DNA from: an uncultured Fibrobacterota bacterium
Lineage (GTDB): Bacteria > Fibrobacterota > Fibrobacteria > Fibrobacterales > Fibrobacteraceae
Length of the DNA: 64,000 bases
NCBI GenBank assembly: GCA_903876665.1
Contig: CAIRAY010000147.1
Coordinates: 1-64,000 of the forward strand
Direction of reading: 5' to 3'
Shown: piece after piece, positions 1-64,000 of the stretch
How the letters are laid out: the number at the start of each line of letters is the position of its first letter
Position numbering within the stretch: the stretch's first letter is position 1
The notes under the pieces: model-generated
Seen by the model: the letters and a program-made list of their open reading frames with translations, nothing else
What the model was told of the DNA's origin: nothing
The model's database searches: none
Made by a program: the position numbers and the translations under genes

Positions 1-58
1 AAAAGTCCCAAAAAAAGGAATACTGTTTTTATGGACAACTTCATTTGTGCTTGTCGCA

Positions 59-3000
59 TTATTTTTTCTCCCCAAGGTACATGCACCGAACAAAAGAGCG
101 GGTGACCCCATCTTCCCACCAGTACTCCAATATTATGTTTGCCTTTTGCTCCCTTAATATCCATTCCACGTTACCCACCCTCTTGAATGGCCACCATTCA
201 ATCGAAGGGATAGCTTCATTTTCTTCATAATCCACCTCTGAAATAGAACCGTCCACGGACATCCGCGCCTTCCAGCCTAAACCCAAAGCAATGCTCACAA
301 TATCATTGTGCAAGGACTCCCCTCGCAGGTTTCCAATATTTGGTTCTGGACTGGGTGGCAACACCCGGGCAAAAATTGTTTGTTCAGTGGAACGAAAGGT
401 TGAAACTTTATAGATATCAGAGTTCTGTACTTCACGAGCCCAAACTTGAGACGCATCACGGTAACCCCATTTTGGATTACCACCGAATACGTAATAGGCA
501 CCAGAATTGTTGATTGAACTTCCGACAAATGCCCTTACAACTACTATTTGCCCACTATCAGGACTTAACGAATCTTCAGCCTGCTTTAAAACATTGTGCA
601 CAATTGGCCAATAGACAATAGAACTAGCCCCCACCTCGGTCATTGCCGGAGCAATAATCTCCGCCGACACCCCATACCTCGCTACGGATACATCCAAATA
701 GTGAACCCCCTCCGGCACCCATTTCAGGTCATCACACATCCCATCCCAGTGAAGAATACTTGTTCCAAGAGTCTTGGCACCCAAGGCTTTGATGCACACA
801 ACCACATTGTCGAGATTGCGGATCTTCAGGGTCACCTCAGCGGTCATATTCAGGTCCAGGCTAACGCTGACCCGCTTCGTTGCATCGGCCAATGCCGCCG
901 GGTATTCCAGCGCTCCCGTAACAACCACATTGCTCACCGTGAGCGCAGCCAAAATGACATTCACCGTTTCCGCAGTCGTATTTCCAACAGCGTCGCTGGC
1001 GGTCTTGGAAATTGCAAAACTTCCTGCAGGCAGAGCTGGTGTTATTGTCTCGGAAAACGGAACGCCGTCAACGGTTCCCGAAACCGGAATGTCAATACTT
1101 CCAACGGGGAACACCTCTCCCGCAGTGGGCGAAGTGATCACGACCACCGGTGGCGTACGATCCACCACAAAGGTCTTGGTCGCTCGTCCCCAGCCACCAT
1201 CAATCGCCAGAACCTCGATTTCATGGGAACCATCCTGCAATGCGGAAATATCCAAGGACGCAGAAAAGGATGTTTGTGCCCCTGTTGGCGTCAACGTTTC
1301 CTTCAACTCGCCATCGATCAATATTTTTACCTGACTCGCCTTGGGCGATAACGAGCCCGCAACGGTCAGCAAATTTTCTTTGGTGACCGAGGCCGTTGGT
1401 GATGTTATGGTTATGGAAGGAATTGTTCCGGAATTGTAGCCGACCAGTCCACCTCCAGCCCCAAAATCCTTGGAGCCTATCTTGCCATACACCTTCACCA
1501 TTTTTTCCATCGCCGAATCCGGATACCAGAGCGCAGTATATCCGTATCCTGCCGCTAAATCCCTTGCGCCCCAAGCCTGAACGCTAGTTGCTGTCTTTAA
1601 TGGGTTGGCATCGCCAAGCGCTCCCGTGGAGTTGTCCCCATAGATGTCCACACGGTTGAACTGGTATAAATACTGTGTATTTTCCGGGTCGTCTGGGTCT
1701 TCAACAGTGTTCAGAAAGTGGTAACCGTCCGATAGCGGGTGCTGATATGGAGAAAGAAATCCGCCCTCAAACATGGTGGCAAAATGGCTGATCCCCGCCG
1801 ACATCAGGCTCAGTCTCGAAGCGCCGCTCTGTAGACCAGTCATGCCTGTTCCCCACCAGACGGTCCGAACCACAGTCTGTGCAGGTCTCAGCCGATGCGA
1901 GACGCCAAAATCCCGCCCGGAAGCAAGCAACCGCGAAACCGGCATTTCGGTTATTGACGAGGAAGGGTTTTCGTAGGTATTCATGAATCCTTGGAATGTT
2001 CGGCGCCCTATGGCATGGGTCAATTGGTCTGAACCATAGGTGCACCCCGTTCTTGCTGTGCCTGGTTTATAATCCCAAGACAAATCGGAGCACACCCCTT
2101 GGGGAATCAAAAGCTGGGCCCTGTCGTTTGCACCCCAGGTCCAAAGCCTCTGCAGGCTGTCAAGTCCAAGGGAATGGGCGCGTCCCGCTGCCACAGCAAA
2201 AAGTCGGACCGTATTTTCGCCCTCGGCGGGCATGGTGAGAAGCTCAGGCTGAGACCCATCGGCAACAAGCGGAGTCGACCCGCTCGCAAGACCAAGCTGC
2301 CCCTCGTCTCCACGACCCCAAACCCAGGTCCGGTTCGATTCATCGATGGCAATGTTGTGTGCAGTTCCGGCGACGATGTCCTTGATAATAATGCCCACAG
2401 GAAACACAACTTTAACCGGCACATCCGAGGAATCCCCAGCATTGGAATTCCCAAGCTGACCTTCGCGGTTGTCACCCCAGGCCATCACGGTACCATCCAC
2501 CATCAGGGCAAGCGAATGCCTTGCGCCAGCGGCCACCGAGCGCACGTTACCCACGACCCCCATTACCTGGATCAGGGAATCGGACCAGACGCGCCCCGGG
2601 TCGGGGAACCCCAAGCGTCCCTGTCCGTTGCTTCCAAAGGATAGAACTCGGGTATGAGTTGTTGAATTCTCCACCAATGAATCAAGGACCACCACATGGG
2701 AATCCCCTGCGGAAATGCTGCGTGGCATTATGGTTACTCCAACCATTGCTGGAGAGAACTTGGAAGTAACCACATGCACGGCGCCGTCATAGCTCTTGAT
2801 CTCCAGAGCCTGCCATTCCTGGGCCGTGGAGTCAAAGCGGAAGGCCTTGACCTGTTCCTTGGAATATCTTTTTGGTTGGTAGTCCGGCATGGGGAGGGCC
2901 ATCTCGATAGTGGATCCCGGAGCGATGTCGGCATGCACCTGGAAGTACCCACCCGAGCGCAGGAAGTCACGGCGGAGCAGTTCGGGCTTGCCGCTTTCAT

Positions 3001-4705
3001 TGCCCAGATATCGGATGGTGGGGACTTCGTTGTTCACCAGGGTTCCCGGAGCTACGGATACCGCAATTCGGGTTCGCGTTCCATAACCCGGGATTTGATC
3101 GAAGCGGTATTCAACATATTCAGGCTTAGTGATTCCCGAAAAATCCACGCGGTCAGGCACTCCCACCAGTGGCGCATCGTTTGCGTTGTGGGGATCGCTT
3201 CCGACCTGGCGCTCCACCGCATCTGGGATCCCGTCGCCATCGCTGTCGTTGGTCCATGGCCCCTGGCCATATACAATCAGGCCGTCGGAGGTCACCGTGA
3301 CCTTGGGATTGCCCGCTGTGTTGCCGGTTCCGGCCCAAGACCAGTCGTCGGTGAAATTCACATTGCCCCAGTCCTTGGAGGCGATGCGGACCTGCACCTC
3401 GCGCGTTGCGCCAATGGGCAAGAGACCTTCGCCCAGCGCTACCGTGAACTGCACCCGACGGTCCTTCTGTGTCGTCCTTGAAATGGTAGTACCAGGAACT
3501 TGGGACCAGTCGATCAGGCCGATCAACGGCTGTTCGCCAGCAAGGGTGTCCGCATGCCAGTTGAAGCGGACCCGGCGCAAAGGAACCTCGCCCGTATTGG
3601 TCACCAGGCAGGTGAGCCACAGGGTGTTGTCCGTCCTTTGGGTCACGGTGGTGTTGACCTTCGCTTCCTGTTTGGCCGTGGTAGGGAAAGGAAGGCGCGG
3701 GATTTCGGAAACCAGGTTCTGAGCGTGCCTGCGCACCGTCACGCCATTGTTGACGCCACCTGTCACCGTGGGCATAGCTATCCACGATGGGTCGTTAGTG
3801 CGGTTAATCGCGGTATAGTCCTTGACATGCATCCGCAGGTGCACCACCGCTGAATCGCCCAAATTCAGTGTCACTGGAATCCGCATCCATACCGTTCCGC
3901 TGAAGTCATCCCGGGCTTCTACGGTCCCTGTGACCCCGGCAAGGGAGGAGTGGTCGATCTCGGGTTCCAGCTCGTCCGAATGGTCGGCCCAGTTGAAGTG
4001 CCAGCCGATCTCCGGGGCATCAAGAGGAACTGTGCCTGCGTTCTTGACCGTCAGGGCCACGGCATACCAGTTGACGTTGCTTCCGATCACCGAAGCCGTC
4101 ACCACGGGCATGGGAACCAGGCCCAGCGAGGCGGAGGACAACATTTTGGCAGATGAGCTGGAAGTAAAAATGCCCGAAGATGAAGCCACGGATGAGGACG
4201 ATTGAGCCAAGGAGGGTGCGAGGCTTGAAGATTGTTGAGTCGTTTCCGTCCACTGGATGCGGTCGAAGGAGCATAGGCGGTTCCATTCCGCGGAATGCCC
4301 GTAGCCCACTCGCCCTGTGGCGTGGGTGGCATCATTGATTGTCGCCACAGAATCTCCATTAAGGAATACTTTAAATTCGTTGCCGTGCATGACGATGCGG
4401 AGGTTTACGTTGGACGCGAGCGGAACATCTTTTTTGCCCAGGGGCGAACAGCTGGCCATCCCATCGACGCAGAAAAAGACATGCGATTCCCATTGGTTTG
4501 CGGGTCGCACTCCGACGAAGTAGAAACTTGACTGATTGGTGTAGCGGAATACTGCGCCACCCCGGTGTCCATTCCAGATGTCGGCGACCAAGTCCATTTC
4601 AAGCGTACCGTCCGGTGCCGTGGCATCGGTGCGCAACAAGAATCCGTTCTGCCCGGAACCGTTGGCGGGCAAGGCCATTCCGCCAACTTCGCTCCAGGGG
4701 CGCAT
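59..4705 (-). CDS. Very large secreted multidomain surface protein: N-terminal LamG/concanavalin-like domain, two CBM/CARDB-like beta-sandwich domains, a TSP3-like DSDGDG calcium-binding motif, RCC1 (beta-propeller) repeats, bacterial Ig-like domains. The annotated ATG lacks a signal peptide. The true N-terminus probably lies upstream, reaching about 4845 through a homopolymer frameshift.
   Basis: Single 1548-aa ORF. RCC1 signatures are VMAWGDNREGQLG, VWGRGDEGQLG, TWGANDRAQL and HSLAL/HNIAI. It carries a DSDGDGIPDAVE motif and Ser-rich linkers. Reading upstream in the same frame gives KALIAFLFCAFLGAAPVHSA, a typical signal peptide, but without an in-frame ATG. Confidence 0.8.
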   Translation of the reverse strand: MRPWSEVGGMALPANGSGQNGFLLRTDATAPDGTLEMDLVADIWNGHRGGAVFRYTNQSSFYFVGVRPANQWESHVFFCVDGMASCSPLGKKDVPLASNVNLRIVMHGNEFKVFLNGDSVATINDATHATGRVGYGHSAEWNRLCSFDRIQWTETTQQSSSLAPSLAQSSSSVASSSGIFTSSSSAKMLSSASLGLVPMPVVTASVIGSNVNWYAVALTVKNAGTVPLDAPEIGWHFNWADHSDELEPEIDHSSLAGVTGTVEARDDFSGTVWMRIPVTLNLGDSAVVHLRMHVKDYTAINRTNDPSWIAMPTVTGGVNNGVTVRRHAQNLVSEIPRLPFPTTAKQEAKVNTTVTQRTDNTLWLTCLVTNTGEVPLRRVRFNWHADTLAGEQPLIGLIDWSQVPGTTISRTTQKDRRVQFTVALGEGLLPIGATREVQVRIASKDWGNVNFTDDWSWAGTGNTAGNPKVTVTSDGLIVYGQGPWTNDSDGDGIPDAVERQVGSDPHNANDAPLVGVPDRVDFSGITKPEYVEYRFDQIPGYGTRTRIAVSVAPGTLVNNEVPTIRYLGNESGKPELLRRDFLRSGGYFQVHADIAPGSTIEMALPMPDYQPKRYSKEQVKAFRFDSTAQEWQALEIKSYDGAVHVVTSKFSPAMVGVTIMPRSISAGDSHVVVLDSLVENSTTHTRVLSFGSNGQGRLGFPDPGRVWSDSLIQVMGVVGNVRSVAAGARHSLALMVDGTVMAWGDNREGQLGNSNAGDSSDVPVKVVFPVGIIIKDIVAGTAHNIAIDESNRTWVWGRGDEGQLGLASGSTPLVADGSQPELLTMPAEGENTVRLFAVAAGRAHSLGLDSLQRLWTWGANDRAQLLIPQGVCSDLSWDYKPGTARTGCTYGSDQLTHAIGRRTFQGFMNTYENPSSSITEMPVSRLLASGRDFGVSHRLRPAQTVVRTVWWGTGMTGLQSGASRLSLMSAGISHFATMFEGGFLSPYQHPLSDGYHFLNTVEDPDDPENTQYLYQFNRVDIYGDNSTGALGDANPLKTATSVQAWGARDLAAGYGYTALWYPDSAMEKMVKVYGKIGSKDFGAGGGLVGYNSGTIPSITITSPTASVTKENLLTVAGSLSPKASQVKILIDGELKETLTPTGAQTSFSASLDISALQDGSHEIEVLAIDGGWGRATKTFVVDRTPPVVVITSPTAGEVFPVGSIDIPVSGTVDGVPFSETITPALPAGSFAISKTASDAVGNTTAETVNVILAALTVSNVVVTGALEYPAALADATKRVSVSLDLNMTAEVTLKIRNLDNVVVCIKALGAKTLGTSILHWDGMCDDLKWVPEGVHYLDVSVARYGVSAEIIAPAMTEVGASSIVYWPIVHNVLKQAEDSLSPDSGQIVVVRAFVGSSINNSGAYYVFGGNPKWGYRDASQVWAREVQNSDIYKVSTFRSTEQTIFARVLPPSPEPNIGNLRGESLHNDIVSIALGLGWKARMSVDGSISEVDYEENEAIPSIEWWPFKRVGNVEWILREQKANIILEYWWEDGVTRSFVRCMYLGEKK

Positions 4706-4820
4706 GCCTGCGGTGGTGAATCCCGAGAGCGATCCATCGGAATGGTCGTCGGTGAATGATGCGGAATGTACGGGTGCCGCGCCTAGGAAAGCGCAGAATA
4801 AAAACGCAATTAGGGCTTTA

Positions 4821-4828
4821 GGGGGGGG
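4821..4828. repeat. Homopolymeric G8 tract (C8 on the coding strand of the giant surface-protein gene). It places the upstream ATG (about 4843-4845, minus strand) at +1 relative to the signal-peptide frame. It is a candidate slipped-strand phase-variation switch, or a homopolymer sequencing error.
   Basis: The minus strand reads atggcacataaattgct-CCCCCCCC-taaagccctaattgcg. With 8 C the ATG frame stops after 11 codons (MAHKLLPPLKP*). With 9 C it reads MAHKLLPPPKALIAFLFCAFLGAAPVHSASFTDD... in frame with the 1548-aa ORF. Confidence 0.6.
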
Positions 4829-4926
4829 AGCAATTTATGTGCCATAGGGACGCAAAGATAAAAAAACAACGTTCGAAATGGAGTAAAAAGGAACTAACCA
4901 TCCATTCTTTTATCCATGCGCAAGGA

Positions 4927-5625
4927 TTATTTCGTCAGAAACCAGATCGCCCCTGCGAACGCGAGAACCCCAACGGCCTTACGGGCCCAAACAATCCAGC
5001 GACCCATGCCCCGTACATGAAAAATGGGCAGGATCCAAGTAGATGCCATTCCGGCAAAAACGATCACCGAGCAATGTCCAAGGGCGTAGGCCAAAACCAG
5101 GCCTGTCGCCAATAAAGGCCTTGTTGCCACCGAATCGAAAACTAGCCCTAGCACCGGCATGATGAATGCGAAGGCACATGGCCCAAGAACCGTGCCAAAT
5201 AAGCCACCCAGCAATAATGCGGCTCCAAGACCCCTACCCTTGAAGCGTTCCTGGCTCGACAAGGTATACGCAGGAATATGGATTACATCTAAAAGAAGAA
5301 GACCGACCAGGGCAAATATCAGCGCCCCAAGCCAATTACTCCATGGCCCCACATCGCCAAAAATGCGGCCCAACATTCCCGTAATCAAACCGAGTACCAC
5401 CATACTCACCAGGATTCCAAAGGAAAATACGGCCGAAAGCACAAAAGCCCGGACCGGAGTGCCACCACTTTGTTTGGCTACAAACCCCATCACCAACGGC
5501 ACGCTGGCCAGGTGACAAGGAGAGAGGATTACGCTCGCGATACCCCACAATAGGGCACCGGACACCGCCACCCATGGGCTTGCCCACATCATTTCCGAAA
5601 GGCGGGTCAGAATATCCAGGATCAC
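4927..5625 (-). CDS. ccdA: Cytochrome c biogenesis / disulfide-reductant transmembrane protein (CcdA/DsbD transmembrane-domain family)
   Basis: 232-aa polytopic membrane protein with the SPCHLASVP motif and a second conserved Cys region typical of CcdA. Its stop overlaps the start of the upstream Trx-like gene. Confidence 0.8.
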   Translation of the reverse strand: MILDILTRLSEMMWASPWVAVSGALLWGIASVILSPCHLASVPLVMGFVAKQSGGTPVRAFVLSAVFSFGILVSMVVLGLITGMLGRIFGDVGPWSNWLGALIFALVGLLLLDVIHIPAYTLSSQERFKGRGLGAALLLGGLFGTVLGPCAFAFIMPVLGLVFDSVATRPLLATGLVLAYALGHCSVIVFAGMASTWILPIFHVRGMGRWIVWARKAVGVLAFAGAIWFLTK

Positions 5626-5969
5626 CGGCGGACTCGCTTGGATGCTAGGATTTTTTCCAGCTCACTTTGCGGAAAAAATCCTTCGTGTCTAAAGAATTCC
5701 TTGCCTGTGGAATCCAAAAATACTTGTGTGGGAATGGAGCGAATCTTAAATTTTTGGGCCTCGGGTTTTCCGGCCGGGGTCCAGACATCGTGGAACACAA
5801 TTTTTAGATCTTGCCGGTATTTAATTTCCAATGAATCCATGATTTTTTTCATGGCCCGGCAGGGAATGCAATTCACCGAACCGAGCTCCACAAAAGTCAC
5901 TTTGGGCTCAGTGGCAAGGGCTTTTGTGGCTAAGCATAATAGAAGCAAAAAGATATGAATCAATTTCAT
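5622..5969 (-). CDS. Periplasmic thioredoxin-like thiol-disulfide oxidoreductase (TlpA/ResA-like), the likely partner of CcdA
   Basis: 115 aa. Signal peptide MKLIHIFLLLLCLATKALA, CIPC (CxxC) active-site motif, and a 4-bp overlap with ccdA. Confidence 0.7.
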   Translation of the reverse strand: MKLIHIFLLLLCLATKALATEPKVTFVELGSVNCIPCRAMKKIMDSLEIKYRQDLKIVFHDVWTPAGKPEAQKFKIRSIPTQVFLDSTGKEFFRHEGFFPQSELEKILASKRVRR

Positions 5970-6025
5970 TTTCCCATCCTATCATCGTCAATGGTATTGC
6001 GACATGCAAAGAATTTATGGATTTT

Positions 6026-6099
6026 GATGCCCGGCTTTCCTGTCATGCTGGCTTTCCTGTCATGCTGGCTTTCCTGTCATGCCCGGCACGGGCATGACA
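6026..6099. repeat. Intergenic repeat locus A. It holds three tandem 17-bp units (gctttcctgtcatgcYg) ending in a perfect palindrome tgtcatgcccg-gca-cgggcatgaca at 6075-6099 (subtype I of the ATGCCCG-N3-CGGGCAT family).
   Basis: Read directly from the sequence. It lies between the Trx-like gene (ends 5969) and the redox-active disulfide protein 2 gene (ends 6143), both on the minus strand. Confidence 0.85.
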
Positions 6100-6142
6100 A
6101 ATTCATTCGCACATTTAGCGACATTTTTAGTAGGTATATCCA

Positions 6143-6376
6143 TTAAATCAGGTATTCCTTCAATGCTTCCGCCTTTAGCACTTTCCCAGAAAACATGACT
6201 TTTCCATCCACCACCAGGGCAGGCGTGGTCATCACACCAAAGACCATAATTTGTTTGTAATCAGTAACCTTTTCCAGCTGGATTTCAACGCCCAAAGCAT
6301 CCGCAGCTTTTTGGACTTCCTCCGCAAGGATGATGCATTTGCTACAGCCGCCGCCGAGAACTTGGATTTTTTTCAT
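6143..6376 (-). CDS. Small thioredoxin-fold protein, redox-active disulfide protein 2 family (TM0996/MTH895-like)
   Basis: 77 aa with a GGGCSKC motif near the N-terminus. This family is classically encoded next to ArsR and a PF03773 permease. Confidence 0.75.
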   Translation of the reverse strand: MKKIQVLGGGCSKCIILAEEVQKAADALGVEIQLEKVTDYKQIMVFGVMTTPALVVDGKVMFSGKVLKAEALKEYLI

Positions 6377-6397
6377 GGTGAGCTCCTTTTGAATCTT

Positions 6398-7435
6398 TTA
6401 CAACAACGCATTAAACAAATACCCAACCAGCATGATGCCACAAGCCACGGTGCCAAAGAATATCCCCAGCAGTTTGGGCTTCAACACTTTGCGCAATAAA
6501 ATGGCCTCGGGAAGGGACAAGGCAATCACCGCCATCATAAAGGCAAGGGACGTTCCTAATGCGGCCCCTTTTTCCAGCAAGGCCGAGATGATGGGCAAAA
6601 TCCCAGCGGCGTTGGAATACATGGGAACACCCAGTAGAACAGCAAGGGGCACAGACCACCAGGAACCCGCTCCGAGGATTTTCACAAAAAAATCCTGAGG
6701 CACATAGCCATGAATTCCTGCGCCCACAGCGATGCCCAGAATGACCCACATCCAAACTTTTCCGACCACTTCTTTGACCGCATCACGACCCGCCAGAATC
6801 CTTTCGCCCCAGCTCATTTTTGCATCTTCACCGGTTGTGCCGCCCCGAATTTCCCATACCCAGTCTTCGACCAGATGATCCAGCTTGACGCGGCCCAATA
6901 CATAGCCCGCGAGCATGGCCACCGCAAGGCCGGTGCCCATATAGAGAGCTGCCACCTTCCATCCAAACATCCCAAAAAACAGGACTAATGCCACTTCGTT
7001 GACCATGGGGGCGCTGACCAGAAAGGAAAAGGTTGCGCCCAGAGGTACGCCTGCGGAAAGAAAGCCAATAAACAAAGGCACGGCAGAGCAAGAGCAGAAT
7101 GGTGTCACCGTACCTAGCAATGCCGCCATGGCATTTCCGGTAAAGGCTCCGCGCCCCTGAAGCATTTTCCGGGTCCGTTCGGGAGAGAAAAATGTGCGAA
7201 TGATCCCGACGCCAAAGACCACGGAAACCAGCAGCATCAACACCTTGGGGGTGTCATAAAAGAAAAATGCCAGGGATTCAAAGGCCCGGCCCCCTGCAGG
7301 GAGAAAAGAAAATTGACCGGACAAGGCCTGCACGGTCAAATGCGACAAGGCTTCCAAATTCCAATAAAGAGAGACCCAGGCCATTATGCCTGCGAGCCCC
7401 AGAGACCAATGAATAATGAGCTTCCCCTTCATCAT
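6398..7435 (-). CDS. Permease of the PF03773/DUF318 family (ArsP-like putative organoarsenical/thiol efflux permease)
   Basis: 345-aa polytopic membrane protein containing TPFCSCSAVPLF, the vicinal-Cys TPFcSCS motif characteristic of ArsP-type permeases. It overlaps arsR by 4 bp. Confidence 0.7.
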   Translation of the reverse strand: MMKGKLIIHWSLGLAGIMAWVSLYWNLEALSHLTVQALSGQFSFLPAGGRAFESLAFFFYDTPKVLMLLVSVVFGVGIIRTFFSPERTRKMLQGRGAFTGNAMAALLGTVTPFCSCSAVPLFIGFLSAGVPLGATFSFLVSAPMVNEVALVLFFGMFGWKVAALYMGTGLAVAMLAGYVLGRVKLDHLVEDWVWEIRGGTTGEDAKMSWGERILAGRDAVKEVVGKVWMWVILGIAVGAGIHGYVPQDFFVKILGAGSWWSVPLAVLLGVPMYSNAAGILPIISALLEKGAALGTSLAFMMAVIALSLPEAILLRKVLKPKLLGIFFGTVACGIMLVGYLFNALL

Positions 7436-7788
7436 GCCCCTTGGTCAATGCAATTGAAAAACCCCAAAATGCAGGGCATGGATAATTTGTAAAATACTTT
7501 GAGCCCGCGCTTGTCGTCCTCAATGAGGCCGGCATGGCGGAGTACCGCCAAATGCCTACTGACGGTGGACATGTCGGTGCCCACCACGGGGGCAATTTCG
7601 CAAACACAAGTTTCGCCTTGGGTCAAGAGTTCCAAAATTCGAATGCGCGAAGGATGCCCCATGGCCTTGAAGATGCTGGCACGACGCTTGATCACCGCCA
7701 GGGAGGTTGGCATTTTTGCCGGTTGCACAATGGCACATTCTGTGGCCGACTTGGCTGCATTTTGTTTCATATTTGCAAATATACGCAA
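7432..7788 (-). CDS. arsR: ArsR/SmtB-family metalloregulatory transcriptional repressor. The track start is TTG at 7788; a more likely start is the ATG at 7768-7770, giving MKQNAAKS...
   Basis: HTH region IFKAMGHPSRIRILELL, a metal-site ETCVCEIAPVVG (CVC) motif and the downstream DNA-recognition helix region. Confidence 0.85.
   Translation of the reverse strand: MRIFANMKQNAAKSATECAIVQPAKMPTSLAVIKRRASIFKAMGHPSRIRILELLTQGETCVCEIAPVVGTDMSTVSRHLAVLRHAGLIEDDKRGLKVFYKLSMPCILGFFNCIDQGA
7769..7782. promoter_or_regulatory. Perfect 14-bp palindrome ATATTTGCAAATAT abutting or overlapping the arsR start codon. It is a candidate ArsR operator for autoregulation.
   Basis: The palindrome is read directly from the sequence (catATTTGCAAATATacgcaaatac), with an adjacent partial repeat gcaaata. 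ArsR/SmtB repressors typically bind AT-rich inverted repeats that overlap their own promoters. Confidence 0.4.
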
Positions 7789-7934
7789 ATACTTTCTAAA
7801 ACGTCCACCCCAATTTTTTCTTCATCTATAGGATTCCGTGCGGGCCCTGGAATTTGGCGAAGCGCAAGTGGTACGGGACTTAGGGTGAAGGATTCTATAT
7901 TGGCAGGGAAAATCCTTTTTCAAGTGATTCCTCC

Positions 7935-8744
7935 ATGATTCGATTGTTCCCCATTCTTTTTATCCATTTCATTGCGTCTAACCTTTGGGCGCAGACTACC
8001 TCCCCTACCCCGAAGAAGCCAAACATTGCCGTCCTGAATTTCTCAGGAGATGCTACGGTTACACCCGAGCAGCTGGCGTTCATAACGGGTGAATTTGCCT
8101 CCGAATTAACCCGATCCGAAGCCTTTACCGTGCTGGAACGTAGTCGAATGAAGGATATTCTCCAGGAACAAAATTTCCAGCAAAGCGAAATTTGCAATTC
8201 GAGCGAATGCAAGTTGCAAATGGGTCAAATGCTTGGAGTGGACAACCTGGTCGTCGGAAGCATGGTACGCTTTGGCCCCAACTACGCCTTTCGAGTTGAA
8301 TACTTGGATGTTGCCACTGGGGTCATTTTAAAAACCGTGAGTTTTGAAAAGACTGGTGAATTGCATCAGGTGTACCGCACCGCATGCCAAGAAGGAGCAT
8401 CGGCCCTGGGGCGCTTCGCAAATGGACTGCCAGATTCGGTGACGACCCCATCTTCAACGACTCCCGTTGTTTCCTCTACATACAAACGCCCGGGATGGAA
8501 ATTCCCTGTCTTGGCGGGATTGGCCCTAGGCGGAGTGGTGTGCGGAGTGGCTGGCTTGTTGGAGCATCAAAACATGACAGCAGAGCGCAAGACTTACAAT
8601 AATGCGGATTACACCGGACGGCCTGTGACCGAAGCTAACGCACAATGGGACAAGGTTGTCTCGGCCGAAAGCGCGCGGAATATTTTATGGAGCGCCGGAG
8701 CGGGCCTTCTTGCGGCTGGGCTCGTGGTACAATTCGCCTTCTAA
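7935..8744 (+). CDS. Secreted membrane-anchored protein with a CsgG/LpoB/FlgO-like fold and a C-terminal TM segment
   Basis: Signal peptide MIRLFPILFIHFIASNLWAQ. The pattern NIAVLNFSG...ERSRMKDILQEQ...ECKLQMGQMLGVDNLVVGSM resembles CsgG/LpoB-type domains. A hydrophobic stretch lies near the C-terminus. Confidence 0.45.
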   Translation: MIRLFPILFIHFIASNLWAQTTSPTPKKPNIAVLNFSGDATVTPEQLAFITGEFASELTRSEAFTVLERSRMKDILQEQNFQQSEICNSSECKLQMGQMLGVDNLVVGSMVRFGPNYAFRVEYLDVATGVILKTVSFEKTGELHQVYRTACQEGASALGRFANGLPDSVTTPSSTTPVVSSTYKRPGWKFPVLAGLALGGVVCGVAGLLEHQNMTAERKTYNNADYTGRPVTEANAQWDKVVSAESARNILWSAGAGLLAAGLVVQFAF

Positions 8745-8756
8745 GGAAAAACAGAA

Positions 8757-9623
8757 ATGAAAACTTCAGCGAAATTTTTAACCCGTTTTGGCGTGTTGTG
8801 TGTAATGTTGATCCTGGCCTGCGACGGAGCCGGGCTACGCGATAACCCCACAGACTCCGGAGCAGTCGGCTACCCAGAAAGCTCGGCCCAGGCATCATCG
8901 GCCCAGGTATCTTCAGCCCAGTCCTCGTCAGCACAGGGGTCATCTTCGCCCGTTTCCTCTTCCCTGAATTCATCGTCCCAGGCTTCTTCGTCAACCCCTT
9001 CATCGTCCCAGGTTTCCTCATCCACATCCTCGTCCTCGTCGCAAGCGTTGCCATCCTCTTCGAGCCTAGTTCTTTCTTCCTCCTCCAGCGCATCCTCCTG
9101 CAGGGATTCCGACCCTTCGGGTTCCGTGACGGACTGCCGAGATAGCATTGAGTATAAAACAACCACCATCGGCGGAAAAGTTTGGATGGGTGAAAACTTG
9201 CAATTCGCTCCCTCAACTGGTTCAACCTGGTGTTACAAAGATTCCATCGCCAATTGCGGGAAATTTGGTCGTTTATACGATTATGCCACCGCAGAAACCG
9301 CGTGCATGGAAGGTTGGCACTTGCCAACTAATGTCGAGTGGAGCCAATTGGCTAGTGATGCCGGTGCCAATCTCAAATCAACACAATGGAACACCAACTC
9401 CATTCCAAGTTCTGATTCCTATAAGTTTTCCGCAATAGCGGCACCCTTCTTGGACTCACTTCCTCAATTCCAAAATTTGGATAATGCTTTTTGGTGGGCA
9501 GCCACCCCATCCGCTACTGGAGCAAATAGGGATATTCGATGGATGGCCGGTGGTTCTGCCTCTCTTGGCTCAAGTTCCCGACTGATGTCTTATGGTCTTT
9601 CGGTGCGGTGTATTCAGGATTAA
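8757..9623 (+). CDS. Lipoprotein with a Ser-rich linker and a C-terminal Fibrobacter succinogenes major paralogous domain (TIGR02145-like)
   Basis: Lipobox LILAC, SSAQ-type Ser-rich low-complexity linker, and a domain with WMGENLQF...WCY...C...RLYDYATAE...VRCIQD ending at the C-terminus. Confidence 0.8.
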   Translation: MKTSAKFLTRFGVLCVMLILACDGAGLRDNPTDSGAVGYPESSAQASSAQVSSAQSSSAQGSSSPVSSSLNSSSQASSSTPSSSQVSSSTSSSSSQALPSSSSLVLSSSSSASSCRDSDPSGSVTDCRDSIEYKTTTIGGKVWMGENLQFAPSTGSTWCYKDSIANCGKFGRLYDYATAETACMEGWHLPTNVEWSQLASDAGANLKSTQWNTNSIPSSDSYKFSAIAAPFLDSLPQFQNLDNAFWWAATPSATGANRDIRWMAGGSASLGSSSRLMSYGLSVRCIQD

Positions 9624-9630
9624 AAGTCTG

Positions 9631-10671
9631 TCAAGGCGCGGGATTCGAATGGCGCTGATGGATCGCGTCAATTCCGGCAAGAACTTCGGCCGATAAAACC
9701 ACATCGAGGCTAGCGATATTCTCCCGAAGCTGCCCGAGCTGGGTCGCCCCAATGATGGTCGAGCGGATGAATACTCGGGAGTTCACGAAGGCTAGGGCCA
9801 TCTGGGCAGGAGACATTCCGTGGGCACGGGCGAGGGCCGCGTATTCCCCCGTAGCAAGGATCGCCTGAGGTGAGGAATACCGCTTAAAGTGAGTACCAAA
9901 CAGATTCAGGCGTGAAGAGGGCAATGCGCTTCCTTCCTCGTACTTTCCACTGAGCCTGCCAAAGCCCATGGGAGAATACGCCAGGAACCCAACATCCTCT
10001 CGGAAGCAGACTTCGGCCAATGCCACCTCAGCGCTGCGGTTGATCAGGCTATAGGGATTTTGCAGGGAAACCGGCGCGGGCAAGCCCAGCTCCTTGGCCA
10101 GCCACAGGTACTTCATGAGCCCCCAGGCGGTCTCGTTGGAGACTCCGAAGTGGCGAATTTTTCCGGCGCGGATCAGATCAGCGGCCGCACCCATTGACTC
10201 TTCCAGTGGCGTCCAATACTCGTGCTGGGGACCATCAAAGCCAAGCTTGCCAAAGAAGTTCGCGCTGCGGTCGGGCCAATGGAATTGGTATAAATCGATA
10301 TGATCCGTCTTCAATCGTTTGAGCGAGGCGTCACAAGCCGCAAAAATACTTTCGCGCCGGAGTCCATTATGGATGCCGTTGCGAACCCAAGGATGGCCTG
10401 CACTGTGTCCGATCACTTTGGTGGCCAGAACCACCTGGTCACGCTTGCCCGATTTTTGGAACCAGTTCCCAATAATGGTTTCGGTTGCGGTGTAGGTCGC
10501 TTCCATAGGCGGAACCGGATACATCTCGGCCGTGTCCCAGAAATTCACCCCCAAGTCAATGGCTAAATCCATTTGGGAAAAGCCTTCGTCCTGTGTATTC
10601 TGCTGGCCCCAGGTCATGGTGCCGAGGCAGATTTTGGAAATTTCGAGGGAGCCGAGGTGTATTTTTTGCAT
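9631..10671 (-). CDS. Aldo/keto reductase family oxidoreductase (Tas-like, NAD(P)H-dependent)
   Basis: The 346-aa ORF shows AKR motifs: CLGTMTWG and FWDTAEMY. Confidence 0.85.
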   Translation of the reverse strand: MQKIHLGSLEISKICLGTMTWGQQNTQDEGFSQMDLAIDLGVNFWDTAEMYPVPPMEATYTATETIIGNWFQKSGKRDQVVLATKVIGHSAGHPWVRNGIHNGLRRESIFAACDASLKRLKTDHIDLYQFHWPDRSANFFGKLGFDGPQHEYWTPLEESMGAAADLIRAGKIRHFGVSNETAWGLMKYLWLAKELGLPAPVSLQNPYSLINRSAEVALAEVCFREDVGFLAYSPMGFGRLSGKYEEGSALPSSRLNLFGTHFKRYSSPQAILATGEYAALARAHGMSPAQMALAFVNSRVFIRSTIIGATQLGQLRENIASLDVVLSAEVLAGIDAIHQRHSNPAP

Positions 10672-10673
10672 GT

Positions 10674-11630
10674 TCAGCTATGCGTGATGAGGAAGTGTTC
10701 AGCCTCGAGGGCGGCCATGCAACCCGAGCCTGCCGCGGCAATGGCTTGGCGATATTTTTTGTCTTGAACATCACCGGCAGCAAAGACTCCTGGAACGCTG
10801 GTTTCCGTGGTACCCGGAGTGGTGAGGATGTAACCGGTTTCATCCAAATTCAAATGACCGGCAACAAAGTCCGTATTGGGTTTGTGTCCGATTGCATAAA
10901 ATAGACCTGCCACCGGAAGTTCGGTCACCTCGTTGGTCACCACGTTGCGAAGCTTGGCAATTTCAAGGGACTTGGTGCCCGAAAGGCTTTCGAGGACGGA
11001 ATTCCACACCACTTCGATTTTTGGATTGGCAAATACTTTCTCTTGCATGGCTTTGGATGCGCGGAAAGAATCACGACGGTGCACCAGGTATACTTTGGAT
11101 GCAAACTTCGACAAATGCGTGGCTTCTTCCATGGCTGTATCGCCACCGCCAATCACTACCGAAGGCTTATTGCGGTACATGGGAAGCGCCCCATCGCATA
11201 CGGCGCATGCGGAAACGCCGCGTTGCCAAAATTGCTGTTCGCCGGGAACACCCATGCGACGCGCCGTGGCACCTGTGGCAATCACCACCGCATCGGCTTC
11301 AAAAAGTTCATCGGACTCGTTCCAAATTTTAAATGGACGGGAAGAAAAATCCACTTTGGAGACTGTCTCGGTGCGAATCGTTGCGCCACAATGTTCGGCC
11401 TGCTGGCGCATGCGCAGCATCAACTCACTTCCGTCAATACCCTCCGGAAAACCAGGGAAATTTTCAATTTCCGTGGTGGTGGTCAATTGCCCACCCGCAG
11501 CGACGCCTCCGGCCATGAACCCCTCAAACATCAAGGGCTTGAGCAAGGCCCGGCCCAGATAAATTGCCGCTGTATGGCCCGCAGGCCCCGAACCGATCAC
11601 GATGACTTTTTCTGACATAGGATTCTCCAT
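10674..11630 (-). CDS. trxB: Thioredoxin-disulfide reductase
   Basis: FAD-binding [10 protein letters not shown], the redox-active CAVCDG motif and an NADPH-binding [10 protein letters not shown] motif, about 318 aa. Confidence 0.9.
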
Positions 11631-11723
11631 AGTTTCACTTCAATGTAACAATCTGTCCATATCCTTCGCCCCTTGATCGGACAGAATGTGTATAAGGGAT
11701 GCCTAATCATCTATTTTCACAAG

Positions 11724-12062
11724 ATGAGCCAACTTCTTTGCGTGACGCCTGCCGATTCCCCCATTGGAGAAATCCACCATTTTGAAATACTCTGGAAGGG
11801 CATGAAAATGCCCGGCCTCGCCTTTCTGGATCGCCAGGGCAGCTGGTTTGCCTGTATCAATCGCTGCAAACACTGGGCTGAAGCCTTGGATACCGAAAGC
11901 CCGGCAATTTATGCCACGGGTACCGGCTTGGTCGTGTGCTCCATCCATGGGGCAAAATTCCGCCTGGAAGATGGCCTTTGCGTAACGGGACCCTGCCACG
12001 GATCTGCGCTGGATGTCATTCCCGTAGAATGGCGAGAAGGCGAACTTTGGTCGATAAAGTAA
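11724..12062 (+). CDS. Rieske [2Fe-2S] domain protein. The ORF is open from 11673; the start at 11724 (MSQLL...) is preferred.
   Basis: CKH ... CSIHGAKF ligand boxes (CxH / CxxH) in a protein of about 112 aa, which is typical Rieske ferredoxin size. Confidence 0.55.
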   Translation: MSQLLCVTPADSPIGEIHHFEILWKGMKMPGLAFLDRQGSWFACINRCKHWAEALDTESPAIYATGTGLVVCSIHGAKFRLEDGLCVTGPCHGSALDVIPVEWREGELWSIK

Positions 12063-12193
12063 ATTACCCGCAGGTCATTTATGAAAAAACAAGACCCCCG
12101 ATGAGGCCGCTGGGGTTTCCCAAGGGACCAGAGAGCACGGTGGACCGGGCACCCTGGGAACCCGTCCATGCGGAATGAAATGGGAGTGACTCG

Positions 12194-12964
12194 TTAAAAT
12201 TTTAATGCGACTTGCAAGCCTGGGGCAAGGCTTCCCTCTGAAATCGGAATTACCGAGGGACTCACAGACAACTTGAGGTTTCCGTATGCATTGTGAGCTC
12301 GGATGCCGCTAGCCGTAAATTGGTACAACGCCATTCCGTGGGCTAGGACACCCAAACAAACAAGGATCCCCCCACTGACCGCTGCTAGCTTGGCATCCGA
12401 GTCACTCCCACCATCTGACCCGGGTATAGCTGCAAGGGCCAGCAATCCACCTCCAATAGCTAGGCAACCCCAGCTGGATTGGTAAAGTCCCCATCCGGGA
12501 ACACGGACAAGGGAATCCTGGCCCAACGCGTTTACAGATCTGGTCATCATGTTGGCTCCTATCCCATTTACGGGAATACCCGCAAGTAGGGTAAGGACCC
12601 CTATCCATAAAGAGGTTTGGCGATAATTTTCATGATCAGAAAAAGCCATAATTGTTCCACCCACATTCATTCCCAGTCCAATGATTTGAATGCCCGAACC
12701 CAAGGCAAGCTTCATTTTCAAATTGAAAATTTCGCTTTGGGTTAATGCAACGACAATTTTTGGCTTCAATATATTGCCGTTCCTGCCTGAAACACTTTGT
12801 GTGTCAAGTATCTGCGATCCCCGTGCCGGGGATGCCCCTTCGACCTCGTTGACTGTTATAATTGCCGGAGCATTTCCATTCAATTGTGAAGCATCTACTG
12901 TGTCAATGGACACTTCAGCAGTACACACCGTTTGGATGATGAGAATCAGAAAAATACACATAAA
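12194..12964 (-). CDS. Hypothetical Gly-rich secreted/membrane protein (possible outer-membrane protein, C-terminal ...LQVALKF). The track ORF extends to 13099 across palindromic repeats; the start at MCIFLILIIQTVCTA is preferred.
   Basis: Signal-peptide-like N-terminus, Gly/Ala-rich hydrophobic segments, and a C-terminal aromatic residue. Confidence 0.4.
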   Translation of the reverse strand, partial: FMCIFLILIIQTVCTAEVSIDTVDASQLNGNAPAIITVNEVEGASPARGSQILDTQSVSGRNGNILKPKIVVALTQSEIFNLKMKLALGSGIQIIGLGMNVGGTIMAFSDHENYRQTSLWIGVLTLLAGIPVNGIGANMMTRSVNALGQDSLVRVPGWGLYQSSWGCLAIGGGLLALAAIPGSDGGSDSDAKLAAVSGGILVCLGVLAHGMALYQFTASGIRAHNAYGNLKLSVSPSVIPISEGSLAPGLQVALKF

Positions 12965-13000
12965 ACATGCGCTAGTCTTTCTAGCACCTTTGTTAATTAT

Positions 13001-13080
13001 GCGGCATGAACCTGTCATGCCCGGAACGGGCATCGCCGTGCATCTACCAGAGTTCTGTGATGCCCGTGCCGGGCATGACA
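13001..13080. repeat. Intergenic repeat locus B. It holds two members of the palindrome family: tgtcatgcccg-gaa-cgggcat (13014-13034, subtype I) and tgtgatgcccg-tgc-cgggcatgaca (13056-13080, subtype II).
   Basis: Read directly from the sequence, downstream of argJ on the minus strand. Confidence 0.85.
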
Positions 13081-13100
13081 ATCCAAAAACATTCTGCATG

Positions 13101-14309
13101 TTAAGTGGTGTATTCGGCGTTGATCTTCACGTAGTCATAGCTCAGATCGCAGGTGTAGCTGGAGGCGGAAGAATCGCCCATATTCAAAACCAAAGTGATG
13201 CGGTATTCCTTGCGGGCCACGACTTCGCGCAGGCGGGTGTAGTCCACATCCAAGGGCCTTCCACCCCGCAGGACTTGAACATCCTCGAAGAAAAGATCCG
13301 TGCGGTCCGCAATCAACTCGCCGCCTGCGGAACCCGCGCTGGAAAGAATGCGACCCCAATTGGGATCTTGACCAAACATGGCGGTTTTGACCAGGTTGGA
13401 GGTACATACAAAGCGTCCGATTTTGCGGGCGTCGTCTTTGCTCGTGGCCTTTTCTACGCGGATCTCGACCATACGGGTTGCGCCTTCGCCATCACGGACA
13501 ATCATCAGGGCCAGCTCAAGCATCACCGATTCAATAGCGCGGCGGAATTCGCCTTGCTCGGAAAGGGAAAGGTTGTGATAGCTGATGCCCGATGCACCGT
13601 TTGCGAGTAGAATGCAGGTATCGTTGGTGCTCATGTCGCCATCCACGGAAATGGCATTGAAGCTCTCGTTCACCCAGGCTTTGAATTCCGGGCGGAAGGT
13701 GGGCGGCAATTCGATGTCGGTGGTGATGTAGGCAAGCATGGTGGCCATATTGGGATGGATCATCCCGGAACCCTTGCAGGCCCCGCCGATGCGAATTTCG
13801 CCTTCGCTGGTGGTCAGCACCGCGCCCAGGGTTTTCATCTTGGTGTCCGTGGTCATGATGGCCCGGGCAAAAGCCTCGGAACCCTCGTGGCTCAAGGCCT
13901 CGTGGACGGCAGGCACAGCCACTTCGATTTTTTCGATGGGAAGCTTGCGGCCAATGATCCCCGTGGAGCAAACCAGCACGGAATCCTTGCCGAGCCCCAG
14001 AGCGCTTTCGGCCACCTGCGCCATGCGCTTGGCATCCGCCCAACCGTCCGGACCCGTGCAGGCATTGGCATTCCCGGAATTGACCAGTACCGCAGAAATC
14101 CGGTCGGAACGAGAAAGAACTTCCTGATCATAAAGGACCGGAGCGGCCTTCACTTGGTTGAGGGTAAAAACGCCAAAGCAGCGCGCCGGAACATCGCTCG
14201 CCAGGAGTGCCAGGTCATGATTGCCCGAGGCCTTGATTCCAGCTTTGACTCCGGCACCCCGGAATCCCTTGGGAGTACAGACTCCGCCATTCAATTGCAT
14301 TTCTAGCAT
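13101..14309 (-). CDS. argJ: Bifunctional glutamate N-acetyltransferase / amino-acid acetyltransferase (ornithine acetyltransferase)
   Basis: 402 aa with the autoproteolysis site ATMLAYITTD and the conserved ArgJ core. Confidence 0.9.
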   Translation of the reverse strand: MLEMQLNGGVCTPKGFRGAGVKAGIKASGNHDLALLASDVPARCFGVFTLNQVKAAPVLYDQEVLSRSDRISAVLVNSGNANACTGPDGWADAKRMAQVAESALGLGKDSVLVCSTGIIGRKLPIEKIEVAVPAVHEALSHEGSEAFARAIMTTDTKMKTLGAVLTTSEGEIRIGGACKGSGMIHPNMATMLAYITTDIELPPTFRPEFKAWVNESFNAISVDGDMSTNDTCILLANGASGISYHNLSLSEQGEFRRAIESVMLELALMIVRDGEGATRMVEIRVEKATSKDDARKIGRFVCTSNLVKTAMFGQDPNWGRILSSAGSAGGELIADRTDLFFEDVQVLRGGRPLDVDYTRLREVVARKEYRITLVLNMGDSSASSYTCDLSYDYVKINAEYTT

Positions 14310-14346
14310 TTTTCGCTCCGATCAGGTTTACTACCTTTAGCATTAT

Positions 14347-14817
14347 ATGGACGCAACAATCCCGGTTACCCAAGAAACTCTCGACCAGCTTCAGGCTGAG
14401 CTCGATAATTTAAAAAAAGTAGAACGCCCCGGCGTGATCCAGGCAATTGCCGAGGCTCGCTCCCATGGCGATCTCAAAGAAAATGCGGAATACCACGCAG
14501 CCAAAGAGCGCCAAGGCTACATCGAAGGGCGCATCCAGTATGTTGAGGACCGCATCGCCCGTTCGGTGGTGACGACCCACAATACAGCGGCGGCGGCCCA
14601 CATCACCTTTGGCGCCACGGTCAAGGCCAGGAATCTCGGCACCGGAGTTGAGGTGGAATATACCTTGGTTTCTCCCGATGGCATGGACCCCCTGAAGGGA
14701 CGTATTTCCTACACCTCCCCCGTGGGAAAATCCCTGATCGGAAAAAGTCGTGGCGAGATTGTCGACATTACGACACCTAAAGGCATCACTCGCCTCGAAA
14801 TCCTCGACTATCGATAA
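14347..14817 (+). CDS. greA: Transcription elongation factor GreA
   Basis: 156 aa with the N-terminal coiled coil and the [14 protein letters not shown] acidic-finger motif. Confidence 0.9.
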
Positions 14818-14823
14818 GAAACC

Positions 14824-15789
14824 ATGATCCGCGTATTCCTGGGTGACGACGACTTTTCACGTATCCGCGCGCTAAATCGCGCAGTGGATTCTGCACTGGG
14901 TGCCCGCAAGGATGATCCCTTGGCGCGTCAAGTGTTATACGCCGGAGACTCCTCCTTTCCCGATGTTGCAGCCAAAGTGGTCGAATTCTGTAGCTCCATT
15001 TCCATGTTTTCCCCGGAGCTTGCGGTTGTCCTTCGCCGGGTGGAGGCCCTGAAGGCCGTTGATCAGGAATACCTCTCCAAATGGTTGTTGACCAAGCCCG
15101 AATGCCTGCTCTTCATTGACGGCGCAAAGATTGACGGCCGTAGCGAATTTTCCAAAGTCCTCGCCAAGGTCTGCAAGATTGAAAAGTTCGAGCCTCCCAA
15201 GGATTACAAGATGGCGGAGTGGATCACCAACCACTGCCGCGAAGAATTCTCCCGGCCAATCCAGCCCGAGGCCGCCAAATACTTGGCAGATGCCATTGGC
15301 GATGAATTGTCCGTTCTCCATAGCGAAATCGAGAAGCTACTCACCGCGGTGCCCGACACCAAAACCATTAGTTTCGATCTCGTTTCCCGCCTAATCGTTC
15401 CTCAACGCATTTTGGTTCCCTGGGAAATCCAGAAATCCTTCGGCGACCGCGACCCCAAAGCCTTCACCCAGATGCTCCGGCGCTTACTGGACCAAGGGAT
15501 TGATCCGATCCCCATTACCAGCAACCTGTTCACCCACGCCGTCAAGCTGATGCACACCCAGACCATGATCGCAGAAAAGCGTTCTGCGGACGAAATTGCC
15601 AAGGCGCTTGGCCTGCAAACATTTTTATACAACATCCAAAATCTACCTACCCAGGCTTCCAAATGGACTCCCGCAGTCCTTTCCCGGGTCATCCAGAGAC
15701 TCGGTGAAATCTACTTTGGGCTAAAAGCAAGTGCCTACGCCAACGACGCAGAATTTGAGCTTGCCGTTTGTGCCTTGGTCGTGCGGTAA
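14824..15789 (+). CDS. holA: DNA polymerase III delta subunit
   Basis: 321 aa with N-terminal Rossmann-like and C-terminal helical domains in a HolA-like pattern. It lies immediately downstream of greA. Confidence 0.65.
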   Translation: MIRVFLGDDDFSRIRALNRAVDSALGARKDDPLARQVLYAGDSSFPDVAAKVVEFCSSISMFSPELAVVLRRVEALKAVDQEYLSKWLLTKPECLLFIDGAKIDGRSEFSKVLAKVCKIEKFEPPKDYKMAEWITNHCREEFSRPIQPEAAKYLADAIGDELSVLHSEIEKLLTAVPDTKTISFDLVSRLIVPQRILVPWEIQKSFGDRDPKAFTQMLRRLLDQGIDPIPITSNLFTHAVKLMHTQTMIAEKRSADEIAKALGLQTFLYNIQNLPTQASKWTPAVLSRVIQRLGEIYFGLKASAYANDAEFELAVCALVVR

Positions 15790-15826
15790 ATCCTCAGCTC
15801 AATTTTTTGCCGTGGTTTTGTTGTCT

Positions 15827-16057
15827 TTTCCCGGTTGTCTTTGTCATGCCCGGTTGTTTTGTCATGCCCGGTTGTTTTGTCATGCCCGGCACGGGCATCA
15901 CCGGTGCTTGTTGCTGCATTGTCCGGGCGCGATGCGGTGATGGCCGTTCCGGCCATGACAGGCTTGTTGCAGTAAGGCCATTCCCCAGCTGACTTTGTCA
16001 TGCCCGGTTGTTTTGTCATGCCCGGCACGGCCGGAACAGGGGGTGCCGGGCCTGACA
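15827..16057. repeat. Intergenic repeat locus C. It holds 2.5 tandem 18-bp units (ttgtcatgcccggttgtt), the palindrome atgcccg-gca-cgggcat (15882-15898), the palindromes caccggtg and ggccg-ttc-cggcc, and a second half-site array at 15994-16057 ending in the inverted repeat gcccggcac...gtgccgggc.
   Basis: Read directly from the sequence, between holA and pepA. The repeat generates the spurious ORFs MPGCFVMPGCFVMPG. Confidence 0.85.
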
Positions 16058-16146
16058 CTTTAAAAACATCCTGTTTGCATTTTAATGCGTTTGCCCTGAG
16101 GTAAATCCTTCTATTTTCCCATTTCCTGCACTTCTTTTTATCTTTT

Positions 16147-17805
16147 GTGGATATGTCAATTCAAATTTCTTCGAAGTCCGTTTCTCCCGCGAGTATCGAG
16201 GTCGTTTTTTACTTGCGCAAAACCCCCCTTTTTCCCTCGGCCCTCAATCTTTCCGAGGGCGAAAAAACAAGCCTTCTGGACATTTTGCAAAAGACCACCG
16301 ATGGCCCCTATGGCGATGGTGATTTTGCCGATGTGAAAGGTCGTCTATTTATTCTCCTGGATGTGGCCAAGGAAAAGGCCCTTTCCCGACTTGAGAACCT
16401 CCGTTGCGCAGCCTTTCGGCTTTCTGGCCTGGCCCGTAAGCGACATTTTTCCTCCGTATTGCTCAACCTGACCGAAGCCTCGCCCGAAGATTGCTCCGCC
16501 ATCATTGCCGGGCTACGCTATGGCGAATACTCGTTTAGCAAATACAAATCCAAGCCCAAGAAAATCTTTGAATCCAATTTTGAACTGGTCGCTGGCACAA
16601 AATCCGAGCAGATGAAAACCCTTGCCAGCCAAGTGAGCACAGTCATTGGGCAGGTTCAGGTCGCCCGTAACCTAGTAAACGAACCTGGTTCGATCCTGAC
16701 TCCGCAACAGCTCGTCGCTCAAGCTGTGGCGCTCGGAAAATCCCACGGTCTCAAAGTTTCCGTCAAGAATGCGGCCCAATTGCAGAAGGAAGGCTACGAA
16801 GGCCTGATCTCCGTGGGCAAAGGCAGCCCAAATCCGCCTGCACTGGTCACTCTGAGCTACCAGCCCCGCACCCGCAGGCCCAATCTTCATTTGGGCCTGC
16901 TCGGCAAAGGGTTGACCTTTGATACGGGCGGAATTTCCCTGAAGCCCGCCACGGACATGTGGGAAATGAAAATGGACATGGCTGGAGCCGCTGCGGCCCT
17001 CGCAGGAATTTGCGCAATTTCCAGTCTTAAGCTCCCTATTGCGGTCACCGCTGTCCTCTGTATTGCGGAAAACAGGCCCTCGGGTCACGCCCAGCTTCCG
17101 GGCGATATTTTTACCGCCAAGAACGGGAAGACCGTGATGGTGGACAACACCGATGCAGAAGGTCGCTTGGTTCTCACTGATGGCCTTTGGGAATGTGGTG
17201 CACTCGGGGTGACGCACCTGGTCGATTTAGCCACCCTTACCGGTGCAGTAATCCGCGCCCTGGGATCCTCCGTTGCCGGTCTTTTCACCAATAGTCTTGC
17301 CATGGGTGAGCTGGTGCTCGAAAGCGGACAAGCCTGCGGTGAAAAATTCTGGCCCCTGCCTCTGGAACGGGAATATCTCGAAGGAATCCAGGACAAGGTG
17401 GCCGACCTCAAAAATGTGAGCGGAGAAGTCGGCGCCATTTCGGCCGCCCTTTTCCTTGCCGAATTCGTTCCTCCTGGTATCGCCTGGGCCCATTTGGACA
17501 TCGCCGGAACGGCGTTCACCAAAAAAACCTGGAAGTACATCGAACACGGCGCCACCGGTTTTGGCGTACAAAGTCTGGTTGAAATTGCCAAGCGCCTATC
17601 CGATTCCGCGCGCACCGCTCCCATGGCGCCTCCGCTCGACCCCGAGACCATCCTTCCCATGGGAGGCAAGCATCGGGGACGCCCACCCAAGGCCCGCGCA
17701 GCCTCCGTTCCTCCGAGTACCCTCGCCCCTAAACGGCGGGGACGCCCACCCAAAAACCTGGCTCCGCAGGCTCAACGCCGTCGTGGCCGCCCTCCCAAGA
17801 AGTAA
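16147..17805 (+). CDS. pepA: Leucyl aminopeptidase (M17 family) with a C-terminal tail of three AT-hook-like RGRPPK motifs
   Basis: M17 signature NTDAEGRLVLTDGLWE. The C-terminus reads GGKHRGRPPKARAAS...KRRGRPPKNLAPQAQRRRGRPPKK. Confidence 0.85.
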   Translation: MDMSIQISSKSVSPASIEVVFYLRKTPLFPSALNLSEGEKTSLLDILQKTTDGPYGDGDFADVKGRLFILLDVAKEKALSRLENLRCAAFRLSGLARKRHFSSVLLNLTEASPEDCSAIIAGLRYGEYSFSKYKSKPKKIFESNFELVAGTKSEQMKTLASQVSTVIGQVQVARNLVNEPGSILTPQQLVAQAVALGKSHGLKVSVKNAAQLQKEGYEGLISVGKGSPNPPALVTLSYQPRTRRPNLHLGLLGKGLTFDTGGISLKPATDMWEMKMDMAGAAAALAGICAISSLKLPIAVTAVLCIAENRPSGHAQLPGDIFTAKNGKTVMVDNTDAEGRLVLTDGLWECGALGVTHLVDLATLTGAVIRALGSSVAGLFTNSLAMGELVLESGQACGEKFWPLPLEREYLEGIQDKVADLKNVSGEVGAISAALFLAEFVPPGIAWAHLDIAGTAFTKKTWKYIEHGATGFGVQSLVEIAKRLSDSARTAPMAPPLDPETILPMGGKHRGRPPKARAASVPPSTLAPKRRGRPPKNLAPQAQRRRGRPPKK

Positions 17806-17810
17806 GATTC

Positions 17811-19622
17811 ATGTCGCAACGAGGCATAGATACAATCGCAGTACTTGACTTTGGTGGACAATACGCCCACCTCATTGCCAACCGCATCCGCCGGCTGGGT
17901 GTTTTCACCGAGATCCACTCTCCCGACACCTCTTTCGAAGCCTTGAAATCCGTCAAGGGCATAATTTTTTCCGGTGGCCCATCCAGCGTCTACGCCAAGG
18001 ATGCACCTAAATTCAACACCGAGATTTTGCAAAAGGCCACCGTGCCCATTCTGGGAATATGCTACGGCCATCAGCTGATTGCACATGAGCTTGGTGGCGT
18101 TGTCGAGCCAGGCAAAGTCAAGGAATATGGCATTGCAAATCTTCATGTTGTTGATTCGGCCAATGAATTGCTCCGCGACATTCCCCTCGATTCTCCCATG
18201 TGGATGAGCCACGGCGATCAAGTCATCACGCTCCCCGCAGGTTTCTGCACCATCGCTGAAACCGAGGATTGCCAAGCCGCCGCAGTGAGCTCCTCGGATC
18301 GGCCCATCTTTGGAATCCAATTCCATCCCGAAGTGACCCATTCCCAACATGGCGCACAATTGTTGCTAAACTTTGCCCGCATTTGTGACTGCCTGGATTC
18401 TTGGAACATGAAGTCCTACCTGCCTCTGATTTCGGAGCGCATCCAGGAACAAGTGGGTGAGCGTAATGTATTTCTGCTCGTTTCGGGGGGCGTAGATTCT
18501 ACCGTGGCTTTTGTTTTGCTCAACCGCATCCTGGGTCCGGAACGGGTGTTGGGACTTCACATTGACAACGGAATGATGCGCCTCAACGAGAGCGATAAGG
18601 TGCTGGAATTCCTTCAATCCGAAGGGATGGACAACCTGATGGTTGCCGATGCCACCAGTGACTTTTTGACTCCTATTGCCACCGAATCCTCTCCGGAGAC
18701 AAAACGCAAGAGCATCGGCGCAACCTTCCTTCGCGTCAAGGACCGTGAGCTCGAGCGCCTCATGCTGAACCCGGATGAATGGATGATTGCTCAAGGCACC
18801 ATTTATCCAGATACGATTGAAAGCGGTGGCACCAAAAATGCCGACCTGATCAAGACTCACCACAACCGCGTTGCGGAAGTGATGGAACTCATGGAAAAGG
18901 GTCTGCTACTGGAACCATTGGCAGACCTTTACAAAGACGAAGTCCGCATGCTAGGCGAAGAGTTGGGAATTCCCCATGCCCTGGTCTGGCGTCACCCATT
19001 TCCAGGACCGGGCCTGGGTGTCCGCATGCTTTGCTCGGACGGAAACTTTGAGGGCCCAAGCATTTCCGATGTGGAAGGTCTCGAAGACTACTTGGAACAC
19101 CATGGCCTACGCGCGTTCCTGCTCCCCATCCGCAGCGTCGGAGTTCAGGGTGATGGTCGCACTTACGCACAACCGCTCGTGCTGACCAATCCTGATTTGG
19201 ATTGGGACGCCAATGAGCGCCACGCCACGGCAATAGCCAACCGCTTCCGCGTGGTCAACCGCGTGGTATGGCAAGTGAACGCAGTGACCACTTCTGCGCC
19301 CTTGCTGGTCCGGCAATTTTGCGATAAACCCAATCTGGACATGTTGCGCGAGTTCGATGCCATCTGCACGGAATTTTTGCAAAAGCACAACCTTTACGAA
19401 AGCATCTGGCAAATGCCCGTGGTCCAGCTACCCCTGCGCCTGCAGGGCAAGCCCGTGATCGTGATCCGTCCGGTGAATTCCAGCGAAGCCATGACTGCAA
19501 ATTTTGCGCGAATTCCTAACGCCAAATTATTACTCCTCTGGGGACAACTCCGGGCCGCTGGCGCGGGAGCCTTGTACTACGACGTTACACACAAACCACC
19601 CGGAACCATCGAGTGGGAATAA
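17811..19622 (+). CDS. guaA: GMP synthase (glutamine-hydrolysing), long form
   Basis: Class-I GATase N-terminus (ICYGHQ), PP-loop SGGVDSTVAF, and a C-terminal dimerisation domain ending ...PPGTIEWE. At 603 aa it is longer than typical. Confidence 0.9.
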   Translation: MSQRGIDTIAVLDFGGQYAHLIANRIRRLGVFTEIHSPDTSFEALKSVKGIIFSGGPSSVYAKDAPKFNTEILQKATVPILGICYGHQLIAHELGGVVEPGKVKEYGIANLHVVDSANELLRDIPLDSPMWMSHGDQVITLPAGFCTIAETEDCQAAAVSSSDRPIFGIQFHPEVTHSQHGAQLLLNFARICDCLDSWNMKSYLPLISERIQEQVGERNVFLLVSGGVDSTVAFVLLNRILGPERVLGLHIDNGMMRLNESDKVLEFLQSEGMDNLMVADATSDFLTPIATESSPETKRKSIGATFLRVKDRELERLMLNPDEWMIAQGTIYPDTIESGGTKNADLIKTHHNRVAEVMELMEKGLLLEPLADLYKDEVRMLGEELGIPHALVWRHPFPGPGLGVRMLCSDGNFEGPSISDVEGLEDYLEHHGLRAFLLPIRSVGVQGDGRTYAQPLVLTNPDLDWDANERHATAIANRFRVVNRVVWQVNAVTTSAPLLVRQFCDKPNLDMLREFDAICTEFLQKHNLYESIWQMPVVQLPLRLQGKPVIVIRPVNSSEAMTANFARIPNAKLLLLWGQLRAAGAGALYYDVTHKPPGTIEWE

Positions 19623-19637
19623 TCCACAGGTAAGACC

Positions 19638-20807
19638 TTGGGCAAAAAGCACGAAAAAGCCATCTTGGTGGGTGTCGCGGTGGGGAGGACAAAGATTGTC
19701 GTTGCCCAGGAACACCTCAATGAATTGCATCGGCTGGCAGAAACAGCAGAGGCCGAGGTTGTTGCAAGCTTCATGCAACGACTGCCAAGCTATAACGCAT
19801 CTACCTTGATCGGCGAAGGCAAGGTCGCAGAAATTGCGGAAAAAGCCAAGGAGCTCGAAGTCGATCTGGTTATTTTCGATGAGGATCTTTCGGGTTCCCA
19901 GATCAAAAATTTGGAGGCCTTGCTTCCAGGAATCAAAGTACTCGACCGCACCGGAATCATCCTCGACATCTTCGCGCGACATGCCAAGACCGCCGAATCA
20001 CGCATCATGGTCGAAATCGCGCAAATGGAATACACCATGCCCCGCCTAACCCGCGCATGGACGCACCTCTGTCGCCAGGTCGGCGGCATTGGGACACGTG
20101 GCCCGGGCGAGACCCAGCTCGAAGTGGACAGGCGCTCCATCCGTACCCGAATTCAAGCCCTCAAAAAGAAACTGAAGAAGATCGAACAGGCCCGCGAAAT
20201 GCAGGCAGACCGGCGCGAAGAAGCCTTCCACATTGCCATTGTCGGCTACACCAACGCGGGAAAATCCACTCTGACCAATCGTCTCACCGGAGCAGGCGTT
20301 CTGGTCGAGGACAAACTTTTTGCGACCTTGGACTCCACCACGCGCAAACTATTCATTGCTCCCAACAAGCCGGTAATCCTTTCCGACACGGTGGGATTTA
20401 TCCGGAAACTGCCTCATCACCTGGTGCAAGCTTTCCGCAGTACCCTGGGCGTTGTGGGCACCGCGGACTGCATCCTCGAAGTCCTCGATTGTTCCGCCCC
20501 GGATTACATGGAACATATGGATGTCACGAATCATGTTCTTTCCACCTTGGTCGAGGAAAAAATTCCCCGCATCCGGGTTTTTAACAAGTCCGATGCAGCC
20601 ACTCCTGCGCGCCTGGAAGAAATCCACACCAACCACCCCGGCTCCCCCGTCATCTCGGCACTAGAAAACACGGGGCTTGACGCCCTCAAACAACAATTGA
20701 TTGCGCTTGAAATCGACTGGAAGAAAAATAGGGAAATTGAAGCCCGCGAAGCTCAAGCAAGAGCCGAAGCCCGCGAAGCCGAAGAATTCTTATATTCTTC
20801 CCTATGA
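19638..20807 (+). CDS. hflX: GTPase HflX (track start is TTG)
   Basis: HflX N-terminal domain plus G-domain motifs GYTNAGKST, DTVGF and NKSD. Confidence 0.85.
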   Translation: MGKKHEKAILVGVAVGRTKIVVAQEHLNELHRLAETAEAEVVASFMQRLPSYNASTLIGEGKVAEIAEKAKELEVDLVIFDEDLSGSQIKNLEALLPGIKVLDRTGIILDIFARHAKTAESRIMVEIAQMEYTMPRLTRAWTHLCRQVGGIGTRGPGETQLEVDRRSIRTRIQALKKKLKKIEQAREMQADRREEAFHIAIVGYTNAGKSTLTNRLTGAGVLVEDKLFATLDSTTRKLFIAPNKPVILSDTVGFIRKLPHHLVQAFRSTLGVVGTADCILEVLDCSAPDYMEHMDVTNHVLSTLVEEKIPRIRVFNKSDAATPARLEEIHTNHPGSPVISALENTGLDALKQQLIALEIDWKKNREIEAREAQARAEAREAEEFLYSSL

Positions 20808-20979
20808 GCAAAATCTTTTCGCATATTCTATCCCAATACAGTTGGAAATTTTTAGCGGTTATGTCCGCTCTTGTGCTAATTCTTTCCATCGCCAACAACC
20901 TGATCCAGCCACAGGACCGCAAGGTCGCTTGGATCGGGGGACAGGAAGTTCTGGCCAAACCGGCTCCGGAGGGTGCCGA

Positions 20980-21633
20980 ATGAAAACCATATTTTCTGCA
21001 ATTCTTCTCACCCTAGGGACCATCGTGTTTGGTTTGGGCATTTGCGAAATATCCTTTCCCGATGCGTTTTCATGGACCGAAGTGCTGTCCGGGATTTTTC
21101 CAAAGCTGTATCGCTATGGAGTTTGGATCGGCGTGGCAGAATGCACGTTCGCAACCTTGCTCGCTGTTTTCGCTTGGTTCCTGGACCGCGCCTTTGCCCG
21201 CAAAGGACTGGAAACCCTGTTCCGCCTTGGAATTGGAGGGATGTTCATCTTTGCCTCCTGGTTCAAGATTTCCGACCCCAAAGGCTTCGCGATTCTGGTC
21301 GCCCAGTATCAATTCCTTCCCCACGACCTGGTCAATATTTTCGCCCTGGTAATGCCCATGGCCGAAATCCTTTTTGGATTCGCCCTGATCTTTACTCCTT
21401 TCAACCGCGAAAGCGCGAGTATGATCTTTCTAATGTTCATCGCATTCATGGTGGCCCTTGCGAGCGCACTTTGGCGAGACCTTGGCATCACCTGCGGTTG
21501 CTTTGCCCTGGAAGGCGCGCAAGACAAATCCGAGGCTTGGACAGCCCTAATCCGTGACCTGATCCTGATTGGCCCTACCCTTTGGCTCACTAGACTCGAG
21601 AACCGCAGCCTCTGGAAAATCTGGCGTAAATAG
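20980..21633 (+). CDS. DoxX/MauE-family integral membrane protein
   Basis: Start at MKTIFSAILL; the track ORF begins earlier, inside hflX. Four or five TM helices and the CGCF motif (DLGITCGCFALEG) typical of MauE-like proteins. Confidence 0.5.
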   Translation: MKTIFSAILLTLGTIVFGLGICEISFPDAFSWTEVLSGIFPKLYRYGVWIGVAECTFATLLAVFAWFLDRAFARKGLETLFRLGIGGMFIFASWFKISDPKGFAILVAQYQFLPHDLVNIFALVMPMAEILFGFALIFTPFNRESASMIFLMFIAFMVALASALWRDLGITCGCFALEGAQDKSEAWTALIRDLILIGPTLWLTRLENRSLWKIWRK

Positions 21634-21698
21634 GGTTTTGCTCTTGCAGATTTGATCCTTTTTTGGTTTAATTGAGCAACCCTCTACAAGGAGTCCGC

Positions 21699-22796
21699 AT
21701 GGCGCTATTTGAAAAAATCATGGCTGAATTTATCGATATCATCGAATGGAACGATGATTCAGCCGACACTATCCTCTGGCGCTTCCCCCGCTTTCAGGAC
21801 GAAATCAAGAATGGCGCAAAGCTCACGGTTCGGCCTAGCCAGGTCGCGGTCTTTGTGAACGAGGGCAAAGTTGCGGACATTTTTCCTCCAGGAATGCACA
21901 CGCTCTCCACCCAAAACCTACCCGTCCTTTCCACCCTGAAAGGCTGGAAATTTGGCTTTGACAGCCCCTTCAAGGCTGAAGTTTATTTTTTGAGCACCCG
22001 GCAATTCACCGACCTGAAATGGGGCACCAAAAATCCAGTCATGATGCGCGATCAAGACTTTGGCATGGTACGCCTGCGGGCCTTCGGCTCATACGTAATC
22101 AAAGTGGATGATCCCAAAAAGGTTGTGGAGCAGGTCGCTGGAACAAACCCCGTCTTTTCCGTGGAAGACGTGCGGGAACAGCTTCGCAACATTGTGACCT
22201 CTCGTTTCGCCGACATGCTGGGATCGGCAAAAATCCCCGCCCTGGATTTGGCGGCCCGCTACGACGAACTTTCCGCTCAGTTGTCCAAACTTATTGCGGC
22301 CGAATTCAGCCAGCTTGGATTTGCCACCACCCAGGTCCTGGTCGAAAATATCTCCCTCCCCGAAGAAGTTGAAAAAGCCATTGACAAGCGTAGCAGCATG
22401 GGCGCAGTCGGCAACCTCGATCAATTCACCAAATTCCAGGCCGCAAACGCCCTGGAAGCCGCCGCCAAAAACCCCGGAGGAGGCGCCTCCGCGGGCTTAG
22501 GTTTGGGAGTCGGAATGGGAATGGCGGGACAACTTGGAGCCATCGGAGCCGCAGCCACGGCCCCCACTACATCATCTACGCCTCCACCCCTCAATGCGGG
22601 TGGCCCGCCCCCCTTGCCGCAAAAGGAATGGTGGGTTGCCGTTTCCGGACAACAAAATGGTCCGCACGATCTTTCCGGCTTGGCTTCCCTTATGGTGCAA
22701 GGCGCTATCAACCGGGAAACTCTAGCCTGGAAGCAAGGCTTCTCGGGCTGGATGCCCATGACGGCAGTGCCCGAATTGAAATCCCTTTTCGGATAA
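21699..22796 (+). CDS. SPFH/band-7 domain protein with a C-terminal DUF4339-like (GYF-like) domain
   Basis: SPFH core with a Gly/Pro-rich linker, and a C-terminal WWVAVSGQQNGPHDLSGLASLMVQGAINRETLAWKQGFSGWMPMTAVPEL. Alternative start at 21672. Confidence 0.65.
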   Translation: MALFEKIMAEFIDIIEWNDDSADTILWRFPRFQDEIKNGAKLTVRPSQVAVFVNEGKVADIFPPGMHTLSTQNLPVLSTLKGWKFGFDSPFKAEVYFLSTRQFTDLKWGTKNPVMMRDQDFGMVRLRAFGSYVIKVDDPKKVVEQVAGTNPVFSVEDVREQLRNIVTSRFADMLGSAKIPALDLAARYDELSAQLSKLIAAEFSQLGFATTQVLVENISLPEEVEKAIDKRSSMGAVGNLDQFTKFQAANALEAAAKNPGGGASAGLGLGVGMGMAGQLGAIGAAATAPTTSSTPPPLNAGGPPPLPQKEWWVAVSGQQNGPHDLSGLASLMVQGAINRETLAWKQGFSGWMPMTAVPELKSLFG

Positions 22797-22809
22797 TCCT
22801 CAGCTCCCA

Positions 22810-23481
22810 ATGAAGTGCGCAACCTGCTCCGCCCCTCTCCCACCGAACAAGTCCCGCTGTCAATATTGCGGAACGGTTACCGATGTGGACCTGAGCGGTA
22901 AACATCATTTCACGACCAACCAGCCCACCACGCCTAGGCCCTGCTGTGGATGTGGCAAAATCATGGCCACGGTCAATGTGGGAACGGAAGACGCCCCCTT
23001 TTACATCGAACGTTGCAGTGATTGCCTCGGTCTTTTTTTCGATCCAGGCGAGCTGGATTCCTTTGTGGATCACACCATCCGCTCGGTATTTTCGATCAAC
23101 CAACTGGCCCTCGCGAGCATGTCCAACGTGAGTTCCTCCGAAGTTGTCCGTTATCGCAAGTGCCCCGTCTGCTCTAAACTGATGAACCGGATCAACTTTG
23201 GAAAGAGCAGTGGCGTGATTGTGGACCAGTGCCAGGACCATGGCATTTATTTGGATGCAGGCGAGCTACACCGAATTTTAGCTTGGGTACGCCTGGGTGG
23301 CAAACTTCGCGCGCAAGCCAACACCGATGCAGAAACCGAAGCGGCTTCGCGAACCGTTGCTCAGGCACGAAAGTATTTGGATCAACCCTCTTCGACCTAT
23401 CAGCCAGGAATGGAGAATGCCCCCGAAACCATGGTTTCCAAGGTCACAGACTTTTTGATAAAAATTATGGGAAATACCTGA
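22810..23481 (+). CDS. Zinc-ribbon protein with two TFIIB-type zinc-ribbon modules (zf-TFIIB-like)
   Basis: CATCSAPL...CQYCG; CCGCGKIMATVNVGTEDAPFYIERCSDCLGLFFDPGELDSF; and CPVCSKLMNRINFGKSSGVIVDQCQDHGIYLDAGELHRIL. Confidence 0.6.
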   Translation: MKCATCSAPLPPNKSRCQYCGTVTDVDLSGKHHFTTNQPTTPRPCCGCGKIMATVNVGTEDAPFYIERCSDCLGLFFDPGELDSFVDHTIRSVFSINQLALASMSNVSSSEVVRYRKCPVCSKLMNRINFGKSSGVIVDQCQDHGIYLDAGELHRILAWVRLGGKLRAQANTDAETEAASRTVAQARKYLDQPSSTYQPGMENAPETMVSKVTDFLIKIMGNT

Positions 23482-23484
23482 AAT

Positions 23485-23509
23485 GTGTGATGCCCGTGCC
23501 GGGCATGAT
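23485..23509. repeat. Palindrome-family member D (subtype II): tgtgatgcccg-tgc-cgggcatgata, between the convergent zinc-ribbon gene and the hybrid histidine kinase gene.
   Basis: Read directly from the sequence. It shares 22 of 25 positions with the 13056-13080 copy. Confidence 0.85.
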
Positions 23510-23541
23510 AACCGGAGTAGCCCAACAGCATTGGAGCTAGG

Positions 23542-24705
23542 CTACCCTAACAACCAGGCTTTGATTCGCACAATGTCAAAGGGCTTTTCAAACAAGGAAA
23601 TCCCTTTCAATTGTAGAACCCGGGTGTCCATTTCGATGGCATACCCCGTCATCAGGGCGATGCGGGTCTGGGGGGAAACCTGGCGGATAAACTCACAGAG
23701 AGCAAGGCCATCTTCCGCCCCAAGATGCTGGTCCACCAAAATAGACTTTATGCGTAATCCCGAATCCAGGATCGATTTAACTTCATCTCCACAGGAGCAG
23801 GCCCGAAAGGGGATGAGGGCTCCCCGGATAAGCTCCGACAATAAATCCCGCACTCCGGCCTCGTCATCCACCACGACCACCAAATCCCCGGTAGCCTCAG
23901 GCAGCTCGGGTAGAATGTTGTCGGAATGAAGTAAGGCTAAATTTTCTTCGTCGACTTCCATCTCCCGCGCCTTGTACATGGTGAGCGGGAACAAAAGACG
24001 GATCCGGGCGGTTTGACCCCCTACCCTTTCCAAAGCCACGACTCCGCCCATGATTTCCAGGAACTCGCGTACCACCATGATTCCCGCGGATTCGATTTCG
24101 TTGGTGGTTCCGGAAATCACCCGTTGAAGAATCTCCCAGTCGATACGGTCGTCGGAACTGACCAGGTCCAGGGCAAGCACCGTTTCGGGAGCTTTTTGGC
24201 CCAGGCGGGCAGAAAAATTGGAAGTGCGGATGGTGAGATTTCCGCCCTTGGGAAGGACATCGCGGGCAAGCACCAACAGGTGAAGAACGATGCCCTGGAA
24301 TAGATTCGGGTCACCGGTGATCCAGGCCGTGCTCGCCCCCAGATCCCAGGTAATCCGGTATCGGCCAGGCATGGTGACTTCGGTGATTCCCTGCAGCTCT
24401 TCCAAGAGCATGTGGGCATCGATCAAGGTTACCTGACGGCGATCCTTTCGGGTAAAAATTTTGAGACGATCCACCATCTCGGCGGCTCTGGAGCAGGAAG
24501 CCAGGATCACCTCCGAATAACGAAGCACTTCGGGCTCAAGCCCTCCAAACCGACGACGTAACAATTCGGCGTAGCCACTAATGGCGGAGAGAGCATTATT
24601 GAAATCATGGGCCATGCCCGAAGCGAGGAGGCCCAGCGCCTGTTGCTTGCGGGCCAAAAGCAAATCCCGTTCGAGCCGTAAAATCCGTTCGTCGCGAAGA
24701 TTCAT
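23542..24705 (-). CDS. Cytoplasmic hybrid sensor histidine kinase / response regulator lacking any N-terminal sensor domain (DHp, a partly degenerate ATPase domain, and REC)
   Basis: H-box MAHDFNNALSAISGYAELL, a CA-domain remnant (ESAGIMVVREFLEIMGGVVALE), and a receiver domain with VVVVDDEAG...D...K. No TM or PAS domains. It is the last gene of the ABC operon. Confidence 0.75.
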   Translation of the reverse strand: MNLRDERILRLERDLLLARKQQALGLLASGMAHDFNNALSAISGYAELLRRRFGGLEPEVLRYSEVILASCSRAAEMVDRLKIFTRKDRRQVTLIDAHMLLEELQGITEVTMPGRYRITWDLGASTAWITGDPNLFQGIVLHLLVLARDVLPKGGNLTIRTSNFSARLGQKAPETVLALDLVSSDDRIDWEILQRVISGTTNEIESAGIMVVREFLEIMGGVVALERVGGQTARIRLLFPLTMYKAREMEVDEENLALLHSDNILPELPEATGDLVVVVDDEAGVRDLLSELIRGALIPFRACSCGDEVKSILDSGLRIKSILVDQHLGAEDGLALCEFIRQVSPQTRIALMTGYAIEMDTRVLQLKGISLFEKPFDIVRIKAWLLG

Positions 24706-24708
24706 TTT

Positions 24709-26937
24709 TTACCCCTTGACAGCACCACCGGTCAGGCCGGAAACAATGTGGCGTTGCATCAAAAAGAAAAGCACCATAACCGGAAGCGTGGCAACCGTGG
24801 CTGCCGCCATCAACAAATCGAAGCGATTGCCAAATTGCCCCACATACAAACGGATACCAACCGGAATGGTTGCCGTGGAGGTATCCGTGCAAAGAACCCA
24901 GGCGAACATCAGTTCGTCCCAAGCAAGAAGAAACACGTAAATGCCAGTCGCCACAATTCCGGGCAGGGCCGCAGGAATGGTAATGCGTATAAACGCCCCA
25001 AAAGGAGAACACCCATCAATCATGGCGGCCTCCTCCAGCTCACGTGGGATGCTCGCAAAGAATCCACGCAGGATCCAGGTAGACATGGGAATAAAAAAGG
25101 CTGAATACACGAGGATGATTCCATGCCAAGTATTCACCATTTCAATCATAACATACTGCTGAATGGTGGTAAACAAGATAAAAATAGGAATCAAATACAA
25201 AATTCCTGGAACCATTTGCGTCGCAAGGATCGTCATGCTTAGCAACCGTTTTCCCGGAAACTCAAAGCGCACAATGGCGTAGCTTGCCAAAGCAGCCACC
25301 AGCACGGAAATAAACATGACGCTCAGGCAAATGACCAGGGAATTGCGCAGGAAACGACCAAAGGGAATGGTCTTCCACAGGTCCTCATAATTTCGCCAAT
25401 GTAGCTGGAAACGCCCTTCGGGAACCTGCTGATGCCAATAGGTCCGATGACTGGAACGATCAATGCTCGAGGCGAATCCAAACAACCCCCCCAGCCGAAG
25501 AACTCCAGCATCGCTCTTGATGGTATGGACCACCGCATCGGTGGCCTCATGAGTAGAATTCGATTCAAAAACCTTGGAATAAAGGAGAATTGGAATCTCA
25601 TTTTCGGAGGCATCTTCCGGGGCATTGACCCAGTCCATTTTATCGACGACTAGCACACCTTCGGAGGTCCCAATGAAGGCGCTGACCGAATCCACTTCCA
25701 GAGCGGTTATGTCGGAGGTAATGGAGCGAAACATAGGCATGGCCAAGGATTTTCCTTCTCCACGCCGGAAATTGAAAGCCATCACCTCTTGTCCATAACC
25801 CAGGAGAATATTTGCCGAGTCCAACCTCGCCACAGTGACATCGCGCCCATCCAAATACTTAAGTCCGTATTCCCCAAAAAGAAAAGTTGCGGAAACTTTG
25901 TGTGCAACGACATCGACCAAATTAAGGCCCGCATCGGTAATCGCCAAAACTTCCCGGTCGCTGATGCGAACCAGGTGCTGAATGGCGGTGGAAGATAGCC
26001 CATGTTGGGCTGTGATCCAACGGACGGAGCCGGTTTTGGGATCGAGAACTCCGACCCCCGGAAAGTCATCCCACCAGAGCGCAAAACAGATTTGCCCGTT
26101 CCCGCAAGGAGTGATGCTGGTCCCGTGGCCTGAACCGGGAATTCTGTTGACCCAGACATCGGTCCATGGCACCTGGAGGAAGCGAGAAATATTTCCAGGA
26201 AATCTCTCTGCCAAGCACCAACGGAAAAGCTCCCGGTCCTTTTGAGGAGTGCGTTCCTGCTTGTAAAGCCAGGGAATCACGGGATTGAACCAAGAAGGAA
26301 CTTTTTTCCATTCCTCAAGAGTTTTGGCGAGCATGACTTGATCAAGCAAAATCCGGTTCAGGGAATCGAGAAGGGAAGCGTCCCTGGAAAAGCGGATTCC
26401 TGTCACCTCGGAAAGGCTTGCACCTTCGTTGGCTTCCACCAGGGGGTCCCGGTTAAACTGATCCGCAGCCGCACCATACTCTCGCGCAAAAATTTCGCCC
26501 GGTAATTCCATAAAGGGAGTAAAATCGGTCGCTTCAAAACGCTCCTGAATTTCCCCCCAATCCCAATGCTTGGTTTCTTGCCAGGCGGCAAGATCCACCA
26601 ACGAAATCCCCCCATCGGCACTGGCCACCCAAAGGTCCTGACCGTTGCGAGAATATGAGGTGGACTGATATCCTAAATTCAGGTAGCGGGGTTCGTCCTT
26701 AGGCCGTTCCAGACTATACAGATAAAGTTCACCATTCACTGTACCCGCAAGCATTCCAAGACCAGGAACCGAGTCTGCTAGGAATACATCGTTCCTCTGA
26801 AGGTCCGGCAGAGTCTTTCCTTGCAAGATTTCATTATTGCCCATCAAAGAACACCAAACCATCCAAAGAATGGGAAATGCATTCAAGGCAACAAAGATCC
26901 ATGTAAGCGGAGTCCAAAGGAATCTGGATTTATCCAT
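24709..26937 (-). CDS. Carbohydrate ABC transporter permease (MalG/UgpE-like) carrying a periplasmic domain of about 450 aa inserted after TM1
   Basis: The C-terminal 270 aa have the EAAMIDGCSPF (EAA) motif and the MalG TM pattern. The N-terminus has one TM helix (TWIFVALNAFPILWMVWCSL) followed by a long soluble beta-rich domain. Confidence 0.8.
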   Translation of the reverse strand: MDKSRFLWTPLTWIFVALNAFPILWMVWCSLMGNNEILQGKTLPDLQRNDVFLADSVPGLGMLAGTVNGELYLYSLERPKDEPRYLNLGYQSTSYSRNGQDLWVASADGGISLVDLAAWQETKHWDWGEIQERFEATDFTPFMELPGEIFAREYGAAADQFNRDPLVEANEGASLSEVTGIRFSRDASLLDSLNRILLDQVMLAKTLEEWKKVPSWFNPVIPWLYKQERTPQKDRELFRWCLAERFPGNISRFLQVPWTDVWVNRIPGSGHGTSITPCGNGQICFALWWDDFPGVGVLDPKTGSVRWITAQHGLSSTAIQHLVRISDREVLAITDAGLNLVDVVAHKVSATFLFGEYGLKYLDGRDVTVARLDSANILLGYGQEVMAFNFRRGEGKSLAMPMFRSITSDITALEVDSVSAFIGTSEGVLVVDKMDWVNAPEDASENEIPILLYSKVFESNSTHEATDAVVHTIKSDAGVLRLGGLFGFASSIDRSSHRTYWHQQVPEGRFQLHWRNYEDLWKTIPFGRFLRNSLVICLSVMFISVLVAALASYAIVRFEFPGKRLLSMTILATQMVPGILYLIPIFILFTTIQQYVMIEMVNTWHGIILVYSAFFIPMSTWILRGFFASIPRELEEAAMIDGCSPFGAFIRITIPAALPGIVATGIYVFLLAWDELMFAWVLCTDTSTATIPVGIRLYVGQFGNRFDLLMAAATVATLPVMVLFFLMQRHIVSGLTGGAVKG

Positions 26938-27925
26938 TACTCAGGTCCTCCCGGAAGCGGCGATACCAGAGCATCACCACCACCATCATGACCACCATGA
27001 GCATGGAGGACATGGCCGCGCCCACTCCAAAATTCCACATCTGGAAGGAATTGCGGAAGATATTCGGCATCAGCAAATCACCATACTTTCCCGGAAACCC
27101 TGCTCCATTTCCAAACATCATGCTGACGATATTGAAGGAATACACATTGGTGATCAGGCCCTGCAAGACGATCATTGCGATCACTGGCCGCAAAAGTGGC
27201 AAGGTAATATGAAAGAACTGTTCGGATTTTTTGGCTCCATCCATGGCTGCGGCCTCGTAAATTTCTTTGGGGATCGAAGAAAGGCCCGCCAGGAACATCA
27301 CCATGGCAAAGGGCCAAAATCTCCACACCGTTGGAATTACAATGGCCCATAGAGTATTTTCGCCAGTCAGCCAACGGGGTTTAATCAGATTCCCAATCGC
27401 ATCATAATCCCAATGCACCCCAATCCAAGAGGTCATTACATCCAAATGCATCCGGTCAAAAAGCAGTTGATTGACGATCCCCTCCTCCTGCTGCCACATG
27501 AATCCCCAAAGCATTCCCACCACATAGGAAGGAATGATCCAGGAGAACAGCAACAAGGTCCTGGCCACCGCACGACCCTTGAAATTCCGGTGCACCAAAA
27601 GCGCTCCTCCGATTCCCAGGAGGATCGTTCCCCCAGTCACAAAAACCGTATAGAGAATGGTATTGCGGATGGCATCGAAAAGCCCCTGACGGATTTGGCT
27701 ATCGCTGGAAAAGAGAATTTGTTTGTAATTCTCGAAACCCACGAAGGGTGCATGAAGATACTGCTCAATGGTTGACTTGTTGGATTCGAGCATGGAGAGC
27801 ACAAGCCCTTGCACAATGGGGAACACATGCAAAAACAGCAACCCGAGAACTGCGGGCGCAACGAACAACAAAGGAACCTTGTATGCAGACCAGACATCTC
27901 TCCTCATTGGTGCCCCCTGCGCCAT
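26930..27925 (-). CDS. Carbohydrate ABC transporter permease (MalF/UgpA-like)
   Basis: EAA motif IYEAAAMDGAKKSEQFFHITLP and a 6-TM pattern. Confidence 0.85.
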   Translation of the reverse strand: MAQGAPMRRDVWSAYKVPLLFVAPAVLGLLFLHVFPIVQGLVLSMLESNKSTIEQYLHAPFVGFENYKQILFSSDSQIRQGLFDAIRNTILYTVFVTGGTILLGIGGALLVHRNFKGRAVARTLLLFSWIIPSYVVGMLWGFMWQQEEGIVNQLLFDRMHLDVMTSWIGVHWDYDAIGNLIKPRWLTGENTLWAIVIPTVWRFWPFAMVMFLAGLSSIPKEIYEAAAMDGAKKSEQFFHITLPLLRPVIAMIVLQGLITNVYSFNIVSMMFGNGAGFPGKYGDLLMPNIFRNSFQMWNFGVGAAMSSMLMVVMMVVVMLWYRRFREDLSNG

Positions 27926-29304
27926 GAAACCAAGCGGTCGCGGAGGCCAGGGGCCTGATCGAGCTGTTGCTGGATATAATGGCTGATTTCAACATCCGTC
28001 GCTTGAATTTCTTCGATGATCTTGGTTTCGGGCCATTCTCCCGGCTTGGTTGCCGTGATCAAATCAAAAATATTCCCGAAACGCCGGGTTAGAATGGTGG
28101 TTTCGATTTCGCCCCAATAATGCACAGAAGGATAAGGCTGCCCTTGGCGCACCATGCGTAAGAAAACCTGCCGGTTGGGATTCTCGCGAAAATAAGGCAT
28201 GTCGTAGGTTTGGATCAGCGTGGGCAGAAATCCCGAGGCCCGGCTCATTTGCAACTGGACATCGGGGCGGGCCACCAAATATTCCAGGAGCTTCATGGCT
28301 TCGGCCTTGTGCTTGGAAAAGCGGAAGATGGCCAAATTGGAACCGCCCACAAAGTACCGCGAATTTCCATTGGGCGAGGTGGGTGGCATCATGCAGGCAT
28401 AATTGCGGGCCGCTGCGGATTTGCCCGTTCCGCCCAGGAATTGAGGACGATCGAGGTAAATTGATTTGGTTGTTGCGTCCAACCAAAAGGCCAGGCGACC
28501 TTCGTCAAAATCCGAACTCACTTGAGCGGTATTCTTTTCCAGGTTTCGGACTTCATTGAATCCTTGGCGAACCAGGCCTAGGTAAAAAAGGATTCCTCGA
28601 ATGGACTCGGGCCTTCCAATCGCGCTTTTAGTGGCTGTCGAATCCAGGAAGTCACCTCCGGCGCCCCAAATCCAGGGAGCCATGTTGTGAATAACATTCC
28701 AGTCATTTTTTCCGGGATAGCCCATGGCTTGAATGACATTGCCTTCCACAACCGGCTTGGAATTGTGGATACCTGTAAGCACCTTTGAGAATTGACCCCA
28801 AGTGCGAATGCTATCGGGTTGAACTCCCATTTTGGCTAATACATCTTTACGATAAAAAAGAGGCCTTACGTCAACGAACCAAGGCAAGGAGGTCACGCTA
28901 TCGGATGCCCTGGGGCGGGCAGATTCCATCCCGGCCTCCACGAATAAATCTTCGCCTCCCATTCCCTGCAGCACGGAATCCAAAGAAACCAAAGCTCCCA
29001 TCTCTGTAACGGCTGCGGTCCAGGTGGACCCCAATTGCAAAATGTCGGGACCGCTTTTGGCTGTTGCGGCAGTAGTGATTTTGGTCCAGGCACTTCCCCA
29101 GTCCAGTACGGTAACTTCGACCTCTATGCCAGGATGTTCCAACTTGAATCCCTTGATCAGCTTTTCCATGTCACGCTGGGGATCGGGAAAATTGGGAAGC
29201 ACCCAAATGGAAACCTTAGTCTGCCCGGTTGGGGCGTCCGGGGCACACGAAAAAAGCAAAAAGAAACCTAAACAGAAAGCAATGCGCAGGAATCCCGACA
29301 ACAC
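27904..29304 (-). CDS. Extracellular solute-binding lipoprotein of a sugar ABC transporter. The preferred start is GTG at 29304, immediately after the ATPase stop; the track ORF to 29451 overlaps the ATPase gene.
   Basis: Lipobox FLLFSC and an SBP family-1-like fold (KVSIWVLPNF...ILQLGSTW). Confidence 0.75.
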   Translation of the reverse strand: MLSGFLRIAFCLGFFLLFSCAPDAPTGQTKVSIWVLPNFPDPQRDMEKLIKGFKLEHPGIEVEVTVLDWGSAWTKITTAATAKSGPDILQLGSTWTAAVTEMGALVSLDSVLQGMGGEDLFVEAGMESARPRASDSVTSLPWFVDVRPLFYRKDVLAKMGVQPDSIRTWGQFSKVLTGIHNSKPVVEGNVIQAMGYPGKNDWNVIHNMAPWIWGAGGDFLDSTATKSAIGRPESIRGILFYLGLVRQGFNEVRNLEKNTAQVSSDFDEGRLAFWLDATTKSIYLDRPQFLGGTGKSAAARNYACMMPPTSPNGNSRYFVGGSNLAIFRFSKHKAEAMKLLEYLVARPDVQLQMSRASGFLPTLIQTYDMPYFRENPNRQVFLRMVRQGQPYPSVHYWGEIETTILTRRFGNIFDLITATKPGEWPETKIIEEIQATDVEISHYIQQQLDQAPGLRDRLVSWRRGHQ

Positions 29305-29306
29305 GG

Positions 29307-30407
29307 CTACCCCCCGGTTCCCGCAAGACGCAGACCGGTTGCAGGATCGAACCAGTGGAGGTGATTTTCCACCGGGGCCAAGAACACATGTTCGCCCACC
29401 TCGGGTACGCGAGACTCTTGAATTCGGACAATAAATGTCACTTCGCCACAACCCACATAGACCAAGGTTTCAAAACCTAAGGGTTCGACCACCTGAACCA
29501 CGGCGGGAATGGAAAAGGCGGACTCACTGGAAAAGGCAAGGTGTTCGGGCCGGATGCCCATGCGAACACCAGGCAAGCCCTGGGTGGCGGCGAGCATGGA
29601 GGGCGTGGGATGCAACACAACCTCGGTCCCACAAATTTTCATCGTTTTGTCCACCACATCCAAAGTCACGAAATTCATGGGTGGAGAACCGATGAAGGCC
29701 CCCACATATTCATTTCCGGGGTGGTTGTACATTTCCATGGGACTTCCGATTTGCTGGGTGCGGCCACCCTGCATGCAAACAATCCGGTCGCCCATGGTCA
29801 TGGCTTCGATTTGGTCGTGGGTCACATAAATCATGGTGGTCTGCAAGCGACCATGCAATTTTCCGAGTTCCACCCGCATTTGTGCGCGCATGTTGGCATC
29901 TAAATTGGATAGAGGCTCGTCAAAAAGAAATACGCGGGGCTTGCGCACGATCGCGCGACCGAGAGCCACCCGTTGACGCTCTCCACCCGAGAGGTGCCGG
30001 GGTTTACGCTCCAGCATGGGCCGGATGCCCAAGGTTTCTGCGGCTTCAAGCACACGAGCATCGATTTCGCCCTTGGTCATGCGCCGGGCAAGCTTGAGGC
30101 CAAATTCTAAATTTTCACGCACGGTCATGTGAGGGTAAAGCGCATAGCTTTGAAAGACCATGGCGATATCGCGATCTTTTGGATCAAGATTGTTGCAGAG
30201 TTGTCCGCCAATCCAGACCTCGCCCTCGGTTGGGGCTTCGAGGCCTGCGATCATCCGCAACACGGTGGATTTCCCGCATCCCGAATGACCCACCAGAACT
30301 ACGAATTCGGATTCAGCCACATCCAGGCAAAAGTTTTCCACCGCCGGAGTATTAGCTCCCGGGTAGGTCTTATAAAGATGTTTGAGCGAAACAGAAATCG
30401 CAGTCAT
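29307..30407 (-). CDS. ABC transporter ATP-binding protein, MalK/UgpC/MsmX-like sugar importer ATPase
   Basis: Walker A GHSGCGKST, signature LSGGERQR, Walker B VFLFDEP, and a C-terminal MalK-like regulatory domain. Confidence 0.9.
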   Translation of the reverse strand: MTAISVSLKHLYKTYPGANTPAVENFCLDVAESEFVVLVGHSGCGKSTVLRMIAGLEAPTEGEVWIGGQLCNNLDPKDRDIAMVFQSYALYPHMTVRENLEFGLKLARRMTKGEIDARVLEAAETLGIRPMLERKPRHLSGGERQRVALGRAIVRKPRVFLFDEPLSNLDANMRAQMRVELGKLHGRLQTTMIYVTHDQIEAMTMGDRIVCMQGGRTQQIGSPMEMYNHPGNEYVGAFIGSPPMNFVTLDVVDKTMKICGTEVVLHPTPSMLAATQGLPGVRMGIRPEHLAFSSESAFSIPAVVQVVEPLGFETLVYVGCGEVTFIVRIQESRVPEVGEHVFLAPVENHLHWFDPATGLRLAGTGG

Positions 30408-30531
30408 GGGAAAAATATAGCTTAGTGCACCGTGCAGAATAGGTGATAATTAGGGAGTCGCAGGGCAAAGGCATTGCCGGGCACCCTGCGGTAATCCCCC
30501 CTTCGGGGGACGACAATCCAAGTATACCCGG

Positions 30532-31011
30532 CTATGCGGCCTTGGGCTTGACCTTCTCGATATCGAACAGCTTGCGCCATGGCTCCATCTTGAAGCGGTT
30601 TCGGACTTCTCCCGCCACGATGGTCTGATAGGAAATGGCTACCAGCATGGCATCGGGAAGGTTGTTGATCCGCTTCACAAAGTTGCTGCTGGATACGCCT
30701 GGTTCCTGCAAATCGACCACAAAGGTATCCCATTCATCCAGGTCCATCACCTTGATTGCCTCTTCCACCGAGCGCACGGACTTGATCGTTGCACCGGCCA
30801 GGAGGTCCTCGAGAACTTCAATGGTGAGAGCCCGATGGGAGTCATCCAATTCCAGCACCAGGACCTTGCGGCTCGAGTAATCGTGCGGGATCAAAGCAGA
30901 ATCGATGGCGGATTCGGGAGCTGCCTGGTCCAGGATCTCGTCATCAAAGTCATCTAAATTGTCGTCGTCATTTTCTTCGATCTTTTTGCGGGCCATAGAG
31001 CCTCCATTCAT
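30532..31011 (-). CDS. Single-domain response-regulator receiver-like protein with an acidic N-terminal tail (orphan REC)
   Basis: KVLVLELDDSHRA...FVVDL...AISYQ, a CheY-like alpha/beta pattern. Its start overlaps the pepP stop by 4 bp. Confidence 0.5.
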   Translation of the reverse strand: MNGGSMARKKIEENDDDNLDDFDDEILDQAAPESAIDSALIPHDYSSRKVLVLELDDSHRALTIEVLEDLLAGATIKSVRSVEEAIKVMDLDEWDTFVVDLQEPGVSSSNFVKRINNLPDAMLVAISYQTIVAGEVRNRFKMEPWRKLFDIEKVKPKAA

Positions 31012-32477
31012 GGGTTGAGTAATGCTTCCAATTCGTCGGGATCCTTAGGGATTCCCTGCGACAGATTTTGACAGCCACGGGCTGTGACCAGCAAATCGTC
31101 TTCGATGCGGATTCCAATAGTTTCCTCGTAGCGGACTCCATTGAATACCGCAACGAACTGACCGTAAAGCCCGGGTTCATTGGAAATCAACATTCCGGGA
31201 CGCAAGGGCTGGTCTTGATAGATGCGGAAAGGATCGCCTTCGTGAACCTGTTCTCCGATCAGATGGCTGATCCCGTGGGGCCCAAGACTTGTGGGACGAC
31301 GGGGATCCTCGGGATTGCTCGGAAGGCGGGGGTATTGCCGGCGCATCTGCCCTCCCTTCGCAAGGAATCGGGTCCGCAGAAGGTCTTCGAGATGGTTCCA
31401 GGCGATGACATTCAGCTCGCGGATGGTTAGGCCCGGACGGATGTTGCCCTGATGAAAGGCCTGGGTATCCAGCACGATCTGGTAAAGCAGGCGCTGCAAG
31501 GGATTGAATACCCCGCCCACCGGAATGGTGCGACTGACGTCGGAGCACAGGCTCCCCACTCGCACGCCGAAATCCAGAAGCAACAAACGCCCCGCCTGCA
31601 AGGGTTCATCACACTTGGAGTAGTGGAGCGTACAGGCATTGTCTCCGCAGGCCACGATGGTCGGAAACGCAAGGCCATCATCGCTTTGGCGCCGCATTTC
31701 GGAGTCGATCAAGGCCTGAACCTCGCGCTCATTGGAAAGTGTGGCCAAGTTGCGCAGAACCGAAGCAAAGGCTTGCAGAGTGGCGGCTTCCGCGACCCGT
31801 ACCATCTGAATGCGGGCCCGGTCCAGAGGAATGCGCAGGTGCATGTGCAAAGACGCGACCGAGCGAAGCTCCGCCATGGGACATACCCGCTTCAGAAGCG
31901 AGGAGACCTTCAGCTGAAATTGCCAATTATGGTCCGTTTTATTGCTGAGATGCGTTTGGCTGATTGGATCCGTGTAGTCGTGCCAGAAGGCGAAAATATG
32001 ATTGCGCCGGATTTTTGGCAGGCGGTTCCGGAGCCAGACCCAGAAAACTCGGGCAGGTTTGATCTGGGTAAAGCCAGTGAGCGCCTGCATCTCAGCGAGG
32101 GAGGCCGGCTCGCCGGCGCCACGCACCAGGCCCAGCATGGTTCCGTCCCAAAACTCTCGGGAAGGATCGCGCTCCGGCAAAAAAAGGATTTCCCGGTCCG
32201 CTGGATCGGTCGCCAGCGGATCCAATGCTAGAAAGACCCCAGCCTGGTTAATGCCTGTGAGGAACAGGACTGCGGGATCCTGGATCCGACGGTCTGCATG
32301 GTAAGCCCATACATGTTCTGTGCCCGGACTGCGCTCTACACCGGAAAAAAGGCAGAGTGAAGACAGGTTTTCGAGCAGGCGTTTTCGACGCTCGGAATAC
32401 GCCAAGGATGCCTTCGAGCCAAGCTGGCTGGAGAGGAACACCTGGGAATATTTGCCGAGTGGCGCCTCTTGCACCAA
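31008..32477 (-). CDS. pepP: Xaa-Pro aminopeptidase (M24B family)
   Basis: An N-terminal AMP_N-like domain plus a C-terminal pita-bread fold with metal ligands, HYSKCDEPLQAGRLLLLDFG...HGISHLIGEQVHE...EPGLY. Confidence 0.8.
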   Translation of the reverse strand: MVQEAPLGKYSQVFLSSQLGSKASLAYSERRKRLLENLSSLCLFSGVERSPGTEHVWAYHADRRIQDPAVLFLTGINQAGVFLALDPLATDPADREILFLPERDPSREFWDGTMLGLVRGAGEPASLAEMQALTGFTQIKPARVFWVWLRNRLPKIRRNHIFAFWHDYTDPISQTHLSNKTDHNWQFQLKVSSLLKRVCPMAELRSVASLHMHLRIPLDRARIQMVRVAEAATLQAFASVLRNLATLSNEREVQALIDSEMRRQSDDGLAFPTIVACGDNACTLHYSKCDEPLQAGRLLLLDFGVRVGSLCSDVSRTIPVGGVFNPLQRLLYQIVLDTQAFHQGNIRPGLTIRELNVIAWNHLEDLLRTRFLAKGGQMRRQYPRLPSNPEDPRRPTSLGPHGISHLIGEQVHEGDPFRIYQDQPLRPGMLISNEPGLYGQFVAVFNGVRYEETIGIRIEDDLLVTARGCQNLSQGIPKDPDELEALLNP

Positions 32478-33089
32478 TTAGGCTCCAAAACCGTTCATGT
32501 ATGGGAGGTTTTTGGCCACGTCCTTGACCTTGGCCAAGTTCAATAAAAGACCGGAACGGGCATTCCAGGAACCATCCAGGAACTGGGCCCGCGGGCCTTC
32601 GGCAATCTCCAGGGAGAAGGATTCATCACCCATCTGGAGCTTGCGACCCGAAACCAGGCATTCCATTTGCCCCTTCGGGTTGGCCTCGATCCAGGCGAGA
32701 ATCTTTTCGGCGGTGGCGTGATCCACCTTGAAGCAAGGAATCCCCAGGGAGACGCAGTTCCCGAAAAAGATTTCGGAATAACTTTCGGCGATAATGGCAC
32801 CAATACCCCACCGCATCAGAGCTTGCGGAGCGTGTTCGCGACTCGACCCACATCCAAAATTGGAATTGGAGACCAAAATTTTGGCTCCTTGGTATGCAGG
32901 ATGGCGGAAGGAATGGACCTTGCCATGTTGGGAAAGAGCAATGATGTCGTCCTCGAAAGCATGGTCGCCCAGCCCCTCGAAGGTAACACACTTGAGGAAG
33001 CGGGAAGGAATGATTCGGTCGGTGTCGATGTCGTTCCCACGAACGGGGACGCCAGTTCCGGGCACCTTGTCAATGATTTTGATGCTCAT
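32478..33089 (-). CDS. leuD: 3-isopropylmalate dehydratase small subunit
   Basis: The 203-aa LeuD/aconitase swivel domain. Confidence 0.9.
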
Positions 33090-34492
33090 AAAAAATCCCT
33101 CACGTCAACAACTTTTCCATGGACGGCAGCGGCGGCGGCCATCTCTGGACTCATCAAAAGAGTGCGGCCCGTAGGAGAACCCTGACGGCCTTTGAAATTC
33201 CGGTTGGAGGTCGAAGCGGCAATTTCGCGCCCCTTCAGCTTGTCGGGGTTCATGGCGAGGCACATGGAACAACCAGCCTCGCGCCACTCGAATCCTGCAT
33301 CAAGGAACACTTTGTCGAGCCCTTCCGACTCGGCAAGCACCTTGACCTTTTGGGAACCAGGAACCACGATGGCCCGGATGCCCGTGGCAACCTTGCGGCC
33401 CTGAGCGACCTTGGCCGCGGCACGCAAATCCGAAAGGCGACCGTTGGTGCACGAACCGATGTAGACCACATTGATTGCCACTCCGATGATGGACTGCCCG
33501 GGCTGGAAATCCATATATTCGTAGGCCTCTTCGACGACCGTGCGCTCGGACCCGGAAAAGGAATCGACCAAGGGCATGGTTTGAGTGATGCCAATGGCCT
33601 GGGCGGGAGTGATGCCCCAAGTCACCATAGGCTCGATCAAGGAGCCATCAATAACGACCACATCGTCAAAAGAGCAACCGGGATCGGATGCGACCAGCCT
33701 CCATGAGGCAACGGCGCGATCCCAGGCAGCGCCCTGAGGTGAATAGGGACGGCCCTTCAAATACGCAAAAGTGGTTTCATCGGGATTAATGTAGCCACAG
33801 CGGGCTCCGCCTTCGATGGCCATGTTACAGACCGTCATGCGGCCTTCCATGTCCATGGCCTCGATGACCGGACCAGAGAATTCGTAGGCAAAGCCCACGC
33901 CACCATTCACACCCAGCTTGGCAATGTACGCCAGCGAAACATCCTTGGGAGTCACGCCTTTTTTGAGGGCCCCGGTGAATTCGATGCGGCGGACTTTCAG
34001 AGGAGCCATGGCCAAAGTCTGTGTTGCCAGGACATCAGCGACTTGCGATGTCCCAATTCCAAACGCCAAGGAACCAAATGCGCCATGGGTCGCCGTGTGG
34101 GAATCACCACAGGCGATCGTCATTCCAGGCTGGGTAAGTCCGTTCTCGGGACCGACGACATGGACCACGCCCTGCTCCCCCGTCTGGGGGCCAAAGAATT
34201 TGAGCCCGAAGTCCTTGGCATTGCGCTCGAGATGGGCGAACATTTCTTCGGAAATGGAGTCGCGCAAAGGACGCGCGCGCTCCTCCAGTGTGGTGGGAAT
34301 AATGTGATCCACTGTCACAAAGGTGCGCTCTGGAAACGCGACCGGAAGACCTTGCTCCCGCAACATGGCAAACGCCTGGGGGGAGGTGACTTCGTGACAC
34401 AGATGCAACCCAATGAACAACTGGGTCTGCCCAGAAGAAAGCATAGCCACGGAGTGACTTTCAAAAACCTTGGAGTATAAATTTTTCGCCAT
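33086..34492 (-). CDS. leuC: 3-isopropylmalate dehydratase large subunit
   Basis: 468 aa with the aconitase-family Cys ligands (CGDSHT, GSCTNGR). It overlaps leuD by 4 bp. Confidence 0.9.
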
Positions 34493-34528
34493 TCCTGAAA
34501 TATAGGAAAAGCATTGGCAGAGAACGCC

Positions 34529-34864
34529 CTACTGGATCGAGAGCCCAAATTGCGCGAAGCTGTCTTCCAGAGCCTTCTCAAGTTGAGCCAGCAAAGCCTG
34601 AGGATCCGCCTCGAGCTTGCCTCCGGCATATTTTTCCAAGTCGCCAGCGAGGGTCCCCGCCAAAATGAATCTCATGTTGCGGCAGGCGCCTTTGAGGGAA
34701 TGGGCCAAGAAAAGGATTTCCTCCTTGGAACCATTGCTAGAAATTAAATCACGAAGTTGCGGGAGGGTATCCTTGGCATAACCTTTTAGATCGCCCAAAA
34801 ATTCGGTGTAATCCTCCTCGGAAATTCCTAGTTCTTCGAGCGCGACATTTTTATTGACAAGCAT
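34529..34864 (-). CDS. Histidine phosphotransfer (Hpt) domain protein
   Basis: 111 aa with the AHSLKGACRNM motif (HxLKG) within a four-helix pattern. Confidence 0.65.
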   Translation of the reverse strand: MLVNKNVALEELGISEEDYTEFLGDLKGYAKDTLPQLRDLISSNGSKEEILFLAHSLKGACRNMRFILAGTLAGDLEKYAGGKLEADPQALLAQLEKALEDSFAQFGLSIQ

Positions 34865-34942
34865 ATTAACCCCATTCCAAAACCTGGACTCATCTTACCA
34901 CAATCAAAATGGGATTGTCAAGCAAAGAACCATGAATCGATT

Positions 34943-35131
34943 TTAGTTTTTTTTAAACCGGCCTCGAACCAGCTGCAGGATCACCCCAACCCCGAGACCT
35001 ACGCCGGCGACCGTCGTTCCCAGCTCCAATTTTTCGTGTATCGCCACAATATGCCCCGCGACTTTGTCGGTTAAGAGGAGGAGGACTACAATCACCAGCA
35101 TGGCCAAATTCCACCGGCGAATCCCGTTCAT
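34943..35131 (-). CDS. Possible small two-TM membrane protein (hypothetical; start ambiguous, the track ORF runs to 35179)
   Basis: This small ORF lies downstream of ubiA on the minus strand, with a hydrophobic core (LAMLVIVVLLLL) and a Gly-rich second segment. Confidence 0.25.
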   Translation of the reverse strand: MNGIRRWNLAMLVIVVLLLLTDKVAGHIVAIHEKLELGTTVAGVGLGVGVILQLVRGRFKKN

Positions 35132-35135
35132 CCCT

Positions 35136-36023
35136 TCAAAATTTTGGAACATTCCCAATCCCTCCCTGCAAATAGACAACTAAACCAAGGCCAGCCAGAC
35201 AAAACAAGCTAATCAGCACATTGGCAAAAAAGAAATCCTGATTCATACGATCCAAATCATTGGACTTCCGAAAACGATGAATATAAACAAGAACTACGGC
35301 GCAAAGCCCCTGACTCAGCCACCATGGCCAGGGAAGGGCATACAAATATCCAAGAACCAACCCGACCAGGAGCATCCCCACATGGGAAACCAGTGCGATC
35401 CTAAGAGATTTTGTGGCCCCAAAACGGACGGGGATGGAGCGGAGTCCCAAAGCACGATCCGTCTCCTCATCCTGTGTGGCATAGATAATATCGAATCCAT
35501 GGATCCACAACCCCAGCATCAAGCCCAAAAGCGCAGGAAACCAGGCAAATTCACCCCTCACCGCAATCCAGGCGCCCAGCGGAGACATGCCAATGGCAAT
35601 CCCCAAAAAGGCGTGACAGGCCCAGGAAAACCGCTTCCAAAGAGAATAGGAAAGCAGGAAAAACCAAACGGGAATCGCACAGGCGAAGGCCAAGGAATTG
35701 AGCGTGAAAGCTCCGAGAACAAACAACAATCCATTGATTCCGATAAAAACTTTCACTTGCAAACTCGACAACTTACCCGCAGGGATATGCCGATTAGCGG
35801 TGCGCGGATTATTTGCATCAAATTTGGCATCGATTAAACGGTTGAAAGCCATAGCCGAATTCCGCCCCGTTGCCATACAAACCAGGATAGCCACAAAAAC
35901 CTGCCAAGAAGGAATGCCACCCGCCGCAACAAACATGGCGGCCAAGGCAAACGGCAAGGCAAAAAGGGTGTGGGAAAACCGCACCAGCTCCAAGAACATT
36001 CGCGTTCGGGGGAAAAAACTCAT
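35136..36023 (-). CDS. UbiA-family aromatic prenyltransferase (4-hydroxybenzoate polyprenyltransferase-like / MqnP-like)
   Basis: Asp-rich motif NRLIDAKFDANNPRTANR, 8-9 TM helices, and a 4-bp overlap with ubiX. Confidence 0.8.
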   Translation of the reverse strand: MSFFPRTRMFLELVRFSHTLFALPFALAAMFVAAGGIPSWQVFVAILVCMATGRNSAMAFNRLIDAKFDANNPRTANRHIPAGKLSSLQVKVFIGINGLLFVLGAFTLNSLAFACAIPVWFFLLSYSLWKRFSWACHAFLGIAIGMSPLGAWIAVRGEFAWFPALLGLMLGLWIHGFDIIYATQDEETDRALGLRSIPVRFGATKSLRIALVSHVGMLLVGLVLGYLYALPWPWWLSQGLCAVVLVYIHRFRKSNDLDRMNQDFFFANVLISLFCLAGLGLVVYLQGGIGNVPKF

Positions 36024-36577
36024 GGACTGCCCCAGGCCTTCGCCACCTGGTGGTCTACCTGCAAATGATCGAGAACTTTGACCACGACAGAATCAACAAG
36101 CTCTTCGATATTCTTTGGATGACGATAAAAGCTTGGGCTTGCGGGAATGATAATGGCACCCGCTTTTTGCAGGCGCAAAAGGTTCTCCAAATGAATCTGG
36201 GAAAGTGGCATTTCGCGCGGGCAGAGAACCAGGGGCCGGCGCTCCTTGAGACAAACATCGGCGGCACGGGTCAAAAGAGAGTCGGAAATCCCCGCAGCCA
36301 TGCGCCCCAGAGTGCCCATGGAACAAGGAAGAACCGCCATCCCGACATAGCGGGCGGAGCCACTGGCCGGAGCCGCAAACATGTCGGTATTCACAAAAAT
36401 CCGGGAAGCCAATTCAAGACTGGCTAATTGTTCCTCAAACGCCAGGACTTCCCTTCCGCAATCCGAAATCATCACATCCACAGGACAACCCAGAGCATGC
36501 ATGTGGTGTAAAAAACGCGCAGCGTATATGGCACCGCTCGCACCGGTGATCCCCAAAAGCCAACGCTTATTTTCCAT
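36020..36577 (-). CDS. ubiX: Flavin prenyltransferase UbiX (prenyl-FMN synthase)
   Basis: Start at MENKRWLLGITGASGAIYAARF. Flavoprotein fold GITGASG...LVLCPREMPLS. Confidence 0.85.
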   Translation of the reverse strand: MENKRWLLGITGASGAIYAARFLHHMHALGCPVDVMISDCGREVLAFEEQLASLELASRIFVNTDMFAAPASGSARYVGMAVLPCSMGTLGRMAAGISDSLLTRAADVCLKERRPLVLCPREMPLSQIHLENLLRLQKAGAIIIPASPSFYRHPKNIEELVDSVVVKVLDHLQVDHQVAKAWGSP

Positions 36578-37253
36578 GGGAAAGATCCTTGGTAAAAACC
36601 ACCAGATGGGCAATGCCACCATCGAGAGGGACGCAGGCCGCGGGAGTCAAGCCATTTGCCCCACCCCGTTGCACAAATTGATCCGCAGTAACGAAACGTT
36701 TGACGGAACGGACCAGATACTCGTAGGCCTCGCGTCGCCCACTGAATAATGCACCTGCGATGGGGATAAATACCGGACCTAGAACATTGTAGAAGAACTT
36801 TGTCCACATATTGGTGGGACGGAAAAACTCCAGTACCACTAGGCGGCCGGAATCCTTGAGAACCCGCGAGACTTCGAGCAGGCCTGTATCTAGATTATCG
36901 AGATTTCTCATTCCGAATCCACAAAGCACCAGGTCCACACAGTGATCCGGAAGGGGAAGAGCAAGCGCGTCCAATTGAACCACGGCAAGGTTGGGTGCCT
37001 TTAATTGGGCCATCCGAAGCATACCCTGGGAAAAATCCCCAATTACGCCATAGCCCGCATCGCCCCAAATTTTATGGAAGGTTAACAGAAAATCTCCCGT
37101 TCCTCCACAAAGATCAAGCACCGATTCGGCAGGACCAGCCATGCGACAGGCCTTGCGCCTCCAGGCCACGTCGTGACGAAGACTCAAAAACCGGTTCAGA
37201 AAATCGTAGCGACCGGAAATGCGGTCAAACATGGTCTGTACGGCTTGGGACAT
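36567..37253 (-). CDS. ubiE: Ubiquinone/menaquinone biosynthesis C-methyltransferase (UbiE/MenG family)
   Basis: SAM motif LDLCGGTGDF and a UbiE-like core of about 228 aa. Confidence 0.8.
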   Translation of the reverse strand: MSQAVQTMFDRISGRYDFLNRFLSLRHDVAWRRKACRMAGPAESVLDLCGGTGDFLLTFHKIWGDAGYGVIGDFSQGMLRMAQLKAPNLAVVQLDALALPLPDHCVDLVLCGFGMRNLDNLDTGLLEVSRVLKDSGRLVVLEFFRPTNMWTKFFYNVLGPVFIPIAGALFSGRREAYEYLVRSVKRFVTADQFVQRGGANGLTPAACVPLDGGIAHLVVFTKDLSHGK

Positions 37254-37306
37254 GCGCTGAATATAGCTAAACGCAACGCCCCGAAAACCCGCCCTGCGGG
37301 CAGGTG

Positions 37307-38294
37307 CTATTGTTTCATGCGGACGCGCCGGTATGCTTCATCGGCCTGCAATGAATCACCCGCATTGAAAAAGGCGTTGCCCACATTTTCTGCGCCAATG
37401 CGACCTTGGGTGCTTCCGAGCTTCCAAGCCTGGATAAAGTGCTCCAAGGCCTCGGGGTAACGGGTCTGATCAAAATAAATTTGACCCAAATCCACCTGCA
37501 AATCCCGGTCTGGGGGAGCTCCCTGGGGAGAAAGACCTTGTTCTAAAGTAAATATGGACATCCAAGGTGAACCTTGATCTACATACAGACTTGCCAAGTG
37601 TCGACGTGCCATCTGATTGCCTGGATTTAAAAGCAGGCCATCTTCCAAGGCCGATATTCCTTGGGGAATCGAATCCCTCTGCAATTGCAGATAGGCCAGG
37701 TAAAAAAAGGCATCGGCCCCTGCAGCAGGAGTGAGCTGAATCGCCTGACGCAAAACGCGGACGGCCTCGGAATAGTCTTCCAATTTTTCCTGAATCTCGG
37801 CCAAGGCATACCAGCAGTCAATCCGGTCCTGATTAAGCTTTAAAACCTGCTCATATTCCTTTTGCGCCAGAGTATGTTCGCCCAATTGCCGATAGCATTC
37901 GGCCATGGCGTAGTGCAAGTGTTCCGAGCCTTCTCCCAGCTCCCGCGCCCGTTTGTAGGAGGCAATGGCCAGACCATAATCGGCGTGAGTAAAGTACAGG
38001 TCACCGAGCAATAGCCAAGGCCTCACAAACTTGGGCGCAAGCTCTGCAGAACGGCGATAAGCCACCATGGCAATATTGTTCTTCCCAATTTGAACCAGTG
38101 AATTGCCCAAATTGAACCAGGCAAATGGCTCGAATTGACCCTCCGCAATAGCGGCCCGGTAGTACTTGATCGCCTCCAGGTATTTTGCCTGGTCGTAGAG
38201 CTGATTGCCCTGTACAAAGAAATCCTGTTTCGCCTGCGCAAGAGCGACACAGGAAACCAGCAAGAGGAATATTTTGCACCAAAGGTTTCGCATA
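37307..38294 (-). CDS. Secreted TPR-repeat protein (start at MRNLWCKIF...)
   Basis: Signal peptide, then multiple 34-residue TPR units (AxxYYRxAIxxxP patterns). Confidence 0.75.
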
Positions 38295-38966
38295 TTAATA
38301 CCCTTGGTCAAACACGAATTCTTTGGTGAATTTCTGTGCAACGGGAACATCTTTTATGCGCGCAGGTTCAAACCGGTATTGTCGCACGGCTTTTTCGGCT
38401 TCTATTTCGAAGCCATATCCGGCCGGATCCACCGAAAGCAGCTGCAGGTCCGCAACCTGGCCCCGCGCATCGATCACCAGATAGAATTTGGCGTAGCCTG
38501 TCACCCCTTCCCGCTTGGCCCGAGCTGGGTAGGCCACTTCCACTTCCTTGATCACCCGGGCAGCCTGATCCACTTCGCTCGGATCAAACACCTCGGCTCC
38601 AGGACCACCTCCGCCAAGTGCTCCGAAGGGACCACCATTGCCCGTACCCACCCCGACGCCCCCGCTTCCTTCTCCGCCCGAGGCGAGGGACAGGTCCATC
38701 TGAAATCCACGGGCTGGCCCGCCAGCCATTGCGCGCGAAGGCTTGAATGACTTTGATGTGCGCGACATTTGCCGGATGATCTTTTTTTGTGTGTCATGAG
38801 GGCGGATTTTTGGATTGATATCCACCTGGGTGCTGGTAGTCCCTGTTTTGTATTCGTGCTTGGGAGGTTTCACCAGCAAGGCGCTGGCCAACGGAACCAC
38901 AACAAAAATTGCAGCGTTTAAAATTCCCGACAGGATAATCAGGAGCATCCAGCGCAGAATTGTCAT
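38295..38966 (-). CDS. tonB: TonB-family energy transducer
   Basis: N-terminal TM anchor, a Pro/Gly-rich spacer, and a C-terminal TonB_C-like domain (VAYPARAKREGVTGYAKFYLVIDARGQV). Confidence 0.75.
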   Translation of the reverse strand: MTILRWMLLIILSGILNAAIFVVVPLASALLVKPPKHEYKTGTTSTQVDINPKIRPHDTQKKIIRQMSRTSKSFKPSRAMAGGPARGFQMDLSLASGGEGSGGVGVGTGNGGPFGALGGGGPGAEVFDPSEVDQAARVIKEVEVAYPARAKREGVTGYAKFYLVIDARGQVADLQLLSVDPAGYGFEIEAEKAVRQYRFEPARIKDVPVAQKFTKEFVFDQGY

Positions 38967-39385
38967 TGCGAAGATTCCTTATCCTTTTCTGCAGAAATGG
39001 AAACCTTGGAAACCTTGGCAACATTGCATTCGTCCAGAACATCCACAATGCGCCCCGAGGGCGAATCACGGTCCGCCACGATGATGACCGGGCGATCCGG
39101 GGTCTCGGCCACCAGCTGCCGAAGAATGGTGCGCAAGCTCGCCATATTCACTTGAGTCTGATTGATATGCACAGTGCCCTGACGGGTGATTCCGATCAAG
39201 ATGCTTTCCTTGGAAAGCTCACGGGCCGTGCTTGCATGAGGCTTGGTAACATCAATTCCGGTATCACGGTTAAAAGTCGAGGTGGTCACAAAGAAGATCA
39301 GGAGCACAAGCATCACATCGATCAAGTTGACCACATTAATTTCGATGGCTTTGGATTCGCGTTTCCGCTTTAAAAAAGTACTCAT
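38963..39385 (-). CDS. exbD: Biopolymer transport protein ExbD/TolR
   Basis: 140 aa with a single TM helix, an INVVNLIDVMLVLLIFF segment and a periplasmic domain. Confidence 0.85.
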   Translation of the reverse strand: MSTFLKRKRESKAIEINVVNLIDVMLVLLIFFVTTSTFNRDTGIDVTKPHASTARELSKESILIGITRQGTVHINQTQVNMASLRTILRQLVAETPDRPVIIVADRDSPSGRIVDVLDECNVAKVSKVSISAEKDKESSQ

Positions 39386-40026
39386 GAATCACTCCCGACC
39401 GCATGGCGATCCATCCAGGCCGCCAATCGCAAAGCCTCGGCCGGAGCCAGGATTTCCAAGCGTTCGACCCGGTGTAAAATCAAATTGTAACAGATCGCGA
39501 TGGGGAACGCCACGAGGAGCCCAGCCTGGGTCGCCAAGAGAGCCTCCGAAATACCTGCAGCGAGGATCACGGGGTTTCCAAAGCCGACCTGTTGAATGGA
39601 ATCAAAAGTATGGACAATGCCCGAAACCGTTCCCAACAGGCCCAGGAGAGGAGCAAGCCCTGCCAGACGGCTGATGGTGCGCAAATGACGCTGAAGGGCA
39701 TTGGAGCGCTCCACCGCAACCCGTTGGATTTCGTTATGAACGGCTTTATTTCCAAACTGGGATACCGCCATCACCCGCAAAGCCATTTCGTCAAAAGCTC
39801 CGCGTCCCTTTCCAATAAGAGTTTTGGCCGAATCAAGACCTTGTGTATCAAGAACATGCCAAAACCGTTTGCGGGAAATCCCATGATGCAGCCACAATTG
39901 ATAGGTCCGCTCAAATATCAGCAACCAAGCCCACCATCCCGTAAGGAAAATAGGAAGCATAATCCACCCACCCCGTTTAACGAGTTCAAAGGCCGATTCA
40001 AATAAAGGGGACAAGGTCATCATCAT
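39382..40026 (-). CDS. exbB: MotA/TolQ/ExbB proton-channel protein
   Basis: 3 TM helices with the LLGLLGTVSGIVHTF...AGISEALLATQAGLLVAFP motifs. Confidence 0.85.
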   Translation of the reverse strand: MMMTLSPLFESAFELVKRGGWIMLPIFLTGWWAWLLIFERTYQLWLHHGISRKRFWHVLDTQGLDSAKTLIGKGRGAFDEMALRVMAVSQFGNKAVHNEIQRVAVERSNALQRHLRTISRLAGLAPLLGLLGTVSGIVHTFDSIQQVGFGNPVILAAGISEALLATQAGLLVAFPIAICYNLILHRVERLEILAPAEALRLAAWMDRHAVGSDS

Positions 40027-40033
40027 TGGGCAA

Positions 40034-41506
40034 TCAATCCTTAAGCCACAGGCCGTTCATCAGCTTAAGCGCACAGGATTCCATTTCGCCGACCAGGTGG
40101 TCCACCGAATTGGCGACCCAGGCATGCAACAATTGAGATGGGATTGCCACCAGGAGGCCCGCTTCCGTTGCCACCAGGGCCACAGCAATGCCACCCGCCA
40201 ACAATTTGGGATCATTGCTTCCATAAAGGGTAATCACGCCGAAGAGCTCGATCATGCCCATCACGGTGCCCAGCAACCCCAGCAGTGGTGCCGTGGAGCC
40301 AAATACCGCAATGGTTCCCAGGCGACGCTCCAGACTCAGCACTTCGTAGGCAAATACATCTTCCACAGCTTTCTCTGCCGCGGTACGGCCCTGATCTGAA
40401 TAGCGGAAAATGGCATGGACCACCTTGCCCACGGACCCCCCAAGTTTGGCGCCCTCGAGCTTGGCTTCATCGATCTTGCCCTCCTGGGCCAAAGCCAGCA
40501 CTTTGCGCAGACGACGCTTGGAATACCGGCCCTTCCAAGCCAGCACAAACAAGCGCTCCAACACCATCAGAAAGGCCAATATGCCGATTCCCGAAATCGG
40601 GTACATGATCACTCCGCCATCGCGAAACCACTTTTTGAGCGAATCCTTCCAGCCCATCTCCGTTGCGGTAGCCATTTGGGTCGATAGGGAGGTGGACAAC
40701 AAAATATCGACAGGAAACATCACCATTGCCGAATCACGGGATTCAAAAAAGCCTTTGCCAATGGCCTGCTTGATCGGAAGCCCCAGGTTTTCTTGCCAAC
40801 CAAATACGCGCCCACGCTCTCCTGCGGAAGGCAGCATGAGACTTGCAATTTGATGGGTGGGCTCGTATTGAACTGCACCGATGGAGCCGAGACGTGCGCG
40901 GTCACCACGAATGGTTTTGTCCCCCTGAAAAACCAGGTCGGCCTGAGCCCAATCCACCTGGCGGGTGAAGCGAAGCTCCGCAACAGCGGATTTCAGCAAT
41001 TGCGAAGCGACAAGTCCGGGATCATCACGATGCAAATCAATACTCTTCTTCAATTGGTTCAGGCTCTGGATGCGTTCGGGGATATTGAAAGGAACTCCTT
41101 GATCCATAAAGCGGGTCAGGGCCTCGGCACGATCCTGCTGGGAGGATAGGGTGAGGAACTCCGTGCGACGCCGCTCAGCCTCTTCCTGTAAACGACCTAG
41201 ATCCTCGCGGGAAGCCCGCACATCTTCAAAAAGACGCGCCCGCTCCGTCGCCAGCGCATCCAGCTTTTCTTTGGCTTCACGTTGTTTTTCACTCAAAGAT
41301 TCGCGTTCGTCGTTTTGATTTTTTTTGGCATCCCACCGTTCTGCCACGGCCTGGTCCCGGACCTTACGCGCATCTTCCAAATCAGCCTTGGCGGAATTTA
41401 TTTCGGCCTGTTGCTTGACCAGATCGACCTGGGCAAACAGATGGATAGAAACAAGGCCCAGAATCAAAGCGGAGGTTCCCAAAGTCTTTCGGATATTCAA
41501 ATTCAT
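40034..41506 (-). CDS. Long-form MotA/TolQ/ExbB-family protein with a periplasmic coiled-coil N-terminal extension of about 300 aa
   Basis: Signal peptide and coiled coil (KADLEDARKVRDQAVAERWDAKK...), then an ExbB core (LLGLLGTVMGMIELF...GGIAVALVATEAGLLVAIP). Confidence 0.75.
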   Translation of the reverse strand: MNLNIRKTLGTSALILGLVSIHLFAQVDLVKQQAEINSAKADLEDARKVRDQAVAERWDAKKNQNDERESLSEKQREAKEKLDALATERARLFEDVRASREDLGRLQEEAERRRTEFLTLSSQQDRAEALTRFMDQGVPFNIPERIQSLNQLKKSIDLHRDDPGLVASQLLKSAVAELRFTRQVDWAQADLVFQGDKTIRGDRARLGSIGAVQYEPTHQIASLMLPSAGERGRVFGWQENLGLPIKQAIGKGFFESRDSAMVMFPVDILLSTSLSTQMATATEMGWKDSLKKWFRDGGVIMYPISGIGILAFLMVLERLFVLAWKGRYSKRRLRKVLALAQEGKIDEAKLEGAKLGGSVGKVVHAIFRYSDQGRTAAEKAVEDVFAYEVLSLERRLGTIAVFGSTAPLLGLLGTVMGMIELFGVITLYGSNDPKLLAGGIAVALVATEAGLLVAIPSQLLHAWVANSVDHLVGEMESCALKLMNGLWLKD

Positions 41507-42288
41507 GGCTTAACCTCCTTCACCGATAAGGCCGCAAAAGGAAGCATCACCAATGCCGGCGGGGCCTGTCCTTCGGCTACCTTCAAAGCCTCTTTGAGAA
41601 GAGTCCGCAAAGTGCCATTTTCACCCACCGACTTCCACTCGTATCCGGATGCCTTTTGCTGTAACCAGAATACTTCCGAGCCATCCTGGGAAACAAACAA
41701 GGCGGAAACGGCGCCATAGCGGACATACTTTCCCGACAAACTACGCCCCTGCCAGGGAAAATATCCCGACCAATTTTCGGTGGTGTAGCCTAATTGAATG
41801 CGGTCGATGATCACATCAAAAGCTCGGCCCAAAGCCTCTTCCGGAGTCACGGTTCCTTTGCGTAGCTGTCCTGCCGTTTCACGAATTGCCTCCACAGCTT
41901 CCCTGCTTTTAAACGGGATGTCCGATTCCAGAACCGGTACAAGCCCATCCAAGGCTGCCGCGAGCGACTCTTGATAGCGCACCTTGCGCGCATCCACCCA
42001 ATGGGAACTGCCGGCCGCCTGCAAACGGGCTGCATCCAACCGACTGGCCTCTGCGCGGAGGGAATCGATCTGGGCCTTGAGGGTGGCGGATTGCCCGTCA
42101 TAGGCTTCCAGCTTTTTCTTCGCTGTTTCCACAAAGTCCTGATGCCGCTTTTTTTCGGTCTGGGAAAGTTCCTTCTCGCGAATTCCTTCCTTTTCAACCG
42201 TCTTGGTCTGGCGTTTGATTTCCTGAATGGACTCCTGGGCAGAGACACTCACCACAAGCATGGATACTAGAATCAATAATTTTCGCAT
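41503..42288 (-). CDS. Periplasmic coiled-coil protein (DUF3450-like) of the Ton complex cluster
   Basis: Signal peptide MRKLLILVSMLVVSVSAQ and a coiled coil. It overlaps the long exbB by 4 bp. Confidence 0.4.
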   Translation of the reverse strand: MRKLLILVSMLVVSVSAQESIQEIKRQTKTVEKEGIREKELSQTEKKRHQDFVETAKKKLEAYDGQSATLKAQIDSLRAEASRLDAARLQAAGSSHWVDARKVRYQESLAAALDGLVPVLESDIPFKSREAVEAIRETAGQLRKGTVTPEEALGRAFDVIIDRIQLGYTTENWSGYFPWQGRSLSGKYVRYGAVSALFVSQDGSEVFWLQQKASGYEWKSVGENGTLRTLLKEALKVAEGQAPPALVMLPFAALSVKEVKP

Positions 42289-42371
42289 AGGACGGAAAAA
42301 TACAAAACAAAAGACCCCCATGGCACTGCCACAGGGATCAGAAAGGATATTGTAAAGACTAAAAAGAAATT

Positions 42372-43088
42372 TTAGAGTTTTCCTTTTCCGCCGGCCTTTT
42401 TCAGGACATCGACAACCTTGGGGTAGCCCTCATTCTTGGCCCAATCCAGGGCAGTGTAGCCATCCTTGTCGGGGGCATTGACGTCAGCACCGGCAGAAAT
42501 CAGATACTCGATCACAGGCAAATGGCCACCTTTGGCGGCCCAGGCCATGGCGGTCCAGCCTTCATTGGACTTAAAGTCCTTGGGAGCGCCACCATCCACC
42601 ATAACCTTGACCACTTCGACAAACCCTTGACGGGAAGCCATCAGCAGGGCGTCGGTCGTGGAAAGCAAAGTCGGATCGGTCTTTTTCAGCTGGGAGATCA
42701 TGACATCGACCACTTCCTTATTGCCCAGGGATGCCGCATCTGTGAGGGGAGTTACGCCTTTGCTGTTTTTTAGATTGACATCGGCACCGCGCTCGAGCAG
42801 GAAGAGAACCATGTCCGCTTTGTTTTTATTTGCACAAACGGCCAGCGCGTTGTTGCCTCGGCTGTCGGTTCCGTTGATGTCAATGCCCGCTGTGATGAGC
42901 AGGTTGGCCAGAGCCGTGTCGCCCTTGAGAGTCGCATTTACCAGCGTTCCGGGAACAAATTTGATCTGTTTCTCGTCCATCCATTTGCGGATCGACGCGG
43001 GATCGTTGGGATCCATTTTTCCAGAGCAACCCATTAGAACGGTGGCGGCAATTGCCGTTGATGCAAGAACTTTGATGACTTTGTACAT
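42372..43088 (-). CDS. Ankyrin-repeat lipoprotein
   Basis: Lipobox VLMGCSG and 5-6 ankyrin repeats (GNNALAVCANKNKADMVLFLLERGADVN, and others). Confidence 0.85.
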   Translation of the reverse strand: MYKVIKVLASTAIAATVLMGCSGKMDPNDPASIRKWMDEKQIKFVPGTLVNATLKGDTALANLLITAGIDINGTDSRGNNALAVCANKNKADMVLFLLERGADVNLKNSKGVTPLTDAASLGNKEVVDVMISQLKKTDPTLLSTTDALLMASRQGFVEVVKVMVDGGAPKDFKSNEGWTAMAWAAKGGHLPVIEYLISAGADVNAPDKDGYTALDWAKNEGYPKVVDVLKKAGGKGKL

Positions 43089-43216
43089 GTGACCTCAGGA
43101 GTTAATGTCCGAAAAATATCAAAATCGTGTAGCAATGTTTGTCAAAATTTGGTAAATATCCTAGGTAAGCCTGATTGGGGGAACAATCGGGTATTTTTTT
43201 CTATTTGAGGATTGGT

Positions 43217-43984
43217 ATGAAGCTACTTGGAATTCTTGGTCTCCTTGCCGTTGCCACATTTGCCCAATCTCCGGATAGCTCCGGTTACGTTTACGAAGAA
43301 CGCCCGGCAGTGGGCCTCTATTATGAATTGACGGGCGAATTACAGAATGTGTCCGCAACTTATCGGATCATGAGACAGAATTTCAATGTGGATGTGACCG
43401 GAGGCCCAACCTTTGGCGTAGGCGCCCAGCTCCCCGTGTATCCCTATCTCGGGATCAATGGCATTGTGGGCATCCAGCAGATCATCGTAGACTACAATAT
43501 CCAGTCCAGCAATGCGATTCAACAGATGATGCTGGGCGACCGGGACTCCACCTTCGTTTTGGCGGGAGACACCACACCTCAGTTTGGCCTGGGCCTTACC
43601 TCTGACGATCTAAACGGCCAAATGCTCTCCCGCAATCTGATCATCCAGGCTGGCGCGGAGTTAGGCTACCCGGTCTATTCCGATTACAAAAGCGATTTTA
43701 TGATCAAGCCCTACGCTTTTGGTAGCGGGATCCTGGGGAAGACTTTCTTTGACGACTCCAAATTCAAAAACACCACACTGTGGGGCTACGCTTATGGCGC
43801 GGGCGTCCGCATCGCCTGGAGATCCGTTGCCGTCGAAGCCGGCGTCCGAGCATCACACACCTTCTGGCAAACCTATTTTGACCCAAGCGACATGACCGGC
43901 GAACAAGCGACGGACGATGAATTCATGCTGGACTACGACACCCCGATCAGTCCATTCGTGAAAGCGGTATATAGCCTGTATTGA
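43217..43984 (+). CDS. Hypothetical secreted protein, possibly an outer-membrane beta-barrel (start at MKLLGILGLL)
   Basis: Signal peptide, then alternating hydrophobic/aromatic strands rich in Gly/Tyr, with an aromatic C-terminus. Confidence 0.45.
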   Translation: MKLLGILGLLAVATFAQSPDSSGYVYEERPAVGLYYELTGELQNVSATYRIMRQNFNVDVTGGPTFGVGAQLPVYPYLGINGIVGIQQIIVDYNIQSSNAIQQMMLGDRDSTFVLAGDTTPQFGLGLTSDDLNGQMLSRNLIIQAGAELGYPVYSDYKSDFMIKPYAFGSGILGKTFFDDSKFKNTTLWGYAYGAGVRIAWRSVAVEAGVRASHTFWQTYFDPSDMTGEQATDDEFMLDYDTPISPFVKAVYSLY

Positions 43985-43999
43985 TCCAGTCCAGAGTTT

Positions 44000-44815
44000 T
44001 CAAAATACGATTTGGAACATGGCGCCACCTGGGAGTGGCGCCATTGTCATTTGGGCCTGCGACAACGGAGGCTGTATAGCCGGTTGCGCTTGGTGCATGC
44101 GAGGAACGGCCCATCCGACCAGACTTCCCACCAGGGCGCCGACAAGGATGTCCGAGGGATAATGCTTGCCGGCAATGACCCGGAGGGATGCCGTCGTGGC
44201 GGCGACAGCCAGGCTTCCGCCCCAGATCCAAGGCGAATAACGGCTTCCCGGATGAGTACGGTCATACCAGCAGGAGGAGAATACCGCAATGGAAAAGGCC
44301 GCAGAGGAGTGGCCCGAATAGAAGGACCCGGAAGCATCCTTGGAATTCCGTTCCGTGCCCCCCTTGGAACCCAACAAAAACGGACGGGGCCAAACAGCAA
44401 GGCTACGGACAGCGAGGTTGATTCCGGATTGCAAAGCCAACACCTCGGAAAGCATGGCAAGCTGAACGGCCACATCCGATCCACCAAGCCTTCCCCGCGA
44501 CCAATCGGAAACGGAGAGCACCAAGGGGAATGCGCCCGCACCCGTAAGGATGTCGCTCGCCAAATCCGCTTTGGCGTTCCAACGCCCGGCAAAGGGCCGG
44601 TCCCAAGGCATTAAATCGTTTTTGTCATAACGGCCATCATAGGCATCCATATTCATGATGCGCCACTGGCCGAAGGCGAAGCTCCCCACCGAACCTACCG
44701 CAAGGGGAATATCCCGTTGCCAAGTCAGGTCATAGGCACCACGCACCGTTTGCGCAAAAGAAGACCCCCAAAGGAACACCAGGGAAAAAAGACTCGCCCG
44801 AACCGCATTTTTCAT
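44000..44815 (-). CDS. PAP2-superfamily phosphatase (secreted or membrane-associated). The track ORF to 45124 runs into eno; the start at MKNAVRASLFSLVFLWGSS is preferred.
   Basis: PAP2 motifs FYSGHSS (PSGH-like) and SLRVIAGKHYPSDILVG (SRx5Hx3D). Confidence 0.7.
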   Translation of the reverse strand: MKNAVRASLFSLVFLWGSSFAQTVRGAYDLTWQRDIPLAVGSVGSFAFGQWRIMNMDAYDGRYDKNDLMPWDRPFAGRWNAKADLASDILTGAGAFPLVLSVSDWSRGRLGGSDVAVQLAMLSEVLALQSGINLAVRSLAVWPRPFLLGSKGGTERNSKDASGSFYSGHSSAAFSIAVFSSCWYDRTHPGSRYSPWIWGGSLAVAATTASLRVIAGKHYPSDILVGALVGSLVGWAVPRMHQAQPAIQPPLSQAQMTMAPLPGGAMFQIVF

Positions 44816-44879
44816 GTCCTCAAAATAGAAAAGACACCGCCTGCGCGGTGCCTTTAAAAAGGAGCAATACGGGTTTGGT

Positions 44880-46211
44880 TTAGAAACCGGCACCCTTGAT
44901 GGACTTGATTCCCTTGAACACAGCCTTGGCACCCAGCTGCTCTTCGATACGGAGCAATTGGTTGTACTTGCAGATACGGTCGGTGCGAGAGAGCGAACCG
45001 GTCTTGATCTGGCCGGCGCCGGTGCCGACTGCGAGGTCCGCAATGAAGGAGTCTTCGGTCTCGCCGGAACGGTGAGAGGAGATGACGCCGTAGCCAGCTT
45101 TCTGAGCCATCTTGATGGCGTCAAGGGTTTCTGTGACGGTGCCGATTTGGTTGACCTTGATGAGGATCGCGTTGCATGCGCCCATCTGGATGCCTTGCTT
45201 CAGGCGGGTTGGGTTGGTTACGAAGAAGTCGTCACCGACGATCTGAACCTTCTTACCGAGGGTCTTGGTGAACTTGACATAACCTTCCCAATCGTTCTGG
45301 TCGAGGCCGTCTTCGATAGAGACGATTGGGTACTTCTTGCACCAATCCGCATACTTTTTGACCATGTCGTCAGCGGTATAAAGCTTGTTTGGTTCGGTCT
45401 TCCAGAACTTGTATGCCTTGCGATCGCCAGCGTCGAACAATTCGGAAGACGCGCAGTCAAGAGCGATACCGATCTGCTTGCCAGCCTTGTAACCAGCAGC
45501 GTCAATAGCCTTCATAATCACTTCGAGGGCTTCGTCGTTATTGATATCTGGAGCGAAGCCACCTTCGTCACCCACGGAGGTCGCCTTGCCCATTTTCTTC
45601 AGGATACCCTTGAGGGCATGGAATACTTCAGTGATCCATTGCAGGCCTTCGGAGAAGGTCTTGGCACCGATTGGCATGATCATGAACTCTTGGAAGTCGA
45701 TCATGTTGTCGGCGTGATGACCACCATTGATGATGTTTGCCATCGGAGTTGGGAGGCAAAAATCCTTGTTCTTGTGAATCTTGCCGATGTACTTCCAAAC
45801 GGGCATATTGCTCACCTTGGCACCGGCGAGACAGACAGCCATGGAAGCGCCGAGAATTGCATTGGCACCAAAGTTGGACTTATTTTCGGTTCCATCGAGA
45901 GCAATCATGGCATCATCGAGCTCACGCTGGTTCAGAGGGTCTTTGCCTTTGAGAAGCTTGGCAAGCTGGTTGTTCACGGCACTAACAGCCTTGAGTACGC
46001 CCTTTCCGCCATAAACTTTCTTGTCACCGTCGCGAAGCTCGCAAGCTTCAAATTCACCGGTGGATGCACCACTGGGTACAGCGGCACGAACCTCAACGCC
46101 GTTGCTGAGAACGATGTCGACTTCGACAGTGGGATTGCCACGGGAGTCAAGAATCTGACGACCGATGACCTTAGAAATTTTGACCGATTTTGGGGCGGCG
46201 ACTTTTGCCAT
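44880..46211 (-). CDS. eno: Enolase (phosphopyruvate hydratase)
   Basis: [36 protein letters not shown] and the SHRSGETED signature. Start at MAKVAAPKS. Confidence 0.95.
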
Positions 46212-46532
46212 TTGAGAACTCCATTGGAGGGTTGGTGGAAACTTAAGTGGAAATATAAGAAGGATCAAGGGAAAACAGATCAATCAAATCGTGGATAATC
46301 GGGTATTTCCTAAGTCCGCTAATGGTAATCTCTACAAATAATCCGATATATTGACAATATAGAGAATCTTTAAATGTACCTTCACAAACAGAGTATTTGC
46401 GTATAAAAAACGATAAAAACCCCAATATTTGCAATAATTTGATATTTTTTAATATTCTTCGTACCTTTTGATTAGTACAAAAAATCCTCTTTGCGGGTTG
46501 ATGAATGCAAAAATTCTGGCTATATTCCCAAA

Positions 46533-47372
46533 ATGGATTCAACGGCCATCAACATTTTCGGTTATTCGGATTTCCGCGCGTACCTCCGGGATTACTACTC
46601 GAAGCGCCACAGCTTGGATCGTTCCTTCTCCCATCGCTTCCTCGCTCAAAAACTTGGAGACAAGTCTCCCTCCTTCCTGCAAAAGCTACTCGATGATGAG
46701 CGTCGCCTTAGTCCCCATCAAATTGAAATACTCATTCATTTGTGCCGACTCGAAGAACACGAAGCCAAGTATTTTCGGGTGCTTTATCTCTACTCATCGG
46801 CACCAGGAAGGACCGAGCGGGAATTATATCTAGAACAACTCATATCCCTGAACCACACGCCAAGACGCCAATTGGAGCTAGATCTTTTCGAATTCTATCG
46901 TCACTGGTACCATCCCGCCTTGCGATCCATACTCAGCGTTGTGGATGTTCAAGATGATTTTCGCATGGTCACCAAAATGATCCGGCCTCGCATTTCGGTC
47001 AATCAGGTCAAGGATTCCATTGCCTTGATGGCCCGCTTGGAAATCATTCAAAAAGATGCGAATGGTTACTGGAAGCCCGCGAGCGAGGCTCTATTCGTCA
47101 AAGACAATTTCAACCAGGCCATTATTCAGAATTTCCGCCAGCAATGCCTGGATCTCGCCTCGCAGGCTCTGGTTCAGGGCCATGGCAAAGAAGATTATCA
47201 TTTTTCCACCGGAACCATGAGCGTCAGCTCGGACGCCCATCGCCGAATTTTTGACAAGCTCGAAAAATTCCGCGCCGAAATACGGTCCATTGTGCGGAAA
47301 GATTCCCTTCCGCCCACCAAAGTCATTCAATTACAAACTCAGATTTTCCCATTAATGGAGAACGACAAATGA
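46533..47372 (+). CDS. Fibrobacter paralogous-family protein (TIGR02147-like), a putative HTH regulator, paralog 1
   Basis: Homologous to the 53339-54184 product: FxDYRAY(L/F)R(D/E)xY...LDR(S/R)FSHRFL(A/S)(Q/E)KLGDKSPSF conserved. Start at MDSTAINIF. Confidence 0.8.
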   Translation: MDSTAINIFGYSDFRAYLRDYYSKRHSLDRSFSHRFLAQKLGDKSPSFLQKLLDDERRLSPHQIEILIHLCRLEEHEAKYFRVLYLYSSAPGRTERELYLEQLISLNHTPRRQLELDLFEFYRHWYHPALRSILSVVDVQDDFRMVTKMIRPRISVNQVKDSIALMARLEIIQKDANGYWKPASEALFVKDNFNQAIIQNFRQQCLDLASQALVQGHGKEDYHFSTGTMSVSSDAHRRIFDKLEKFRAEIRSIVRKDSLPPTKVIQLQTQIFPLMENDK

Positions 47373-49483
47373 ATTCAATTTCCGCCAAACCCAAATTGGA
47401 ACGACTGGGGATTTTCGCCCTGATCGTAGGTATTCTCCTTGCGCAAAGTTGCAGCCTCCATGACCCCGAGACGACCAGCGGGATCATCGATGAAACCGAG
47501 ACATTTATTACTGGCACCGTGGTGGATCCGGACGGGAAACCTGTCGCGGGAGCTCGGGTGATGCTTCACGGGGACAGCCTGGGGAGTACTTCGGCAAGCC
47601 TCGCGAAGGTAAGCGAACGGAATTCCGAAGGAACGTTGGAAACCCTGTCGGACAAAAACGGCGATTACCGCTTCGCGGGCCATTTCCGTAGCAAGGCCTA
47701 TCTGGAAGTGGACCTGAACGATTCTCTCGGTTTTCTCGACAGCATTGATTTTTCCACCGGGAAAGCTTTTGAGCGGGAGAACGATGTTCTAAAAGGAAAG
47801 GGTAGCCTGACGGTTCAAACCCTCGATTTGGATAGCGGGGCTGTCATTTGGATTCCTCAAATCGGGACTTCGCTTTTCGTTTCTGGCGATGGTAAAAGCC
47901 TAATCATCATGGCTCCTCCTGGAAATCTGACCATAATCATCATTAATGGCAATGATCGCCAACCCCTTCCCCTGCCTGTGGTGATCGAAGAAAAAGAATC
48001 CACCACGGTTGATCCCGCCAAGGAACTTGAACAAACCTCCAGCGCCAACCAAATGACCGATCTGCGTGATGGCAGAAAATACCGTACCGTTGCCATTGGA
48101 AATCAAATTTGGATGGCTGAAAACCTGAATTACGGCATCATGGATACGAGCAAGTCCAAACTCCAGTCCGGGAACCAAAAATACTGCTACCAGAACGATT
48201 CCACAAATTGCAATAACGAGGGTGGCCTTTATCAATGGCACCAAGCCATGAACCTTCCCGGCTCCTGTTCCACGACAGGCTGTAGCGCACAAATTCAGGT
48301 GCCAAGCCACCAAGGCATTTGCCCAGACGGCTGGCAAATGCCCTCTAAGGCGGACTGGGATTTTCTCGGCACAACTTTGGGAGGAGCCTCAACGGCTGGT
48401 TTCTCCATGAAACTCAACACCACAGGGGACGCCTCCTTCGATGCCACCCTCTATAACGATGGAAATAGCTCGGGCTTTTCAGCCTTCCCTGCTGGAATCC
48501 GCTATTTTAACGGAACCTTCGCCTATCACGCAGGCGATGTCCGCTCCAGCGCAACCATCTGGGAAGCCACCGAAGAATCCTCGACCAATTACATGAATGC
48601 TTGGCGACGTGTGGTGAACAACGAAGGCACCGAGCTTGCTCGCCTCTATAATCATGCTAAACAAGATGCATTTTCGGTGCGCTGCCTGAAAACCTTAGTC
48701 GGAACGTCTTCTCAGGCCACGTCGTCTTCGGTCACTCCATCTTCATCCTCGGTGATTCCACCTTCATCTTCGGTCACCACCCCATCCTCGTCCTCACAGC
48801 TTGTCGCATCCTCCTCCTCAACCTTGACAGCCAATACCATGAGGGATTCTCGCGACAATCAAATTTATGCGACGGTTAAAATTGGCACTCAGGTCTGGAT
48901 GGCTGAAAATCTGAATTATGGAACCATGGACACGAGCTCAAGCACGTTACAAAGTGGAGACCAGAAGTCATGTTACCAGAATCTCGAGGCAAATTGCGAT
49001 ACCGAAGGTGGATTATACCAATGGCATCAGGCCATGAACCTTCCCGGCTCTTGCTCCACCACCGGCTGCAGCGCACAAATCAATTTGCCCAACCATCAGG
49101 GCCTCTGCCCAACGGGCTGGCACATGCCCTCCAAAACCGATTGGGATTTGTTGGGAACAACCTTGGGAGGAGCGGCAACGGCGGGGTTCTCGATGAAGCT
49201 CAACAACACCGGCGACGCCTCTTACGATGCCGCGATTTACAATGATGGCAATTCTTCCGGGTTTTCTGCCTTTCCTGCGGGAATCCGCTACTTCAACGGA
49301 ACTTTCGCTTATCACGGTGGCGAGGTTCGTTCGAGCGCAACCATCTGGGAAGCCACCGAAGAATCCTCAACCTATTATATGAATGCTTGGCGACGTGTGG
49401 TGAACAACGAAGGCACCGAGCTTGCTCGCCTGTATAATCACGCCAAACGAGACGCATTCTCGGTTCGGTGCGTCCAGGACTAG
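47369..49483 (+). CDS. Lipoprotein with an N-terminal CarboxypepD_reg-like domain, a Ser-rich linker and two tandem Fibrobacter succinogenes major paralogous domains (TIGR02145-like)
   Basis: Lipobox ILLAQSC, an IDETETFITGTVVDPDGKPVAGARV segment, and two copies of ...IWMAENLNYG...GGLYQWHQAMNLPGSCSTTGCSAQI...AFSVRC(L/V)xx. It overlaps the upstream gene by 4 bp. Confidence 0.8.
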   Translation: MNSISAKPKLERLGIFALIVGILLAQSCSLHDPETTSGIIDETETFITGTVVDPDGKPVAGARVMLHGDSLGSTSASLAKVSERNSEGTLETLSDKNGDYRFAGHFRSKAYLEVDLNDSLGFLDSIDFSTGKAFERENDVLKGKGSLTVQTLDLDSGAVIWIPQIGTSLFVSGDGKSLIIMAPPGNLTIIIINGNDRQPLPLPVVIEEKESTTVDPAKELEQTSSANQMTDLRDGRKYRTVAIGNQIWMAENLNYGIMDTSKSKLQSGNQKYCYQNDSTNCNNEGGLYQWHQAMNLPGSCSTTGCSAQIQVPSHQGICPDGWQMPSKADWDFLGTTLGGASTAGFSMKLNTTGDASFDATLYNDGNSSGFSAFPAGIRYFNGTFAYHAGDVRSSATIWEATEESSTNYMNAWRRVVNNEGTELARLYNHAKQDAFSVRCLKTLVGTSSQATSSSVTPSSSSVIPPSSSVTTPSSSSQLVASSSSTLTANTMRDSRDNQIYATVKIGTQVWMAENLNYGTMDTSSSTLQSGDQKSCYQNLEANCDTEGGLYQWHQAMNLPGSCSTTGCSAQINLPNHQGLCPTGWHMPSKTDWDLLGTTLGGAATAGFSMKLNNTGDASYDAAIYNDGNSSGFSAFPAGIRYFNGTFAYHGGEVRSSATIWEATEESSTYYMNAWRRVVNNEGTELARLYNHAKRDAFSVRCVQD

Positions 49484-49509
49484 GCCCGGATTTTCTATAT
49501 CTTTAGGAT

Positions 49510-50442
49510 ATGTCCGAATCCCTGACGCCATCTCTTAAGCTGTTCCGAATCATCGCCGATGAAACCCGCCTCAAAATCTTGATGATTTTGGAGCGGGCGG
49601 AATTCACTGTGGGTGAGCTGGTCCGGGTTCTCGGAATCCATCAATCCAACACCAGCAGACACTTGCAACAGCTCCGCGAGGGCTCCCTGGTGGACGACCG
49701 GCGCGAAGGGGCCTTGGTGTACTACCGCTGGAGCGAAGCGCTCCGTGCCAGCCAGGATTTCCAGTCCATGTTGAAATCAGCCTGGCTTGAAATCCCGGAC
49801 CGGGAAGCCGTTGAAGGCCACCTGGAGGCTCTTTTAACTCAACGCCGTCAACAATCCCAACAGTTTTTCGACTCCGTGGCTGGCCGGTATTCCAAAATCG
49901 CAGAGCCCGGTGGCGGCACCGAAGCGTTGTTGCGTGGTTTTGGTTCCCTGCTTAACTTTGACCACGCGGTGGACATTGGATCTGGCGAAGGAGATATCAG
50001 TCTCTTTCTGGCCCGGGGTTGCAAAAAAGTCACCGCCATCGATTTGAACCAAAAAATGCTCGATGTGCTTCGGGACCGTTTCCAACGGGAGGGCTTTTCC
50101 CAAATCGAGGTTCGGCAAGGGGACATGGAGCACCTCCCACTCGAAGACAGCTGCGCGGATCTGGCGATTCTTTCCCAAGTTCTCCACCATGCGGCAACCC
50201 CTGAAAAAGCCCTGGAAGAAACCCTGCGCATTCTGAAACCCGGTGGACGCCTGGTTCTCCTGGACCTCCTGGCCCACGATCAGGACTGGGTCCGCGACCG
50301 ACTTGGGGACCAGTGGCTTGGCTTTGAGTTGCAGCGGGTCAAAGGATGGCTTGCCCAACTTGGTTGCCCTCCCGAGCGTGAAGAAGTGATTCATGTGCAG
50401 GACGGGTTGCCGGCCGTCCTCGTTATTGCCCAAAAAAAATGA
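49510..50442 (+). CDS. ArsR-family HTH regulator fused to a SAM-dependent methyltransferase domain
   Basis: N-terminus LFRIIADETRLKILMILERAEFTVGELVRVLGIHQSNTSRHLQQL (ArsR HTH). C-terminus VDIGSGEGDISLFLA...ILKPGGRLVLLD (class I MTase). Confidence 0.8.
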   Translation: MSESLTPSLKLFRIIADETRLKILMILERAEFTVGELVRVLGIHQSNTSRHLQQLREGSLVDDRREGALVYYRWSEALRASQDFQSMLKSAWLEIPDREAVEGHLEALLTQRRQQSQQFFDSVAGRYSKIAEPGGGTEALLRGFGSLLNFDHAVDIGSGEGDISLFLARGCKKVTAIDLNQKMLDVLRDRFQREGFSQIEVRQGDMEHLPLEDSCADLAILSQVLHHAATPEKALEETLRILKPGGRLVLLDLLAHDQDWVRDRLGDQWLGFELQRVKGWLAQLGCPPEREEVIHVQDGLPAVLVIAQKK

Positions 50443-50527
50443 GACACCCCGCCTTTTTCCTTGCAGATACGAAACGGATTCAGTATAATTGAAGGAATCA
50501 ATCATTTTCAGGAAGGCAAGGCCAATT

Positions 50528-50644
50528 ATGGGAAAGTTTATCAAGTACACCGTCATTATCGCGGTCCTCGGCATCTCGGCATACGCACTTTACCACGTAC
50601 TGAAGAGCCGTGGCCAAAGCCAACTGGACGCCAAAGAGGCCTAA
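50528..50644 (+). CDS. Candidate 38-aa single-TM small protein (MGKFIKYTVIIAVLGISAYALYHVLKSRGQSQLDAKEA), below the ORF-track size cutoff
   Basis: ATG preceded by ggaaggcaagg (SD-like). An upstream TTGCAG-17bp-TATAAT lies at about 50461-50489. A strong TM helix is present, and a hairpin follows the stop. Confidence 0.3.
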   Translation: MGKFIKYTVIIAVLGISAYALYHVLKSRGQSQLDAKEA

Positions 50645-50721
50645 ACCCTACCAGGCTTTCCTAAAAAGCCTGGTTCCCAAGGCCATTCTCCTTGGTTAAA
50701 CTTTACTTTTGATTTTTTTTT

Positions 50722-50753
50722 GCCCCGGAGTCATCCGGGGCTTTCTATTTTTG
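50722..50753 (+). terminator. Rho-independent terminator-like hairpin gccccgga-gtca-tccggggc followed by tttctattttt. It lies immediately upstream of the yfhO-like ATG and downstream of the small ORF.
   Basis: 8-bp GC-rich stem, 4-nt loop, T-rich tail. It is preceded by two more hairpins (50651-50673, 9-bp stem; 50677-50695, 6-bp stem). Confidence 0.4.
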
Positions 50754-50758
50754 CATCC

Positions 50759-53263
50759 ATGAAAATGAAAATGAACATTCTCCTTGCCGTGGGTTTCGGA
50801 CTGCTGTTGGTCATTCTTTTCCGTGGGTTTCTTTTTGACTCGTCCTTGCTAATGCTAAACAGCGACCAGCTTAATGGCCTGGGCTCCCATTATCTCCGCA
50901 TCCATGATTTGATCGTCACCCAATGGGACGACTCCCGCCTCGGTGGAATTCCCACCCTCGACGCGCTCTTCGGTGCAGCCCTTCATCCTCTGGTTCTCAC
51001 CCAATGGATCATGGACCCGGCCCGCGCGGTCGGTTTCAAATTTATCCTCTGCGTCTACATTGCGTTCCTTTCCGCCTACGCACTTTTCCGCAAAGTCACT
51101 GGCCGTTGGGAATGGGCCGCCTTGCTCGGATTTCTTTATGCCCTGAACCCCCAGTTCTTTACCCACATTTATGGTGGCCACGATGGAAAAATGATGGTCT
51201 TTTCCGTGGCCCCGCTTGCCGTGCTAGGAATCATCTTGATCATGCGGGAGCGGCGTTTTTCCGGACTCGTTCTTCTCACTCTTTCGGTCCTTTGGATGGT
51301 CGTTTCTTCCCATCTGCAGTTGACCTATTTTTTCCTATGGGGTGCCGGACTTTTTACTCTATACGAGGCATTTCGCATCAAGCTTTCTGCAAAAGAAAGA
51401 ACCATTCGACTGGGACTTGCCGCTGCAGGGCTTGCCTTGGCGCTTGGAATGGGTTCATTCCAAATTATCCCGCCCTACATGTACACCACCCAGCAATCGG
51501 TCCGTGGATCGGGTGAAAAGACCACCATTGGGCACGCGGTCAGCTGGTCCCTGCACCAAGAGGAGCTCGCTTCCATGCTCGTTCCCGGGTTTTTGGGCAT
51601 GGATGTGGAACAAGAAAGAGCATACTGGGGGCACAATTCCTTTAAGCTAAACCATGATGCGGCGGGGACTCTTCTCACCTTCCTGGCCTTCCTGGGGCTA
51701 TTCGTGGCCAGTAACAGGCGAGCCGCAATTTTCTGGTTCCTAGGGTCAACGGTTGCATTGTCCTACGCATTGGGTGCCCACTCTCCCCTCTTTGGACTGT
51801 GGTATGCCATTTTGCCCGGCGTCAAGAATTTCCGCGCACCTTCCATGGCCATATTCTGGATTCCGCTAGCCATGACCATGATGGCCGCACCGGTGTTGGA
51901 CGCCCTGACCGACAAGAAAAAAAGAGAAAAACTGATTCCGGGAATGGCTTTATTTGCATCCCTGGTCGCCATAGTCGTCATTGCCCGATTTACTTGGGAA
52001 TCCATGCTCGGGGTCCCAGGAATTGCAGTCTCCATGGTATTTGGAGCCTGCGTAGTCGCAACTCTGAATTTGCAAGACCGCGGTGAATCCTTCTCCCCTT
52101 CGAATCTGATTAACGCATGGACGAGCGGACTGAAGGGTTCGAACAAAGTCGAAATGGGACTCGTCCTGCTCCCTTTTATTTTCGTTGCCATTGTGATGGC
52201 CTCGGGCCAAAACCTCGTTTCCGACCCTGCAACAGGGCAATACTTTCAACGAATTAACACCCAGCTCATGACCTCCAGTGCCAGTCAGGGCCTCATTTCG
52301 GGAATCATTGTCCTAATTACCGCCTCCGTGGCTTTTTGGGTCGTAGCCTCTCGTCCTCTTTGGCTAGCCGCTGGGATTCTGGTACTGGTCGCATCGGTGG
52401 ATTTATATCTCATTGACAGCCCCTTTATCCAAAATGTCTCCATGAAATCCTACATTCAACCTGACAACCAAATCGTTCAACTTTTGCGTAGCGATTCTCC
52501 CGACAGTCTTCAATTCCCCCGACTTCTTTCGGTCTCCCGAAACCCAGCTCTTTCCGGAAACGTTTTTCCAGCCTATGGAATGCGGAATGCTCTGGGATCC
52601 CACGATAACGAACTGGCGAGTTACCGCGAGTTCCGTGGCGGGCAGGAATCCTCGAATTTTCTGGTAAATGTGGAGAACAACCCCTTCCTGAACTTGCTCA
52701 ATATTGGGTATGTTATTTTTGATACGCCCCAGGGAACCCAGGTCCAGCGCAATCCAGGGGCCCTCCCCTATGTCTCCCTTTATGGGTCCTATAAAATCGT
52801 TCCCCATGATTCGGTCATTCCCTTGCTTAAGCAAGATTGGGATTACCGCCTGGCCATGCTGCTTGAGGTTTCTCCAACAGGCCTTCCCAACGAGGCGAAA
52901 TGGAACGAAACAACCGGACCTCGGAAAATTTCCGGCACAGCCAAGCTCGTCTCTAGCCCCAAAATGGATACCCAGATTTTTGAAGTCAAATCCGACGGCC
53001 CAGCCCTGATGCTGGTCTCAGGCAATTATCACCCCTACTGGAAGGCCTCTATTGACGGCTCCCCTACCCCGGTTATAAAAGCCTTTGGCACCCTGCGTGC
53101 GGTCGTGGTTCCAGCAGGGACACACACGGTGGAAATGAAATATCGTTCCGACATGGTTGCTCTTTCGATGAAAATTGCCGGAATATCCCTCGCACTGTTC
53201 CTCGTTTCCTTTTTGCTGGCTCTGTTTCTGCATTTTCTTCGCAAGCGGGGTACTCCCACCTGA
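50759..53263 (+). CDS. YfhO-like polytopic membrane protein (putative GT-C-type glycosyltransferase for an extracytoplasmic polymer or protein). The track start is TTG at 50720, inside the hairpin; the ATG at 50759 (MKMKMNILLAVGF) is preferred.
   Basis: 835 aa with more than 12 predicted TM helices in the N-terminal two thirds and a large C-terminal extracytoplasmic domain plus a final TM, the architecture of the YfhO family. Confidence 0.55.
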   Translation: MKMKMNILLAVGFGLLLVILFRGFLFDSSLLMLNSDQLNGLGSHYLRIHDLIVTQWDDSRLGGIPTLDALFGAALHPLVLTQWIMDPARAVGFKFILCVYIAFLSAYALFRKVTGRWEWAALLGFLYALNPQFFTHIYGGHDGKMMVFSVAPLAVLGIILIMRERRFSGLVLLTLSVLWMVVSSHLQLTYFFLWGAGLFTLYEAFRIKLSAKERTIRLGLAAAGLALALGMGSFQIIPPYMYTTQQSVRGSGEKTTIGHAVSWSLHQEELASMLVPGFLGMDVEQERAYWGHNSFKLNHDAAGTLLTFLAFLGLFVASNRRAAIFWFLGSTVALSYALGAHSPLFGLWYAILPGVKNFRAPSMAIFWIPLAMTMMAAPVLDALTDKKKREKLIPGMALFASLVAIVVIARFTWESMLGVPGIAVSMVFGACVVATLNLQDRGESFSPSNLINAWTSGLKGSNKVEMGLVLLPFIFVAIVMASGQNLVSDPATGQYFQRINTQLMTSSASQGLISGIIVLITASVAFWVVASRPLWLAAGILVLVASVDLYLIDSPFIQNVSMKSYIQPDNQIVQLLRSDSPDSLQFPRLLSVSRNPALSGNVFPAYGMRNALGSHDNELASYREFRGGQESSNFLVNVENNPFLNLLNIGYVIFDTPQGTQVQRNPGALPYVSLYGSYKIVPHDSVIPLLKQDWDYRLAMLLEVSPTGLPNEAKWNETTGPRKISGTAKLVSSPKMDTQIFEVKSDGPALMLVSGNYHPYWKASIDGSPTPVIKAFGTLRAVVVPAGTHTVEMKYRSDMVALSMKIAGISLALFLVSFLLALFLHFLRKRGTPT

Positions 53264-53338
53264 TCACGCCACATCAAAAAACGTTCTTTTTGGCATAAAT
53301 CATTTTGATATACCCGAATTATTTGCTTAATTTGTTCC

Positions 53339-54184
53339 GTGACGAAATCCGACATTAGCATTTTCAAATTTGTGGATTACCGCGCGTACTTCCGAGAAAG
53401 CTATGCCACCCAGAATCGCTTGGACCGTCGTTTCTCCCATCGATTCCTTTCCGAAAAACTTGGGGACAAATCCCCCTCTTTTTTCCTCAAAGTAATTCAA
53501 GGACAGCGTCGCCTTTCCGATGAGCAGCTCGAGAAAATCGGCAAACTGTTCAATTTAGACCGCGAAGAATTCAGGTATCTTCAAACCATGTACCGCTATG
53601 GAATCGCCAAGGATAATGCCGAGCGGGAATACCACCTGGGGCTCATGGTCGCCATATCCTCCCCTTCCAGGAAGGAACTGGGGAGCGAGGCTTCGGATTT
53701 TTATTCCGAATGGTTCCATTCTGCCGTGCGAGCCATGCTCGGCCTGCTTGACATCGGAGATGACCTTGGCCCTTTAATCCGCCGCATGAAACCTACCATT
53801 TCGATCATACAGGCGCGCCAGTCCCTACAGCTCCTGGAAAGACTTGGCTTGATCGAGAAAAAACCGACTGGCTTTTGGAAACCCAAAGAAAACTCCATTT
53901 TTTTCAAATCCCCAATTCATGACGCCACCATGCGATCCTATCGTTTGAAGTGCCTGGACCTTGCAAAAATGGCCGTATCCGCTCCCCAATCCGCCAATCC
54001 CCCGCAATTTTTTACCACCACCATGACCGTATCCGATGAGGCGATGGCAAAAATCCAGCGCAACCTTGCCAAATTCCGTGCAGAGGTGCGAACCATCGTT
54101 TCCCGGGACAACCTTCCCCAAACTCGCGTTCTCCAGCTACAAGACGTCCTCCTTTCCCTCTCGGACGATCTGGGCACAACCTAG
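53339..54184 (+). CDS. Fibrobacter paralogous-family protein (TIGR02147-like), a putative HTH regulator, paralog 2
   Basis: See paralog 1. MTKSDISIFKFVDYRAYFRESY...LDRRFSHRFLSEKLGDKSPSF. Confidence 0.8.
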   Translation: MTKSDISIFKFVDYRAYFRESYATQNRLDRRFSHRFLSEKLGDKSPSFFLKVIQGQRRLSDEQLEKIGKLFNLDREEFRYLQTMYRYGIAKDNAEREYHLGLMVAISSPSRKELGSEASDFYSEWFHSAVRAMLGLLDIGDDLGPLIRRMKPTISIIQARQSLQLLERLGLIEKKPTGFWKPKENSIFFKSPIHDATMRSYRLKCLDLAKMAVSAPQSANPPQFFTTTMTVSDEAMAKIQRNLAKFRAEVRTIVSRDNLPQTRVLQLQDVLLSLSDDLGTT

Positions 54185-54192
54185 GCAACAAA

Positions 54193-55407
54193 ATGACAAC
54201 CCACTTCAAACTTTTTCTCTCACTAGCCGTAACCTTTTCCATTTTTGCATGCTCGCAAAAAAAAGAGGTCGCCGGAGGGTATATCGATGAAACCGAAACG
54301 GCTCTTTCGGGTCGCCTGATTGGCCCCCACGGTGAGCCCATCGCCTTCCAAAAAGTTACCGTATTCAAAGACTTCCGTTCCGGAATCGGAACCCTCTTTG
54401 ATTCTGTGGGCATATCCACCACCACGGACAAAGATGGCCACTTCCAACTTGAAACCCTGAGCCCTGGCCAATGGTTCCTCAGTGCCATCACCGCAGATTC
54501 CCTGGGAATCATGCAACCAATCCAGCTAGATTTGCAGGATAACCGCCTTGACACCTTGTCGCCACTGGGGATCCTGGTCATCAAATCCATTCCGGGCAGC
54601 TTAAGCCAAAAGTTCTTCATCCCCCAGCTGGGACGAATTATCGACCTAGAAAATCTAGATTCTGTGTGTCTTCCGATTCCCGCAGGGTCCTATGAACTGT
54701 TCCCGATGGAAAACCAGACACCCATTATCGCAGACAGCCTACCCTCGATCACCGTACTTTCCGGGCAAATGGCCTCCATCCAGCTTGAAGCCCCTCCCAT
54801 CCTATTATGGAGCGCCCTCGCCAATTGGACATTCCAGAATGCCTTGGCCCCTTGGTCGGACACAAGTGGCTTCAACCATGGCGCCAATGTTGAATTTGGA
54901 GCCCCCATCCGATCCGTGCAGGGAGAGCTGGTCCTCGATGGGCAATCGGGTTTGCGTATCGCATTGACATCCGCCCTTGCCCCCGTAGACTTTATGGTGC
55001 GTGGGTCCCTTCAATCCGCCGTTTCACCTGTGCCCGTTCAGAATTTGATCTGTTCCGAGAGCGCTCTGCCCGAGTCCGATTCCTGGTGCCTCCGCCTCCG
55101 TAATCAAGATTCCCTGGTTTTTTATTTCCGCGATGGACAAACCAGCGAGGATTCCCTCGTTGCCTTTTTGGAGCCAGAAGTCTTGCAAGAATTCCGCGCA
55201 GAGGTTTATCATGGCACAGCCCGCCTTTGGGTGGCAGGAATCCTTCTCACAAGCAAAAACACGCTGGCTATGGACTTCTCGGACCTTTCCGAAGATTTCA
55301 CTTTCGGCTATAGGTCCGCGAGCCCTGCCTCGGATCGACTCTTTTCTGGGATTATCGATTATCTCAGTATCAACGGGATTACCCCACCGATTGAATCCAA
55401 CAACTGA
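54193..55407 (+). CDS. Lipoprotein with a CarboxypepD_reg-like N-terminal domain and a C-terminal LamG/concanavalin-like domain
   Basis: Lipobox SIFAC, a GYIDETETALSGRLIGPHGEPIA segment (shared with the 47369 lipoprotein), and a C-terminal ...FSGIIDYLSINGI typical of Laminin_G_3. Confidence 0.6.
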   Translation: MTTHFKLFLSLAVTFSIFACSQKKEVAGGYIDETETALSGRLIGPHGEPIAFQKVTVFKDFRSGIGTLFDSVGISTTTDKDGHFQLETLSPGQWFLSAITADSLGIMQPIQLDLQDNRLDTLSPLGILVIKSIPGSLSQKFFIPQLGRIIDLENLDSVCLPIPAGSYELFPMENQTPIIADSLPSITVLSGQMASIQLEAPPILLWSALANWTFQNALAPWSDTSGFNHGANVEFGAPIRSVQGELVLDGQSGLRIALTSALAPVDFMVRGSLQSAVSPVPVQNLICSESALPESDSWCLRLRNQDSLVFYFRDGQTSEDSLVAFLEPEVLQEFRAEVYHGTARLWVAGILLTSKNTLAMDFSDLSEDFTFGYRSASPASDRLFSGIIDYLSINGITPPIESNN

Positions 55408-55430
55408 TCCTATATTGTTAAATTGAATCC

Positions 55431-56630
55431 ATGAATTTTTCGGTCTTTTGTTCGTTTGATGTGGATACGGCCAGTTTCCGCCAGATGCATGGACATTCCA
55501 TGGGTCTTGCCAAACTCGGCCACCAGGTGCACCTTGTGGTTCATCCCTTCAAATACCACCCCGAACGATCCTCGGCGCATCGCCAAATTACAGATAAATT
55601 GAGTCACGATATAGAACGGGTGAAAATCTCTTTGGTTTACTCTTGGGTATTCCGCGCATCCCTGCCTTGGCTAGGCCTTTTCCCCTACCTGTTTTGCTCT
55701 CTGCCAAATATTCTTTGGAAGCTTCTGCGGTCTGATTTTGTGATCATTTACAAGCCACTTCCCCTTTCCACATTCTATGCATGGATCCTAAAACGCCTGC
55801 TCCGCAAAAAGGGACTGGTTCTCCTCCTGGATGATTGGGAAGGGGTCGGAGGTTTTGCAAACACCCGTAGCGCAAACAGCGTTATCAAAAAGACCTTGCT
55901 CACCTTCTGCGAAGAATACACCCCTGCCCTGGTGGACTCCATCCAGTCCACCTCCAAAGTGCTCCATGAGCGCATGCAGCTTTCCAAATATTCCCTAGGG
56001 AAATCCATTTATTTGTCACATGGATGCCAATCCTTGGTTCTGCCCGATTTTCCAGCCCATTCTCCAGCCATTCATGTGGTATACGCAGGGTCCTACAAAA
56101 GCAGCTACCTCGTTCAATTCCTGGCTTCCGTTGTTTTGGCGACCTGTTCGCGGACAACCAACATCCATTTCACCTTTATTGGAGCCGGCAAGCGCTTGGA
56201 TTTATTCAAGGATCTCGTTTCTCAATTTGAACCCACGATCCAGTCCCATGTCCGCCTGACAGGGTATATCTCCGAGGAAGACAAGATCGCATGCCTTTCT
56301 CAGGCCCAGATCGCCTTACTGTATTTAAATGACCAGTATCCCGAGACCTTGATTGATCTTAGCCGATCGAGTACCAAACTATTTGAATACCTCTCCGCGG
56401 GCCGAGTGGTCATTGCTTCTGATTTTGGCGAACCCCGCCAAATCCTGGCCGAAGGCGAAACCGGGTACCTCTGCAATAATGACCCCATTCATTTCGCAGA
56501 AAAAATAATCGCGGTATCCTCAAGCCCCGAAAAAATGCAGGCTGTATCCCGCCAGGCAAAGCAGCTCTTTGAGACAAGCTTTACCTACCCTATTTTGATG
56601 GGTAAACTTATTCCTTTTCTACAACGGTAG
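55431..56630 (+). CDS. Glycosyltransferase family 4 (GT-B, retaining)
   Basis: C-terminal EX7E-like region LFEYLSAGRVVIASDFGEPRQILAEGETGYL, and an N-terminal Rossmann GT4 pattern. Confidence 0.8.
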   Translation: MNFSVFCSFDVDTASFRQMHGHSMGLAKLGHQVHLVVHPFKYHPERSSAHRQITDKLSHDIERVKISLVYSWVFRASLPWLGLFPYLFCSLPNILWKLLRSDFVIIYKPLPLSTFYAWILKRLLRKKGLVLLLDDWEGVGGFANTRSANSVIKKTLLTFCEEYTPALVDSIQSTSKVLHERMQLSKYSLGKSIYLSHGCQSLVLPDFPAHSPAIHVVYAGSYKSSYLVQFLASVVLATCSRTTNIHFTFIGAGKRLDLFKDLVSQFEPTIQSHVRLTGYISEEDKIACLSQAQIALLYLNDQYPETLIDLSRSSTKLFEYLSAGRVVIASDFGEPRQILAEGETGYLCNNDPIHFAEKIIAVSSSPEKMQAVSRQAKQLFETSFTYPILMGKLIPFLQR

Positions 56631-56679
56631 CCTCTGAAGGTCAAAATGCAAATGATGTATATTTTGGCCTCAGCAAAAT

Positions 56680-57471
56680 TTGGAGCTCCACATGAATCCC
56701 TTGATCCGCTTGGTCAGACAATACACTGAAAATGTTTCCTACACCGTTCGGTGGGGGATTGCCAGAGGGATGAAGCGAAAGGGTGGATTGCAATTCATTC
56801 CCCAGATCACCAAACTTCGGGCAGAAGAGATCCATTTAATGGGCCTCGACCTGACGGGGAAAACCGTTTACGACATTGGCGGATTCGAGGGCATATTCAC
56901 CCTCCATTTTTCCCGGGCAACGGGAGCCAATGGCCATGTGGTCACCTTTGAGCCAAACCCAATCAACCAAAAGAAAATTGAAACCAACATTGCCTTGAAT
57001 TCGATCACCAATACCCGCCTGATGAAGGTCGGCCTTGGCTCCAAACTCGAGACCTTGACCCTGGTGGTACCCGTGGGAGAACGCGAATCCGGGACTGTGA
57101 ACAATAACGCCCAACAGCGCTACCTTGGGGACCCATCCCACCGCGAAGTCCAAGTTGTGGTCGATTCCCTGGATCACCTCATTGCGCAGGAATCCCTACC
57201 TGTCCCTGATTTCATGAAAATTGATATCGAAGGCTTTGAGAACGAAGCTCTAAAGGGAGCGAGCCAGCTCCTCTCCACCCGCAAGCCTGCGATGCATATT
57301 GAGATCCACACACACGTCTTTGACGCCATGACCGATAAGCGCAAATATTTGGATGAGCTTTTACAAATTCTTTTCGGACACGGTTACTCCATTACTTGTG
57401 TGGAAACAGGGGAACAAGTCACCGCATCCTCCACATCCCTGTTCGAAGAATCCCATTTCTACTGTGTTTGA
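56680..57471 (+). CDS. FkbM-family SAM-dependent methyltransferase
   Basis: VYDIGGFEGIFTLHF, FEPNP and MKIDIEGFENEALKGA motifs of the TIGR01444 FkbM family. Confidence 0.8.
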   Translation: MELHMNPLIRLVRQYTENVSYTVRWGIARGMKRKGGLQFIPQITKLRAEEIHLMGLDLTGKTVYDIGGFEGIFTLHFSRATGANGHVVTFEPNPINQKKIETNIALNSITNTRLMKVGLGSKLETLTLVVPVGERESGTVNNNAQQRYLGDPSHREVQVVVDSLDHLIAQESLPVPDFMKIDIEGFENEALKGASQLLSTRKPAMHIEIHTHVFDAMTDKRKYLDELLQILFGHGYSITCVETGEQVTASSTSLFEESHFYCV

Positions 57472-57481
57472 TGGGGCATCG

Positions 57482-58378
57482 TTATCGAGCCCTAATGGTT
57501 CTCCATGCGAACCATAGGCCTCCAATGAGCGCCATGATCAACACCATCAAGTAGGCTGGCCCCTGAGAGGCCAAACACTCCTCCGCCGAAATCCCAGTCA
57601 GGGTAAACAAAAACACCGTGGCCCATTCCCGCACTCCGATTCCAAATACAGAAATCGGAATCATGGTTAAAATGGTTATCGGCGGCAGAAACAGGAAAAT
57701 CGGAAGTAAAGGCATCTCCACGCCGATGGACCGAAAAAACATCCAGGGCTGCAAGGTCACCAAGACCTGAATTACCAGGGAATCGATCCACCCCTTCTGT
57801 CCCAACCTCAAGAAGGCGCGAAACTCCAAAAATCGGTTAAACCGTGTCTTTTTTAAAAAGAGAAAGGACCAAGGCCCAAAAAAGAACACCAAGCCCACCG
57901 CAGTAAGCAATGAAGTCGCAATCATTCCGGTGTTCACCGAAGCGGGAAGCTTACTGGGCCAAAAAAACCAGGCAATCCAATAAAAGACAATCATAATCGC
58001 CATACCCATCACCCGACTCATAAAAACAGAGGACAAGGACCCGCCCATGTCTTTCATCGCCCTTCCGAGCCCCACGGATTTGACGGCGTCGCCCCCCATA
58101 CCCGAAGGCAAAAGAATATTGAAGAAGTATCCCACAGAGGTGAAATACAAGAATTCCTTGAGCCGAGGAACCTCACCATTTACTTCTAGAGTCATGCGTT
58201 GCCAGCGCAGGGACTGCATAAACATTACCAGAAAGCTTACTAAAAGAGCCAGAAGAAACCAGGGAATGGACATCCCCCTGGTGCGCGAAAAAACCTCTCC
58301 CATGGGAAAGGACCGGAACAGCCACCAAATCAGAATCCCGGTAACCAGGATCTTTGCAAATAGAAGCAGGCGCTTCAC
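57482..58378 (-). CDS. UPF0104-family membrane protein (flippase-like / lysyl-phosphatidylglycerol synthase TM-region-like)
   Basis: 8 TM helices with an N-terminal LLLFAKILVTGILIWWLF. It overlaps the kinase gene by 4 bp. Confidence 0.6.
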   Translation of the reverse strand: MKRLLLFAKILVTGILIWWLFRSFPMGEVFSRTRGMSIPWFLLALLVSFLVMFMQSLRWQRMTLEVNGEVPRLKEFLYFTSVGYFFNILLPSGMGGDAVKSVGLGRAMKDMGGSLSSVFMSRVMGMAIMIVFYWIAWFFWPSKLPASVNTGMIATSLLTAVGLVFFFGPWSFLFLKKTRFNRFLEFRAFLRLGQKGWIDSLVIQVLVTLQPWMFFRSIGVEMPLLPIFLFLPPITILTMIPISVFGIGVREWATVFLFTLTGISAEECLASQGPAYLMVLIMALIGGLWFAWRTIRAR

Positions 58379-59403
58379 GGATCCTGCTCAGAAAGGAGAG
58401 GAGCAAGGACTCTTTCCAAGGGCAGGGAACTCGCCTCCAGCACACACTTCAAGCGTTTGACCCCCGGGGAAATGTGCCTTGCAAAAGAGGGAATCCCCTT
58501 GTTGCGAGAAAGGTTGCAATAGGCCCCCAATGCCTGCATCAACCTTTGCAAGGACGCTTCCAAAAAGCGTTTCCAATGAATCTCCAAGTCTCCGACCAGC
58601 AGTGGATGATCCTGGCAGAACAACTCAAAAAGATGACGCACCTCAGGCACAGAAAGGTAAACATAGGGATCCCAAAGAAGACTTGCCAAGTCATAATAGA
58701 GGGAGCCATTACGTGCGCCCTGAAAATCAACAAATCCAATATGGCCTTCTATGGTCACCATTATATTTTGCGATTGAAAATCACGATGCATAAGGCCAAG
58801 CGGATGCCCAGCAACTTGACTTGCCAATTGGTCGAACAAGGGTTCAAGCGAGGCAGTCTGTAGCAAAGAATAACCCCGATGCCCCTGCAAAAAATGCTCG
58901 ATGAAGTAATTGGTTTCCCAACGCAGTGCATGCACATCAAATACACGACTTCGAAGATCCGCGTTGCGATCGAAAGCCATCTGCGAAACGCTCTGCCAGC
59001 GCACAAGCTCGGTGACCACCTTGTGATAGATGGGAACTACCGAAGTCGCACTGGGGGGCAGCCCACTCGGATCCAATTCGTGGCAACAATCCCACAATTG
59101 GCGATTCCCCAGATCATCCATGAGAACTTGCCTGGCTGCATGATCAATGGCATGGATTTTGGGAGTGGGAAGACCCAGTCCGCCAAATAATTTGCAGTAA
59201 TCCACGAAGCGGTCAAAGTCTGCATCCAAAGCGTGCGATTGCTGCAACACCCAGGAGATTCCCTTGACATGCAAACGATAATATTTGCGACCCGACCCCG
59301 CCTGACCCGCGAAAGAAACCGACATGCGAGCAGGAATTTCGACACCGTCGGAAAGAAAAGTCCGGACAGCCGGGGCCAGTTCGATTTCAATCAAAGCATC
59401 CAT
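58375..59403 (-). CDS. APH-fold sugar kinase (AmgK-like anomeric MurNAc/GlcNAc kinase family; a LicA-like alternative is not excluded). Start at MDALIEIEL; the track ORF extends to 59520.
   Basis: N-terminal GQAGSGRKYYRL (cf. the GDASxRRYxR motif), catalytic LMHRDFQSQNIM (HxDxxxxN), and DFQGA (DFG-like). Confidence 0.7.
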   Translation of the reverse strand: MDALIEIELAPAVRTFLSDGVEIPARMSVSFAGQAGSGRKYYRLHVKGISWVLQQSHALDADFDRFVDYCKLFGGLGLPTPKIHAIDHAARQVLMDDLGNRQLWDCCHELDPSGLPPSATSVVPIYHKVVTELVRWQSVSQMAFDRNADLRSRVFDVHALRWETNYFIEHFLQGHRGYSLLQTASLEPLFDQLASQVAGHPLGLMHRDFQSQNIMVTIEGHIGFVDFQGARNGSLYYDLASLLWDPYVYLSVPEVRHLFELFCQDHPLLVGDLEIHWKRFLEASLQRLMQALGAYCNLSRNKGIPSFARHISPGVKRLKCVLEASSLPLERVLAPLLSEQDP

Positions 59404-60302
59404 CGGAACCCTGCTCCCGCAACAATTCTTGACAATACTTCTCCGGCTTCTATTCTCGCGTTGGGCAATATGATGCAGTGGTCGAGCTTGGCTCCATCGC
59501 CAATCCAGGCACCTTCGCAAATTACCGTTCCTGCGCCGGTGGAAAAGTGCCCGGTGGAAATGTCGGGGGAAACCCAGCGGTCAACGCCAAGTTCAAGCAG
59601 GCGGGCCTCGCAGGCCCGATAGAGACCTTCAGGGGATCCCATGTCGATCCAGGTGGCCTGGCTTTGCTCCGTGTAGGCCAAGGGAAAGCGCCCGGCATGA
59701 GCCTCGCGGGCCCAAAAATCCACCACATTGAAATCCGAATCCAAAATGCGAGAGAGTGCACCCGGGCCATACCAGGAAACCCCGGAAAACGTTTGCTTGC
59801 GAACTGCGGAACCTATCGAGTATTTTCCATCCCGGCCACAAACCCGACCCCGGACATCAATTTGCAGATTATCCACATTGGGGAAATCGACACAGAGTAG
59901 CGCAAAAGGAGCTTCGGAAGCGCGAGCTGCCAAAACAAAGGCTGCCAAATCGAACCCATGAAAATTGTCGCCGTTTAAAACCAGAAGTTCGCCCTTCCAT
60001 CCATCCTTCCAGACCCGGTGGAGTGGCCCTCCGGTACCTAAGATTTGCGGATGTTCCACATAAACTTTATCAACCCCAAAAGCTTCGGAGGCTTCCTGGA
60101 TCTGGTCTGCCAAGTGATGCGCATTCACAAATAATTTTTCGACGGGCATTTTTTCCCGCAGCTTTTTACAAGACGCAACCTGATGTTCCAGGATGCTTTT
60201 GTCCACGATGGGAATCAAAGGCTTGGGGATGATATCGGTGTAGGGCCGTAGCCGGGTCCCCAAACCCGCAGCTAAAACCAGTACCGAAAGGGATTCGCTC
60301 AT
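59391..60302 (-). CDS. Sugar-1-phosphate nucleotidyltransferase (MurU-like) with a C-terminal left-handed beta-helix extension
   Basis: N-terminal LVLAAGLGTRLRPYTDIIPKPLIPI (G-x-G-T-R-x-x-P), and a C-terminal hexapeptide-repeat-like region ICEGAWIGDGAKLDHCIILPNARIEAGEV. Confidence 0.75.
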   Translation of the reverse strand: MSESLSVLVLAAGLGTRLRPYTDIIPKPLIPIVDKSILEHQVASCKKLREKMPVEKLFVNAHHLADQIQEASEAFGVDKVYVEHPQILGTGGPLHRVWKDGWKGELLVLNGDNFHGFDLAAFVLAARASEAPFALLCVDFPNVDNLQIDVRGRVCGRDGKYSIGSAVRKQTFSGVSWYGPGALSRILDSDFNVVDFWAREAHAGRFPLAYTEQSQATWIDMGSPEGLYRACEARLLELGVDRWVSPDISTGHFSTGAGTVICEGAWIGDGAKLDHCIILPNARIEAGEVLSRIVAGAGFRWML

Positions 60303-61393
60303 GATTCGATATGCTGGTTACGGTACCAACCATTCCCCAGAAGAATGTCGATTGGCAACTTGGTGAATTCGTACTCATATGGAGGCTGCTTCCACTGGAA
60401 TTGGCCCGGATAACGGTGGAACAGGAATTTGAGGATCTGGATTGCCGATTCAAAGGGGAGAAAGGCCTCCCGGTCCAGGACATGGAACTGCGCCCCGCCA
60501 CAAAACTGACCGGACCACTTATGGAAGGTTGGCTGGAACCAGTGCTCCCGAAAATAGACACCCGGCAGCGATAACCCGTTCAAATGGGCACAAAGCTCCT
60601 CGGCATCAATAAATGGAGCACCGAAGATTTCAAATGGCCGCGTAGTCCCACGACCTTCGGAAATGTTGGTGGCTTCAAAAAGACACATGCCCGGATACAC
60701 AATTGCTGTGTCCAGTGTGGGCATATTGGGAGAAGGGATCACCCAGGGAAGCCCAGTCTGGTCAAACCACATGTTGGAGGCATAGCCCTCCATTTCGAGC
60801 ACATGCAATTTGGATGCAGGAAAGCATTCGGCCTGGAACTGGCGCGCCAGCTGGCCAATGGTCTTACCGTGCCGAACCGGAATGCTATGGAGCCCGACAA
60901 AACTGGTATGATCGAGCTCCAGCGTGGGACCTTCGACCAAATGACATCCAATGGGATTGGGGCGGTCCACGACCACCACTTCGATGCCCGCTTTTTCACA
61001 GGCCTTCATGCACAGGTACAAAGTCCAAATGAAGGTGTAGTAGCGGGCTCCAACATCCTGCAAATCCACCAAAAGAACCTCGACGCCCTCAAGCATCTTT
61101 GCGGAGGGTTCGCGGTTTTCGCCGTAAAGACTGTAAACGGGAATGCCCAAAACCGGATCCGGGTAGCCCTCCCATTCGATCATGTTGTCCTGGGTATGTC
61201 CCTTGATTCCGTGCTGGGGACCAAAGAGGGCGACCAGGCGGTAAAGCGTTCCATCCAAAGCGGTTATCTTCTGCAGGGAATGCCTGAGATCGGCCCCGAT
61301 GGAAGCAGGGTGCAAAACAGCGCCAAGGCGTTTTCCGCGCAGGGCGGTTGGCCAATGGCGTGAAAGGTTGTCGATTGCAAGTTTTATGGTCAT
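60299..61393 (-). CDS. DUF1343-family protein (NamZ-like exo-beta-N-acetylmuramidase family)
   Basis: 364 aa with LFGPQHGIKGH and the conserved DUF1343 core. It overlaps the nucleotidyltransferase by 4 bp. Confidence 0.75.
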   Translation of the reverse strand: MTIKLAIDNLSRHWPTALRGKRLGAVLHPASIGADLRHSLQKITALDGTLYRLVALFGPQHGIKGHTQDNMIEWEGYPDPVLGIPVYSLYGENREPSAKMLEGVEVLLVDLQDVGARYYTFIWTLYLCMKACEKAGIEVVVVDRPNPIGCHLVEGPTLELDHTSFVGLHSIPVRHGKTIGQLARQFQAECFPASKLHVLEMEGYASNMWFDQTGLPWVIPSPNMPTLDTAIVYPGMCLFEATNISEGRGTTRPFEIFGAPFIDAEELCAHLNGLSLPGVYFREHWFQPTFHKWSGQFCGGAQFHVLDREAFLPFESAIQILKFLFHRYPGQFQWKQPPYEYEFTKLPIDILLGNGWYRNQHIES

Positions 61394-61439
61394 GTTTTTT
61401 TTATCTTTTCGTGAAATTTAATTAACCACGGGTATATTT

Positions 61440-61892
61440 ATGGCTTCTTTAAACAAAGTAATGCTGATTGGCAATCTCGGAAAGGATCCAGAAATCCGCA
61501 CAACTCCTTCGGGAGTCAAAAAGGTCAGCTTCTCAATCGCCACAACTGAATCCTTCAAGGACAAGACCACCGGCGAAAAAAAGGACAAAACCGAGTGGCA
61601 CAACATCGTTGGCTGGCGCATCACTGCCGACTTGATCGAACGTCTCGGAATCAAAAAGGGCACCTCCCTGTACATCGAAGGCAAGCTGACTTCCCGCTCC
61701 TGGGACGATCCAAGCGGCCAAAAAAAGTATATCACCGAAGTCGAAATGGACAATTTCCAGATTTTGACTCCACGTGGTCAAGGGGATCGTCCAAGCGGTG
61801 GCTACCAGCAGAATTCCAGCGCACCAAGCCAACAAAGTGCGCCAAGTTATGAATCCTCCGATTCCGCAGCGGGTGACGACCTTCCGTTCTAA
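61440..61892 (+). CDS. ssb: Single-stranded DNA-binding protein
   Basis: OB-fold N-terminus (VMLIGNLGKDPEIR...TEWHNIV), a Gly/Gln/Ser-rich tail and a C-terminal DDLPF. Confidence 0.9.
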   Translation: MASLNKVMLIGNLGKDPEIRTTPSGVKKVSFSIATTESFKDKTTGEKKDKTEWHNIVGWRITADLIERLGIKKGTSLYIEGKLTSRSWDDPSGQKKYITEVEMDNFQILTPRGQGDRPSGGYQQNSSAPSQQSAPSYESSDSAAGDDLPF

Positions 61893-61922
61893 TTCAAACA
61901 TTAACACAGGCAAGGGCTATAT

Positions 61923-62621
61923 ATGCAAAACCTCCCCGATCTCGCAGTTCTTTGGTCTCTTGGGCTGATTGCTGTGATCATTTCGGTGAACGCCAAGGGA
62001 ACCGCCCGGATTTCCTTGTCGTGGTTTTTTACTGCCGCAGTAGTGACCCTTTGTATTTCCGCTTCCATCCTCAAGGTGTCGGCCCTCAAAAACCGCCTGC
62101 TCGATGGCGCCTCCGCCGAACCTCCCGCAGAGATGTCTGCGCCAGTCAATCCTGTCCCGGCCCAGCCCAGCAATACCAAGACCCAAACCCCCGGCCCTTC
62201 TTCGGCTTCGGTCAGTTCTACGGACCAAACCAAGGACTACTTGGAACAGGCATCCCGGATTGTGGGTACCGCCCTCGGGTGCGCGGGCGCCATCAACTCC
62301 TTTGACATTGATGCCCTGGCCAACATCGCGGATTCCCAATACGAGCGGGAACAATCACGCGCGCTCAGCCTGCGCAATCAAAGCTCAAGCATCAGCCGCC
62401 AGGTCAAATCCCTCCAAGTCCCCCAGAATCTTGCCTGGCTGCAGGCCGATCTGGACAAAGCCACGGAAAATTTACGCCTGGCCGGTTGGGCGGTACACGC
62501 CTATTTTGCGGCTGAAAATAATGACGATGAAAAAGCGATGCAGGATCAATTTACTCGATATTCACGTACGGCTCAAACCGATCTACGCTTGATTCAACAA
62601 GAACTTTTACGCCAACGATAA
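61923..62621 (+). CDS. Hypothetical membrane-anchored protein (2 N-terminal TM helices, a Pro/Ser-rich linker, and a C-terminal helical domain)
   Basis: The call rests on ORF structure and hydrophobicity only. Confidence 0.4.
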   Translation: MQNLPDLAVLWSLGLIAVIISVNAKGTARISLSWFFTAAVVTLCISASILKVSALKNRLLDGASAEPPAEMSAPVNPVPAQPSNTKTQTPGPSSASVSSTDQTKDYLEQASRIVGTALGCAGAINSFDIDALANIADSQYEREQSRALSLRNQSSSISRQVKSLQVPQNLAWLQADLDKATENLRLAGWAVHAYFAAENNDDEKAMQDQFTRYSRTAQTDLRLIQQELLRQR

Positions 62622-62634
62622 AACCGGAGAAATC

Positions 62635-63015
62635 ATGTCCGAAATTCGCGACAACCTGAAATACACCACCGATCATGAATGGGCCCTCATCGAAGGCGGC
62701 ATTGCCGTGATTGGAATTACCGACCACGCCCAATCCGAACTCGGGGACATCGTTTTTGTTGACCTTCCCAAGGTCGGCGACCAGGCCAAAGCCGGAGAAA
62801 GCATTGGCACCATTGAGGCGGTGAAGACCGTCGCTGAAATTTATTCTCCACTCACCGGTGAAATCGTCGAGGTTAACACAGCCCTTGCCGATTCCGCCTC
62901 CATCATGAACGCAGATGCCTACGGAAATGGCTGGATCGCAAAGATCCGCATTTCTAATCCGTCCGAACTCGAAACCCTTCTCGATGCCAAGAGCTACGCA
63001 GCTCACATCGGTTAA
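62635..63015 (+). CDS. gcvH: Glycine cleavage system H protein
   Basis: Lipoyl-lysine motif GTIEAVKTVAEIYSP, 126 aa. Confidence 0.9.
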   Translation: MSEIRDNLKYTTDHEWALIEGGIAVIGITDHAQSELGDIVFVDLPKVGDQAKAGESIGTIEAVKTVAEIYSPLTGEIVEVNTALADSASIMNADAYGNGWIAKIRISNPSELETLLDAKSYAAHIG

Positions 63016-63050
63016 CCCGTCCACAACCCCAATCAAAAGGTCAAATAGCC

Positions 63051-64000
63051 ATGAGTCGTAATGTTGCCATAGTCGGAGCCACCGGAGCGGTGGGTCAGGA
63101 ATTACTTTCCATTCTCGCGGAACGAAAGTTTCCCATGAAGAGCCTGAAACTATTGGCATCCAAACGGTCGGCTGGAAAATCCGTCCATTTCATGGGCAAG
63201 GATCTCGTGATTGAAGAGCTCACCCACGACTCCTTCCAGGGTGTGGATTTGGTGCTCTCTTCCGCAGGTGGTTCCATTTCCAAGGAATTCATGCCATCGG
63301 CCGTCAAAGCTGGTGCGGTGGTGGTTGACAACACCTCGTACTTCCGCATGGACCCTACCGTTCCCCTGGTGATCCCCGAGGTCAATCCTCAGGCCATCAA
63401 GGGCCACAAGGGAATCATTGCAAACCCCAATTGCTCCACCATCATCATGCTGGTGCCCCTGTATCCATTGCACAAGGCCATCGGCATCAAGCGCGTCCAG
63501 GCCTGCACCTACCAGGCCGCATCGGGTGCTGGCGCCCAGGCCATGGAAGAATTGCGCCTCGAATCCGTCGCAGTCGCCAATGGCGAATCCTTTGAGCGCA
63601 CCGTCATCCCGTACCCCTACGCATTCAACCTCTTCCCGCACAACGCCCCCTACAACGACGGAAGCGAAGCCAAGGCCAAGCTCCACGCTCCCGTAGGTTA
63701 CTGCGAAGAAGAGTGGAAAATGGTGGCCGAAACCGAAAAGATCCTCGCGGATTCCGTGATCAAAGTCAATGCCACCTGCGTCCGCGTTCCCGTTCTGCGG
63801 GCTCATTCCGAAGCGCTGAACATTGAATTCGCCCGCCCCACCACCACCGAAGAAATCTACGCCATCCTCTCCAAAGCAGCCGGCGTGCAAATCCTCGAAG
63901 AGCCTTCCAAAAATCGTTGGCCCATGCCAATCGATGCCAGCGGAAAGGATCCCGTACTCGTTGGACGCGTGCGCAAAGACTTGTCCCGCGAAAACACCTT
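63051..64000 (+). CDS. asd: Aspartate-semialdehyde dehydrogenase, 3' partial (runs off the window end)
   Basis: NAD(P)-binding VAIVGATGAVGQ, the active-site NPNCSTI motif and the ASGAGA motif. It is open to the last base of the window. Confidence 0.9.
   Translation, partial: MSRNVAIVGATGAVGQELLSILAERKFPMKSLKLLASKRSAGKSVHFMGKDLVIEELTHDSFQGVDLVLSSAGGSISKEFMPSAVKAGAVVVDNTSYFRMDPTVPLVIPEVNPQAIKGHKGIIANPNCSTIIMLVPLYPLHKAIGIKRVQACTYQAASGAGAQAMEELRLESVAVANGESFERTVIPYPYAFNLFPHNAPYNDGSEAKAKLHAPVGYCEEEWKMVAETEKILADSVIKVNATCVRVPVLRAHSEALNIEFARPTTTEEIYAILSKAAGVQILEEPSKNRWPMPIDASGKDPVLVGRVRKDLSRENT

Follow-up and report, generated by a model that had tools for sequence, protein, structure and literature searches.

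On the minus strand of the window (the whole 64,000-nucleotide stretch under analysis, from an uncultured Fibrobacterota bacterium), the genes of a sugar ABC importer run directly into a gene for a kinase-like protein, and one of the importer's two permeases carries an exceptionally large insertion in its first periplasmic loop. The question raised by this locus is what the insertion does, and in particular whether it serves the importer itself or reports substrate or transport status to the kinase-like protein, as a preliminary description of the DNA had proposed.

The importer operon and its probable substrate

The five open reading frames on which that description was based were all found, co-oriented and in the order given there: a MalK/UgpC-type ATPase, a lipoprotein solute-binding protein, a MalF-like permease, a 742-aa MalG-like permease and a HisKA-REC protein (Table 1). 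Its account of abutting or overlapping junctions could likewise be read from the sequence, the ATPase stop codon (TAG, 29309-29307) being separated by a 2 nt spacer from the GTG start of the binding-protein gene at 29304, the MalF-like and MalG-like genes overlapping by 8 nt, and the TAA stop of the latter being followed after 3 nt by the ATG of the kinase-like gene at 24705. The single revision concerns the MalF-like gene, for which an ATG at 27907 is more likely to be the start than the 27925 originally listed, since it would share an ATGA with the stop codon of the binding-protein gene and so match the 4-nt overlaps present in relatives. A scan for promoters and terminators inside the operon returned none above shuffled expectation, and the operon contains no gene for a cognate DNA-binding regulator.

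Table 1. Positions of the operon genes and of their domains within the window
Feature	Position	Strand	Evidence and remarks
Small first gene, 159 aa	30532..31011	-	Acidic N-terminus and divergent receiver-like fold; weak Response_reg match (E 0.0037)
MalK/UgpC-type ABC ATPase, 366 aa	29307..30407	-	ABC_tran, OB_MalK, TOBE_2 (Pfam); UgpC (NCBIfam)
Family-1 solute-binding lipoprotein	27904..29304	-	SBP_bac_1 (E 2.7e-28), SBP_bac_8; GTG start
MalF/UgpA-like permease, 331 aa from 27925	26930..27925	-	BPD_transp_1; EAA motif
MalG-like permease, 742 aa, giant insertion in periplasmic loop P1	24709..26937	-	BPD_transp_1 at residues 549-734 only
Permease TM1, residues 5-32	26842..26925	-	AF2 helix; hydropathy; invariant P22, W25, M26, W28, S30
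Periplasmic insertion, residues 33-525 (493 aa)	25363..26841	-	Seven-bladed beta-propeller and helical subdomain (AF2)
Propeller blades 1-2, residues 51-125	26563-26787	-	AF2
Helical subdomain between blades 2 and 3, residues 127-245 (~120 aa)	26203..26559	-	AF2; alignment
Propeller blades 3-7, residues 273-504	25426-26121	-	AF2
MalG/SugB-type 5-TM core	24712..25362	-	EAA motif ELEEAAMIDGCSPFGAFIRITIP; NF008231; Foldseek
Cytoplasmic pseudo-histidine-kinase and receiver, 387 aa	23542..24705	-	HisKA (E 2.7e-12), Response_reg (E 2.2e-11); no HATPase_c
DHp, residues ~10-95	24421-24678	-	His33 at 24607-24609
Degenerate CA-like domain, residues ~96-250	23956-24420	-	N, G1 and G2 boxes absent
Receiver, residues 274-387	23545-23886	-	Asp281, Asp325 (23731-23733), Thr353, Lys374

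Orthologues of the small first gene (44-62% identity) immediately precede the ATPase gene in loci L001, L002, L004, L007, L010-L016 and L018-L021; Asp100 is invariant within VVD-x-x-E-P, as is K147-L-F at the position where receivers carry K-P-F. Elsewhere in the window, a standalone Hpt protein is encoded at 34529-34864, for which tblastn returned no orthologues in the retrieved loci, few of which reach that far, and the presence of Fib_succ_major and DUF4423 genes agrees with placement of the DNA in the Fibrobacterota.

The ATPase was matched by ABC_tran (E 2.4e-34) and by NF008653 UgpC (455 bits against a cut-off of 432), its Walker A (GHSGCGKST), Q-loop, LSGGE signature (LSGGERQ), Walker B (FLFDEP) and H-loop (VTHD) are intact, and its C-terminus is an OB_MalK/TOBE_2 regulatory domain of the MalK type. 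The signal peptide of the binding protein terminates in a lipobox-like LFSC, and both PF00528 permeases contain the EAA coupling motif (EIYEAAAMDG and ELEEAAMIDG), the MalF-like permease having no P2-type periplasmic domain. As judged by these family and motif matches, the operon is shown to encode the complete and intact set of parts predicted for a type I (CUT1, MalFGK2-like) carbohydrate importer.

The best solved relatives of the binding protein are the beta-glucoside-binding protein of T. thermophilus (E 2.6e-90) and CbpB of C. thermocellum (E 1.1e-78). Crystal structure 7C68 contains cellotetraose (PMC10318527); F. succinogenes lives on cellulose products only and has a CbpB-like binding protein proposed as its cellodextrin receptor (PMC3079729), detection of which was limited to growth on microcrystalline cellulose (PMC4619616). 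A CBM30/CBM11 protein is also encoded in the locus of one of the shorter sister permeases described below. Homology at moderate identity suggests that the importer's substrates are most likely beta-glucoside oligosaccharides, cellodextrins foremost, the same binding-protein family including binders of other beta-glucosides (sophoro-oligosaccharides, Lin1841).

The insertion in the MalG-like permease

Structure prediction, which the preliminary description had put forward as a check on the permease, yielded an alignment-based AF2 model (mean pLDDT 80.4) comprising TM1, a propeller of 7 x 4 strands with a helical insert, and the MalG core. Foldseek searches with the model matched the core to SugB (8ja7_B) and MalG (3puv_G) and the insert to propellers including the BT4663 sensor, the latter matches being generic for seven-bladed propellers, and NCBIfam NF008231 aligned the core to MalG positions 80-296. 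Lys3 and Arg5 fit a cytoplasmic N-terminus. Set against the canonical MalG plan of six transmembrane helices and a first periplasmic loop of ~50 aa, TM1 and the five-helix core are both present, but the P1 loop extends to 493 aa. The insertion, originally described as a beta-rich domain of about 450 aa, spans residues 33-525 and is not beta-rich throughout, the model showing a seven-bladed propeller together with the helical subdomain, which terminates in an invariant LFRWC-x-x-E motif (RELFRWCLAERFP in the window). The 742-aa protein is thus of the MalG type but has acquired a new accessory domain.

Homologues of the insert formed 21 clusters, of which 20 are full-length (711-755 aa), contain PF00528 and cover the insert completely (100%) at identities down to 34%, while the remaining cluster, P0013, is a 365-aa fragment. 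Alignment of the 20 full-length sequences revealed many invariant insert residues. A genome scan returned 14 loci, all assigned to Fibrobacter, Fibrobacteraceae or Fibrobacteres, with F. intestinalis matched and F. succinogenes S85 not returned; all named homologues are from the Fibrobacterota, the cultured F. intestinalis among them. Overall, the architecture is conserved across more than 20 loci, far more than chance would allow, and the giant P1 insertion first noted in the window is confirmed as a real domain, with the same architecture in ~20 homologues of 723-755 aa. A sister family of propeller permeases of 517-645 aa (~22 short-variant clusters) has no helical subdomain and matches the insert profile at positions 1-100 and 250-492 only; a homologue search with the propeller of one such variant (P0100) as the query returned only itself.

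Searches of the insert against Pfam and NCBIfam gave no family at E <= 0.01, with scattered weak propeller matches at E <= 1, and Pfam Reg_prop (PF07494) did not reach threshold in the insert of the window protein. Among seven members of the insert family, Reg_prop was matched weakly in one (E 0.022) and PorZ_N_b_propeller in two (E 0.012). An HMM profile of the insert, searched against 1.84 billion proteins, reached Reg_prop + Y_Y_Y proteins carrying HisKA/HATPase_c or SpoIIE at E 1e-13 to 1e-4. On this profile and model evidence, the predicted propeller shares a superfamily with the glycan-sensing periplasmic propellers found in hybrid two-component systems. The propellers of Reg_prop/Y_Y_Y sensors and of PorZ bind glycans (PMC5121618, PMC8545088). 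With the Bacteroides sensors BT4663 (4a2l) and BT4673 (3ott) and with PorZ, the insert shares the beta-propeller fold and relatedness at the profile level; the sensors differ in having tandem propellers, a Y_Y_Y domain and a transmembrane segment leading to the kinase, the propellers lying N-terminal to that kinase, whereas here a single propeller without Y_Y_Y lies inside a transporter loop and is followed by the MalG core. Glycan binding by Reg_prop-type sensor propellers was reportedly described by Lowe et al. in 2012.

The kinase-like protein behind the permease

The 387-aa product of the last gene has no transmembrane segment and no sensor domain of its own, and His33, within AHDFNN, is invariant in the alignment of its orthologues, as are Asp281, Asp325 and Lys374 of the receiver, in which Thr353 lies within a FATGUY-like LMTGY motif. 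The ATP-binding boxes N, G1 and G2 are missing from all orthologues: His and Leu stand in place of the Asn residues of the N box, SSDDRID in place of the DxGxG of G1 and ESAGIMV in place of the GxGxGL of G2, and PF02518 (HATPase_c) is absent both from the window protein and from all 11 orthologue clusters. The degenerate ATP-binding domain suspected at the outset in this sensor-less, soluble HisKA-REC protein is therefore upheld, and a normal ATP-binding domain, which would have told against the preliminary description, was found in none of these clusters.

The best solved relative is the DHp-CA portion of CckA (5idj, E 1.5e-44), and residues 114-172 gave a weak match to Pfam HPTransfase PF10090 (18.3 bits against a cut-off of 22.9, E 0.002). 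The protein derives from a CckA-like hybrid kinase and, we infer, has lost the capacity to bind ATP; with the ATP boxes lost and His33, Asp325 and Lys374 kept, it would thus be a pseudo-kinase of the ChpT/Spo0B type. ChpT provides a precedent for a pseudo-histidine-kinase acting as a phosphotransferase (PMC9981736). Like ChpT of Caulobacter and Brucella and like Spo0B, the protein appears to combine a DHp domain bearing a phospho-accepting His with a CA-like domain devoid of ATP motifs (PMC9981736); unlike them, it carries a complete, fused receiver of the CckA type, is closer in sequence to CckA than to ChpT, and is encoded in a sugar-importer operon.

In all eight loci for which context was available, the pseudo-kinase gene lies directly after the permease gene, at a spacing of -4 to +6 nt in seven of them (a 4-nt overlap in L006, 2-nt gaps in L023 and L025) and of 259 nt as called in L024. 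No orthologues were found in other contexts by a word-indexed search, which may miss divergent ones in genomes whose propeller operons have no such gene. The pseudo-kinase is limited to one clade, the operons that have it appearing by identity to form a single clade, and its open reading frame remains full-length down to 36% identity. Zn-ribbon, Band_7/GYF and MauE genes downstream of it are also syntenic in several loci, so that the adjacency is in part inherited, while in L023 the flank differs and a 1874-aa gene follows the pseudo-kinase.

By way of contrast, most propeller operons (L001, L002, L007, L010-L016, L018-L020) have no downstream HisKA-REC gene, and in these the invariant residues of the propeller are unchanged; the propeller is therefore older and more broadly distributed than the pseudo-kinase. 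Its occurrence across the phylum without the pseudo-kinase means that it must have a role intrinsic to the transporter, and the suggestion that its purpose is to feed the kinase-like protein is not supported. Given the position of the pseudo-kinase gene directly after the permease gene in all eight loci, the lack of orthologues found elsewhere and the superfamily of the propeller, the pseudo-kinase may plausibly have a regulatory role linked to the transporter.

Proposed role of the propeller and its alternatives

The explanation as a whole, which we place slightly on the probable side of even, is that of a cellodextrin-type importer with a propeller acting on the periplasmic side of transport and, in one clade, an ATP-blind phosphotransfer protein tied to the importer. 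The importer would be the CUT1-type (MalFGK2-like) system of the Fibrobacterota for cellodextrins, and the propeller would provide a platform on which the lipoprotein binding protein docks or is retained, a site at which the oligosaccharide chain is captured, or both, in effect a much larger functional counterpart of MalF P2. This role in the transport cycle is suggested by the location of the propeller, the corresponding loop of E. coli MalG being one that makes contact with the binding protein, and by the retention of the domain in operons without the signalling gene; the P1 loop of MalG and the P2 loop of MalF both touch MalE (PMC6906923). One clade has gained a gene for a CckA-derived protein directly after the permease gene. 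Presumably unable to autophosphorylate, the protein may act as a phosphotransfer or phosphatase node between His33, Asp325 and outside partners, and its production, possibly also its activity, would be tied to the importer, connecting cellodextrin uptake to a phosphorelay.

The subunit set and domain order are those of E. coli MalFGK2-MalE and mycobacterial LpqY-SugABC, on whose MalG and SugB the core superposes, and like MalF (PMC6906923) one permease has an extra periplasmic domain beside the binding-protein docking site. In MalFGK2, however, that domain is the Ig-like MalF P2 of ~180 aa, whereas here it is a propeller with a helical subdomain (~490 aa) in P1 of the MalG-type permease, and the binding protein, unlike MalE, is of the beta-glucoside/cellodextrin type. 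A glycan-sensor-type propeller of this size in the binding-protein-facing loop was not seen in any of the described type I ABC importers that were found, and the literature searched contained nothing relevant on a propeller-bearing ABC permease.

It is unlikely that the propeller is instead a glycan sensor whose state, or that of the transport cycle, is relayed through the permease or the ATPase to the HisKA-REC protein, altering the output of a phosphorelay. Such trigger-transporter sensing would accord with the superfamily of the propeller, that of periplasmic sensor domains in hybrid two-component systems, with a pseudo-kinase that lacks its own sensor and has been seen solely behind the propeller permease (eight of eight loci, mostly at the spacing given above), and with the MalK-type regulatory domain of the ATPase. 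The equivalent domain of E. coli MalK binds regulators, namely MalT and EIIAGlc. Yet many operons, those of the genus Fibrobacter included, have the propeller without a HisKA-REC gene, from which it follows that the propeller did not evolve for a relay; the pseudo-kinase has no membrane anchor with which to reach the permease and, having no ATP-binding motifs, no phospho-signal of its own; and the operon does not encode the DNA-binding regulator that would be its cognate output.

Transporter-dependent sensing has precedents in BceAB-BceS, PstSCAB-PhoU-PhoR and DctA-DcuS, and sugar-binding proteins act as co-sensors in ChvE-VirA and CBP-ChiS. BceAB-BceS resembles the present locus in placing a kinase-family protein without a sensor domain beside an ABC transporter with a large extracytoplasmic domain in its permease, but that permease is a non-importer of the FtsX/MacB type, its kinase is active and membrane-embedded, and an adjacent OmpR-type regulator completes the module, whereas here a BPD_transp_1 type I importer is accompanied by a soluble protein that lacks the ATP-binding motifs, and its operon has no DNA-binding regulator. 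LpqB-MtrAB, ChvE-VirA and CBP-ChiS similarly tie an extracytoplasmic propeller or sugar-binding protein to two-component signalling, but do so through separate proteins that contact an active membrane kinase, whereas here a cytoplasmic kinase-like protein is found with a propeller that is built into the permease. The link between an extracytoplasmic propeller and two-component signalling is documented for LpqB with MtrAB (PMC13068155).

A specific scheme for the importer as a phosphorelay input, in which the propeller would report substrate, the pseudo-kinase would dock on the cytoplasmic face (for example on the MalK-type domain) and transport would gate His33/Asp325 phosphotransfer with partners such as the Hpt protein at 34529-34864 or the receiver-like product of the first gene, is distinctly doubtful; if true, it would represent a new form of transporter-coupled signalling in which a transporter controls a phosphotransferase instead of a kinase. 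It is also rather improbable that the propeller is a periplasmic enzyme that trims cellodextrins or an envelope-spanning adaptor to outer-membrane or periplasmic cellulolytic machinery: families of glycoside hydrolases, lyases and CBMs gave no match to the insert, in which a conserved catalytic acid/base pair could not be identified, and its closest sequence relatives are the non-catalytic Reg_prop sensor and PorZ-type propellers.

That the HisKA-REC gene is a decaying hybrid kinase, retained by synteny as an unrelated neighbour, would explain its restriction to one clade, the shared synteny of the genes downstream and the degeneracy of its CA domain. This is very improbable, in that the gene is not decaying, with its length and the four residues His33, Asp281, Asp325 and Lys374 preserved down to 36% identity; it lies on the same strand as the permease gene and abuts it even where the flanks differ (L023); and orthologues in other contexts did not turn up in the word-indexed search. 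That the 742-aa open reading frame is an assembly or frameshift artefact joining a periplasmic gene to a MalG gene, as might be suspected from its uncommon length and from one source in which a 711-aa gene is called instead, has practically no probability and was ruled out, TM1, propeller and MalG core being continuous in ~20 clusters from independent assemblies and in ~22 short-variant clusters, and the TM1 ahead of the insert being conserved and needed for the six-TM topology of MalG.

The explanation favoured here, a propeller acting on the periplasmic side of a cellodextrin importer, bears on the physiology of a phylum in which Fibrobacter is among the most effective degraders of cellulose and the passage of cellodextrins through the envelope is unresolved (PMC3079729, PMC6851124). 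For the inner-membrane step, the operon offers a concrete candidate that is present across the phylum. Should the propeller turn out to hold the sugar chain or to tether the binding protein, the accessory domains known from ABC importers would no longer be confined to MalF P2 and fused binding domains, and a handle for the engineering of cellodextrin uptake would become available. A ChpT-like protein recruited to a nutrient importer could, in turn, reveal how phosphorelays come to be linked to the activity of a transporter.

Organisation and probable substrate of the importer operon

Five head-to-tail ORFs, occupying 23542-30407 on the minus strand, were assigned by Pfam and NCBIfam models, and junctions read from the sequence confirmed the five-gene operon set out in the preliminary description. 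The ATPase gene ends with TAG, followed after 2 nt by the GTG start of the binding-protein gene at 29304, the genes for the MalF- and MalG-like subunits overlap by 8 nt, and the MalG stop codon (TAA) is separated by 3 nt from the ATG of the last gene. A single amendment concerned the start of the MalF-like gene, more probably located at 27907, with the ATGA overlap found in relatives, than at 27925 as initially proposed. Promoter and terminator scans detected no signals inside the operon above shuffled expectation.

Features of the importer operon and of other genes in the window
Feature	Position	Strand	Length	Characteristics
1548-aa protein	59-4705	minus	1548 aa	RCC1 repeats, bacterial Ig domain, TSP3 repeats
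Zn-ribbon (TFIIB-type), Band_7/SPFH-GYF and MauE-like membrane protein genes	21672-23481, 20701-21633	plus		Convergent to operon
Pseudo-kinase	23542-24705	minus	387 aa	HisKA + Response_reg, no HATPase_c
Long permease	24709-26937	minus	742 aa	Sole Pfam match BPD_transp_1 at residues 549-734; aligns with MalG model positions 80-296
MalF/UgpA-like BPD_transp_1 permease	26930-27925	minus	331 aa	Pfam/NCBIfam
Family-1 solute-binding protein	27904-29304	minus	466 aa	Pfam/NCBIfam
ABC ATPase, UgpC/MalK type	29307-30407	minus	366 aa	OB_MalK/TOBE_2 regulatory domain; UgpC subfamily model above cut-off
Spacer, small first gene to ATPase	30408-30531	minus	124 nt	G+C-rich hairpin CCCCCGAAGGGGGG, no T-run
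Small first gene	30532-31011	minus	159 aa	Directly upstream of ATPase
Standalone Hpt protein	34529-34864	minus	111 aa	PF01627, E 1.1e-9; HSLKG motif
TPR, TonB_C, ExbD, ExbB, DUF3450-ExbB fusion (490 aa) and DUF3450 proteins	37307-42321	minus		7-12 kb from importer
Two DUF4423 proteins and a 704-aa Fib_succ_major-domain protein	46491-47372, 47369-49483, 53339-54184	plus		

The encoded transporter exhibited every defining feature of a type I CUT1 importer that was tested. Its binding protein, with a signal peptide ending in the lipoprotein-like LFSC, has CbpB of Clostridium thermocellum among its best solved relatives (E 1.1e-78), the sophoro-oligosaccharide binder Lin1841 being more distant; another solved relative, 7C68, is a cellotetraose complex (PMC10318527). 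The CbpB-like Fisuc_0617 (FSU_1047) was named as a candidate cellodextrin receptor in the genome paper for F. succinogenes, an organism able to use cellulose products only (PMC3079729), and the binding protein of the window is likely to be a putative orthologue of that candidate. Proteomic studies detected FSU_1047 on microcrystalline cellulose only (PMC4619616), and recorded it as slightly up on cellulose (PMC6851124). The operon can thus be assigned with good confidence as encoding a beta-glucoside/cellodextrin importer. Its neighbours are housekeeping genes (leuCD, an M24 peptidase gene, hflX and guaA), not a CAZyme cluster.

Across the family, the core operon consists of a small first gene followed by those for the ATPase, the binding protein, MalF and the long MalG. 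The small gene occupies first position in most relatives (44-62% identity), and is kept also in Fibrobacter loci devoid of the pseudo-kinase gene; in several relatives it abuts or overlaps the ATPase gene, as opposed to the 124-nt spacer in the window. Its product combines an acidic N-terminus with a divergent receiver-like core, in which Asp100, followed by x-x-E/x-P, and K147-L-F (K-P-F in receivers) are invariant, while neither the beta1 acidic pair nor the beta4 Thr/Ser is conserved. The protein may represent a single-domain receiver of atypical type, or else a pseudo-receiver, associated with the importer.

For F. succinogenes, raised levels on cellulose have been reported of TonB/ExbBD/TPR proteins similar to those of the 37307-42321 cluster (PMC6851124). 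The large 1548-aa product is probably secreted or located at the surface. DUF4423 and Fib_succ_major are hallmark paralogous families of Fibrobacter, and their genes mark the window as DNA of an uncultured representative of the same phylum; two ORFs of 847 and 404 aa near these genes gave no Pfam match.

The long permease and its propeller

When the insert alone (residues 33-525, in periplasmic loop P1) was used as the query, 21 protein clusters were recovered, all but one fragment being 711-755 aa in length and carrying PF00528, and homology spanned the entire insert at identities down to 34%. TM1, insert and core were collinear in a 20-sequence alignment, with dozens of invariant insert residues including the motifs LFRWC-x-x-E, WV-x-x-x-P, WW-x-x-FPG and W-x-T-x-x-x-GL. 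In a genome scan, each of the 14 loci recovered bore the name Fibrobacter, Fibrobacteraceae or Fibrobacteres, and the cultured Fibrobacter intestinalis ATCC 43854 was among them. The giant MalG insertion first noticed in the sequence is consequently real: so conserved a collinear architecture among homologues excludes a frameshift, an assembly artefact or a mis-joined gene. One source offers a 711-aa call starting inside the gene, which would drop the conserved TM1, and the 742-aa reading is therefore the right one.

An AlphaFold2 model built on the same alignment (mean pLDDT 80.4; insert mostly 75-94, two loops falling to 58-65) placed TM1 at residues 5-32 and predicted a propeller of seven four-stranded blades, with a helical subdomain (127-245) interposed between blades 1-2 (51-125) and blades 3-7 (273-504), and five further TM helices with the EAA motif after the insert. 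In E. coli MalG, the TM1-TM2 loop (P1) is periplasmic; the positively charged N-terminus of the long permease and the RFEFPGKR that follows TM2 fit this topology, and it is in P1 that the subunit departs from canonical MalG.

An HMM profile prepared from seven inserts and searched against 1.84 billion representative proteins matched three kinds of protein: the long permeases themselves, about 22 clusters of 517-645 aa, and proteins of 900-1400 aa which Pfam identified as Reg_prop + Y_Y_Y sensor kinases or SpoIIE phosphatases (E 4.8e-13 to 1e-4). The propeller is thus related by profile to Reg_prop proteins; since the insert sequences themselves gave no above-threshold match to the Pfam Reg_prop model, it was placed within the superfamily and outside the Pfam family. 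The 517-645-aa proteins, whose MalG core is 41-64% identical to that of the window permease, matched the propeller and not the helical subdomain, and constitute a sister permease family (P0090, P0093, P0100 and other clusters; L022 3844-5781) with a propeller devoid of that subdomain. One such locus continues with 889-aa and 663-aa proteins lacking Pfam matches and a CBM30/CBM11 protein. In the literature searched, no ABC importer permease with a propeller was described, and reviews present MalF P2 as the unique large periplasmic extension (PMC6906923).

The kinase-like product of the last gene

Orthologues of the 387-aa product formed 11 clusters (36-100% identity), all with HisKA and Response_reg and none with HATPase_c, the next-best matches (~28% identity) being ordinary PAS-HisKA-HATPase_c-REC hybrid kinases; the best solved relative was CckA (5idj, E 1.5e-44). 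Alignment of the orthologues with two canonical kinases and CckA demonstrated that His and Leu stand in place of the N-box asparagines (VLHLLVLARDVLPKGG versus VMNLAVNARDAV), SSDDRID in place of the G1 box DxGxG and ESAGIMV in place of the G2 box GxGxGL, with no variation at His33, Asp281, Asp325 or Lys374. In the receiver, an LMTGY sequence resembles the FATGUY motif that has been described from intermediate receivers of the CckA type (PMC9981736). No TM segment was present, the single hydrophobic stretch falling within the CA-like domain. The original suspicion of a TM-less pseudo-kinase was accordingly well founded.

Judged by these residues, the chemistry for His-Asp transfer is kept and that for ATP use lost, which places the protein, apart from its fused receiver, among pseudo-histidine-kinases such as ChpT and Spo0B (PMC9981736); it is very likely to be ATP-blind. 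It lacks the ATP-binding features that define histidine kinases, and, although predicted to work in the manner of ChpT and Spo0B, it scores below the ChpT Pfam cut-off.

Linkage and proposed roles of propeller and pseudo-kinase

The distribution of the two elements was established from a tblastn matrix over 21 loci, gene tables and two further look-ups. Only the window and homologous loci L004, L005, L006, L008, L023, L024 and L025 contained the pseudo-kinase gene, their permeases being the nearest to that of the window (at least 54% full-length identity); it was absent from L001, L002, L007, L010-L016 and L018-L020, genus Fibrobacter included. Where present, the gene was always directly 3' of the permease gene; seven loci showed spacings from a 4-nt overlap to a 6-nt gap, and L024, as called, a spacing of 259 nt. 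Neither the loci nor the orthologue search contained an orthologue in another gene context.

These data bear directly on the earlier proposal that the permease senses on behalf of the kinase-like protein. Because the propeller is also present in operons without the pseudo-kinase, it cannot have evolved as the sensor for that protein and must have a role intrinsic to the transporter. The pseudo-kinase, for its part, is operon-specific. For the pseudo-kinase-bearing clade, trigger-transporter sensing is possible but unlikely. Any likeness to Bce-type transporter/kinase modules is superficial, as none of the defining Bce features tested was found.

The roles proposed here draw on sequence, predicted fold and gene context. 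All parts of a CUT1 importer are intact in the window, the binding protein is of the cellodextrin type, and P1 of the MalG-type subunit contains a propeller. MalE of E. coli is in contact with the MalG P1 loop and the MalF P2 domain throughout the cycle (PMC6906923), and the MalF-like subunit of the window has no P2 domain. Given also the glycan-binding superfamily and invariant Trp-rich motifs, the predicted propeller is best read as a periplasmic platform; at the entrance to the translocation path it would retain the lipoprotein that binds the substrate, the oligosaccharide chain, or both, a docking or capture role advanced tentatively. An enzymatic or envelope-bridging role for the propeller is possible but unlikely.

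Adjacency of permease and pseudo-kinase is partly inherited synteny, because conservation in several loci extends to the downstream Zn-ribbon, Band_7/GYF and MauE genes. These downstream genes are syntenic with the operon in L004, L005 and L024; in L002 and L003, both without the pseudo-kinase gene, the MauE gene directly follows that of the permease, a pattern suggesting the gain or loss, in one piece, of a block that includes the pseudo-kinase gene. A merely coincidental neighbour with no connection to the importer is nevertheless improbable, since specificity to this operon argues for a functional tie.

Two further signalling genes were recorded. The Hpt gene lies on the same strand as the operon and four genes upstream of it, between a UbiA gene and leuC, and its product might partner the pseudo-kinase in a phosphorelay; tblastn found no Hpt homologue in the other loci, few of which reach that far. 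In L007, a relative without the pseudo-kinase gene, a sigma-54-dependent NtrC-type response regulator (10217-11683, minus strand) is convergent on the long permease, a proximity that may be coincidental.

The functional tie favoured here might extend to a direct regulatory link between pseudo-kinase and transporter, a suggestion made with some reserve. The pseudo-kinase, produced in step with the importer, would most likely shuttle or remove phosphoryl groups within a relay that has both its kinase and its output elsewhere.

Follow-up and report, generated by a model that had tools for sequence, protein, structure and literature searches.

A recurrent two-gene cassette pairing a TIGR02147/DUF4423 protein with a modular lipoprotein in Fibrobacterota

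Two cassettes in a stretch of 64,000 nucleotides of DNA from an uncultured Fibrobacterota bacterium (hereafter the window) each consist of a gene for a TIGR02147/DUF4423 protein followed by a gene for a lipoprotein, an arrangement that is found throughout the family. Common anatomy, the pairing of the two genes, their co-inheritance, the swapping of C-terminal domains among the lipoproteins and the faster divergence of the latter are all direct observations. With somewhat better than even probability, each cassette is a self-contained two-gene operon recurring in Fibrobacterota, composed of a DNA-binding local regulator and a fast-evolving envelope binding lipoprotein. The features of the two cassettes and of the stretch between them are collected in Table 1.

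Table 1. Features of the two cassettes and the intervening stretch (positions counted from the first letter of the window)
Feature	Position (nt)	Strand	Description
GTACC-N9-GTAC element	46461–46478	+	~70 nt 5′ of T1; candidate operator
T1	46533–47372	+	TIGR02147/DUF4423 protein, 279 aa; predicted cytoplasmic dual-HTH protein
LP1	47369–49483	+	lipoprotein, 704 aa; lipobox Cys28, N-module to ~residue 200, Ser-rich linkers, two FISUMP domains
LP1 tether	47480–47503	+	GIIDETET
Intervening stretch	49510–53263	+	between the cassettes
ArsR-SAM-methyltransferase fusion	49510–50442	+	intervening gene, outside module
38-aa TM peptide	50528–50644	+	intervening gene, outside module
Polytopic membrane protein	50759–53263	+	~834 aa, YfhO-like C-terminus; intervening gene, outside module
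T2 leader	53275–53334	+	palindrome CAAAAAACGTTCTTTTTG (53275–53292), conserved block TTGATATACCC...TTAATTTG (53305–53334)
T2	53339–54184	+	TIGR02147/DUF4423 paralogue of T1, 281 aa, GTG start
LP2	54193–55407	+	lipoprotein, 404 aa; lipobox Cys20, N-module ~residues 34–200, LamG-like C-terminal domain
LP2 tether	54277–54300	+	GYIDETET
LP2 C-terminal domain	54778–55407	+	LamG-like

The preliminary description of this DNA placed the ORFs of T1, LP1, T2 and LP2 exactly and called T1 and T2 clearly homologous; they share 39% identity across 277 aa (E 1e-77). Both are clear full-length members of the TIGR02147 ('Fsuc_second')/DUF4423 family and lie far over both curated cutoffs, with scores of 243.3 bits (T1) and 208.1 bits (T2) against TIGR02147 (NCBIfam, cutoff 50) and of 86.4 and 68.9 bits, respectively, against DUF4423 (Pfam PF14394, cutoff 30). 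The two cassettes are old paralogues, and in the 64-kb window an HMM of the regulator and an HMM of the lipoprotein N-terminal module (N-module) each match only these two. The TIGR02147 family comprises 15,387 clusters at 50% identity; as it spans the phylum, and a DUF4423 protein has been reported in Bdellovibrio, the label 'Fibrobacter-specific' is too narrow. A literature search found no paper on TIGR02147 and a single one in which DUF4423 is named, in passing. None of T1, T2, LP1 and LP2 matched the PADLOC anti-phage defence models at E <= 0.01.

Each regulator gene is followed by its lipoprotein gene at the junctions first described, a 4-nt overlap (ATGA) between T1 and LP1 and an 8-nt gap between T2 and LP2. 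By inspection, the lipobox reads ...ILLAQS-C28 in LP1 and ...SIFA-C20 in LP2; its Cys is invariant across an 18-sequence alignment. The first ~146 aa of LP1 and LP2 align (E 5e-10), and the two N-termini are, as judged from sequence, a homologous module of about 150–200 aa. From sequence and modelling, the lipobox of this N-module is followed by a tether that bears a G-x-x-(D)-E-T (ET) motif and by two predicted beta-sandwiches. In the AF2 model of the lipoprotein the beta-sandwiches lie at residues 34–200, and the ET-motif tether, right after the signal peptide, is modelled as flexible, although its low pLDDT may reflect a shallow alignment. The motif common to both proteins had been recognized correctly except for one spacer, x4 in place of x5: G-x-IDETET-x3-G-x4-P-x-G-x-P-[IV]-A. 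A six-frame scan of the whole 64 kb finds DET[ENHQD][TAS] only in LP1 and LP2, and G-x-x-(D)-E-T is almost invariant in the tethers of partner lipoproteins. The assignment to CarboxypepD_reg (PF13620) is sub-threshold in LP1 and LP2 themselves (29.4 and 24.9 bits; gathering score 32.3), but such matches recur at E < 1e-3 in 17 of 18 partner lipoproteins (best 3.9e-11). CarboxypepD_reg lipoproteins have been detected in the envelope proteome of F. succinogenes S85 (PMC6851124).

LP1 does end in two FISUMP (Fib_succ_major, TIGR02145; PF09603) domains, as proposed at the outset, with 275.7 bits (cutoff 41.65) and a 786-nt internal repeat; because LP2 has no FISUMP match, membership is limited to LP1. 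FISUMP is an extracytoplasmic, high-copy domain, with 17–119 copies per genome (PMC4704652). A separate FISUMP lipoprotein, with neither N-module nor TIGR02147 neighbour, is encoded at 8757–9623. The C-terminus of LP2 has no direct Pfam match at E <= 0.01. When a profile of LP2 and its orthologue is aligned by hhalign with the repeats of a related lipoprotein, which themselves score Laminin_G_3 (PF13385) at E 6e-29, the probability is 99% (E 4e-18, 182 columns), and the earlier LamG-like reading is upheld.

The pairing of regulator and lipoprotein was examined in a census set beforehand as a refutation test, and it survived. An N-module lipoprotein lies downstream on the same strand in 27 of 29 distinct informative TIGR02147 genes (those with enough downstream DNA), a biased sample in that it was fetched mostly via the regulator, rich in close orthologues and equivalent to an estimated 14 or so independent lineages. 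Pairing is kept in sister-species loci (L008, L010, L011 and L013) as well as in distant paralogues, persisting in members merely 23–36% identical to T1, and the paired loci, from Fibrobacterota of rumen, bog and sludge, have unrelated flanking genes. In about 18 of 26 pairs, by a tally of gene coordinates, the two genes overlap by 4 nt; from the lipoprotein side, DUF4423 lies upstream in two of the three loci fetched. The exceptions are L012, which lost LP1, L040, with two ORFs between the genes, and L042, with an N-module and no regulator. The similarity matrices of the regulator and the N-module co-vary (r = 0.92, a value reached in none of 5000 Mantel permutations), and their nearest neighbours are largely concordant. 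With two homologous cassettes in the window and pairing family-wide, the notion of a duplicated regulator-cargo unit stands; the regulator-lipoprotein pairing is a real, family-wide property and appears to be undescribed.

Within these pairs the lipoprotein diverges much faster than the regulator. Identity to the sister contig is 78% for T2 and 35% for LP2, 67% for T1 and 47% for the N-terminus of LP1, and 82% for the ArsR-methyltransferase. The C-terminal domain of the lipoprotein is interchangeable, being FISUMP, LamG, NHL/beta-propeller, disaggregatase repeat or further beta-sandwiches in different partners. LP1 and its L008 orthologue have only the first 208 aa in common (47% identity), beyond which LP1 carries two FISUMP domains and the orthologue two Laminin_G_3 domains.

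The TIGR02147 protein is predicted by modelling to be a soluble, cytoplasmic protein in which an XRE-like HTH is joined to a winged helix, both domains being of DNA-binding type. The AF2 model of T1, which is of moderate quality (pLDDT 74, alignment of 13 sequences), consists of a putative XRE-like HTH (~14–88), a winged helix (~126–182) with the H-H-H-beta-beta fold of ArsR/MarR/HxlR-like proteins, and a C-terminal helical hairpin. The top structural neighbours are all DNA-binding regulators. A Foldseek search gave no whole-chain solved analogue at E <= 0.001 (best, 4g6q_B), Pfam HTH models did not match T1 or T2 at E <= 0.01, and neither a TM segment nor a signal peptide was found. Of the two folds suggested for this protein, the HTH-like one is borne out at fold level, whereas the anti-sigma-like one is not, since a TM segment is lacking and none of the structural matches is of that kind. 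Identity as an anti-sigma factor, for which a TM segment or an anti-sigma domain together with an adjacent ECF sigma gene would be expected, was rejected.

Conserved elements and palindromes occur upstream of the cassettes, each specific to one orthologue group, and no upstream motif common to all paralogue groups was found. The first GTAC of GTACC-N9-GTAC is the sole invariant block over all five cassette-1 orthologous leaders. In the T2 leader, the block TTGATATACCC...TTAATTTG is a candidate promoter, resembling the Bacteroidetes-type consensus (-33 TTTG / -7 TAnnTTTG). The sequence TTTGATAT lies inside this conserved block, at 53304–53311. It had been put forward as an element shared by both leaders, a role at odds with its near-chance count (the window has 3 copies where 1.8 are expected, and a count of 3 is reached in 25 of 100 shuffles) and its absence from the four cassette-1 orthologous leaders. 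A GTTCT motif spotted post hoc had no clear recurrence in three loci examined afterwards.

The neighbourhood contains the genes reported previously, and the ArsR-methyltransferase fusion, the small TM protein, GT4 and FkbM are all confirmed. The description 'YfhO-like GT-C' fits the topology of the polytopic protein (~13 TM segments, a C-terminal extracytoplasmic domain and a final TM segment, consistent with YfhO-type architecture), but YfhO (PF09586) matches only its last ~60 residues, at 20.5 bits against a gathering score of 28.5; no solved relative was found by sequence. The sugar kinase, nucleotidyltransferase and DUF1343 genes are present as an APH-family kinase, NTP_transferase and NamZ, yet they lie on the minus strand, opposite to the cassettes, and look like a MurNAc/peptidoglycan-recycling set, not the surface-glycan set they had been taken for. 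Elsewhere the module is flanked by enolase, GH65/nif, trp genes, FtsK/LolA, fatty-acid synthesis genes, response regulators or integrase. The order cassette 1, ArsR-methyltransferase, YfhO-like gene, cassette 2 is conserved solely in the Fibrobacter-genus lineage, where the L008+L013 contig and L012 represent two more lineages that retain it. With unrelated flanks elsewhere, the general connection with remodelling of envelope glycans or glycoproteins that was first suggested gives way to a link that is only local.

That local link could be taken to mean that a system for remodelling envelope glycans or glycoproteins acts on the lipoproteins or includes them among its components; the YfhO-like GT-C, for instance, would attach O-glycans to the Ser/Thr-rich linkers or to the ET motif, and these glycans would be built by GT4 and FkbM. 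Such a role is consistent with the retained gene order, the long Ser-rich linkers of LP1, the weak match of the membrane protein's C-terminus to YfhO and to the S. mutans protein-glycosylation enzyme PgfM1 (E 1e-4), and the position of GT4 and FkbM directly downstream on the same strand. However, every deeper paralogue has unrelated neighbours and lacks GT-C, GT4 and FkbM, and in the sister contig the place of GT4 behind cassette 2 is taken by a second lipoprotein gene, with the gene of a LamG protein next after it; the sub-threshold YfhO score and the opposite-strand, MurNAc-recycling-like genes also count against it. The O-glycosylation motif of Bacteroidetes is D-[ST]-[AILVMT], which by inspection DETET does not match. 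A glycan role is unlikely. That two large paralogous families adjoin by chance in a gene-dense genome, or that the adjacency is an annotation artefact, deserves next to no credence. Both families are very large (15,387 TIGR02147 clusters; 17–119 FISUMP copies per genome, PMC4704652), and some chance adjacency would therefore arise, but 27 of 29 loci show the pairing with gene order and strand unchanged, most of them with the 4-nt overlap, down to 23% identity, which effectively refutes this reading; the partner is marked by a specific N-module present nowhere else in 64 kb, and the FISUMP lipoprotein at 8757–9623, which lacks the module, lacks a TIGR02147 neighbour as well.

The TIGR02147 protein might instead be no transcription factor at all, and act as a stoichiometric cytoplasmic partner that binds the ET tether at the nascent lipoprotein N-terminus before export. 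It could serve there in chaperoning or targeting, or else sense secretion as an autoregulator titrated by unexported precursor. The tight translational coupling, with the 4-nt overlap as the norm, the invariant motif in a modelled-flexible stretch immediately after the signal peptide, and the co-divergence of the regulator with the N-module and not with the cargo domain would all suit such a partner, although co-divergence is equally expected from simple linkage. Against it, both globular domains have a predicted DNA-binding fold, with structural neighbours that are all DNA-binding regulators, and a requirement of Sec/Lol lipoproteins for dedicated cytoplasmic partners is not known; we consider it improbable. 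Slightly more doubtful still is the proposal that TIGR02147 proteins are a new class of secretion-coupled autoregulators recognizing, in the cytoplasm, the G-x-x-(D)ET tether of their own coupled pre-lipoprotein. Whether or not the regulator is released when the lipoprotein is exported would then set operon transcription. If true, this would constitute a one-regulator-one-lipoprotein feedback circuit, through which Fibrobacterota could run, each under its own control, dozens of surface binding proteins that diversify rapidly.

According to the preferred reading, that of a local regulator with an envelope binding lipoprotein, the TIGR02147 protein would bind DNA upstream of its own operon and control transcription of the cognate lipoprotein, one regulator per lipoprotein, and the second gene would usually be translationally coupled to the first via the 4-nt ATGA overlap. 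In the lipoprotein, a short, probably flexible tether would lead to two CarboxypepD_reg-like beta-sandwich 'stalk' domains topped by an interchangeable, putatively non-catalytic binding domain, and the ET motif may be a linear signal by which the protein is recognized for sorting, processing or modification. The product would be an envelope protein of adhesin or lectin type, probably surface-exposed, the grounds for exposure being the domain types and the rapid divergence.

To the TIGR02147/DUF4423 family this analysis adds an obligate lipoprotein partner, the ET motif and a predicted dual-HTH fold. The closest regulatory parallels are XRE-type or winged-helix local autoregulators that head their own operon, such as HigA antitoxins, C.Esp1396I controller proteins and ArsR/HxlR/YodB repressors; the TIGR02147 chain differs in carrying two predicted DNA-binding-type domains in ~280 aa, and in being paired with a large lipoprotein where those others have a toxin, restriction enzyme or detoxification gene. 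LP1, with its two terminal FISUMP domains, resembles the FISUMP (TIGR02145) lipoproteins of Fibrobacteres proposed to be cellulose-binding or cohesin-like, yet the TIGR02147-linked feature is the N-terminal module, and FISUMP is merely one of several interchangeable cargo domains. In the S. mutans Pgf machinery (PgfM1 and its adhesin substrates), as here, a YfhO-like membrane protein is associated with putative surface proteins bearing Ser/Thr-rich linkers; the match to PgfM1 covers only 60–70 C-terminal aa (E ~1e-4, far below the 1400-bit cutoff), and the neighbourhood here is not conserved beyond the genus-level lineage. Finally, the partner lipoproteins weakly match CarboxypepD_reg, SdrD_B and SpaA models and resemble stalk-plus-tip adhesins (SdrD B, SpaA-type) in that a lectin-like domain comes after beta-sandwiches at the N-terminus; whereas those adhesins are sortase-anchored at the C-terminus, the partner lipoproteins belong to a diderm and have an N-terminal lipid anchor.

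A regulator gene directly followed by a lipoprotein gene makes up each of the two cassettes in the window, T1 with LP1 forming cassette 1 and T2 with LP2 forming cassette 2. The positions, overlap and gap of these four ORFs that had been read from the sequence agree exactly with the ORF map. T1 and T2 are unambiguously assigned by their sequence profiles to the TIGR02147/DUF4423 proteins, with TIGR02147 scores of 243 and 208 bits (cutoff 50) and DUF4423 scores of 86 and 69 bits (cutoff 30), and they are homologous to each other, as the preliminary description held (39% identity over the whole length, E 1e-77). At the N-terminus both lipoproteins have a signal sequence with a lipobox Cys, and their homology covers the first ~146 residues (E 5e-10). 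This shared N-terminus, composed of the lipobox, a tether with an ET motif and two beta-sandwiches, is here called the N-module. In LP1 it is followed by two FISUMP domains, the two Fib_succ_major (TIGR02145) domains noted earlier, which form a 786-nt internal repeat with 79% DNA identity. The LamG-like domain proposed for the end of LP2 is borne out by hhalign against repeats scoring Laminin_G_3 at E 6e-29 (probability 99%, E 4e-18), despite the absence of a Pfam match for this C-terminus. The motif proposed for the mature N-termini is real, but one of its spacers comprises four residues and not five: G-x-IDETET-x3-G-x4-P-x-G-x-P-[IV]-A. When the 64 kb are scanned in all six frames, the DET motif appears only in LP1 and LP2, and the regulator HMM and the N-module HMM each match just the two cassettes within the window, the sequence of which is identical to contigs in ruminant-gut metagenomes. 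The protein families encoded in it point to Fibrobacter or a near relation.

Features of the window and identity of individual genes to the sister contig (L008 plus L013)
Feature	Position (nt)	Strand	Description	Identity to sister contig
Small FISUMP lipoprotein	8757-9623		Ser/Ala/Gln-rich linker; after CsgG-like gene (7935-8744)	
Cassette-1 GTAC element	46461-46478		~70 nt upstream of T1; GTAC invariant in five leaders	
T1	46533-47372	+	TIGR02147/DUF4423; ORF map	67%
LP1	47369-49483	+	4-nt overlap with T1; ORF map	47% (N-terminus)
ArsR-MT	49510-50442		ArsR-type HTH fused to class-I SAM methyltransferase	82%
YfhO-like			Large membrane protein gene after ArsR-MT	68%
T2	53339-54184	+	TIGR02147/DUF4423; GTG start; ORF map	78%
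LP2	54193-55407	+	8-nt gap after T2; ORF map	35%
LPG_synthase_TM, APH-family kinase, NTP_transferase, NamZ (formerly DUF1343)	57482-61393	-	Four co-oriented genes	

Related loci were drawn from three sources: a degenerate-pattern scan of reference genomes, which yielded four Fibrobacterota MAGs, none of the genus Fibrobacter; the same scan of metagenomes, which yielded 25 loci; and exact look-ups of distant TIGR02147 proteins from a profile search. In nearly all loci with downstream DNA the regulator is immediately followed, on its own strand, by the gene for a lipoprotein that combines a lipobox, the motif G-[TGI]-x-(D)-E-T-x-[TA] located 8-14 residues past the Cys, and a CarboxypepD_reg-like segment, G.P..GA.V.L. 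The preliminary description had proposed a genome-wide census of TIGR02147 3′ neighbours; a census with HMMs on the collected loci comprises 31 distinct TIGR02147 3′ ends, 29 of them with 300 nt or more of downstream sequence, and the N-module follows in 27 of these 29. This supports the earlier reading of a duplicated regulator-cargo unit, both window cassettes being homologous. A tally from coordinates and gene tables finds the 4-nt overlap in ~18 of 26 pairs. Pairwise identities of regulators and of N-modules are strongly correlated (Pearson r 0.92, reached by none of 5000 Mantel permutations), as predicted for inheritance as a unit, a correlation to which the shared ancestry of the genomes also contributes, and nearest neighbours are mostly concordant. 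The gene pair is thus conserved, co-inherited and usually translationally coupled. The family is very large, with 15,387 clusters at 50% identity (E <= 1e-3), or 2,402 at E <= 1e-30.

Exceptions to the pairing are encountered at three loci. In L012, an orthologue of cassette 1, the lipoprotein has been lost and the regulator runs directly into the ArsR-methyltransferase; in L040, a frameshifted contig, the N-module lies ~1.9 kb downstream of the regulator with two other ORFs between; and in L042 an N-module has no regulator within 3.9 kb upstream. In L042 (1-4415) this lipoprotein adjoins RHS/YD-repeat and Peptidase_C39 genes, with a FISUMP protein further downstream. In the reverse direction, DUF4423 lies upstream in two of the three loci fetched via the lipoprotein; an N-module profile search returned only 14 short proteins and is weak as a test of reciprocity. 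Variations in gene number also occur. The locus L043 (304-7513) holds two tandem three-gene units, each made up of a divergent receiver-only response regulator, a TIGR02147 gene and the gene for a lipoprotein of 566 aa; after the window, it is the second case in which a cassette has been duplicated locally. Two tandem N-module lipoproteins per regulator are found in L013 (7005-8327), where the second carries a disaggregatase-type repeat, and on the P0097 contig (genes 6836-8704 and 8714-10627).

The partner lipoproteins combine a constant anchor-and-stalk module, in which the ET motif is invariant, with an exchangeable, fast-evolving lectin-like head. Across an alignment of 18 N-modules three positions are invariant, namely the lipobox Cys, one Gly and the Glu of the ET motif, and the Gly preceding the motif's Glu and the Thr are nearly so; in the most distant members the motif is reduced to G-(G/T)-x-E-T-G. 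The C-terminal domains include two FISUMP domains, one or two Laminin_G_3 domains, an NHL or six-bladed propeller, a disaggregatase-type repeat, seven more CarboxypepD_reg repeats, or nothing recognisable. LP1 and its orthologue in L008 (1197-3062), part of the sister contig, have only their first 208 residues in common (47% identical), beyond which LP1 has two FISUMP domains and the orthologue two Laminin_G_3 domains; to judge from this comparison, the cargo domain has been replaced within one orthologous locus. Identities between the window and the sister contig (see table) show that the lipoproteins diverge much faster than their own regulators. For LP2 the AlphaFold2 (AF2) model is of low quality as a whole (pLDDT 52); it predicts two beta-sandwiches over residues 34-200 (pLDDT about 70-84), and the tether directly before the first strand (residues 21-33) is modelled with low confidence. 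The small FISUMP lipoprotein elsewhere in the window has no N-module, no ET motif and no TIGR02147 neighbour, and it is therefore the N-module, not FISUMP, that is linked to TIGR02147.

Two readings of the ET motif, as a TonB box and as a Bacteroidetes lipoprotein export signal, were rejected as improbable. In distant members the motif is G-T-E-T-G-[DN], unlike a TonB box, and its place 8-14 residues after the Cys differs from the +2 to +5 of the export signal. For a third reading, an ester- or isopeptide-bond motif, no supporting pattern was found. Near one end of the window (59-4705, minus strand) lies an ORF of 1548 aa that probably encodes a large secreted or surface protein; its domains are an RCC1-repeat beta-propeller, bacterial TSP3 repeats and a Big_7 Ig domain.

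The AF2 model of the TIGR02147 protein (pLDDT 74, built from 13 sequences) consists of a helical N-domain (helices 14-28, 34-40, 48-53, 61-70 and 75-88), a winged helix (126-134, 144-149 and 156-168, then strands 172-174 and 180-182) and a C-terminal helical hairpin. A Foldseek search gave no whole-chain analogue at E <= 0.001; the top match was 4g6q_B, of unknown function, followed by DNA-binding proteins such as BrxR, HigA, BusR, C.Esp1396I and YodB. No sequence relative was found in the PDB, and neither a TM segment nor a signal peptide was found in the protein. The protein is thus predicted to be cytoplasmic, with two folds of DNA-binding type. Of the two folds suggested earlier, the HTH-like one is supported at fold level by the model and its DNA-binding neighbours, and the anti-sigma-like one is not. 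Membership of a defence system was also considered and rejected, as PADLOC gave no matches.

The upstream DNA varies among paralogue groups. The element TTTGATAT, proposed as a shared upstream motif, was rejected as a common operator, since its three occurrences (1.8 expected) are equalled in 25 of 100 shuffles and it is not conserved in cassette-1 orthologues. The sole invariant block of five cassette-1 leaders is GTAC inside TTCGTACC...G(G/T)AC. Three cassette-2 leaders conserve TTGAT(G/A)TACC...TTTAATTTG from about -45 to -8, a block resembling the Bacteroidetes promoter consensus, -33 TTTG / -7 TAnnTTTG; TTTGATAT overlaps its -33 part. Palindromes mark other groups (GTATACC-AAT-GGTATAC, GTATTC-N5-GAATAC and CAAAAA-N6-7-TTTTTG, and TTGTTCTACAAAACAGGCACCC in a high-GC group), and in L043 the intergenic region of each cassette has a near-perfect palindrome, TGTAATCA...TGATTACA, and a sigma-70-like TTGACG-N17-TATATT. 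Two high-GC groups and the T2 leader carry GTTCT or GTTCTAC-N7-GCMCCC at about -70. High-GC Fibrobacterota from bog and sludge have TTGTTCTAC-N7-8-GC(A/C)CCC upstream of the regulator (at about -70 from its start in L001, L002, L004, L018, L019, L021 and L023; also in L003, L026 and L027) and a second GTTCT directly before the ATG. This pattern is common to two clearly distinct regulator groups, and with the second GTTCT it may represent operator or promoter elements; the GTTCT motif does not clearly recur in L043 and L044, inspected afterwards, and is group-specific. No universal motif was found in the compared leaders, as would be expected of paralogue-specific operators, though this is no proof of them. 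No convincing inverted repeats that would suit an invertible promoter or phase variation were found around the cassettes, and scans for sigma-70 promoters and terminators yielded no more matches than shuffled sequence did.

The cassettes had been placed in a surface-glycan island, and the ArsR-methyltransferase, GT4 and FkbM genes are indeed present. The YfhO-like label holds in part: the membrane protein has ~13 TM segments, but its sole family match, to YfhO/PgfM1 at the C-terminus, is sub-threshold. Within the local block ArsR-MT is conserved best, with 82-83% identity in two sister lineages, and its position is always directly after cassette 1. The order cassette 1, ArsR-MT, membrane protein, cassette 2 is kept in the sister contig and in L012, and therefore represents a genus-level association that could be functional. 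The tie to glycan genes is not general: in the sister contig the genes after cassette 2 encode a second lipoprotein and next a LamG protein, in place of GT4, and flanks differ everywhere, with enolase, GH65 and nif genes, trp genes, FtsK and LolA, fatty-acid synthesis genes, receiver-only response regulators or an integrase. Nor do the kinase, nucleotidyltransferase and DUF1343 genes look like a surface-glycan set. They are the minus-strand APH-family kinase, NTP_transferase and NamZ, an exo-beta-N-acetylmuramidase, presumably the composition of an AmgK/MurU-type MurNAc salvage or peptidoglycan-recycling set. With a kept gene order on one side and unrelated flanks on the other, the idea of a local glycoprotein substrate is unlikely. 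That the adjacency of regulator and lipoprotein is coincidence is so improbable beside the 27 of 29 pairs that it can practically be dismissed.

It seems on balance slightly probable that three things hold jointly: that the TIGR02147 protein regulates its own operon, that the lipoprotein is an envelope and probably surface binder, and that the ET motif is a linear signal. The TIGR02147 protein would bind upstream of its own operon and set expression of the cognate lipoprotein, which would act as a binding protein of the envelope, probably at the surface, the ET motif serving in sorting, processing or modification. A non-transcriptional cytoplasmic partner, or feedback coupled to secretion, would suit a coupled gene pair with a cytoplasmic first product; set beside the predicted DNA-binding folds, it is very unlikely.

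T1 and T2 are ordinary members of an uncharacterised family, and the domain of LP1 was already known. In the searchable literature TIGR02147 is not mentioned, and DUF4423 has one passing mention, in Bdellovibrio. Fibrobacter papers discuss FISUMP and CarboxypepD_reg lipoproteins and not a TIGR02147 linkage, which curators' family comments may note. The genome paper of F. succinogenes S85 reports few recognisable regulators near cellulase genes (PMC3079729). Four points are new: that the pairing is near-obligate, how the N-module with its ET motif is defined, that cargo is swapped, and that a dual-HTH fold is predicted. The near-constant coupling points to a definite role, open to testing, for a very large family, delimits a lipoprotein module that had no name before and singles out in Fibrobacterota a group of envelope proteins that each have a regulator of their own; the analysis also corrects the idea of the cassettes as part of a glycan island. 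Adhesion to plant fibre by organisms carrying the module is central to cellulose degradation in the rumen. Among known systems, the cassettes would be a variant of the arrangement in which a local regulator is joined to its target operon.
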